NCBI RefSeq assembly: GCF_009914755.1
Contig: NC_060940.1
DNA length: 64,000 nt
Source of the DNA: the human T2T-CHM13v2.0 reference genome, Homo sapiens
Reading direction: 5' to 3' (one strand)
Positions 1 to 64,000 of the stretch are shown here, piece by piece. The notes under the pieces were generated by a model. That model saw nothing but the letters and a program-made list of their open reading frames with translations, had not been told where the DNA came from and did no database searches. Position 1 is the stretch's first letter; every line of letters starts with the position of its first letter. The translations under genes were made by a program, and so were the position numbers.

Positions 1-335
1 TAAACCTTGAAAACACTGTGTCAAGTGAAATAAGTCAATCACAAAAGACCATATGTAGTAAGATTTCATTCTGTGAAACCTCCAGAACAGCTAAACTCAG
101 AGACAGAAAGTAAGCTAGTTATTGCCAGGGACTAGGGGAAAAGGGAATAAGGATGACTGCTAATGGGTATGGGATTTCTTGTGGACTGATGAAAATGGTC
201 TGAAAGTATCTAGATACCTGTCTTGTTTGTGCGATTCTGTGAACATATTATAAACCACAAAATTCTGCACTCAAGGGGTTGATTTCATGGTAGGTGAATT
301 TATCTCATTTATCTTTATCTCAATAAAGCTTTTTA
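1..335 (+). mobile_element. Old LINE-1 3' end fragment (L1MB-like)
   Basis: Typical L1M 3'UTR motifs (aagtgaaataagtcaatcacaaaagacc...agagacagaaagtaag...gttattgccagggactaggg...gactgctaatgggtatgggatttctt), ending in caataaagctttttaa. Confidence 0.75.
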
Positions 336-519
336 AAGACACTTTAAAAAGACATATCTGTATAAGCTACAAAAATAACACACTGAGAGACTAAAATGCT
401 TAATTTTTCCATTTTTCTTCTTCAGCGCAATCTCAAGTCCAAAAGTCTTTCCTTCCTATATATGCATATTTTGTCCAGTGAAACAAGAAACTCTATTAAC
501 TTTATTAGAAATAAAAAAA

Positions 520-942
520 AGCCATGTGTGCTGGCTCACAGCTGTGCTTCCAGCTATTCAGAAGGCTGAGGAAGAAGGATCACTTGAGGCCAAGACTGGG
601 AGTTCAAGACCAGCTGAGGCAACATAGCTAGATCCTGCCTTTAAAAATATTTTTTAGGCCAGGCACGGGGGCTCACGCCTGTAATCCCAGCACTTTGGGA
701 GGCCAAGGAGGGCAGATCATTTGAGATCAGGAGTTCAAAACCAGCCTGGACAACATGGTGAAACCCCATCTCTTCTAAAAATATAAAAATTAGCCAGGTG
801 TAGTGGTGGGCACCTGTAATTCCAGCTACTTGGGAGGCTGAGGCAGGAGAATTGCTTGAGCCGGGAGGGTGGAGGCTGCAGTGAGGCCAAGATCATTCCA
901 CTACACTCCAGCCTGGGTGACAGAGCAAGACTCCGTCTCAGG

Positions 943-996
<54 letters not shown>

Positions 997-2368
997 TATA
1001 CACATATATGCGTATATATATATATATATACGTATATATGTGTATATGTATATATATATTTTTTAGGTTAAAACTCTACTGAAATGAAACTAATAAAATA
1101 AAATTCAACTTAATTAAAAAATAGTTCCTGAAATATTAATTTTCAAACAATTCTATTTTAGCTTTGACTCTGAACAAAATATAAACGTCAATTTCAAAAT
1201 ATCACAAAGATTGGCTGGGGGCAGTGGCTCATGCTTGTAATTCCAGCACTTTGGGAGGACGAGGCATGAGCCTCACTAGAGGCCAGGAGTTCCAGAGCAG
1301 CCTGGCCAACATAGGGAAACCCAGTCTCTACTAAAAAAATACAACAAAAATTACCCGGGTCTAGTAACCCCAGCTACTCAGGAGGCCGAGGCATTAGAAT
1401 CACTGGAATCTGGGAGGTGGAGGTTGCAGTGAGTGGAGATCATGCCACAGCACTCCAACCTGGGCGACAGACTGAGAGTCCGTCTCAAAAAAATAAAAAT
1501 AAGGCCAGGTGCTGTGGCTCACACCTGTAATCCCAGCACTTCGGGAGGCCAAGGTGGGCAGATCACTTGAGGTCAAGGAGTTTGGGACCAGCCTGGGCAA
1601 CACAGTGAAACCTCCTCTCTACTAAAAATACATAAATTAGCTGGGCATGGTGGCACACACTTGTAATGCCAGCTACACCAGAGGCTGAGGCAGGGGAATC
1701 GTATGAATTCGGGAGGTGGAGGTTGTAGTGACCTGAGATTGTGCTACTGCACTCCAGCCTGGACGACAGAGTGAGACTCCATCTCAAAAAAAAAGAAAAA
1801 AAAAAGAAAATTTAAATTTAAAATTTAAAAAAGTCACAAAGACTACAAATACTCAGGTTTAAGCAAATTCCCACCTTTCTCGAATTAACAGTAATTCATA
1901 TTTGCTTTGTCAAAAATGTAGATATTTACCTGCCTCAACGGAATGAAATCCTAAAAGCCTAGTGTTCTCAAATGATGAAGACAAAGAAACATGCATATTT
2001 TAATTTAGAATTTTGATTCAGAATTAATTTTAACCTAGCTGGAGTATACATAATCATTTATGTATTTATTTACTTATTTAAGAGACTGGGTTTCGCTGTG
2101 TTATCCAGGATGGAATGCAGTGGCACAACCTTGGCTCACTGCAACTTGTGCTTCCTGAGCTCAAGCGATCCTCCCACCTCAGTCTCCAGAGTAGCTGGGA
2201 CTGCAAGTGCACGTTACCACACCCAGCTAATTTTTGCGGAGACGAGCCTCGCTATGTTTCCCACACTGGTCTCTAAGTCCTTGGCTCACTACAGCCTCAA
2301 GCCCCTGGGCTCAAGCAATCTGCCTCCCAAAGTGCTGAGATTACAGGAGTGAGCCACCACAACCGGCC
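520..2368. mobile_element. Alu cluster: monomer ~520-650 (+), Alus ~657-960, ~1213-1500 and ~1504-1810 (+), ~2070-2368 (-)
   Basis: Alu consensus blocks (ggctcacgcctgtaatcccagcactttgggagg; cactccagcctgggtgacagag) with poly-A tails. Confidence 0.9.
960..1060. repeat. Compound (TA)n/(CA)n microsatellite grown from an Alu tail
   Basis: tatatatata...cacacacaca...tatatata directly follows the poly-A of the Alu at 657-960. Confidence 0.95.
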
Positions 2369-2859
2369 TACTCGATAGTGTATACTAAGCAACATATACC
2401 CTGCTTTTGCCTAGAACATACTGAAAACATGGCATTAAAAACAATCACAAAAGTTGGGAGCTGAGAAAAATATACTGTAAAACAAATCTGACAGATATTA
2501 ATCTCAAGAAGCTCCTGAAAATGTCTCAAGAACTCCTATGCTGCACTCTCCCTAATAATTTAGACTTTCTACAGATATTTTCTGATCATCTACCGTGTGC
2601 CAGGCACCATGCCAGGTACCAAGATGCCATGGTGAGGTATACACAAAACCGGCTCCTGCTTGCGGGAAGCCTACTCTCTCAAACAGTGCTTGCCAAGCTC
2701 GACTGATCACAACTTGGGAGCTTGTTTAAGTTCCAAATCGGCTTCCCTGCTTAGGTGAGCCACAATCCGTGGCATTTTTATCAGGTGCTCCCAATGATTC
2801 CTACGCTCTAACGGGTTTGGGAGGAAAGGGTGGGGGTAAGCTCGAGAGCCCAGACCCAT

Positions 2860-4100
2860 CCCGTCCAGCGGGGGTCCCACCTCTAAAGTCCATGTCGCTC
2901 AGCATCCTTCCCCCTGACTAGTGGCCCAAACACAGCAGGAAGCTGAGGTGGGTGGAACGCTTTCCAAAACAGCGCTCTGTGATGAGCCACCGACAGACTT
3001 GCTCGCCTCCGGGAACGAAGAGCTCACTCCTCACAAACCCCACCAGGGAAAGGTAGCACCTGAGCCTCCCGGGCTGTGCGGACATCTGTCTCCCCGCGGG
3101 TGCCGCCTACTGCTCCGGTGGACTCCAGTCCCCAGGTTCCGCCCCACGGGGACTGGGGGGAGGGGGGAGGCGCCGCGCGCATTAGGCGCTGACAGTATAC
3201 CGACCCCCCCTCCGGTGTGCGCAGGCCAACACCCATACACACCCTCACACACCCGCACACACTCCCGTGGAAACTGAGGCAGGCAGGCGGCGGACCAGGT
3301 CCCGCCGCCTGACGGCTAGCGGCTGGGATGGAACCCGGACTGCCAGACGCCTTCCGCCTCACAGGCACTCCTCAGCCGCTGAGGCCCGGCCAGGCTCCCA
3401 CCGCCGGAGTTTCACAAAGAAAGTCTCCCGGCCCGAGCCCCTCACGCACTCACCGGCGCCGACGCCCGCGGCGACTGGGGCTCCCACCTCCTTCAGCTCC
3501 TTGCGGGGGTCGGCCCTGGGGTCGGCTTGGGCGCCGGCAGCGGCGACTGCTCCACATCCACCGGGTCCGGGCCGCGTCCGCCTCGAGCTAACGGTCCCGC
3601 CAGCTAGGCGCGCTCGCCAGTTCCGGGCGCCATGTTCCCGCTGTGCTGCTCGCCGCCGAGGCGACCCTCACTGCCCCCCAGCCACGCGCGCCCCCGCGGG
3701 CCCACACACGAACCCCGCACGCGCGCGTTCGCCGCGCCCCCTCCCTCCCCGCGCGCCCCGCCTCGCGCCCTCTGGAGCTGGCCGCTGTTCCCAGTGTCTC
3801 GCCCACCCCCGCCGGGCCCGTCCGACTCCGCGGGTGAGCGCGTGGTTCCCGGCTCGGCACCGCCGCCTGCCTCTCTGCAGACCACCCCGGACCCGACCCC
3901 TCGGCCACTTCCCCACACTGCCCCTTTCGCTTCCCCCACCACGCGGGGCCTAGGACGAGGGTCTGGGCCAAGAGGAGCTTCCCTGCAAGAAGTGCCCAGC
4001 TAAGGACGCTACTAAGGGGGCGGGATCGCCACCGTGGAGGTGTGCAAGCAGGTGCCTGCGTCCCGGAGACAGCCAGACTCAACGGAGAAGCTGAGTTGAA
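2860..4100. promoter_or_regulatory. CpG island: duplicated TTC28 promoter/exon 1 region, with a YY1 motif CGCCATGTT (3628-3636) and an ETS core TTCCGG (3621-3626)
   Basis: Very high GC and CpG density against CpG-poor flanks. It surrounds the TTC28-like exon 1. Motifs were read directly from the sequence. Confidence 0.85.
3454..3555 (-). pseudogene. TTC28: TTC28 exon 1 coding part, duplicated and disabled (ATG>GTG, in-frame TGA at 3493-3495)
   Basis: Minus strand reads VEQSPLPAPKPTPGPTPARS*RRWEPQSPRASAP versus recalled TTC28 N-terminus MEQSPPPAPEPTQGPTPARSRRRREPESPPASAP. It is 102 nt, followed by donor CCG|GTGAGT. It lies ~8 kb beyond the CHEK2 3' end, as at 22q12.1. Confidence 0.88.
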
Positions 4101-4166
4101 GTCCCACATCTCCACTAACCCTTGCGTGTTAGGGTCAGGGCTTCGGGACTTGTTTCTCCTAAATCT

Positions 4167-4468
<302 letters not shown>

Positions 4469-4771
4469 TGTTTCTCCGAAATCTGAAGACTCAATATCAT
4501 AATCAAGAGAACGCCTCAGCACCGCGCCTAGCACTTAGTAGGTAGTGATCAAGAGAGAAGACCTCTTAAGTGGTTTTAATGGTTAAGGACCACAGGTTCT
4601 CAAGAAAGGGAAATCTCAATTCAAGTCCCGCCTCCATCTCTTGGAAACTGAGAAACCTTGAACAAGTCACTCAGAGGAGCCAAAGATCCTTGATTTCTAC
4701 ATGTGCAAAAGGGGAGTGTGGCAGTAGCACTGCACAGGGTTGACTGAGCTTTCAGGGAGATGATGACTGTA

Positions 4772-6225
<1,454 letters not shown>

Positions 6226-6544
6226 CATATCCCAGGGCCCAATGCCTGGCACACACAAAGCTGAGTTTCACTGGTGTAATTCCCACCCTATCCATCCAAG
6301 AATCCTAAAAGTTTAATGAAAGGGGCTCTGCTCCCAAAACCCTGTGGTATAAGTAGCTGGGAGGAGTTCGCCCGACTTGGGGTTTCAAGGACTCTTTCTT
6401 CCCACCTGTTTGCTTTCCTTTCTCTCCCCAAAACTTCTCTGAAAACCCTAAAGTTGGCAGAAAAATGGAGAATGTTTTCCCTACTAACAAAAAGAATCTT
6501 CAAGAGTCTCTTGGGATTTGTAAATGGTTGCATTTACTAGTCTG

Positions 6545-6873
<329 letters not shown>

Positions 6874-8036
6874 TTCTAGTTTGGTATTTTTCTTATTCAA
6901 GTAACAAGGAAAAAAAAAATAACTCCACCAAGAGTAAAACAGAAAAAAGGAACAAAACTGATAGCATGACTGAAAAGGCCTGGGGTGGTACCTCACTTCA
7001 GGCATAGCTGGATACAGGCACTTATACAAGATAAGTCTCTCTAATGTCTCGGTGCTTGCTTCCCTTTGATTACTTCATTCTCATGCAATTCTTTCCACAT
7101 AGTGGCCTGAGCAGCTCCTAACTCACATCTGCGCAAGAAAGCAGAGGCTGTTCCCCAATAGTTCCAGCCAAAGTCCCAGGACTGACTTTCACTGGACCCG
7201 TTTGGGCCACATGCCCCTGCCTGAGCCAACCACCACATCCAGCCTGGCCAGACCTGGCTTTCAGGAAGCCCCTTCAGGAAGCAGTTGGGGTCATCCCCTC
7301 CAGAAGGACATGGGGAAAACCAGAAAGTGGGAGGAGGGATGCTTCCTTCTGAAAAATAGGGATGCAATTACCACAGGAGGTGTCAGATACAGGGCTGGCA
7401 CAAACAAGAGCTATCCATGGCACCATCATGTAGGCATGCAGCAGGTCCACCATGAAGCAACCTGGCTGCTCCGCAAAATGGAATCACAGTTAATTCAGCC
7501 AATGAGAAATATCCCTCTATTTGGGTTCCCACCATTCACCCCAGGCCTGGCACGTCCCAAATTTCCTTGGTCAAAGGCAAGCAAATTACCCGCCTTTTAT
7601 GCTGCACAAAAAGCTGAAAAGATTATCTTACTTCTCTGGCTCAAGAACTTTCTATGACTCCCTCTGGCTACTTATGTGGCTCCCCCACCCTTAATGATAG
7701 AAGCCAACATTCATGAATCCCCTACCACATGCCAGGTACCTTATGGACCTGCCTCCTCCAAACAGCATAGAAGAGGTTGGTACTCTTACTGCACCCATTT
7801 TATAAATATGGAAACAAAGGCTCAGCAATTTGAGGTAATTTACCCAGAGCCAAAGTTAGGAAGTGCAGAGTTCAGATTAGCACAATATTGTTCCCGCCCT
7901 TACCATCCCAGCTCCATTTGTTCATGTTTCAAAGTCCTACACCCACCTCTAGCTAGGGGCCAGTGGGATCCGCTCCATGGCAGAAGAAGCCTCTAGGAAC
8001 CCCTTCAGCTTCTGCAGTGGTGGGGCTGGGGAGTAG

Positions 8037-8381
<345 letters not shown>

Positions 8382-8489
8382 TAATGGGGTAGGGAAAAGA
8401 ATTCCTCCAAGATAAAATTAAAGTGACGTTAGGAAAGGAAGTAGATGTTTGGTAACCTTCAATCAGCAGCTGATTTCTCCCATTGGTGA

Positions 8490-9666
<1,177 letters not shown>

Positions 9667-9721
9667 TGGAAAATATCATGAGGGGGAGTTAATACAAAAT
9701 GATCTGGAAACAGAGAAGGGC

Positions 9722-12517
<2,796 letters not shown>

Positions 12518-12918
12518 TCGGGGGGGAGAAAACAGTGGGAAAAAGGACAGCTACCATTCAACAACAACAACAACAAAAAAGCAGGACTGGAATTAACTTA
12601 TACTCACAAAGAACTTTAAAGAATAAAATTGTAATCAAGGAATCAACTACGGACCCAAATTTTAATTTTCCAACAAATTTATATTTGAGCCTCTAATAGA
12701 GTCTTTTGAAATTGCCTTGCAGGTGACCTTTTGGATGACAATCCCTAGCTGTGCTTATCTGTCTATTATGTGTTAGATATTAAACATAACCTGCATTTTT
12801 AAATCTAAGGGTGCTAGAGTGAATCAAGTTCAAAGAGAGTTTCTACTACATTATAACTGAAACAATGTTAAGCAATTATTACTCAGGAAAATCTTGAATT
12901 TCATCTCTTTACTTATCA

Positions 12919-13098
<180 letters not shown>

Positions 13099-13887
13099 CT
13101 AGAATGACAGGGCTAGCATGCCCCTGTGGAAAGAGGGAGGAAAAGATGTCCGTCCAAGAATCATCCCCTTGATGAAGCTCCCACAGCGAAGGCATTATGT
13201 GTTGCCCCCCTCTACCTTCCCAGAGGAGTCAAATTAGCAGTCAATGCTCCATCAATCCTGGCTGACTCACATCCACATGCCTAAAAGCTCTCAGTGGGTC
13301 AATCACAGCCTCCGGCAGTCAAGAGTTTCTGAATTAGCATCCCAGATCCTGAGAAAGGTGACAATCAGGGGGCCAGGGGCTGGGTCTGACTCCGTGCAGC
13401 TCCTCAAATCCTTCCAGGACAACTCTCCACCTGCTGCCCCTGCCATGAATGAGGCCAGTCACCCAGGCTGTCCTAACAACCAGCCCAGCACCCTAGGAAA
13501 ATTCACCCAGCAGATGCCATACAAATTTTCAGAAGTACTTAAGGCCACAATATCCCAGAGCTCAGGTCTAATGAGAAAGGGAGACAATAAACATAACAAA
13601 GCATTACAGCTGTTTCATGCTGCAGGAGCGGGAGATGAGGAGGGCACAGACAGTGGGTATACGAGTAGCTCCCACCTCTCTGGATGCTTACTTCTGCAGG
13701 GTTCAAGGATTTGCATTAGGAAACCCTGAGAGGTGGTCTGATGCAGCTCTCCCCAACTTCAGCAAGGTGAAAGGAACATCTATAACTAGGAATGTGGCCT
13801 TTGAGTTCTGGCCAGAAGCCCAGCTCAGCCACTCACAGGTGGCATGTGCAGAATACAGACCCAGAGTTATCTGACTCCAATGCCTCA

Positions 13888-15530
<1,643 letters not shown>

Positions 15531-16523
15531 AATTATAATATCCCTTGAAAGCAAACAGAAGAAATCCTCTATTTCAGGCAGTAAATATGAGGCAGACAGT
15601 AGATGTAAGGGATGCTCCCAAAACTGGGCACTCTGTTAATGACAAAACAGAGACCAGAATCCACATTCCCAACACTCAGTCCAGCGCCAGAACCACAAAA
15701 CCATTTGGTTTTTGTGAAAACACTGAATTTTCCCAAAATAAAACCCAAACTATCACTAACAGATGTTTTAGATGGTCAGTCTTCATCTTTGTCTTCATTC
15801 AATGCTCATTCCTCCTTTTACTGCAAAAACAAAAGGTGGCTAAAAGAGTATTCCAGGGAGATTCTGCAACGGAGTTGAACTTCACCTTCTCCTTGGTTGT
15901 TAATAAGTTTTCTTTGAGACAAAGAAGCACAAGAAAAATAGGCTATGCTTGCTCATAAATTTCAGGCAGATGCAAACCCTGTTCCCAGGCTCAACTGGCC
16001 AGCTCTGTTTTTTTGCTAGAGATGAACACAGCTCCTGTACCTCTACATTTAGAACCAAGAGTTTCCCTATTAGGACACATGAAAAGAGCCAAAAGACATG
16101 TTTCTCTTTTTCATCAAAATTAAAATCCCCACATGCAAAGGCACCCTTTGTTTCCAAACCCCCTTCCTCTAGGGTCCTGCTGTTTCAAATCTGTGTGGTC
16201 TATTAAATGCTAAATCATCTGACAGATTTCTTCTGGGGAGACTATAGTTTCCAGGGCAACATCCAAAACACATATATCTGTCTTTTTTTTTTCTTAAGTT
16301 TTTGTTGTTCTCAACCTGAGCTGGCCTGAGCAAAACTGTTAGGTGTAGAGGATTAGAACAGAGAATGGGGACAGTCTTCCCAGAGTCCCAGAAGTACGGG
16401 GCTGAGGCTGGATTTCCCAAGGAGTTCCTGGACCAGTAATCCCCAGAGAAACAGCATTTAGCTCAAGTAACAGCCTCTAGCTCAAGCTACCAGTTCTGTC
16501 CCCCATCTCCACAGAAAACGGAT

Positions 16524-16889
16524 TGATACAGTTTGGCTTTGTGTCCCTATGCAAATCTCATCTCAAATTGTAATCCCCAGGTGTTGAGAAAGGGACCTGT
16601 TGAGAGGTGATTGGCTCATAGGGGCAGTTCCCCCCAGGCTATTCTCGTGATAGTGAGTGAGTTCTCACGAGATCTGACAGTTTCATAAGAGGCTCTTCAC
16701 CCTTCACTTCCTTCACAAGCTCTCTCACCTGCTGCCATTAAGACATGCCTTCTTCCCCTTCCACCATGATTATAAGTTTCCTGAGGCCTCCCCAGCCATG
16801 TGGAGCTGTGAGTCAGTTAAAGCTCTTTTCTCTATAAATTACCCAGTCTTGGGCAGTTCTTTATAGCAGTGTGAGAACAGACTAATACA
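16524..16889 (+). mobile_element. THE1/MSTA-type MaLR solo LTR
   Basis: tgatacagtttggctttgtgtccct...aaatctcatctcaaattgtaatcccc ... tctttatagcagtgtgagaacagactaataca; TG..CA ends. Confidence 0.85.
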
Positions 16890-17456
16890 CAGACCAAAAG
16901 AAAATTAATAGAAAGGGGCATGGCTGTGCTGAATGGAACTGCTCGTTACAGAAGACCAGACATCTATCAGAAAAACCTGCCCAATGCCGTAGCTAATTCC
17001 AAAACTAAAGATTAACCCAGCAAAGCCACAATGTACTTCCAACTCTTGGCAGTTCCAAATGAGGTCAGCATTTAATAATGGCAGCCCCTAACCCTAGCAG
17101 GAGCACAGCAGTAACACAGATGAAAGGTGCAGGTGACAGCCTTCACTAAGGACACATTTACTCATCTGAATGAACAAGCAGTGGGACCCTTTATACCCAG
17201 TCACTTGGGCTTGAGAAATAGCTGGATTCTCCCCAGGGAGGCTGCCCTCCTCCCCCAGTTCCCTGATTTAAGGTTGAAGATGGCTGGAATGCACCCCACC
17301 TGTGAAGAACAGTGGACATGGCTTGGGGTAGAGCCAGAACAAGACCTCAAAAGGACACAGGCCAAACTGGAGACTCGGGGCAGCCAGGTGGAACCAGAAC
17401 AGGACATAAAGTGAGCTTGTACATCCAACAGCCATGAGTAACATCAAAAAGGTTGT

Positions 17457-17670
17457 AGCCTGGCCAACACGGCAAAACCCCATCTCTACAAAAAATACAA
17501 AAAGTAGCTGGGCGTGGTAGCATGCACCTTTAATCCCAGCTACTTGGGAGGCTGAGGCAGGAGGATCACTTGAACCCGGGGGCAGAGGTTGCAGTGAGCT
17601 GAGATTGTGCCACTGCACTCCAGCCAGGGAGACAGAATGAGAACCTGTCTCAAAAAAGGAAAAAAAAAAC
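17457..17670 (+). mobile_element. 5'-truncated Alu
   Basis: Starts at agcctggccaacacggcaaaacccc and ends in an A-rich tail. Confidence 0.85.
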
Positions 17671-17824
17671 AGGTTGTAACCCATCTGCCAAGATACTCCC
17701 CCAATACATTAAAACAATTAAACAGATTCAACAAAGTAAATATGTTTCTGTCCTCTGTCTCATGTCTCTCATGCAGCAGGGCTTCCCATGTATTTTATGC
17801 TAGCAGGCACTGTCCCACACCCAC

Positions 17825-17909
17825 CTGAAACCATGGTGTCTTAAGGCTTCTTCTGTCGTAAAACATGCCTTTGGATCCACTACCAACAACTTCTTGACAA
17901 GGTCCAGAG
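17825..17909 (-). pseudogene. CHEK2: CHEK2 pseudo-exon 13 (85 nt versus 86 nt; 1-nt deletion; R474C-equivalent codon)
   Basis: (A)[24 protein letters not shown], then CACCATGGTTTCAG|gt where CHEK2 has CACCCGTGGCTTCAG. Confidence 0.93.
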
Positions 17910-18916
17910 CTAAAGCAACAATTGGGCAAATCACAGTGAAAAGTATAAATATATTATCAGTAATAGTATGCCAGAATTAACAGGTCACCATCCAGAAAGA
18001 GCAGAGAGGGTCTGAGATCATCAGGGAGTCAGCAGACAGGGCCCCTTAATCTTCCTCATTCTCTGTATTCAGAGTACTGTGAGAAGACCAGGAATGACAA
18101 TGACACTCCCTGTCTCCTGCTGCTGGGACATCAGTCACTACCTCTTCGTTGCCTGTTCCCTCTCTTGTTGCTAGACTCGAGGTCAAACTAATTAAAGCTA
18201 AACTTCTACCCAATTCTAAGATAACTGGGATGCACAGCAAACTCTCCCTGACATCTACAGATGGATGGGTGACAGTTACTCAGCCAGGGAGAGGCTCCCT
18301 GGAACTGCAGACTTGTCAGAAATAAAACTTGACTACTCCAGCAAGCAACAAATGCACGCTGGCCTGTATATTACAACATTATTATTCCTTAAATATTCTG
18401 ACATTTAACACAATCACCTATGTTATGTTATTTGACATTTAATTTTCTACTTTCTCTTCAGGGAACTAAAGTTGCCAGGATAAATTATAAAATATAAGGT
18501 AACTAAAGACATCTAGTTTTTACACGCTTGCTTACTCAAAGGAAACCTTGTAACTAAAAAGTTACAAGTGCATTTATTTTGCTCATTAAAATAGGTACCA
18601 GGCACTTGTGTACATTATCCCTAACCCTCAAAAACCTTTTAAGGTAGGGATTATTGAGGGTCCCTTTACACAGAAAGAAATTGGAGACAGAGGTTAAATA
18701 ACTTGCCTAAGGCCACACAGCTAAGTAGTAGCAGACCCAGGACCTGAGTGCATGCTCTTAATAATTTCCAGTGCCTCTCAAATGGTGTGAAACTAACGAT
18801 AGAAAATAAGAACAGAATTGACAGGAGAAAACACCATGGAATTTGGAGAGAAACTCCCACCACAGGACACACACATTTTAGAATACCACAAATTCTTAAC
18901 CCTTTCATATTCATAC

Positions 18917-19032
18917 CTTTCTCTGAGATTTCTGCCCAGACTTTAGGAATGAAGTTGTGTTTTCCACTGGTGATCTGATCCTTCAGTGACACTTGAGTCC
19001 TATGCTCAGAGAAAGGTGGATACCCACTAAGG
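18917..19032 (-). pseudogene. CHEK2: CHEK2 pseudo-exon 12 (116 nt)
   Basis: [38 protein letters not shown] (also visible in ORF 18666..19088 -), with AG/GT intact. Confidence 0.95.
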
Positions 19033-19164
19033 CTTAATAATGGTAGAGAGAGAAAGGAAAAGAAATCAAGTGGCATTCTCAGTGGCATTCAGATATAAAG
19101 ATTTCTTTTTCAGCATAATGAAAAGTCTGATTTTTCTTTAAATCAATGGTCAAAAAGTGAGCTA

Positions 19165-19440
19165 GGCTGGGCACAATGGCTCATGCTTGTAATCCCAGTA
19201 CTTTGGGAGGCCGAGGGAAGAGGATCACTTGAGCCCAGGAGTTCAAGACCAGCCTGGGCAACATGGCAAAACCCCATCACTACAAAAAATAGAAAAATTA
19301 GCTGGGCATGGTGGTGTGCGCATGTAGTCCCAGCTACTCGGGAGGCTGAGGTGGGAGGATCACTTGACCCAGGAGGCAGAGGCTACAGTTAGCCAAGATC
19401 AAGCCACTGCATGCCAGCCTGGACAACAGAGCAAGACACA
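19165..19440 (+). mobile_element. AluJ-like element in CHEK2 intron 11
   Basis: Alu consensus with J-type gaggatcacttgagcccaggag. Confidence 0.85.
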
Positions 19441-19499
19441 TTTGTGACTTCATCTAATCACCTCCTACCAGTCTGTGAAGCAATGAAAATATTTCTTAC

Positions 19500-19637
19500 C
19501 AGATAAAAAGAATAACTCCTAAAACCCAGCAGTCCAACACAAACAAGAACTTCAGGAGCCAAGCAGGTGGGGGTTCCACATAAGGTTCTCACGAGAGAGG
19601 TCTCTCCCAAAATCTTGGAGTGCCCAAAATCAGTAAT
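19500..19637 (-). pseudogene. CHEK2: CHEK2 pseudo-exon 11 (138 nt versus 164 nt; DFG and APE motifs; M381V and Y390C equivalents)
   Basis: [34 protein letters not shown], then a deletion of the GTAGYNRAVDCW region. AG and GTAAG flanks. Confidence 0.95.
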
Positions 19638-20181
19638 CTAAAATTCAGTACAAAAGGGAATAATGTTGAACTTGTCATAAAATAAAAAGATTAACATAGT
19701 CTGCCAGTCCAAGAAGGCACGTAGGCTAGATCAGTTTCTATTGTACAATTCACACCTGCCATTAATCTGGAATCTACAGATTCATGTCTTTGCAAGTTAA
19801 GACATTTAACTTTGCTTAAATTAAAATTCCTGAGCCTAGGAATCTCAACACTCAGGCTTTCCAACTTAACCTATGTCCTCTGTAATCTTACAAAAAGCTT
19901 ATTACCTTTATCACAGACACTTCAGGATTCTAATTAGTTCTACATGTTTCTTAGACCCCACTGTCTCAAACATGGCTGCGCTATGGAATACCTGTGGAGC
20001 TTGGAAAAACATGCTTATACCTGAGTGCCACTCTCAGCTTCTGAGGTAAAGCCTGGGTATCATAAATCCTAACAAGAGATTCTAAAGTGATGCCAGGCTT
20101 GATAAACAGGGAAAGGCAGGGCATGTGATTACACTCATTCATTCATTCACCTATTCTGCTCAAAGGGAGACAGTGTCCCCA

Positions 20182-20451
20182 AGGTCTGTGCTGAGGAGAA
20201 AGCTGCTCTGCCTTCGAGGTGTACCCCGGGTCTGTGCTGAGCAGAACGCAGCTCCGCCCTCGCGGTGCCCCCGGCCCGCCCGCCCGGGTCTGTGCTGAGG
20301 AAAACACTGCTCCGCCTTCGCTGTATCTCCGAAGTCTGTGCAGAGGAGAACTCAGCTCGCCCTCACGATGCAATCTGGGTCTGTGCTGAGGAGAGCGCAG
20401 CTCCGCCCTCGCAAAGGCGCACAGCGCGGGCGCAGGCGCAGAGAGGCGCAC
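20182..20451 (+). repeat. Interstitial TAR1 (telomere-associated repeat) fragment: five ~46-bp units and one 29-bp subtelomeric unit
   Basis: gtctgtgc(t/a)gagga(g)aa..ctccgcc units start at 20184, 20230, 20288, 20334 and 20379. They are followed by gcaaaggcgc...ggcgcaggcgcagagaggcgc, as in the recalled human subtelomere sequence next to (CCCTAA)n. Confidence 0.92.
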
Positions 20452-22849
20452 ATTTTATGAATAGCAAATCAATTTCTCCCTGTTCCTCTTACATCGAGGC
20501 TGGACACACGTTTACAGGGGATCAGTGTGAAGGGAAGCTGGTGAGGCTGCCTGAGAAGCCCCCTGCCTGCGTCTCCCAGTGGACTCCTTGGGAGCGCCCC
20601 CTCCCCTGCTCTGCCCAACAGCGCCTGAACTGTGGCCACTTGCACTCCTGTTGCCTACCCAGTGGCTTGAACTCCAGAACTTGCCACCCTTCAGTGGAAT
20701 TCCTGGAGGAGTGAGGAGCTCTGTGCTATGCTTGGCCACCGAACATGGGCCATCTCTCCTATTATGGTTTGAAATGTACCGTAGTGTCTTGTTTGGTAAT
20801 TGTATAATAATATGGGGAGACTGTGCGGGTGTCTGCTAGCTTGTCTGCTGGTTCTTACTCATGGTGCCTTCTTCCCTTTCAGACTTGGATATCTTTGTGT
20901 GCTTCTTGGGGCCCTTGGAAGGGTGTCTGTGGGGTTTCCGTGAGGCCAAAGACAGAGGTTCCTTCTCACGAGGATGGTGTTTGCTTTCACATGGACAGCC
21001 CAGACCACCTGGAACCAAGTGCACAGAAGCCCCACCATCCCCGGGCCTCCCAGTTGTGATGGGTGAGCGGTCCAAGTCCGCAGGAGGCCAGAGGCTCTTT
21101 GTGGTTGAATCTGTGAGTTTCCTTTCCTTTTTCCCTCCCACTCCTTTTAATGCTAATGAATTCCTTGTTTGGGGGCAGGGGCCAGGGTTATCTCTTCTTC
21201 TGTCTTCACCCAAGGTGAGGCCTTTCAGGCTCCCAGCTTGATATGGGGGTGAATCCCCTATCAGCCTCCTCATACCTTGACCTCTGTCTACCCTCCTACT
21301 CCCTCCAAGGTCGAAGCCCAACTTGCCAGGTTGGCAAATGCTCACAGGCAACAATGGCCCCAGCGCTCCTCCCTAGGTTCTTGATTTTCCCCTGAAACTT
21401 GGCCTGGAGGTTTCCTACTAGCTTAGCAGCCCTTTGATGCTTTTAACGTAATTTTTTTATTATTTTATCCAAAATTCTTGCTTGTTTTAAGAGGGAAAGC
21501 AGGTCGGCCATTACTGCACAGAGAATCTGGGACAGTTATTATAACCATAGAAATTTATTTTCCATGTGCTGTCCCATCTTCTTGATGAGACAGATGTTTA
21601 ACAGCTGGAGAACTGGACCCCGTATTTGTCCCCATCTTGCCTAGCAACAGAAGGTAGTCACTAATCAGGGATTTTCGAGCCCATTGCTTAAGGCCTTCAT
21701 TGACCCAAAGGATAGTGGGTCCCTGCTCCTCTTCCTGCGGAGAGGCCCAGGTGCCCAGAGGGCCCTCCTGGCTTGGCTGCCTACAGAGTGGCTGATGAAG
21801 TGTCCGCTGTGCGCACAGGACACCCAGCCCCACTCCTCCCCAGGCAGCCCCTCAAACAGCTGTTGCTCTGCCTGCTTCGGCTGTGGACCTGAGGCTGAGA
21901 GGCTGAGCCATCGCCCTGAGCCGCATGCAGGGGAGTGGCAGGCCTGGACCCAGTGCCCAGACCTGGCTCACCTGACCTTACTTTTTCCACTGTGCCTGCT
22001 TCTCCCTCCCAGGCTCTGTGACCTTGGGCAGCCATGGCCATCCTGTGCCCATTCCCAGCTGTAAAATGAGAGGCTGGGCTGGCTGATCTCAAATGTCCCC
22101 TGCCAGCCTGAGATTCTGTGTTGTGTCCTGGGGTGTGACTGTGACATGCCACCAAAGGCAGCTGCCAGTGCTCATGAGGGAGGCCTTTTTCCTGAGTTAA
22201 GGCAGGTGGGGGGACTGGGGGTGAGTTGAGGGACTGGGAGGTGGGGGAAGCACACAGACAGTCCTCCCCAGCTGAGCGCTCATGGTGAATTACCTTCAGT
22301 CCCAGGCTCAGTGCTTTGGAAATGCTCTCAGGCCCAGCACCCAGGCCTGGAACCAGCCTCCAGGCCCCTGGCCCTCCCTTTCTCTACTGGAATCTTCCAG
22401 ACCGAGGCAGGTCAGCTGAAAGTCACCGACTCTGCCTTCCACAAACTCATAGCTGACAGACCATTCCATGTCCCCTCCCAGCCCCGTCCCAGGAGCGGAA
22501 CTCACTTTGCCTTCCCACCCTCCAGGCCGACTCACTGTCCGTCACTCTCTGGGTCCCACCCACTGTCCCACCGACTTCATTGGTCTAAAAATATGCTCTG
22601 GCATCTTGTTGGAAAGCAGCAGGAATGATGGGCCCTGCTGATAAGGTGAAGAAAGTGACCCGAGGGGGCAAACTTACGGACGGGACATACTTTGGCAAAA
22701 TAACAAAACAGCGGGACCTGAAGGCTGGCTTCCCAAGCGTCCTCAAGGCCTTGTGCCAGGAACAGGACCCTCGGGCTTAGGAAAGTGAAAACCAGGCTCA
22801 GGTCCCTCACCCAGACCCTTCTGCCCGCTTTGGGAGGGAGCCCAAGAAG

Positions 22850-23150
22850 TCAGCTAGGGAGGGACCTCCCGGTGGGACCTGAGTCCTGATTGGAACTTTC
22901 TGGGGGCTTTCTTGGCATTTTACGTGTGTTGTCACAACTCCTTGATGGGAGAATTAAGCATGGTCTGTGGGATTCCACTGGGAGAGGACCCCTAAAAGCC
23001 TGGGCCGGGCCTCCTCCCAATTTCACCCCATATGCCTTTCCCTTTGCTCATTATGCTTTGTGTCTTTTGCTGTAGTAAACCGTAGCCATGACTTTTGCAA
23101 GTCCTCCTAGATTAACACTGAACTTGGGGGTGGTTTTAGGGACCCTGACG
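22850..23150 (+). mobile_element. Old ERVL-type LTR fragment (MER68/MER77-like)
   Basis: ggattccactgggagaggacc...gcctttccctttgctcattatgctttgtgtc...gtcctcctag...gaacttgggggtggttttagggaccc. The subfamily is uncertain. Confidence 0.55.
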
Positions 23151-23154
23151 TACC

Positions 23155-25260
<2,106 letters not shown>

Positions 25261-26203
25261 CTCTCCCTTCATTTTCTCATTCATTTATTTTATTTTACTA
25301 TCATATATATATATATATATAATTTCATATTATCTTATTTTAGTTTTTAGAGACAGTGTCTTGCCCTGTCACCCAGGCTGGATTGCGGTGGTGTGATCAT
25401 AGTTCACTGCAGTATCAACCTCCTGGACTCAAGCGATCCTCCTGCCTGGGACTATAGGCATGCACCACCATGCCCAGCTAATCATCCATTTCTTTCTTTT
25501 TTTAAAACAAATTTTATGTTTATTTATTTATTTATTTGGATTTCTCCTACCGAAAGGAATCATTCTTTTTTTTTTTTTTTTTTTTTTGAGAGGGAGCCTT
25601 GCTCTGTTGCCCAGGCTGGAGTGCAGTGGCACAATCTCAGCTCACTGCAACCCCTATCTCCCAGGTTCAAGCCTCAGCCTTCTGCATAGCTGGGACTACA
25701 AGCGTGCGCCACCACACCCAGCTAGTTTTTGTGTTTTTTATTAGAGACAGAGTTTCACTATATGTTGGCTAGGCTGGTCTCGAACTCCTGACCTCAGCTG
25801 ATCCACCTGCTTCGGCCTCCCAAAGTGCTGGGATTACAGATGTGAACCACCACGCCTGACCCGAATCATTCATTTCTTTTCAAGTGGATATCTTACGGTA
25901 TTTTAGGGCATGGCTAGGAGCAGTTTTGTTTTCTCTTCTCAAGACAGAGTTTTTGTAGGATGTCATAGAGTTCATGTCTGCAGCTCACAGTGTCATTGCC
26001 TGTGTCCCCAGCTCCACGTACTGGCAGGTGTGCTGCAAGCTGGGCAGGTGCTCTGTGTCCGTGGGATACCTTACCCGACACTCCCGGCCCTCCTCTGCAA
26101 GCCGTGCCCTGATCCTCCCTGCAGGGACTGGGGATTGGGTCTGCTCACCCAGAAGCTGGGATACCTGGCTGAGGGCACTTCTCTCCCTCTTCTCTTTGAA
26201 CAG

Positions 26204-26332
26204 AGTGGCCGCAAACCCAAAGGTGCGGGAGCAAGTGCGGCTGGAGCTGAGCTTCGTCAACTCAGACCTGCAGATGCTCAAGGAAGAGCTGGAGGGGCTG
26301 AACATCTCAGTGGGCGTCTATCAGAACACAGA
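26204..26332 (+). pseudogene. RHPN2: RHPN2 pseudo-exon 3 (129 nt, HR1/REM-1 C-terminal part)
   Basis: cag|A GTG GCC... [42 protein letters not shown](E)|gtaagt. Confidence 0.95.
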
Positions 26333-27510
26333 GTAAGTGGGAGCAGCACACCTTCCAGAAGCCTCTGAGCCAGAGATCCTTCATACATCCAGGGTATGAA
26401 GAGGTACCTGGGTACGAACCCTATCTGCACAGAGGCTAGATAGGGTTCTAGACTGGGGTGTGGCAGCCCCAACTTTGGGAAGTGAGAGAACCATCAGCTT
26501 TGGGGTTGAGTGAGGTGCTAGACTGGAAGGGATGAGCCCATTTGTTGGGAAATATCTGCAGTGTTGAACAAAAAGGCATTTGTGAGGCCGGGCACAGTGG
26601 CTCACTCCCATAATCCCAACACTTTGGGAGGCTGAGGCATGTGGATCACCTGAGGTCAGGAGTTCGAGACCAGTCTGGCCAACATGGTGAAACCCCGTCT
26701 CTACTAAAAATAAAAAAAATAGCCGGACATGGTGGTGCACACTTGTAATCCTGGCTTCTCAGAGGCTGAGACAGAATTGCTTGAACCCGGGAGCTGGACA
26801 TTTCAGTGAGCCGAGATCACACTACTGTACTCCAGCCCGGCTGACAGAGCAAGACTCTGTCTCAAAACAGACAAACAGACAAAAAAAAAAAAAAAACAAA
26901 TGAAGACAGTATAAAATCTAGTGTAAATATATGTGATGAACCAAGATAAGTTTAAAAGTTAGATGCCTTGGATTTTATAGTTAATTTTCAGTAATTCCGC
27001 ATAGTCACATTTCATAGACATGCAAACATTAGCAAGATATGTTATTAAATTCAACTGAACAGACATTGAGCAAGGATATTTTAGTGAGTCACCATAATTT
27101 TCCTAAGGACATTGTTAGGACAATACCTTTCCAATGTTGGCTAATTATTTTCTCATTTATTTGCCAAGGAACAAAAAGCATACGCAAATACTTCGGGATT
27201 AAGGCCAAAGGCCAAAATTGACCCTGTAAGGGGAGGCCACTATGCACACACAGAGATTCTGTGCACTGTACTTACGTTGGACTGCAGTCTGTTTCCTAGC
27301 TGGAGGTGACAAACTGAAACAGAAAAATCCAAATTAAAACAAAGTAACACACCAGTCTCCTTTTAAGGTTGTATTTCTTTTTTTTTTTTTTTTTTTTTTT
27401 TGACACAGAGTCTCCCTCTCTCACCCAGGTTGGAGTGCAGTGGCGAGATCTCAGCTCACTGCAATCTCCACCTCCTGGGTTCAAGCGAATCTTGTGCCTC
27501 AGCCACCTGA

Positions 27511-27708
<198 letters not shown>

Positions 27709-29831
27709 TGAAGGCACTTTATCATATCATTCTCCATAACTCAATTTTGGAATCGATTTCTGCAAGGTGAAAGCCAACAACACCATCCCTCAGAATTGCA
27801 ATACATCTCCAAAAATGGAGATCTAACTATGAAAGAAATGCCCCTCTTGCCTCATGCCTGTAATCCCAGCTCCTCAGGAGGCTGAGGTGGGGGATCGCTT
27901 GAGCCCAGGAGTTCAAGGCCAGCCTGGGCAACTTAGTGAAACCCCATCTCTACAAAAAATAGGAAAATTAGCCGGGCATGGTGGTGCACACCTGTAGTCC
28001 CAGCTACTCAGAAGGCTGAGGTGGGAAGATCACTTGAGCCAGGGAGGTCGAGACTGCAGTAATGGCAACAGAAAGAAGTCCTGTCTCAAAAAACACAAAA
28101 ACAAAACCAAACCCTAAGTGAAATGCTTCTTTTTAAGGAGAAATAACTTTGAGACAGTTCAAAGAAGGGTTTACGTGCTTTTTCAGTGTGGGCATGAGAC
28201 TTCTCAAAAAGTAGGTGGGCCCCAGGGGAAACTCAGTTGGAAAATAGCTCCCTGGATTTGGAAACCTTGAGTCACCTATGGAATGTGTGTTTCCTGGTGC
28301 TGGTCCTCCACAGGGCACCGGGGTGGTTTCAGAGCTGGAGGGGAAGCGTCAGAAGTGTCTGTCATGGATATGCTTTGAAATTTAAAACTTACATCCTCTT
28401 TTATTAATAGCGTATTTTTTTCTTAAATCATGTATCCAGTTTAGGTTATGTCTTTGGAAGAATAGCTAAAGTTTTTTCTCTAACATTTTATTATGAAAAT
28501 TTCCAAACTTTTCAAAAAATTTTAAGAATTTTCTAGCAAACCCCTGTGTACTCACTTCTTCCAAGAACATACTATCAGCATTGCTTCCTGACATATTTGT
28601 CCATCTGTGTATTCTTGTGTCTGTTAGGTTGGTTTGAAGGTAATTGCAGTTTTTGCCATTGAAAGTAATGGCTAAAGGCTGGGCACAGTGGCTCATGCCT
28701 GTAATCACAGCACTTTGGGAAGCTGAAGCAGGCAGATCACTTGAGCTCAGGAGTTGAAGACCAGGCTGGCTAAAATGGTAAAACCCCTGTCTCTACCAAA
28801 CGTACAGAAATTAGCTGGACGTGGTGGTGCACACCTGTAATCCCAGTTACTGGAGAGGCTGAGGCAGGTGAATCATTCGAACCTGGGAGGTAGAGGTGGA
28901 GGTTGCAGGGAGCCAAGATCATGCATGCCACTGCCCTCCAGCCTGGGTGACAGAGTGAGATCCCATCTCAAAAAAAAAAAAAAATTAACTGGGCATAGTG
29001 GCATTTGCCTGTAATCCCAGTTACTCAAGAGGCTGAGGCATGAGAGAGGCGCTTGAACCCAGGAGGCAGAGGATGCAGTGAGCTGAGATTGTGCCACTGC
29101 ACTCCAGCCTGGGCAACAGTGAAACTGTCTCAAAAAAAAAAAAAAAGAGAATGAAATTAATGGCTAATATCAGTCTGTCTTATTTGTGATGCAATTTCAA
29201 AGGAAATCAAAGATGTCAATTCACTCCCATTAAATATTTGAATAACCAGAGTCTTTGCTTGTGTGTCCCCCTGCCACATTCCTGGGTATCTGGACTCCTC
29301 TCCCATTTGGCAGATCCTCATAAGCCCACCTGTGCCTGGCACTGTGCTGGGTGCCAGAGGTGCCACAAGCCCTGCCTGCGGGGCCCTTGGGTCAGTGGGG
29401 GATTCAAGTGGGAAGTGGAAGGGGTGCTTCAATGGAGAACACAGGAGAGACCATGCCCCAATGCTGGGGCTGGGAGACCATCCTGTGCCTGGAATACCCT
29501 CCTCTTCCTTCCCTCTTCAACTCCATCAATTTGAGTTTTTAACCAGTCGCCTCCAAATTCCATCAAGGAGGGGAAAGGGGATGAGGTGCAGGGTGGCCCA
29601 AGTTTGCATCATGCAGCCCAGGCATTGGTTATAGGAATTAATCCTAGCATCACGAAAATTGCTTCGAAGAAATATTTTATGTTCTTTTTTTTTCTTTTTC
29701 TTTATTATTTTGAGACAGAGTCTCACTGTTTCACCCAGGCTGGCATGCAGTGGCATGATCTTGGCTCACTGCAACCCCTGCCTCCTGGGCTCAGTTGATC
29801 CTTCCACTTCAGCCTCCTGAGTAGCTGGTAA

Positions 29832-30434
<603 letters not shown>

Positions 30435-31067
30435 TGAGCTGGAGTTTCGCTCTTGTTGCCCAGGCTGGAGGGCAGTGACGGCCATCTCAGCTCACTGCAA
30501 CCTCCACCTCCCAGGTTCAAGTGATTCTCCTGCCTCAGCCTCCTGAGTAGGTGGGATTACAGGCACCCGCCATCATGCCTGGCTAATTTGTGTTTTTAGT
30601 AGAGATGGGGTTTCACTATGTTGGCCAGGCTGGTCTCGTACTCTATCCACCCGCCTCGGCCTCCCAAAGTGCTGGGATTACAGGTGTGAGCCACCGCTCC
30701 TGGCCAACTACTACTTTTAAAAGCAATTGGTTAATACTTTGGAAGCACTTGACCTTCATTCTCAGAGACGGTGAGTTGTTTGACATAAATAGAGGCCTTT
30801 TTGACTGCTGCCTTGCTTAAATCCTGTGAGTTTGGGGTTTATTTTGGGACTGGAGAAGGGAAGTTGGTATTCTGAGTGTTTCAGGACTCAAGTTTACCAG
30901 AAAGTTTATGTTCTGGGTAGAAAGCAATGAAAACAATCCAGGAATTGCAGCTTTATGCCACACTGCCACAGCCTGCCTGAACTTTTACGTGAGACTTATG
31001 CCCAGATGCAATGGTTCACACCTATAATCTTAGCACTTTGGGAGGCTGAGGCAAGAGGACAGCTTGA

Positions 31068-31247
<180 letters not shown>

Positions 31248-32022
31248 TGAGCAGCTGGGACTACAGGCATGCACCACCATGGCCAACTAATTTTTGCGTG
31301 TATATATGTATATTTTTTTGAGATGAAGCCTCATTCTGTCGCCCAGGCTGGAGTACAGTGGCGTGATCTCGGCTCACTGCAAACTCCACCTCCCAGGTTC
31401 AAGCAATTCTCTGCCTCAGCCTCCTGAGTAGCTGGGGTTTTTCAGGAACCCACCACCACGCCGGCTAATTTTTGTATTTTTAGTAGAGACAGAGTTTCAC
31501 CATCCTGGCCAGGCTGGTCTTGAACTCCTGACCTCATGATCCACCTGCCTCGGCCTCTCAGAGTGCTGGGATTAGAGGTGTGAGCCACTGCGCCAGGCTA
31601 ATTTTTGTATTTTTAGTAGAGACAGGGTTTCACCATCCTGGCCAGGCTGGTCTTGAACTCCTGACCTCAGGTGATCTGCCCACCTTGGCCTTCCAAAGTA
31701 CTGGGATTACAGGCATCAGCCACCATGCACAGTCATCTCTTTCTCTCTCTCTCTTTTTTTTTTTTCTTTTTTAAGAGATGGGGTCTCCTCACTATGATGC
31801 CCAGGCTGGTCTTCAGCTCCTGGCCGCAAGCGATCTTCCTGCTTCCACCTCCAGCAAAAGTGCTGAGATTATAGATGTGAGCCACCACACCCAGCCCCAT
31901 CTCTATTTTTATTTAAAATATATGTGTGTATATATAAATGCAAAAATAGATGTGACTTGCCACTGGTCTGTGGGACTCAAAACAATCCACCTGTTTGGAA
32001 ATGTCTGTTGCTGCTATTGTAG

Positions 32023-32287
<265 letters not shown>

Positions 32288-32782
32288 TGAACTCCTGACC
32301 TCAGATGATCCGCCTGCCTCAACCTCCCAAAGTGCTGGGATTACAGGCATGAGCCACTGCGTCCGGCCAAGAATGCAAGCATTTCAAAGGAAGAGTCTCT
32401 TGGAGAAACTTAGGAATTTTATAGGCATTTTTAAGGATTCAACTGGGTCATGTTCTGAATTCCACATTAAAGCAAATGAAAATATTCACATGTTGTGGAC
32501 ATGGCCAACTGCCATTCGGCACAGGCTTCCAACCATGTCATTTTAGCCTAAAAGAGACTCTACAAATGTCAGTCATATGAAAATGAGAACGTTTGAGGGA
32601 TTTTCTGTTGTATTTTTTCCCTTCTATATTTGAGAGAAACACAGGTACTGCAGAAGTGGTTCAGCAGACTGAATTAGAGCAATTCCATTTCAAATGTGAC
32701 TTGTGTGTCCGTGTGATTTTTTTAATAATCAGTGAAGCTTCACAGTGTGATTTTGTTTTATTTTATGTATTTATTTATTTAG

Positions 32783-32887
<105 letters not shown>

Positions 32888-33297
32888 TGAGTACCTGGGA
32901 TTACAGGCATCCACCGCCACACCCAGCTAATTTTTATATTTTTAGTAGAGACAGGGTTTCACCATGTTGGCCAGGCTGTTCTCGAACTCCTGACCTCAAG
33001 TGATCCACCCGCCTCAGCTTCCCAAAGTGTTGGGATTACAGGCGTGAGCCACTGCAGCTGGCTGATTTTGTTTTATTTTGAGGAAATAGGGCCAGGGACA
33101 GTGGCTCACACCTTTAGTCCCAGCTACTTAGGAGGCTGAGGTGGCTTGCTTGAGCCCAAGAGGTCGAGGCTGCAGTCAGCTGTGATTGAGCCCCTGCAGT
33201 CCATCCTGGAAAACAGAATGATACCTTGTCTCATAAAAAAAAAAAAAAAAAATTCGAATCAATGAAAGAAAATGAAATCACATCTGTTCTTCGGTAA

Positions 33298-33633
<336 letters not shown>

Positions 33634-34034
33634 TGATCCGCCTACCTCAGCCTTGAAAACTGCCAGGATTACAGATGTGAGCCACCACACCTGGCTGTCT
33701 GTTAAGTTTTTCTAATTGGTTATTGCTTGTATAAGAAAGGAAAAATATTGACTTTTCTTTTTTACTATTGACTTTCATGTGTTAACTTCTTTGCCACTTT
33801 ATTGAATTCTTATTAATTTAGTAATGTTTCAGTTGATGCTATTGGGTTTTATAAACATGCTGTTGTGTTGCAAAAAATTATTTTGTTTCTTTCCAAGATT
33901 TTATGTCTCTTATTTTTCTTAATGTGTGGGCTAGAGAATGTTTGGAATTAGGCTAAGTAATAACAGTGATGGTAGAAATTCTCATTTTGTCCCTAATGTT
34001 TACAGTGGGTTTCAGTTAGGATTTTTTTTTTTAG

Positions 34035-34250
<216 letters not shown>

Positions 34251-34457
34251 TGATCCACCTGCCTCGGCCTCCCAAAGTGCTGAGATTACAGGGGTGAGCC
34301 ACCGTGCCTGGCCAGTTAGATAATTTTTTTTATCCCACTAAGTACATTAATCTACCCTAGTTTACTAAGTTTCAAATTCAGGATCACATATATAATTTAA
34401 TCAAAATCCTCTTTGACTTTTATGAGGTGAACATAAGATTGGAGTGCAGTGACGTGA

Positions 34458-34655
<198 letters not shown>

Positions 34656-34706
34656 TGACCCCTTTTAACCACCATGCCCAGCTATTTTATTTTTTTATTT
34701 TTTTAA

Positions 34707-34910
<204 letters not shown>

Positions 34911-35841
34911 TGAGGTGGGAGGATCACCTGAGGCCAGGAGTCCAAGACCAGCCTAGGCAACATAGGAAGACTCTGTCTTTACGAAAAATAACAATATTAG
35001 CTGAGTGTGATGGTGCAGACCTATAGTCCCCTCTACTGGAGAAGCTGAAGTGGGAGGATGACTTGAGCTCAGGAGTTCAAGGCTGCAGTGAGCTATGATT
35101 GCACCATTGCACTCCACCCTGGACGACAGAGCGAGACCCTCATCTCTTAAAAAAAGAAAAAGAAGGCACAGCAAAGTTGTATATTTAGTACAAATCCATT
35201 TTTGTAAGACAAGTGTTTGTCTGTGTGTCTGTACGTTGAACACACAAAAACAGGAGGAGCTTTAATGTAGAAGTTGTGTAAAGAGGTTACACAGTCACTT
35301 GGGAAGACATAATTGAGCGATCTATGTGATCACCTTTCTTGCAGCTTGGGGGAGCCAGCACTTGTAGGGGCAGCGGTGGGGTGACGGGGCAAAACCCCAT
35401 CTCTATTAAAAAATACAAAAATGAAATTAGCTTGTGGCACGTGCCTGTGGTCCCAGCTACTTGGGAGGCTGAAGTAGGAGGATTACTTGAGCCCAGAGAA
35501 GTCGAGGCTGCGGTGAGCCGCGATCGCACCACTGCACTCCAGCCTAGGCAACCACGTCAGACCCTGCCTCAAAGATAAAATAAAATAAAATGCCTTTATA
35601 ACATGGTTAAGGGTCTTCTTGGCAAAGGAAACCTGTATCAGGGGACTGTTATGACAGTCCTACCCTCAGGGTCTGTGCTGGGAAACTTGTCCAGGTCCTG
35701 AGGGAGGCCCAGAATTGCAAGTCTGAGCCCCTGAATATCTGCAGTGTTTGCAGTATGGTTGAATGTATAGTCCATAGACTAGTCTCAAACTCCTGGGCTC
35801 AAGTGATTTACCTGCCCTGTCTTCACAAAGTGCTGGGATTA

Positions 35842-36455
<614 letters not shown>

Positions 36456-36645
36456 CTACAGAGCAAGACTCCATATAAAAAAAACTACATAAATTAAGAA
36501 AATAAATTCCCCCACTTTGAAAATCACTGTAAGTTTTTCTTTATTCTGCCTTTTTAGAAACAGGTTCACAATTGACATATTACTGTTATGCACATACATG
36601 GTTTTCAATCACATTTTATAGTATCTAACCTCACTTTTCTTTAAG

Positions 36646-36723
36646 GATTTTATCCTGGAACATTACAGTGAAGATGGCTATTTATATGAAGATGAAATCA
36701 CAGATCTTATGGATCTGAGACAA
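36646..36723 (+). pseudogene. RHPN2: RHPN2 pseudo-exon 5 (78 nt)
   Basis: aag|[26 protein letters not shown]|gtaagt. Confidence 0.95.
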
Positions 36724-36916
36724 GTAAGTTTTTGTGTGCAGCAGAGAGGGGAGGGTAGCTTTTCCAAGTTTTCAGGGAACCCCATTATTGCACGCTTGTG
36801 GTCTTAACAGAATCATGGGCAGATTGAGGTGATGGCTGGGGGGTGCTGGAATCATCCATTCCATTTGCTGCATAAGAAAACTGTAGAAGGAGGCCGGGTG
36901 CGGTGGTTCACGCCTA

Positions 36917-37177
<261 letters not shown>

Positions 37178-37180
37178 CTA

Positions 37181-37513
<333 letters not shown>

Positions 37514-37563
37514 TCAGCTGTGTCCTCCTCTGCTCATGCCCTCTGGGGTTCTTTTCCTCGCAG

Positions 37564-37688
37564 GCTTGTCGGACGCCCAGCCGGGATGAGGCCAGGGTGG
37601 AACTGCTGATGACATACTTCATCCAGCTGGGCTTTGTTGAGAATCGATTATTCCCACCCACATGGCAGATGGGATTCCTGTTCACCTG
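37564..37688 (+). pseudogene. RHPN2: RHPN2 pseudo-exon 6 (125 nt)
   Basis: cag|ACRTPSRDEARVELLMTYFIQLGFVENRLFPPTWQMGFLFT(W)|gtaggt. Confidence 0.95.
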
Positions 37689-37762
37689 GTAGGTGCTGGA
37701 GGTCTGCGCTGGCGCTTCACGTGTTATGGCAGCCACAGTTTTGGAGCCTCAGCATCACAGAC

Positions 37763-37863
37763 GCCCCTCTGTGGGCACCTCAGCCCCTTTTCCTATCTTG
37801 CATTTTTCCGGGGTGCACCCCTGTGCACCTCAGCCCCCTTTCCTATCTTGCATTTATCCAGGG
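37763..37863. repeat. 50-bp tandem duplication
   Basis: gcacctcagcccc(t/c)tttcctatcttgcattt(t/a)tcc(g/a)ggg starts at 37775 and again at 37825. Confidence 0.85.
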
Positions 37864-38075
37864 AAGTCTAGAAAGGTGTCAATACATTGGTATTTATTTA
37901 TGAAGGTGATCCGAGGGAGATGGCCCCAACAGACTGTGGCCTCTTGCTTCTCAGAACAAGTGAGCCAAGGAGAGGAGACATTTTTCTTGCTTGTTGTATC
38001 ACTGGGGAAGCACAGGGCTCTGAAGTGGAATTAGCCAGAAGCAAGATTCTTGTCTCAGATTGGACTGGGGCATGC

Positions 38076-38091
38076 GTGTGTATGTGTGAGT

Positions 38092-38142
<51 letters not shown>
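38076..38142. repeat. (GT)/(GA)n microsatellite
   Basis: gtgtgtatgtgtgagtgagt followed by ~23 GA units. Confidence 0.95.
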
Positions 38143-38146
<4 letters not shown>

Positions 38147-38638
38147 TCAGGTCTTGTCCAGTGAGACAAAAGCACCAAACAGAAATAGATCAGGTTTCTT
38201 TTGAAACGGGGTCTCACTGTGTTGCCCAGGCTAGTCTTGAATTCCTGGGCTCAGGTGATATTTCTGCCTCAGCCTCCTGAGTAGCTGGGACTATAGGCAT
38301 GAGCTACACACTCAGCTTAGATCAGATTTAAAAAATGGAAGTAGAGGATTTGATTCTTCTCCACAATTGGTATTTTCAGACAAGATCAGGCATGTCAGGG
38401 TGGTATGGCCGTAGACCCAGTTGGTGTTTTCAAAGATTAGTATACTTTAAATACTTGGGGGGCTGGGTACAGTGGCTTTCATGCCTATATTGCCAACACT
38501 TTGGGAGGCTGAGGCAAGCAGATCACTTGAGCCCAGGAGTTTGAGACCAGCCTGGGCAACGTGGCAAAAACCCATATCTACAAACAATACAAAAATTTGC
38601 TGGGTACGATGGTATGCACCTGTAGTCCCAGGTACTCA

Positions 38639-38743
<105 letters not shown>

Positions 38744-38781
38744 TCAAAAAAGAAAAAAAAAAGGCTGAGTGCGGTGGTTCA

Positions 38782-39307
<526 letters not shown>

Positions 39308-40054
39308 TCATGAATTAGGGAGAAGCTGTCTGCACACCCCTTGGTTCATGAGTAAACTTTAAAACAAGTCCTAGGGCCAGGTGCGGTGGCTCACACCTGT
39401 AATCCTAGCACTTTGGGAGGCCGAGGTGGGTGGATCACCTGAGGTTGGGAGTTCGAGACCAGCCTGACCAACATGTCTCTACTAAAAATACAAAAATTAG
39501 CTGGGTGTGGTGGCGGGCACCTGTAATCCCAGCTACTCAGGAGGCTGAGGCAGGACCATTGCTTGAACCCCGGAAGCAGAAGCTGCAGTGAGCCGAGATG
39601 GCGCCACTGCACTCCAGCCTGGGTGAAAGAGCAAAACTTTGTCTCAAAAAATAAAAATAAATAAATAAATAAAACAAGTCCTAGGCTGGGTGTGGTGGTT
39701 CACATCTGGAATCCCAGCATGTTGGGAGGCCAAGGTGGGTGGATCACTTGAGCCCAGGAGTTTGAGACCAGTCTAGGCAACACAGTGAGACCCCATCTCT
39801 ACAAAACAATTAGAGAAAATGTGCCAGGCATGGGGGGCACATGCCTGTAGTCCCATCTACTTGGGAGGCTCAGATGAGAGGATCACTTAAGCCCAGGAGG
39901 TTGAGGCTGCAGTGAGTCATGATCATGCCACTGCACTCCAGCCTAGGCAACAGAGTGAGACTTGGTCTGAAAAAATAAAAAAGTAAAACAAATCCTGAGG
40001 TTTTAGATTTCAGAAAGAATTATGAGGGGTTAGTAATTGCCATATTTCATTTAG

Positions 40055-40225
<171 letters not shown>

Positions 40226-40699
40226 TAAAGGCACATGCCACCACCATGTATTTTTGATAGAGAGGGGTTTCACTATGTTGCCCAGGCTGGTCTCAAACTC
40301 CTGAGCTCAAGCCAGCCACCTGCCTTGGCCTCTAAAATGCTGGGATTACAGGTGTAAGCCACTGCACCCGGCCTTTTTTTTTTTTTTTTTTTTTTGAGAC
40401 AGATTCTCGCTCTGTTGCCCAGGCTGGAGGGCAGTGGCGTGATCTCGGCTCACTGCAACCTCCGCCTCCTGGGTTCAAGTGATTCTTCTGCCTCAGCTTT
40501 CTGAGTAGCTGGGATTACAGGTGTGCCCCACCACGCCTGGCTAATTTTTGTATTTTTAGTAGAGATGGGGTTTCACCACGTTGGCCAGGCTGGTCTCAGT
40601 CCCTGGCCTTGTGATCTGCCTGCCTTGGGCTCCCAAAGTGCTGGGATTACAGGTGTAAGCCATCGCACCCAGCGCATTTTTTTTTTTTTAATAATTGAG

Positions 40700-41100
40700 G
40701 AATTTACCTGACACATCATTATCACCCAGAGTCCATAGTTCCCATTAGGGTTCATTCTTGCACTTGTGTATTCTGCGGCTTTTGACCAACATAGAGTGAC
40801 AGTGATCCATCTTTGCAGTGTCGTACAGAAGAGTTTCCCTGCTGGAAAAATCCTCCGTGTGCTCTGCCTGTTCCTCCCTCCCTCCCCCTAAGTCCTGGCA
40901 ACCCCTGATCTTTCTTCTGTCTCCAGGGTTTTTGGCTTTTCAGAATGTTGGACTCACACAGCGTGCTATACGGTAGGTAGCAATGTTCAGGTTGGCTCTT
41001 GGTAATGTTTCTTCTGCATCTTTTCAAGGCTTGCTTGAAAAGGCTCCATTTTTAGTACTGAGTAATAGTCCATTGTCTGGATGTCCCATGCTGTGTTTAT
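40700..41100 (-). mobile_element. Old L1 3' fragment (L1MC/MD-like)
   Basis: cacccagagtccatagtt..cattagggttcattcttg..tgtattctg..gcttttgac, and ggcaacccctgatcttt..ctgtctccagggttttt. Confidence 0.65.
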
Positions 41101-41807
41101 AAAGTTACCCCATCAGATATTTTTGTGTGTGGCTGTGGTGGTCAGTGTGATTAGTCCTGTCATCTTGCTTGGAAACAAAAGCCTCAGTGCATGTGCATTC
41201 TTGAATTTTATTGAAGAAATGAGTTTGTTGTTGTTGTTATTGTTGCCCAGGCTGGAGCACAGTGGCACAATCTTGGCTCACTGTAACCTCCGCCTCTCGG
41301 GTTCCAGCAGTTCTCCCGCCTCAGCCTCCTGAGTAGCTGGGATTACAGGTGCCCGCTACCATGCCTGGCTAATTTTTGTATTTTTAGTGGAGACTGGGTT
41401 TCACCATGTTGGCCAGGCTGGTCTCGAACTCCTGACCTCAGGTGATCCACCCACCTTGGCCTCCCAAAGTGCTGGGATTACAGGTGTGAGCCACTGCACC
41501 CAGCCAACCCAGGAGTTTAACAGCAGTTTGGGTAACATAGTGAGACCCCATCTCTACAAAAATTAAAAAAAAAAAATTAGGCAGGTATGGTGGCATGCAC
41601 CTGTAATCCCAGCTTTCTCATGAGGCTGAGGTGGGAGGATCAATTGAGCCCTAAAGTTGGAGGCTGCAGTAAGCTATGATCACACCACTGCACTCCAGCC
41701 TGGGCAACAGAGTGAGATCCTGACTCTTAAAAAAATAATAATAGAGCCAGGCACAGTGGCTCACGCCTGTAATCCCAGCACTTTGGGAGGCTGAGGTGGG
41801 CGGATCA

Positions 41808-42124
<317 letters not shown>

Positions 42125-42147
42125 CTAAATGCATTTCTTTCACATAG

Positions 42148-42314
42148 GTATGACTCCCTCACTGGGGTTCTGGTCAGCCAGCAGAACCTGCTGCTGGAGA
42201 AGGCCAGTGTCCTGTTCAACACTGGGGTCCTCTACACCCAGATTGGGACCCGGCGCTATCGGCACACGCAGGCTGGGCTGCAGAGTGCCATAGATGCCTT
42301 TCAGAGAGCTGCAG
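42148..42314 (+). pseudogene. RHPN2: RHPN2 pseudo-exon 7 (167 nt)
   Basis: tag|(W)[55 protein letters not shown](G)|gtatgt. Confidence 0.95.
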
Positions 42315-42466
42315 GTATGTCTCCTCCAGGGCTAACTGGACAGAGCCTTGGCCCCGCCTGGAGGCACCAGGTGACCCCCCCACTGAAGAGGGTCTACAGG
42401 TCGTCCCCTGCAAGGGCCAGAGCAATCTTCAGCTCTGGTGTAACTTCCCATTAAGAAACTTGCTCC

Positions 42467-42784
<318 letters not shown>

Positions 42785-42989
42785 TCAGTCTGGGATGGCT
42801 TGATGTACATGGTGAATCCTGTGGCTGATGATTGATCTTTTCCAGACAAGTGGCCCTGGGATGGCAGTGCATAACTGTTTCTTTCAACACTGTCATGAAG
42901 AGCAGAATAACTTTTCCCAAATAGTGAAACCGTAGGCTTCTTTTTCTTGTATTAGGTGTACCCTATCTGTGCGTATTACTCTCCGTGCC

Positions 42990-43430
42990 TTTATTTATTT
43001 ATTTATTTATTTATGAGATGGATTTTCGCCCTTGTCGCCCAGGCTGGAGTGCAGTGGCGCAATGTTGGCTCACTGCTTGAAACCTCCCGGTTTCAGGTGA
43101 TTCTCCTGCCTCAGCCTCCTGAGTAGCTGGGATTACAGGCACCCGCCGCCACGCCCGGCTAATTTTTGTATTTTTAGTAGAGATGGGGTCTCACCATCCT
43201 GGCCAGGCTGGTCTCGAATTCCTGACCTCAGGTGTTCTGCCTGCCTCAGCCTCCCAAAATGCTGGGATTACAGGCACCCGCCACCACGCCCGGCTAATTT
43301 TTGTATTTTTAGTAGAGATGGGGTCTCACCATCCTGGCCAGGCTGGTCTCGAATTCCTGACCTCAGGTGTTCCGCCTGCCTCAGCCTCCCAAAATGCTGG
43401 GATTACAGGGTGAGCCACCACACCCTGCCC
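42990..43430 (-). mobile_element. Alu with an internal 135-bp tandem duplication
   Basis: gctgggattacagg recurs at 43126, 43261 and 43396, with near-identical sequence between. Confidence 0.9.
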
Positions 43431-43603
43431 CTCCATGCCTTTATGTCACCTGCATTCTGCCAGCTTCTCCAGCATGAGGTGGGTGTTCTCAACCCTTTGT
43501 CAAGTGATGCATTCAAAGGATGTCTCATAGCTCAGTTCCCTTCTTCTGGGAACTGTCTTTTGTTGTTTTATTTTATTTTATTTATTTGTTTATTTTGAGA
43601 TAG

Positions 43604-43816
<213 letters not shown>

Positions 43817-45033
43817 TAATCCTAGTATGAGAACAAGGTGCGGGGTCGAGGAGAAAAGCAGCCTAGTGCTTACACCTGTAGAGGACCGGGGTCACCAGAC
43901 CCAGTGCTGTGGGTGAGCCTGGCATGGCTCACCCTTGCCTGCGGGTTCTGCCTTGCTCCCCCATAGCAGGGCCTGTGTCTGGGTCAGACTCCGCATGGGG
44001 ATGGATGCAAGAGCAGGGCACAGTGTAGACCACAGTGTGTTCTCCACACTAGCTCTATAGTGTGTTGCCTTCTAGGTTGATCATCGACATTCTGCTTTGG
44101 GGTGTGATCCCCTTCCACCCGTGTGGATCATTGTTTGATATCACTTTGCCCTGCAAGCTTGTGAAGAACCAGAGCTTTGCCACTTCAACTCATTGTGAAA
44201 TTTGTGATGTTACAATGATTGGTCCTAACAGCCTGGGCCACACAGGAAGACCCTGTCTCTACAGAATATTTAAAATTAGCCAAGCGTGGTGGTGTACACC
44301 CATAGTTCCAGCTACTCCAGAGGCTAAGACGGGAGGATCAATTAAGCCCAGGAGTTTGAGGCTGCAGTGAGCTAGGATTGCCAAAAAGAATTTTTTTTAA
44401 TTAAAGAAATAGGCCAGGCATGGTGGCTCATGCCTGTAATCCCAGCACTTTAGGAGGCTGAGGTGGGTGGATTGCTGGAGCTCAGGAATTTGAGATCAGC
44501 CTGGGCAACAAGGCAAAATTCCATCTCTACAAAAAGTACAAAAATTAGCTGGGCCTGGTGGTGCATGCCTGTAGTCTCAGCTACTTGGGAGGCTGAGATG
44601 GAAGGATCACCCAAGGTTGTGGTAAGCCAAGATCGTGCCATTGCACTCCAGCCTGGGCGACAGAGCAAGAACCTGTCTCAAAAAATAATTAATTAATTAA
44701 AAAAATGAAAGATTGTTCTCTTAGGATGAAGTGATATGCTAAGATTCCAAGTATGAGTTGATTTCTTTTGTTGTAAATCTTTTTTCTGGACTCATCTTTC
44801 TGGGGAATCTTAGGCAGGCACTCTGTGTCCTGTCTCTGAGATTATAGCAATGGAGACAAATTATAGATGAAATGAAGCAAGTGGGAGAACAGTGGGGAGT
44901 GTGAGGGAACCCCCACGGAGCTCACAGCTCAAAACAGCAGGTGCCATCCCTCCGCAGGGCGGGGATTTTTTTTTTTTTTTTTTTTTTGCTCAGCAACAAA
45001 ACCAGAGGACCCAGTTGGCTGGGATTCATATGA

Positions 45034-45289
<256 letters not shown>

Positions 45290-45999
45290 TAGCTGGGATT
45301 ATAGGTGTGTACCATCATGCCTGGCTAATTTTTATAATTTTAGTAGAGGCAGGGTTTTGTCATGTTGGCCAGGCTGGTCTCGAACCTGACCTCAGGTGAA
45401 CCACCCGCCTTGGCCTCCCAAAGTGCTGGGATTAGAGGCATGAGCCACCGTGCCTGGCCAGAACAGATCTTTCTTGAGGTCCAGGGGAAAAGCCCTGGAC
45501 TGCTGAATGACTCAGATCTTATGTGTGAGCCTGGCCCCCTGTGAGCCCCTCAGTCCTTGTGCCTGCTCTCTGCTTGCATCTCCATACCTGTCATGATGGA
45601 ATTTTGTCCCAGGTGACACAGGAGTTGTGGGGAGCAGGCTGGTTTCTCTACTCAATAGAGATGTAAGTGTTTTGGAAGATAATCCAATTTTTAAAAATTG
45701 GGTTAAAAGGCTAGGTGGGGTGGCTCACACCTGTTACCCCAGCACTTTGGGTGGCCGAGGCAGGCAGATCACCTGAGGTCAGGAGTTCAAGACCAGTCTG
45801 GCCAACATGGTGAAACCCCATCTGTGGTAAAAATACAAAAATTAGCTGGGTGTGGTGGTGAGCACCTGTAATCCCTGCTACTTGGGGGGCTGAGGCAGGG
45901 GGATCGCTTGAACCTGGGAGGCAGAGGTTTCAGTGAGCTGAAATCATGCCACTGCACTCCAGCCTGGGCATTTATTTATAAATAAATAAATAAATAGTG

Positions 46000-47160
46000 T
46001 TAAAATATACATATATAACCTAAAATGTACTATTTTAACCAGTTTTTTTATTACAGTAAAATAATACAACATAAAATTACCATTTTAATGATTATCTTAA
46101 ATTTTTAAAATTTTAAAATTATCCTGCCAACCAGAAGCACATTTTAACCATTTTGAAGTGTGTAGTTCAATGGCATTAAGTGCATTTGTACATTCATAGT
46201 GTTGTGCAGCCATTACCACTAAACATCTCCAGAAGTTAAAAATATTTTTTGTTGGTTAGGCAAGGTGGCTCACACCTGTAATCTCAGCAGTTTGGGAGGC
46301 TGAGTCAGGAGGATCACTTGAATCCAAGAATTGGAGACCAGTCTGGGCAACATAGGCACACCCCATCTGTACAAAAAATTTTAAAATTAGCTGGGTGTGG
46401 GGTAGTGCATGTCTGTAGTCCCAGCTCTTCAGGAGACTGAGGTGGGAGGACTGCTTGAGCCCAGGAGTTTAAGGCTGCAGTGCGTCATGATCATGCCACT
46501 GCACTCCAGTCTGGGCAACAGAGTGTGATCTTGTCTCAAAAATAAATAAAATAAATACATTTTTAAAAAGTATATATTTTTTAAGAGACAGGGGTCTCAG
46601 TATGTTGCCCAGGCTGGTCTTGAACTCTTAATATCAAGCAACCCTCCCACCTCAGCCTCCCTCGTAGCTGGGATTACAGGCAGCAGCCCCTGTGCCCAGC
46701 TATCTCCAGAACTTTTTCATCTGGATGATGGATAAGCAAAGCTCTGTACTCAGTTAAGCAATAACTTCCCATTGCCCCCTTTCCCAGCCCCAGCTAACCT
46801 CTGTTCTCCTTTCTGTTTCTGTGAATTTGACTATTCTGGGTACCTTATCTAAATGGAATCCTACAATATTGGTCCTTTTGTGACTGGCTTGTTTCACTTA
46901 GCATAATGCCCTTATTTACACTGTACCATGTGTCAGAATTTCATTCCTTTTTAAGGCTGAAAAATACTCCATTGTATGGATAGGCCACATTGTGTTTAAT
47001 CATTCATCTGCTCACGGATGTCTGGGTGGTTTCCACTTTTCAGCTCTTGTAAATAATGTTGCTATTAACACGGGTGTTCAAGTATCACTTAAGCCCCCAC
47101 TTTCAATTGTTTGGGGATATATATCATAGGAGTGGAATTGCTGGACCATATAATTGAGAA
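46000..47160 (-). mobile_element. L1MB-like 3' fragment interrupted by Alus
   Basis: ttttaaccattttgaagtgtgtagttcaatggcattaagt..., ccttttgtgactggcttgtttcacttagcataatg, ttcctttttaaggctgaaaaatactccattgtatggata. Confidence 0.8.
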
Positions 47161-47183
47161 TCAAACTTTTTAATATGTTGTAG

Positions 47184-47471
<288 letters not shown>

Positions 47472-47596
47472 TGACCTCCCAATGTGTTGGGATTATGGGC
47501 ATGAGCCACCACACCTGGCCTCCTATCTTTCTCTACAGCAACGTGATGAAGTAAATATAAACCCGAACTAATGGGCAAAACATTTTCCACTTTTAG

Positions 47597-47784
47597 GGGT
47601 TTTAAACTACCTGAAAGAGACATTTACCCATAATCCAAGTTACGATATGATCCCTGCCATGCTCAGCGTGCTTGTCAAAATGATGCTTGCACAAACCCAA
47701 GAAAGCGTGTTTGAGAAAATCAGCCTTCCTGGGATCTGGAATGAATTCTTCATGCTGGTGAAGGTGGCTCAGGAGGCTGCCAAG
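47597..47784 (+). pseudogene. RHPN2: RHPN2 pseudo-exon 8 (188 nt)
   Basis: tag|(G)[62 protein letters not shown]|gtaaga. Confidence 0.95.
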
Positions 47785-48193
47785 GTAAGACTCCCTGGTT
47801 CCTGTGACTTTGGGGGGTGGGCAGGAAATGCTGGCACAGGAGCACTGGAAGTAATGGGGCCTTCCCACAGGAGCTTGCCTGTGACCTGGGCATTGTGCCA
47901 GCTCCGGCCAGTACTGCTGGCTTGAGTTTTCTTGGCAAGTGTTGGTGTTTCAGATACGGATCACTGATTCCATCTGCAGCTTAACCTAAAAACCAGCATA
48001 ATGACAGCAGCCTGATCCCCCTGTTAACTGTGACAATGACAGAACGGGGGGTTGCTTGGAGTTGCTCCCAGATTCTGGAGCAGCCCCTGGCAGGGGCTGT
48101 TGCATGAGAAGAAGAAAGGGCTCTTTCTCTGCAAATGGGTTCATGAGGGCCCTTGTGCCGGGCTGCCCCTTCCCAATGCCCCTTCTATTTCAG

Positions 48194-48350
48194 GTGGGAG
48201 AGGTCTGCCGACAGCTGCACGCAGCCATGAGCCAGGTGCTGGTGAAAGAGAACATCCCCTACTCCTGGGCCAGCTTGGCCTGCGTGAAGGCCCACCACTA
48301 TGCGGCCCTGGCCCACTACTTCACTGCCATCCTCCTCATCGACCACCAGG
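48194..48350 (+). pseudogene. RHPN2: RHPN2 pseudo-exon 9 (157 nt)
   Basis: cag|VGEVCRQLHAAMSQVLVKENIPYSWASLACVKAHHYAALAHYFTAILLIDHQ(V)|gtaagg. Confidence 0.95.
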
Positions 48351-48617
48351 GTAAGGCCTGTGGGGTTCGGGGGTTTGGCCAGGGCTGTGGTCCAGCTGCC
48401 CCAGGGGCGATTCTGAGCTGAGTGAGAGCTAACTGCCTTCCCTGGAGATGCTCACAGGCTGAAGGCAGAGGATGAGAATGACCCATGACTGAGGCAGCTG
48501 CTGCACAGGCCATGGTGGGGTTAGGGGTTATAAGCTTCTTTAGAGGGAGGAAGAGGAGGCACCTTTAATTCTGCCTGTGTGCAAGAGGATGAATTTTCAC
48601 CTGGAATCTAGAATCTA

Positions 48618-49043
<426 letters not shown>

Positions 49044-49394
49044 TTATTTTATTTTATTTTATTTATTTTTAGAGATGGGGCTGGAGTGCAGTGGTATGAT
49101 CATGGCTCACTGCCTTCTTGAACTCCTGGGCTCAAGCAATCCTCCCACTTCAGCCTCCTGAATACCTGGGACTACAGGCACATGCCACTACACCAGTTAA
49201 TTGAAAAAAATTTTTTTCGTAGAGATGGAGTCTCACTATGTTGCCTAGGTTGGTTTCAAATTCCTGGCCTCAAGCAATTGTCCTGCCTTGGCCTCCCCAA
49301 AGTGTTGGGATTACAGGCATGAGCCATGGTGCCTGGCCAGGGATTTTTGATCTAATAAGTACTAATCCAGGCAGCCTCCCGAGGAATTAAAAAG

Positions 49395-49580
49395 ACAGCC
49401 TCTGGAGCCAGACTTCCTGGGTTCATATCTCAGCTCTGCCATGAATGAGCTGTATTACCTTGGGCAAGTTACTTAGCTGTCCTCTGCCTCGATTTTCTCA
49501 TCTGTAAAATGGGTATATGGAGAGAATCTACCTCACAGGCTGTCATGAAAATGAAGGGCCTGTATGCAAAGCTCAATAAT
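49395..49580 (+). mobile_element. MIR
   Basis: tctggagccagacttcctgggttcatatctcagctctgcca...ccttgggcaagttacttag...ttttctcatctgtaaaatggg. Confidence 0.85.
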
Positions 49581-50137
49581 GCTTTATATGCTGTAGGTTC
49601 TCTGAAAGTGTGAGCCACCACTCCTAGTACTATATAGTCTATTAGGCGAGACAAGATGTTGAAACAAATAGAAATACCATATAGTGCCTTGGTGATTGCT
49701 GCAGAGACACAAATGCAGCAGCAGGTGGACTCCATGGTGCAGTCATTGATGGCTTCTCAGAGGCGGTGACATTTGAGTTCAACTTTTCCATCTGCACAGG
49801 AGGGAAGGGTCAGCCTAGAGGGAGTAAAGTGTCTGAGCACAGGAACAGAGGCCGAGGGTGCTGGGGAAGTGGAGAGTGGTTTTGTGAGGTTTGAGAGCAG
49901 GATATGCACCAGGGAGGGTGTGGTTGAAGCAGGAAGGGGCTCTGCTGCAGGTGTGCAGGACTGCAGAGGGGTGCAGGCCAGGCATGACAGGGTCTGGGCT
50001 GTGCTAGGAGGTTCTGTGTGGTGGGTGAGTCAGAGGAGGTAGTGTGTGGGGGCTCAGGGTCAAATTATGAACCTCACCAGGTGTGGTGGTTCACGCCTAC
50101 AATCCCAGCACTTTGGGAGGCCGAGATGGGTGGATCA

Positions 50138-50596
<459 letters not shown>

Positions 50597-50899
50597 CTAA
50601 CTACTCAGGAGGCTGAGGTGGGAGGATCACTTGAGCCCAGGAGTTCAAGGCTGCAGTGAAATATGATTGTGCCATTGCACTCCAGCCTGGTGACAGAGTG
50701 AGACCGTCTCAAAGAAAAAAAAAGCTTGAGGGTCAGACTGCCTGGGGTGTGTCCAGGGGCAGAAAGGAGAGCCATGATCCCAAATGCCTTGTGAAACTGC
50801 AGAAGAAAGGAAACTAGAGACATGGTAGAAAGAGAAATCTCTATGTGGGTCTGTGGCCAGGTCCATGAGAGGGGATTTAACCTGTGGTTCTCTTTGCAG

Positions 50900-51019
50900 T
50901 GAAGCCAGGCACGGATCTGGACCACCAGGAGAAGTGCCTGTCCCAGCTCTACGACCACATGCCAGAGGGGCTGACACCCTTGGCCACACTGAAGAATGAT
51001 CAGCAGCGCCAACAGCTGG
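50900..51019 (+). pseudogene. RHPN2: RHPN2 pseudo-exon 10 (120 nt)
   Basis: cag|(V)KPGTDLDHQEKCLSQLYDHMPEGLTPLATLKNDQQRQQL(G)|gtgcat. Confidence 0.95.
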
Positions 51020-51549
51020 GTGCATGTCCCTCTGCACCCAGATGTGGGTCCCACTTGGTGACCAGCTGGTCCTGCTCACAGACAGCCACAGAGAGGTCCC
51101 TGAAGAGGGCCCGGGAGAGGGGGGTGTTCCAAGTCATCGTGGCCACTTTGGGTTCGGAAGTCATGAGGCACAGTCCTGAGCCTCAGAGGGCTTCCCAGGC
51201 TGTGTTCTCATGGGTTCCATAGCACCCAGGCCTCCCCCTGTGGAGCCAGGACTTTAACCATCTCCCTTGGGGTCCACAGGGTGGCCTGTATCATGCTAAC
51301 AGGGAAGGAGACGTTTGTTGATTTCCTTATGCATGGCTGAATTCCCAAGAACACCTAATGACTGGTAATGAAGTGTCCTGGTTTGGTCTCTGCCATGTCT
51401 CAGTGTGAATATCTCTTCCCATGTGCAGACCTCACCTCCACCACCCTAATCTGCCCCCACGCACACATACGCAGCTTCCCCGTCTCAGTGATGGCAACTC
51501 CCACCCCTCTAGGTGCTCAGGCCAGAAACCTTGGACTCACTCTCCAGTC

Positions 51550-52195
51550 TTCTTTTCTTTCCTCCTCTTTCCCCTCCCCTCCCCTCTGCTCCCCTCTCCT
51601 CTCTTCCCCTCTGCTCCCCTCCCCTCCTCTCCCGTTCTCTCCCCTCCTCTTCCCTCCCCTCCTCTTCCCTCCCCTCTGTTACCCTCCCCTCCTCTCCCAT
51701 TCTCTCCCCTCCTCTTCCCTCCCCTCTGTTACCCTCCCCTCCCCTCCTCTCCCCTTCTCTCCCCTCCTCTCTTCTCCCCTCCCCTCCTCTCTCTGCCGTC
51801 CTCCCTCTCCTCTCTCCTCCGTCCTCCCTCCCCTCCCCTCCTCCCTCTCCTCTCTTCCCCTCCTCCCTCTCCTCCCCTCCCTTCCCTTTCTCCCCTCCCC
51901 TCCCTTCCCATCCTTCCTCTCCTCTCCTCCCCTCTCCCACCTCCCCTTCACTCCCCTTTCTCCTCCTCTCCCCTCCCCTCTCCTCTCATCCTTCCTCCTC
52001 TCCCTTCACCCTTCCCCTCTCCCCTCTCCCCTCCCCTCTCCTCTCCTTTTCTTTTTCCTTGTTGCTTTCCTTTTCTTTCCCTTTCCTTTCCTCTCTCTCT
52101 TTTATTCTTTCTTTCTTTCCTTTCTCTCTTTCTCTCCTCCCCATCTACCCTTCCTCCCTCCTTTCCTCTTTCCTTTTCTTTCATTTGCTTTCTTT
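51550..52195. repeat. ~650-bp polypyrimidine/polypurine low-complexity tract (CCCCT/CCTCT, then CTTT)
   Basis: Almost pure C/T on the + strand, abutting the tail of an antisense Alu. Confidence 0.95.
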
Positions 52196-52756
52196 GACAG
52201 CATCTTGCTGTCCCCCAGGCTGCAGTGCAGTAGTGCAATCACAGCTCAGTGCAGCCTCAAACTCCTGGCTTCAAGTGATCCTCCTGCCTCAGCCTGCTGA
52301 GTAGCTGGGACTATAGACATGCACCACCATGCCCGGCTAATATTATAAAAAGGTTTTTTTAGAGATGTGGTCCCACTATGTTGCCCGGGCTGGTTTTGAA
52401 CTCCGAGCTTCAAGTGATCCTCCTGCCTCAGCCTGCTGAGTAGCTGGGACTATAGACGTGCACCACCATGCCCGGCTAATATTATAAAAAGGTTTTTTTA
52501 GAGATGCGGTCTCACTATGTTGCCCGGGCTGGTTTTGAACTCCGAGCTTCAAGTGATCCTCCTGCCTCAGCCTGCTGAGTAGCTGGGACTATAGGCGTGC
52601 ACCACCATGCCCGGCTAATATTGTAGAAAGGTTTTTGTAGAGATGCGGTCTCACTATGTTGCCCGGGCTGGTTTTGAACTACTGGCCTCCAGCGATCCTC
52701 CTTCCTCTGTCTCCCAAAGTGCTGGGATTACAGGCACGAGCCACCACACCTAACCT
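52196..52756 (-). mobile_element. AluJ-like element with an internal 139-bp unit present three times
   Basis: ttcaagtgatcctcctgcctcagcctgctgagtagc... starts at 52270, 52409 and 52548. Confidence 0.92.
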
Positions 52757-53195
52757 CTTGTCTTACTTTCTCACCCTACATTTGATTAGCAAATCCCTTT
52801 GGCTGTACCTAGAAGACACACTCAAATCTGGCCACTTTAACCCTGCTGCCCTGGTGGAAGCCACATGTGTACAGTGCTTATGTAAGAAACATTTACTCAC
52901 TTAAACCCCACACAACACTATGAGGTGGGTCTCATGGCATCCCCATTTTACAGCTGAGGAAACTGAGACCCAGAGCGGTCACGTGGCTTGCCCTGCTCAT
53001 AGCTGGTTTTCTTGCTGCCCCTTCAGAGTCTGCTCATGCAGGCCAGATCACATCAGTCCCCTGCTCACACCCCAGTGGGCTCCCATCTCACGCAGAACAG
53101 GAGTGAGAGCCCTCATCTCGCACGCATGAGATCCGCCATGATCTGGCCTTGTTCCTTCCCTGCACTCATTCTCTCCCACCTTCAGGCACACCTTA

Positions 53196-53672
<477 letters not shown>

Positions 53673-54235
53673 TTACCCTGCTTTATTTTTCTCTATAACC
53701 TCATCACCACCCCATCCATTACATATTTCTTGTCTTGTTAGTTATCTGTCTTCAACCACTACATGTAAACTCCATGAATGTGGGGGCAGTTTGTTTACTC
53801 GTTGCTTTATCTCTAGTGCCCAGCACATTTGGTAAATATTTGTTGAGTGAACATCTTATGGACACAAGTGAGCTTATTACATATGCATTTAAGGGAGGCT
53901 TGGGCTGGGCGCGGTGACTCACGCCTGTCATCCCAGCACTCTGGGAGGCTAAGGCAGGCAGATTGCTTGAGGCCAGGAGTTTGAGACCAGCCTGGGCAAC
54001 ATAGCAATGATAATGAAATGATAATGATAATGAAAACATTATCCAAGTGTGGTGGTGCATGCCTGTGGTCCCAGCTACTCAAGAGTCAGAAGCGGGAATT
54101 TCAGTTGAGCCCAGGAGTTTGAGGCTACGGTAAGCCATGATTGCACCACTGTACTCCAGCATGCGAAACAAAGTGAGACCCTGTCTCTAAATATAAAATA
54201 TAAAATGAAATAAAATAATATTTTAATAAAAGGCT

Positions 54236-54754
54236 TGTTGTAACCAAGTGAATTGTAGAGAAACGCCACACTTTGAGACTAATTCAGGAGTCATTTATTA
54301 GCCGGTGACCGAGAGACGGATAATGCTCGAAATTGTCTCGGGCCTGAAGAAGGGGCTAGATTTTCTTTTATACTGTGGCCTAAATAGGGGAGGGGGGTTT
54401 AACTGAAGCAATTTTACAGAAGTAGAATAGGCAAAAAGTTAAAAAAGTAATTCGTTATAGAAGCAGTTACAAAAAATAAACAGTTCCAGGTGCAGGTGCT
54501 TAAACTATCACTAAGAGATAAATGCAGGGGCTTTAGGTACCTGCCACTGAGCACATCCCCAGGAGCTGCTGGTACAGCCTGCCTCAGTATCTTATCAGCA
54601 GTTTGCATTCCTGGGTGTGCTTGGAGTCAGCTTACACTAGTTATTCCCTTAAGGGGGATAAAGGGGGCTGCAAGTGAAGAAACTAAAATGTAGTCTGTCT
54701 GTCTCTCTCTGCTAGGAGAGAGTCACTCAGGTTAAAACAAGGTAGGGTATCACG
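54236..54754 (-). mobile_element. ERV1 solo LTR, LTR6A/LTR6B-like (HERV-S71/HERV-T), with a 4-bp TSD
   Basis: Minus strand starts (C)GTGATACCCTACCTTGTTTTAACCTGAGTGACTCTCTCC and ends GGTTACAACA, with an internal AATAAA. ggct flanks both sides (54232-54235 and 54755-54758). The family name is from recall. Confidence 0.8.
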
Positions 54755-54878
54755 GGCTCTAGCTATCCAGGCAGATCCTTTAGAAAAGAGAACGTCCAAC
54801 CTCTTGGGCTGCCCTTTGGGCCCTTATGCTCTGTTTGGTGGATCTCCAAGTCACGTGGGTGCTGGCTTCCGTCTGCAG

Positions 54879-55517
<639 letters not shown>

Positions 55518-56289
55518 TGACCTAGATACACTTTTTATGCTGTTTGTAGAATCAGCCTGCCCTGGGATCCTTTGTTAGAAATTGACCAGCCTTATGTTAA
55601 GGGTAGTCCGAGCCTGCTGTGAAGATGCTGGTGGGGGTATGTAGCTGTCAATGGTTATGACTTGCCAAACCTCCTTTTCACTGGGAAATCCTCATACCAC
55701 ATTAATAATGAAAAGGTCAAGCACGGTGGCCCAAAACTCTAATCTCAGCACTTTGGGAGGCCGAGGCAGGAGGATTACTTGAGCTCAGGAGTTTGAGACC
55801 AGCCTGGGCAACATAGTGAGACCCCATCTCTACAAAAAATTTAAAAAAAATTCATCAGGTATGGTGGTGCATACCTATAGTTCCAGCTACTCGGGAGGCT
55901 GAGGCAGGAGAATCATTTGAGTCCAGGAGGTCAAGCTGCAAGAGAGCTGTGATCGCACCACTGCACTCCAGCTTGGGCGACAGAGCGACACCCTGTCTCA
56001 AAATAAAAATAATGTTGAAAACAGAAAGCTCAGTATCCCAGGACTGTGTCCAGTGAGGCATGGAACTTCCATAACAATAACGCTTGAAACATAGATGACT
56101 TCTCAATAGGTTTTTTGTTTGTTTGTTTGTTTGTATGTTTGTTTGTTTTTGAGAGGTCGTTTCACTCTTGTCACCCAGGCTGGAGTGCAGTGGTGTGATC
56201 TCAGCTCACTGCAAACTCTGCCTCCCTGGTTCAAGCCTCAGCCTCCCAAGTAGCTGGGACTACAGGCGCATGCCACTACGTCTGGCTAA

Positions 56290-56430
<141 letters not shown>

Positions 56431-56657
56431 TAGGGTTTTATGAGTGCCAGAGAAGCCCACTAAGCCCCTTAAATATCAGGAAACCCCATGGGAATGTGTC
56501 TGGTTATCACTCCTTGGTCCCAGCTCAGGAATGAGTTATACCTCCTATGGCTCACATGAGGTACCCAAATGGAAGGTAGAGTTCAGCCTAGGTCGGGGTT
56601 TGAGCTGTGTTCCATCTTCTTGTACTACTTGTCTAAACCGAGGGGAAGGATGTGTGA

Positions 56658-57038
<381 letters not shown>

Positions 57039-57054
57039 TAATCCTCTATTCTAG

Positions 57055-57131
57055 CTAAAACTGAGCAAGAGGCTGACATTATATTACCCCAGTTCTCCAA
57101 GCTGACAGTCACGGACTTCTTCTAGAAGCTG
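57055..57131 (+). pseudogene. RHPN2: RHPN2 pseudo-exon 12 (77 nt) with nonsense TAG at 57123-57125
   Basis: tag|(A)KTEQEADIILPQFSKLTVTDFF*KL|gtatgt; RHPN2 has Q at the stop position. Confidence 0.95.
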
Positions 57132-57194
57132 GTATGTTGAAAGCTCTCTACATAAATGACCGAAGGGGACAGCTCTTCACTTTGGCGAGTATGG

Positions 57195-57927
<733 letters not shown>

Positions 57928-58612
57928 TAAAAGTAGTTTTTAGGTATTGTCTATTTAAAATTTTTTAAAATATTTTTTAACTTTTTTTAGAGATGTGGTC
58001 TCACTGTGTCACCTAGGCTGGATTACAGTGGCATGATCATAGCTCACTGCAGCCTGAACCTTCTGGGCTCAAGTGATCCTCCTGCGTTAGCTACCCTAGT
58101 AGATGGGACTACAGGCACACACCACCACGTCCAACTAATTTTTATTTCTTGTAGAGATGGGGTCTTGCTATGTTGCCTAGGCTGGTCTCAAACCCTGGGT
58201 TCCAACCATCCTCCTGCCTAGGCATCCCAGAGTGCTGGGATTACAGGTATGAGCCACTATGCCTGACCTGAGATTTTTTTTCCTTTTTTTTTTTTTTTTT
58301 TAAGACAGGGTCTAACTCTGTTTTCACCCAGGCTGGAGTGCAGTGGCACAATCAGTTCACTGCAGCCTCGAACTGCTGGGCTCAAGAAGTCCTCCTGCCT
58401 CAGCAGCCTGAGTAGATGGAACCATAGGCGTGCACCACCATGCCTGGCTAATTCTTTTATGTTTTTAGTAGAGAATGGTTCCCACTATGTTGCCCAGGCT
58501 GGTCTCAAACCCCTGGCCTCAAGCAATCCTTCTGCCTTGGTCACACAAAGTGCTTAGGATTACAGGCAAGACATGTCTGGTCTTAAATTGTTTATATTAG
58601 AGATTTTATTTA

Positions 58613-58795
<183 letters not shown>

Positions 58796-59147
58796 TCAGG
58801 AGAATTGCTTGAACCCAGGAGGCAGAGGCTGCAGTGAGCTGAGATTACACCACCACACTCTAGCCTGGGCGATAGAGCGAGACAATGTCTCAAAAAAAAA
58901 AAAAAAGAAAAAGATAATTAATACAATGTCTAAAAGATAATTTTATTGTAAATATATTGGGTATGTTTGAGAAGATGGCTTTCCAGGTTCTCGCATGACT
59001 GCTGTAGCATGTATGCCCCCAGATGTGTCATTTGTCCCTGAACAAGGCCAAGTGAGATCTTCAAGGACAGCAGGCAAAATTCCCTTTAGCTTTCAAGTGT
59101 CTGATCCAGCCTTCAAATCCTACACCTAATGATGCTCTCTTCCAAAG

Positions 59148-59294
59148 GGCCCCTTATCTGTGTTTTTGGCTAACAAGCAGTAGACGCCTCCTCGAAGCAT
59201 CCGCTTCACTGCAGAAGAAGGGGACTTGGGGTTCTCCTTAAGAGGGAATGCCCCCATTGAGGTTCACTTCCTGGATCCTTACTGCTCTTCCTCG
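59148..59294 (+). pseudogene. RHPN2: RHPN2 pseudo-exon 13 (147 nt, PDZ start) with nonsense TAG at 59181-59183
   Basis: aag|GPLSVFLANKQ*TPPRSIRFTAEEGDLGFSLRGNAPIEVHFLDPYCSSS|gtaagc; RHPN2 has W at the stop position. Confidence 0.95.
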
Positions 59295-59914
59295 GTAAGC
59301 ACATGCTTTTCTTGGTTGGCAGCAAACACAGATATCTGGGTGATTGAATTTAGGGCGGGTTCACCCATGTCAAAGGCCTGACTTGATGTGAAAGGCCTCA
59401 TGGGTGCTACAGTCCCTAAAAGAAAAGGATTAATTTTTACTGTCTTTTTTTTGTTTTTAGTTTTTTTTAGACGTTGGGAGGTGGAGGCTGCAGTGAGTCG
59501 TGATTGTGCAGTGGCACGATCTCAGGGCTCAGTGCAGCTTCTGCTTCCTGGGTTCTAGTGATTCTCCTGTCTCAGCTTCCTGAGTAGCTGGGATTACAGG
59601 CACGTGCCACCACACTCAGCTAATTTTAGTTTTTGTTTTTGTTTTTTGAGACACATTTTTGCTCTGTCGCCCAGGCTGGAGTGCAGTGGCGCGATCTTGG
59701 TTCACTGCAACCTCCAACTCCTGGGTTCAAGTAATTCTTCTGCCTCCGCCTGCTGAGTAGCTGGGATTACAGGTGTGTGCCACCATGCCCAGCTAATTTT
59801 TTGTGTGTTTTTAGTAGAGACGGGGTTTCACCGTGTTAGCCAGGATGGTCTTGATCTCCTGATCTTGTGATCTGCCCACCTCGGCCTCCCAAAGTGCTGG
59901 GATTACAAGTGTGA

Positions 59915-60283
<369 letters not shown>

Positions 60284-60434
60284 TGACCTCAAGTGATCTA
60301 CCCGTCTCAGCCACCCAACATGAATTTTTGCGTTCTTGATGTGAACTTATGCAAATACCTATTTTGTTAATGGGGACTGATTCAAGGATTTGAGTGAACA
60401 AAACGTTGACTTATTTTCAACAATACTTTTTCAG

Positions 60435-60590
60435 GTGGCAGGAGCCCGGGAAGGAGATTATATTGTCTCCATTCAGCTTGTGGATTGTAAGTGGCTGACG
60501 GTGAGTGAGGTTATGAAGCTGCTGAAGAGCTTTGGTGAGGACAAGATCGAGATGAAAGCCGTGAGCCTCCTGGACTCCACGTCATCCGTG
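60435..60590 (+). pseudogene. RHPN2: RHPN2 pseudo-exon 14 (156 nt, PDZ)
   Basis: cag|VAGAREGDYIVSIQLVDCKWLTVSEVMKLLKSFGEDKIEMKAVSLLDSTSSV|gtgagc. Confidence 0.95.
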
Positions 60591-60874
60591 GTGAGCACTG
60601 ACACCTGCCTGGGCAGTCAGTAGTGGTGTGGAGTGAAATCTACATGAGTTCAGCCCCAGGGGTGTTTACTAGACCCTCTGTCTCCTGCCTGTGTAACATG
60701 GTACAAATGACTGGACTCCCAGGCTTGTAATCACTGTAATGTGCTCACCTTGGGTCAAAGAGAAAATTGGCAAACTTTTTCTTTTTAAAGACAGGGTCTT
60801 GCCCTATTGCCCAGGCTGGTTTGCAGTGGTATGATCATGGCTTACTGCAGCCTCTATCTCCTCGGTTTAAGTGA

Positions 60875-61168
<294 letters not shown>

Positions 61169-62059
61169 TAGCCAGGATGGTCTCGATCTCCTGACCTCGT
61201 GATCCACCCACCTCGGCCTCCCAGAGTGCCGGGATTACAGGTGTGAGCCACCATGCCCAGCCCATTCTTTATTTTTTGTAGAGACAGGTTCTCGCTGTGT
61301 TGCCAAGACTGGTCTTGAACTCCTGGGCTCAAGCCATCCTCTGACCTTGGCCTCCCAAAGTGCTGGGATTACAGGTGTGAGCCACTGCACCCTGCTAGCA
61401 AACTTTTAAAAATATCCTGTGGATAAAATAATCAACTGATCTATTTTTCTGATCAAATTGTTTAATTACAAAAGTAATACATACTCATAGTGAAAAAAAC
61501 AAAAAACAAAAAAAAATTCTAATGGTACAGAAGAGCTTAAGACGACCTGTGAAAGTTAAGACAATCCCTCTGTATGCCCTAGAGGCAGTGTCAGCCATGT
61601 TCTGGGAGATTTGGGAAGCATTTGAGTCTCTCAAGTTCACCTGCACAGTTACCACCTTTAATTTTCCCCACGTGAGGCCGGGCACGGTGCTCATGTTTGT
61701 AATCTGAGTACTTTTGGAGGCTGAGGTGTGTGGATTGCTTGAAGTCAGGAGTTCAAGACCAGCCTGACCAACAAGGCAAACGCTGTCTCTACTGAAAATA
61801 TAAAAATTAGCTGGGCATGGTGGTGCACGCCTGTAACCCCAGCTACTCAGGAGGCTGAGGCAGGAGAATAGTTTGGGAGGTGGAGGTTGCAGTGAGTGGA
61901 GATTGCACCATTGCACTCCAGCCTGGGCAACAGAGTGAGACTCTGTCTGCAAAAAAACCCTAAAATTTTCCCCAAGTGCTAGGGTTCATGCCACACTTAA
62001 TGACGTTCTCCTCTGCACTTTGCCACACTTAATGCCGTACCCTCGACCTTCCCTCTGTA

Positions 62060-63690
62060 ACAACACTCATTTATTCATTCAACAAATATTGATTGAGGAT
62101 CAATTGGGTGCCAGACACTCTCTTAGGTGTCAGAGCTCCAGTTTACATTACACAGGTAAGGTCCCTGCCCCTCCCCACGAAGCTGGCACTAAGTCAGTAA
62201 ATAAATGGTCAGGATTTTGATAAGTGTTGTAAAGGAAAAAAGACCTGTAATGGGGTGGAATGACTGGAGAGGAGGCGAGGCTCTATCTAGGCAGGGCTGG
62301 AACAGACATGAGAGTGACCAGGAGGTTCGAGCCAGTTGCAGAGAGACAAGAAAGGCCTTCTGGGCAGGGGCACCTACAGGTACAGGGCCCCTGCAGCAGA
62401 ATAACCTTCTCCTACCAGAGAGGCAAAAGGAAGGCCTTTTGGCAAGAGCACCAGGACAAGGAAGGGAGCCATGGGAAGTGAGGTAGGAAGGAGGCCTTGG
62501 CGGCAGTGGTGGGAGCTTGGAAGCCACTGGGCATTTTCAGAAGGGGAATGGCATGGCGTGATGTTTGTTTTAGAAGGGCGTCTGCTGCCGGAGACTGGCC
62601 ATGGCAGTTGTCCAGGCTGGTGAAGTTAGTGGCTGAGGTGATGGGGTTGGCTGTAGAGTTGGAGAGACATGAGTGTCCCTGGGACATAGTTTGGAGGTAG
62701 AGCTGATGGGGGATTTGTGGATGATTTGTGTAAAGGAGACAGTGAACAGGGAGGTGAGGCCTCAGTTTTTGGCTTGATCAATCTCATGGGTAGTGGTTAT
62801 TTTTCTACCTTTAATTTCATTTTTCTCTTGTTGTTTTTTTGTTTGTTTTTTGTTTTGTTTTGTTTTGTTTTTGAGACAGGGTCTCACTCTGTTGCTTGGC
62901 TGGAATGCAGTGGTGCAATCATAGCTCACTATAGCCTTGACTTCCTGGGCTGAGGCAATCCTTTTGCCTCAGCCTCCTGAGTAGCTGGAACTACAGGTGT
63001 GTACCACTATGCCTGGCTAATTTGTTTATTTACCTATTGTAATTTTTTTTTGGTAGAGATGGGGCCTTGATATATTGCCAAGGTTGGCCTCAAACTCCTG
63101 TCCTTAAGCGATCCTTCCACCTCCGCCTCCCAGAGTGTTGGGATTACAAGCATTAGCCACCATGCCCGGCCTGGTTATTTTTCATAATGATGGGTAATGG
63201 GTGTGAGGGAGGTGAAGGAGAGAGAAATCAAGAGTCGTGTTTTGAATGTTTCAGATGCTATTAGCAGTCAGACATAAGCATAAAGGAGGAGACTGGATGT
63301 GAAGTCTTCAGTTCGAGGAAGAAATCAGAGCTAGAAATAAATACTTGAGAATCATTGCACACGGATGATATTTGAGGCTGTGAGACAAAATGCAGCTCCC
63401 TGCAAGGGGGCTAGGGCTGAGGGCTAAACATTTAGAGGTCAGTTGGAAGAGAAGCAAGTGCAAAGAAAATGCAGGAGAGTTCAGAGATGTCGGAGGAAAG
63501 GAGCTTCTCAAATTAAGAGGAGAAAGCTCTGCAGGAGAGAGTGATGGGTTGCATTGAATGCAGTTGAGAGGTGGAGAATGAGGTTGGCTTAGCTGTGCCT
63601 ATTGTATTTGGCAGCAGGATGAAAAGACACTTTGGTGGAGAGGTGGCAACAGAAGTCAGTTGAGAGAGGGCCAGAGAGCCAATGGATTTT
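62060..63690 (-). mobile_element. Degraded L2 fragments interrupted by an Alu (~62830-63172 -); L1M 3' fragment at ~63700-63890 (+)
   Basis: L2 3' end signature cattcattcaacaaatattgattgag...gtgccagacactc, plus cagagctagaaataaatacttgagaatcatt. L1 motif ggcaaatccagagacagaaagtagatggtg. Confidence 0.6.
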
Positions 63691-64000
63691 GAGTCCGTGG
63701 ATATGAAATGCTCAGCATAGGCAAATCCAGAGACAGAAAGTAGATGGTGCTGGGGCTGGGCAATGGGAGTAGGGAGGGACTGCTGAAGGGTCATAAGGTA
63801 GAAGGTTTCTTTTTGGGGGGATGGAAATATTCTGAAATTAGGTAGTAGTGATGGTCACCTAACTTTGTGAATATCCTAAAAAATCACTGATGTTTTGGCA
63901 TACTGGCTCACACCTGTAATTCCAGCACTTTGAGAGGCTGAGGCTGTATGTTCGCTTGAGCCCAGGAGTTCGAGACCAGCCTGGGCAACATGGCGAGACC

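What the first reader, a model, noticed from the sequence alone, without database searches (positions are those of the whole stretch)
20140..20460. Subtelomeric TAR1/TERRA-promoter fragment oriented to transcribe the decapitated CHEK2 exons (candidate promoter capture)
Seen: a CpG-rich TAR1 fragment with one 29-bp unit and an NRF1-type motif GCGCAGGCGC (20430-20439) lies ~550 bp 5' of CHEK2 pseudo-exon 11. A minus-strand donor TAG|GTGAAT sits at 20151/20150 and the exon 11 acceptor at 19638-19639 is intact. Known: at chromosome ends this TAR1 orientation has (CCCTAA)n on its left, and TERRA is transcribed leftwards from the 29-bp-repeat CpG island, with NRF1 implicated. Here CHEK2 intron 10 occupies the position of the telomere repeats, in the sense direction. 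From memory, the annotated CHEK2P2 transcript spans roughly 9 kb, which measured from the poly-A site would put its start in this element; that needs verifying. Inference: a TERRA-type promoter was co-opted to express a spliced checkpoint-kinase pseudogene RNA, possibly responsive to demethylation (DNMT3B/ICF, cancer, testis).
Basis: partly seen in the sequence, partly recalled or inferred. Interest (0 to 1): 0.8.

Follow-up and report, generated by a model that had tools for sequence, protein, structure and literature searches.

The report
Telomere-type promoter fragment heading CHEK2 pseudogene RNA
A 292-base piece of the CpG-rich repeat that normally starts telomere transcription at chromosome ends is wedged between two copied gene fragments near the chromosome 16 centromere, and the annotated non-coding RNA made from the CHEK2 gene copy begins inside it; this is a tidy example of a kind of promoter borrowing that is already described.

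Summary
Window 20161-20452 is a 292-bp TAR1/TERRA-promoter fragment: five 37-bp-type units plus about 1.3 units of the 29-bp core repeat, with GCGCAGGCGC at 20430-20439. It is 84% identical to the Xq reference TERRA promoter and is the only CpG-rich stretch at this junction. The telomere side is on the left, so the TERRA sense is the minus strand.

The fragment is joined cleanly to CHEK2 intron 10 on the left (junction about 20158/20161). On the right it is joined to a 22q13.31 duplicon (junction 20451-20452), which is followed by an RHPN2 duplicon from 22913.

The donor TAG|GTGAAT (20151|20150) and the exon 11 acceptor (exon starts 19637) are real. They are exactly the exon1-exon2 junction of the predicted RefSeq lncRNA LOC101929031, whose start (20382) lies inside the fragment. 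The donor is not TAR1. It is a cryptic site inherited from CHEK2 intron 10.

A second model, LOC102724181, starts 48 bp from the other edge and runs the other way, so the fragment may work in both directions.

Promoter capture is the best reading (about 0.7). NRF1 and methylation control are untested. In kind this is already in print (Santagostino 2025; Dubocanin 2022), so it is a new member of a known kind and of modest interest.

The parts
20161..20452 (-). TAR1 / TERRA-promoter fragment, 292 bp, and the CpG island of this junction. Telomere-proximal side on the left, so the TERRA sense is the minus strand.
   Evidence: 84.2% over 292 bp to the Xq reference promoter, the only strong hit in the window. 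88-91% to at least 36 other interstitial copies over 20161-~20452. GC 0.64-0.78 and CpG o/e 0.69-1.12, against 0.11 and 0.32 in the flanks.
20161..20415 (-). Five 37-bp-type repeat units (start-to-start spacing 46, 58, 46, 45), each with a GCTCCGCC(C/T)-type core.
   Evidence: the repeat finder family D1. Aligned to the Xq 37-bp tract.
20416..20452 (-). One 29-bp core-promoter unit (20416-20444, 26 of 29 matches to the Xq consensus) plus 8 nt of a second unit. Holds two overlapping NRF1-like motifs, GCGCGGGCGC at 20424-20433 and GCGCAGGCGC at 20430-20439.
   Evidence: PMC6600276 states that each 29-bp repeat holds two putative NRF1 sites.
20403..20408 (-). GC box GGGCGG, 21-26 nt upstream of the model start at 20382.
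   Evidence: Motif scan. The Sp1 assignment is recalled, not tested.
20151..20382 (-). Exon 1 of predicted lncRNA LOC101929031, 232 nt: about 222 nt of TAR1, 2 nt of junction and 8 nt of CHEK2 intron 10.
   Evidence: Hub RefSeq table. Junction mapped.
20145..20153 (-). Splice donor TAG|GTGAAT (GT at 20150-20149). A cryptic site already present in parental CHEK2 intron 10, lying in and next to a (TCAT)n run.
   Evidence: The same ATTCACCTA is present in the chr22 parent and in the chr15 and chr16 copies aligned.
20158..20161 (.). CHEK2 | TAR1 junction. CHEK2 homology runs through 20158 and TAR1 homology starts at 20161, with 2 nt ambiguous.
19500..19637 (-). Exon 2, the CHEK2 exon 11 pseudo-exon (DFG-motif exon, ITDFGHSK..., with an internal deletion and frame loss). 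Native acceptor AG at 19639-19638.
11579..19032 (-). Exons 3-6 (18917-19032, 17825-17909, 12967-13047, 11579-11822), the CHEK2 3' exons. All have GT-AG borders, and an ATTAAA lies near the 3' end.
   Evidence: The exon 3 peptide is 35 of 38 identical to human CHK2 in PDB chain 2ycf_A, E 3e-19.
20451..22915 (+). 22q13.31-derived duplicon (94-95% to C22:46623801-46626255, opposite strand). Carries exons 1-2 (20500-20540, 20883-21112) of the 'rhophilin-2-like' pseudogene model LOC102724181. 2-bp microhomology (CA) with the TAR1 end.
   Evidence: Hub table.
22913..64000 (+). RHPN2 (19q13) duplicon start. 92.7% to C19:35545000-35548600, shown only up to 26537. The rest is inferred from the hub's pseudogene model.

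Best explanation
During the build-up of the 16p11.2/15q11 pericentromeric duplication mosaic, a 292-bp fragment of the subtelomeric TAR1 CpG island was joined by end-joining-type junctions (0-2 bp of overlap). The fragment carries the 37-bp tract plus about 1.3 units of the 29-bp TERRA core promoter. It lacks the 61-bp CTCF repeats, the pre-tel stretch and the telomere repeats.

On its telomere-facing side it is joined to the 5'-truncated CHEK2 duplicon (intron 10 onward). On its other side it is joined to a 22q13.31 piece followed by an RHPN2 piece.

The fragment is the only CpG island at the junction and acts as a TATA-less promoter. Transcription starts in the last 37-type unit (model start 20382). 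A GC box lies at -21..-26 and NRF1-like motifs at -42..-57. Transcription runs in the TERRA direction and crosses into CHEK2 intron 10. Ten nucleotides past the TAR1 edge, at the end of exon 1 (20151), it meets a cryptic donor that was already in that intron. From there it splices to the native exon 11 acceptor and uses the remaining CHEK2 exons and poly-A site. The product is the lncRNA LOC101929031, and by homology CHEK2P2 on chr15.

Without the 61-bp CTCF block the fragment probably also fires rightwards, because LOC102724181 starts 48 bp from its other edge.

Shown: the anatomy, junctions, orientation and splice sites, and their agreement with the RefSeq model.
Inferred: that the fragment is the working promoter, that it is bidirectional, and that it shares TERRA-type control through NRF1 and CpG methylation.
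For: Anatomy and homology.

Orientation:
- At 16p and at five other true ends the element aligns with the telomere on the left.
- Hsieh et al. list the p-arm TERRA regions as minus strand (PMC12242772, supplementary Table 1).

Junctions:
- The CHEK2 parent (C22:29157049-29157831, 94%) matches through 20158.
- The 22q13 parent matches from 20451.

Agreement with annotation:
- The hub's RefSeq model has exon 1 at 20151-20382 and exon 2 at 19500-19637, which are the donor and acceptor I verified.
- The CHEK2P2 GRCh38 span of 8,815 bp (PMC13474685 passage) compares with 8,843 and 8,852 bp in the T2T chr15 copies. If the 3' ends coincide, its end falls inside the homologous TAR1 piece.

Promoter-like features:
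- The core-promoter window around 20382 lies wholly in TAR1, with a GC box, NRF1-like motifs and no TATA.
- CpGs have been kept. 21 of 25 family-consensus CpGs are retained. None of the CpG positions shows a C>T or G>A change. Mismatches are 4 of 50 at CpG positions against 14 of 238 elsewhere. This fits a stretch that is unmethylated in the germline, although the numbers are small.

Activity of close relatives:
- Five of the nearest interstitial relatives (L013, L019, L020, L024, L025; 89.6-89.9% identical) lie about 400 bp right of ITS tracts. Hsieh et al. list these tracts as transcribed with a '37 nt' promoter (supplementary Table 4.1).
- One of six TERRA region starts taken from their Table 1 (20p) maps to window-equivalent 20372, 10 nt from the model start.

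Expression and shared origin:
- CHEK2P2 RNA was measured by RNA-seq and RT-qPCR in HEK293T and HeLa cells (PMC8568969 passages).
- The junctions are shared by the chr15 and chr16 copies. This matches Munch et al. 2008, who found that 16p11.2a and 15q11.2 have the same distal homology (PMC2566985, section 14).
Against: - The RefSeq transcript is a predicted model. I saw no CAGE, RACE or long-read data.
- The locus has a twin at chr16:35.14 Mb. It was identical in three of the five stretches compared and within a few bits of self in the other two. There are also 93%-identical copies on chr15. Supporting reads therefore cannot be assigned with confidence to this copy.
[quoted passage not shown] This copy is short and has no 61-bp CTCF repeats.
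- A CHEK2 review calls the duplicated 3' exons 'non-expressed pseudogenes' (PMC7763663 passage).
- Five of the six TERRA region starts I mapped lie 32-812 bp beyond the aligned element on the centromere side. Two fall inside the run of 29-bp-repeat matches, one falls about 170 bp short of the single match at 1q, and two lie beyond the run. They are not in the 37-bp tract. This fragment keeps only one 29-bp unit, and that unit has lost its CCGG site.
- The CpG-retention count rests on only 25 sites.
Confidence: 0.7

Rival explanations
1. Passive junction filler. The TAR1 piece is only debris at a duplication boundary. This copy is methylated and silent, and the RefSeq model reflects reads or cDNAs from paralogs (chr15 CHEK2P2 or the near-identical chr16:35.14 Mb twin) or low-level noise.
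For: - The twin was identical in three of five stretches compared and within a few bits of self in the other two.
- The model is 'predicted' (hub table).
- Most fragmented interstitial TAR1 copies are inaccessible in CHM13 cells (10.1101/2022.05.09.491186).
- A review calls the duplicates non-expressed (PMC7763663).
Against: - Even if reads come from paralogs, all four full-length copies share the same TAR1|CHEK2 junction. The donor was checked in the three copies aligned and is kept in all of them. The promoter-capture structure would therefore hold for the family.
- CpGs are retained without deamination-type loss.
- CHEK2P2 RNA has been validated by RT-qPCR (PMC8568969).
Confidence: 0.17
2. 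The model's 5' end is incomplete. The true start lies further right, in the 22q13.31-derived DNA or beyond, and the TAR1 piece is only transcribed first-exon sequence.
For: Predicted models often have truncated 5' ends. At five of the six true ends examined, the TERRA region starts lie centromere-ward of the 37-bp tract.
Against: - DNA to the right of 20452 is CpG-poor (o/e 0.32) with GC 0.48.
- In its 22q13 parent that position is preceded by unrelated AT-rich sequence.
- A plus-strand model starts at 20500 and runs in the opposite direction (hub table).
- The CHEK2P2 span also ends inside TAR1.
Confidence: 0.08
3. Promoter capture is real, but control is generic CpG-island and Sp1 type, unrelated to TERRA regulation. 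There would be no NRF1 dependence and no co-variation with TERRA on DNMT3B loss.
For: - Only about 1.3 units of the 29-bp repeat remain, and the unit's CCGG is mutated.
- The 29-bp sites differ from the NRF1 consensus by two nucleotides (PMC6600276).
- Four GC boxes lie on the transcribed strand.
- Hsieh et al. found no difference in TERRA level between ends with and without 29-bp repeats (PMC12242772 passage).
Against: GCGCAGGCGC is intact, 48-57 nt upstream of the model start. Demethylation and NRF1 control the same repeat at chromosome ends (PMC6600276).
Confidence: 0.4

Closest known systems
Subtelomeric 61-29-37 CpG-island TERRA promoters (TAR1; Nergadze et al. 2009, cited from other papers and not read here)
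   Same: Homologous 37-bp tract and 29-bp unit (81-84% identity to six true ends over 280-298 bp; a seventh, 2q, aligns over only 136 bp at 85%). Same orientation relative to the direction of transcription. CpG island with NRF1-like motifs.
   Different: No 61-bp CTCF repeats, no 29-like tract, no pre-tel stretch and no telomere repeats. Only about 1.3 units of the 29-bp repeat. The RNA carries CHEK2 exons, not UUAGGG repeats, so it is not TERRA.
Interstitial TERRA-like promoters of T2T-CHM13 (Santagostino et al., bioRxiv 10.1101/2025.05.15.654290; sections 5, 7, 8, 12 and passages read)
   Same: The preprint reports 106 interstitial loci. Of these, 39 have no ITS, 97 lack the 61-bp repeat and 47 have a pseudogene or ncRNA gene starting within 100 bp. 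Sixteen have genes on both sides, and 16p11.2 is named as enriched. This locus fits every one of those criteria. Their own query sequence, run here with the same word size and E cut-off, finds it.
   Different: CHEK2 and RHPN2 are not named in the main text.
DDX11L2 promoter at the 2q14.1 fusion site (Dubocanin et al., bioRxiv 10.1101/2022.05.09.491186, passages)
   Same: An interstitial TAR1 CpG island co-opted as a directional gene promoter.
   Different: That is an intact TAR1 with CTCF sites. It drives a gene that belongs to the subtelomeric block in its usual place. Here a 292-bp fragment drives foreign, 5'-truncated gene copies.
CHEK2 duplicon family, copies 16p11.2a and 15q11.2 (Munch et al. 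2008, PMC2566985, section 14 read); CHEK2P2
   Same: A roughly 20.7-kb duplicon with the CHEK2 3' exons and TTC28 exon 1. The chr16 and chr15 copies share the same distal flank.
   Different: That paper does not mention TAR1, telomere-type sequence or transcription of the copies (0 occurrences of 'TAR1' and 'telomer').

Membership tests
TAR1 / 61-29-37 TERRA promoter | Sequence homology to the reference Xq promoter | tested here: met
   84.2% over 292 bp, E 1.4e-86. It is the only strong hit in 64 kb.
TAR1 / 61-29-37 TERRA promoter | 29-bp repeat tract (core promoter) | tested here: met
   Minimal form only. One unit at 26 of 29 matches plus 8 nt. Santagostino et al. report tracts of 25-1302 bp at true ends.
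TAR1 / 61-29-37 TERRA promoter | 37-bp repeat tract | tested here: met
   Five units at 20164-20412, aligned to the Xq tract.
TAR1 / 61-29-37 TERRA promoter | 61-bp repeats with CTCF sites | tested here: not met
   No match to the 61-bp part of the Xq reference anywhere in the window.
TAR1 / 61-29-37 TERRA promoter | Adjacent (TTAGGG)n, so that the transcript contains UUAGGG repeats (this defines TERRA) | tested here: not met
   No tandem CCCTAA or TTAGGG (2 or more units) in the window. CHEK2 intron 10 lies where the pre-tel stretch and telomere would be.
TAR1 / 61-29-37 TERRA promoter | CpG island | tested here: met
   GC 0.62-0.66 and o/e 0.77-0.81 with 24 CpG. The flanks are CpG-poor.
TAR1 / 61-29-37 TERRA promoter | Promoter activity, NRF1 binding and repression by CpG methylation | not testable with these tools
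   Only motifs were seen. Function is known for the chromosome-end copies from PMC6600276.
Interstitial TERRA-like promoter flanked by genes (Santagostino 2025) | Found by BLAST with the Xq reference at an internal site, with no ITS | tested here: met
   The window is chr16:33.73-33.79 Mb (hub).
Interstitial TERRA-like promoter flanked by genes (Santagostino 2025) | An annotated gene starts less than 100 bp from the promoter | tested here: met
   The LOC101929031 start at 20382 is inside the fragment. The LOC102724181 start at 20500 is 48 bp from the edge at 20452 (hub table).
Interstitial TERRA-like promoter flanked by genes (Santagostino 2025) | Listed in their Supplemental Tables S3 and S4 | not testable with these tools
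CHEK2 duplicon, 16p11.2a type (Munch 2008) | Holds the CHEK2 3' exons and TTC28 exon 1, collinear with 22q12.1 | tested here: met
   The exon 12 peptide is 35 of 38 identical to CHK2. Window 2901-4550 matches C22:29140492-29142147 and window 19400-20158 matches C22:29157049-29157831, with equal spacing.
CHEK2 duplicon, 16p11.2a type (Munch 2008) | Same distal flank as the chr15 copy | tested here: met
   The chr15 copies match through TAR1 and into the 22q13 piece.

The most novel reading that the evidence does not exclude
The 292-bp fragment is a minimal, CTCF-less, bidirectional TERRA-type promoter carrying a single 29-bp unit. It puts two decapitated gene copies under the same control as telomere transcription: the CHEK2 3' exons leftwards and the 22q13/RHPN2 chimera rightwards. 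That control would be NRF1/AMPK activation and DNMT3B-dependent methylation.

CHEK2-pseudogene RNA is about 94% identical to the 3' part of CHEK2 mRNA. On this reading it would rise together with TERRA in hypomethylated states (ICF syndrome, ALT tumours, ageing). It could then interfere with CHEK2 measurement or regulation. It would also serve as a unique-sequence, easily assayed reporter of TERRA-promoter activity.
Probability: 0.15. Interest if true: 0.55.

Novelty: new member of a known kind. Interest (0 to 1): 0.3.

Why it matters
It gives a concrete, base-pair account of how 5'-truncated CHEK2 copies come to be transcribed and spliced. A review still describes these copies as non-expressed. 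The account has three steps: a borrowed telomere-type CpG island supplies the start, a cryptic donor already present in CHEK2 intron 10 supplies the first splice, and the native exons do the rest.

This matters in practice. CHEK2P2-family RNAs turn up in expression, methylation and array studies and cross-hybridise with CHEK2.

It is also useful for telomere biology. TERRA promoters are hard to assay because their products are repetitive. A spliced RNA with unique exons, driven by a minimal 37/29-bp fragment, could report on that promoter type.

It does not change the field's picture. TAR1 co-option at internal sites is already described.

Tried and rejected
- Earlier findings of this scan were not open.
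- Nergadze et al. 2009, the primary TERRA-promoter paper, is not held. Its mapped start site could therefore not be compared. I used the TERRA region starts of Hsieh et al. 2025 instead. Only 1 of 6 fell inside the aligned element.
- An Rfam scan of 11000-23500 at gathering threshold gave 0 matches.
- Literature searches:
  - 'CHEK2 + pseudogene + TAR1' gave 0 papers.
  - 'LOC101929031 / RHPN2P1 / CHEK2P3-5' gave 5 papers, all from the search listing. I opened only PMC10962427, where LOC101929031 appears once, in an array probe label.
  - 'CHEK2P2' gave 24 papers. None of the 15 listed has the term in title or abstract. I opened two, PMC13474685 and PMC8568969, and neither deals with the promoter.
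- I considered that exons 1-2 of the 'rhophilin-2-like' model were RHPN2 exons. I rejected this because they match 22q13.31 at 94% and have no chr19 match among the 7 candidates, all of which were scored.
- I considered a telomere-repeat remnant at the junction. I rejected this because none is present.
- The bacterial promoter and terminator scanner and the prokaryote protein tools were not used, as they do not apply to human DNA.
- No splice-site scoring model was available. Donor strength is judged only against the consensus: it fits at 7 of 9 positions, with -3 and +5 off consensus.
Full report
**What is there**

The window is T2T-CHM13 chr16:33728001-33792000 (hub; confirmed). Reading 19400-21200 on both strands shows a GC- and CpG-rich block between two CpG-poor flanks.
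- Window 20140-20460 has GC 0.62, CpG o/e 0.77 and 24 CpG, against o/e 0.25 for the whole window.
- Split by origin, the CpGs sit only in 20161-20452. The 37-type part has o/e 0.69 and the 29-bp part has o/e 1.12.
- The CHEK2-intron flank 19640-20160 has o/e 0.11 and the right flank 20453-20560 has o/e 0.32.
- The block contains five direct repeats at 20164-20412, with start-to-start spacing of 46, 58, 46 and 45. TRF sees two of them as a 46-bp period.

**Identity as TAR1 / TERRA promoter**

I fetched the end of chromosome X, which includes the reference TERRA promoter used by Santagostino et al. (chrX:154255311-154256622).
- TRF finds its 61-bp repeats and a perfect 9-unit 29-bp array there.
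- BLAST of that reference against the whole 64-kb window (word size 11, E up to 10, as in their methods) gives one strong hit. It is 20161-20449, 84.2% over 292 bp, E 1.4e-86. It covers the last 1.2 units of the 29-bp array and the whole 37-bp tract. The other three hits listed lie inside the same stretch.
- Nothing matches the 61-bp, 29-like or pre-tel parts. The window holds no tandem CCCTAA or TTAGGG.
- Window 20416-20444 matches the reverse complement of the Xq 29-bp consensus at 26 of 29 positions, and 8 nt of a second unit follow.
- GCGCAGGCGC at 20430-20439 is the only copy in the window. The expected count is 0.03, and 3 of 100 shuffles reach one. It overlaps GCGCGGGCGC at 20424-20433.
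- PMC6600276 (passages) states that each 29-bp repeat holds two putative NRF1 sites. These sites differ from the consensus by two nucleotides.

**Orientation**

Six true chromosome ends of the same assembly were fetched: 16p, 9p, 20p, 2q, 1q and 4q.
- With the telomere placed on the left, the window's plus strand aligns to five of them at 81-83% over 280-298 bp. It aligns to 2q at 85% over 136 bp.
- At those five ends the alignment begins about 370-440 bp from the last CCCTAA run. At 2q the tract abuts the telomere.
- Hsieh et al. list the p-arm TERRA regions as minus strand (PMC12242772, supplementary Table 1).

**Copies in the genome**

A search of the assembly with 20140-20460 scored 40 of 139 candidates and returned 40 long matches, which is a lower bound.
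- Only four matches cover the whole query. They are this locus, a 100% twin at chr16:35143627, and two 93% copies on chr15 (18.19 and 19.36 Mb).
- The other 36 long matches start at query position 22, which is window 20161, and run to about 20447-20452 at 88-91% identity.
- Of the 26 such loci fetched, 22 have 13-19 CCCTAA and no TTAGGG in the 1.5 kb on their left. All have a pre-tel-like left flank.
- The fragment is closer to this interstitial subfamily than to true ends.

**Junctions**

The CHEK2 side:
- Window 19400-20165 has six homologs: three on chr16, two on chr15, and the CHEK2 parent at C22:29157049-29157831 (94%). The parent matches through window 20158.
- The alignment shows the parent reading ...ATTCACCTATTCTG and then continuing into unrelated sequence. 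The window continues as CT and then CAAAGGGAG..., which is the start of the 37-bp tract in all TAR1 copies.

The right side:
- TAR1 homology runs through 20452. From 20451 the window matches C22:46625463-46626255 on the opposite strand at 94%. This is a 22q13.31 segment. The two share CA.
- That segment runs to 22915. From 22913 the window matches C19:35545000-35548600 at 92.7%. This is the RHPN2 parent region.

The mosaic is CHEK2/TTC28 duplicon | 292-bp TAR1 | 2.46-kb 22q13.31 piece | RHPN2 duplicon. The chr15 copies share both TAR1 junctions. This agrees with Munch et al. 2008, who found that duplicons 16p11.2a and 15q11.2 share the same distal homology (PMC2566985, section 14). That paper does not mention TAR1 or telomere sequence.

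**The transcript**
- On the minus strand the donor is TAG|GTGAAT, with the last exon base at 20151. The acceptor is ...tttag|ATTACT, with the exon starting at 19637.
- These are exactly the borders of exons 1 and 2 of the predicted RefSeq lncRNA LOC101929031 in the hub table (20151-20382 and 19500-19637).
- The donor lies 10 nt outside TAR1, in CHEK2-intron DNA. The same sequence is present in the chr22 parent. It is therefore a pre-existing cryptic site that became usable once transcription entered from TAR1.
- All five downstream introns are GT-AG, and an ATTAAA lies near the 3' end.
- Exon 2 reads [15 protein letters not shown]... and then loses frame.
- The exon 3 peptide is 35 of 38 identical to human CHK2 (PDB chain 2ycf_A, E 3e-19).
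- The tail reads ...[25 protein letters not shown].
- The spliced model has stops in all frames, so it is non-coding.

**Promoter features around the model start, 20382**
- The start is an A preceded by C.
- A GGGCGG box lies at -21..-26.
- The two NRF1-like motifs lie at -42..-57.
- There is no TATA and no CCAAT.
- A strict Inr match lies at 20378-20372.
- The whole -60..+220 interval is TAR1.

**TERRA region starts at true ends**

I mapped the TERRA region starts of Hsieh et al. for the six ends.
- 20p maps to window-equivalent 20372.
- The other five lie 32-812 bp further from the telomere than the aligned element.
- Two of these (2q, 4q) fall inside the run of 29-bp-repeat matches. 1q falls about 170 bp short of its single match. 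16p and 9p lie beyond the run.

At true ends the 37-bp tract is therefore usually transcribed sequence downstream of the start. Here only one 29-bp unit is left, and the model start sits in the last 37-type unit.

**CpG retention**

I compared the window copy with the majority consensus of 32 other copies (26 interstitial and 6 true ends).
- The window copy keeps 21 of 25 consensus CpGs.
- No C>T or G>A change occurs at CpG positions.
- Mismatches are 4 of 50 at CpG positions against 14 of 238 elsewhere.

This is what an island unmethylated in the germline would show. The sample is small, and several relatives show the same pattern.

**CHEK2P2**
- A table in PMC13474685 (passage) gives GRCh38 chr15:20,282,744-20,291,558, a span of 8,815 bp.
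- In the T2T chr15 copies the homologs of window 11579 and 20382 are 8,843 and 8,852 bp apart.
- In the 19.36-Mb copy the TAR1 piece lies about 8,619-8,913 bp from the poly-A-end homolog. I derived this from the coordinates.
- If the 3' ends coincide, the CHEK2P2 boundary falls inside TAR1, about 30 bp downstream of the homolog of 20382.
- CHEK2P2 RNA was detected by RNA-seq and RT-qPCR in HEK293T and HeLa cells (PMC8568969, passages).
- A review nevertheless calls the duplicated exons non-expressed pseudogenes (PMC7763663, passage).

**The other direction**
- The hub's pseudogene model LOC102724181 ('rhophilin-2-like', plus strand) starts at 20500, 48 bp from the TAR1 edge.
- Its first two exons lie in the 22q13.31 piece, not in RHPN2-derived DNA.
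- In the 22q13 parent, the sequence to the left of the breakpoint is unrelated and AT-rich.
- The arrangement looks like a bidirectional CpG-island promoter between two foreign gene fragments. This is inference.
[quoted passage not shown] They count 16 loci with genes on both sides.
- I did not test whether the RHPN2 copy lacks its 5' exons.

**A natural deletion**

The chr16:34.88 Mb copy is 99% identical up to window-equivalent 20284. It then jumps to sequence that lies about 167 bp before the equivalent of window 25800. It lacks the right half of TAR1 (the model start and the 29-bp unit), all of the 22q13 piece, and the start of the RHPN2 piece.

**Prior art**
- Santagostino et al. (bioRxiv 10.1101/2025.05.15.654290; abstract, sections 5, 7, 8, 12 and term searches) report 106 interstitial TERRA-like promoters in T2T-CHM13.
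  - 39 are without an ITS and 97 lack the 61-bp repeat.
  - 47 have pseudogene or ncRNA genes starting within 100 bp.
  - 16p11.2 is named as enriched.
  - CHEK2 and RHPN2 are not named in the main text.
- Dubocanin et al. (bioRxiv 10.1101/2022.05.09.491186, passages) state two things. [quoted passage not shown] Most interstitial copies are fragmented and inaccessible in CHM13 cells.
- Hsieh et al. (PMC12242772; passages and supplementary Tables 1-4.1) list ITS-linked transcription regions with '37 nt' promoters. Five of these lie about 400 bp left of relatives L013, L019, L020, L024 and L025 of this fragment.
- No paper was found that links CHEK2 pseudogenes with TAR1.

**Verdict**

Promoter capture is the best reading (about 0.7). 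It rests on anatomy plus a predicted gene model, not on start-site data. TERRA-type regulation is an open inference. In kind it is known, and the CHEK2-specific anatomy appears undescribed in the texts I could read. I rate it a new member of a known kind, with interest 0.3.

Noticed in passing
window 2901-4550: This is the largest CpG island in the window (GC 0.66, o/e 0.82, 142 CpG). It is collinear with C22:29140492-29142147, about 16.5 kb from the CHEK2 intron 10 match. By Munch et al. 2008 it is the duplicated TTC28 exon 1 region. At least 18 long copies exist in the assembly: chr16 x10, chr15 x2, chr22 x3, chr10 x2, chr2 and chrY.
   Followed up: partly
window 20451-22915: This is a 2.46-kb duplicon from 22q13.31 (C22:46623801-46626255, 94-95%). 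It supplies exons 1-2 of the 'rhophilin-2-like' pseudogene model, so that model is a chimera of two duplicons. I could not determine which gene, if any, the parent stretch belongs to.
   Followed up: partly
G000:C16:35126389-35150287 (twin of window 2901-26800): A second chr16 copy 1.4 Mb away matched all five stretches tested. Three were identical and two scored within a few bits of self. RNA or epigenomic reads cannot be assigned between the two copies.
   Followed up: partly
L034 (G000:C16:34881806-34885571), positions 2385 onward: A third chr16 copy has a deletion of about 5.3 kb, equivalent to window 20285-~25630. The deletion removes half of the TAR1 piece, the 22q13 piece and the start of the RHPN2 piece. 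An Alu-like sequence lies at the breakpoint.
   Followed up: partly
L007, L022, L023, L026 (chr9) and L008-L010 (chr1): These interstitial TAR1 copies also end after about one 29-bp unit and continue into unrelated sequence. The chr9 set has only 1 CCCTAA in its left 1.5 kb. Single-unit, ITS-poor fragments are therefore a recurrent form.
   Followed up: no
window 51551-52050: My CpG-island scan flagged this stretch (GC 0.64, o/e 0.60), but it has only 3 CpG. That implies strongly skewed C/G content. I did not examine it.
   Followed up: no
literature: A 2020 CHEK2 review (PMC7763663) calls the duplicated 3' exons 'non-expressed pseudogenes'. RefSeq, however, models a spliced lncRNA here, and CHEK2P2 RNA was validated by RT-qPCR (PMC8568969). 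An array probe set is annotated 'CHEK2 /// LOC101929031' (PMC10962427), so cross-detection of CHEK2 and its copies is a practical issue.
   Followed up: partly
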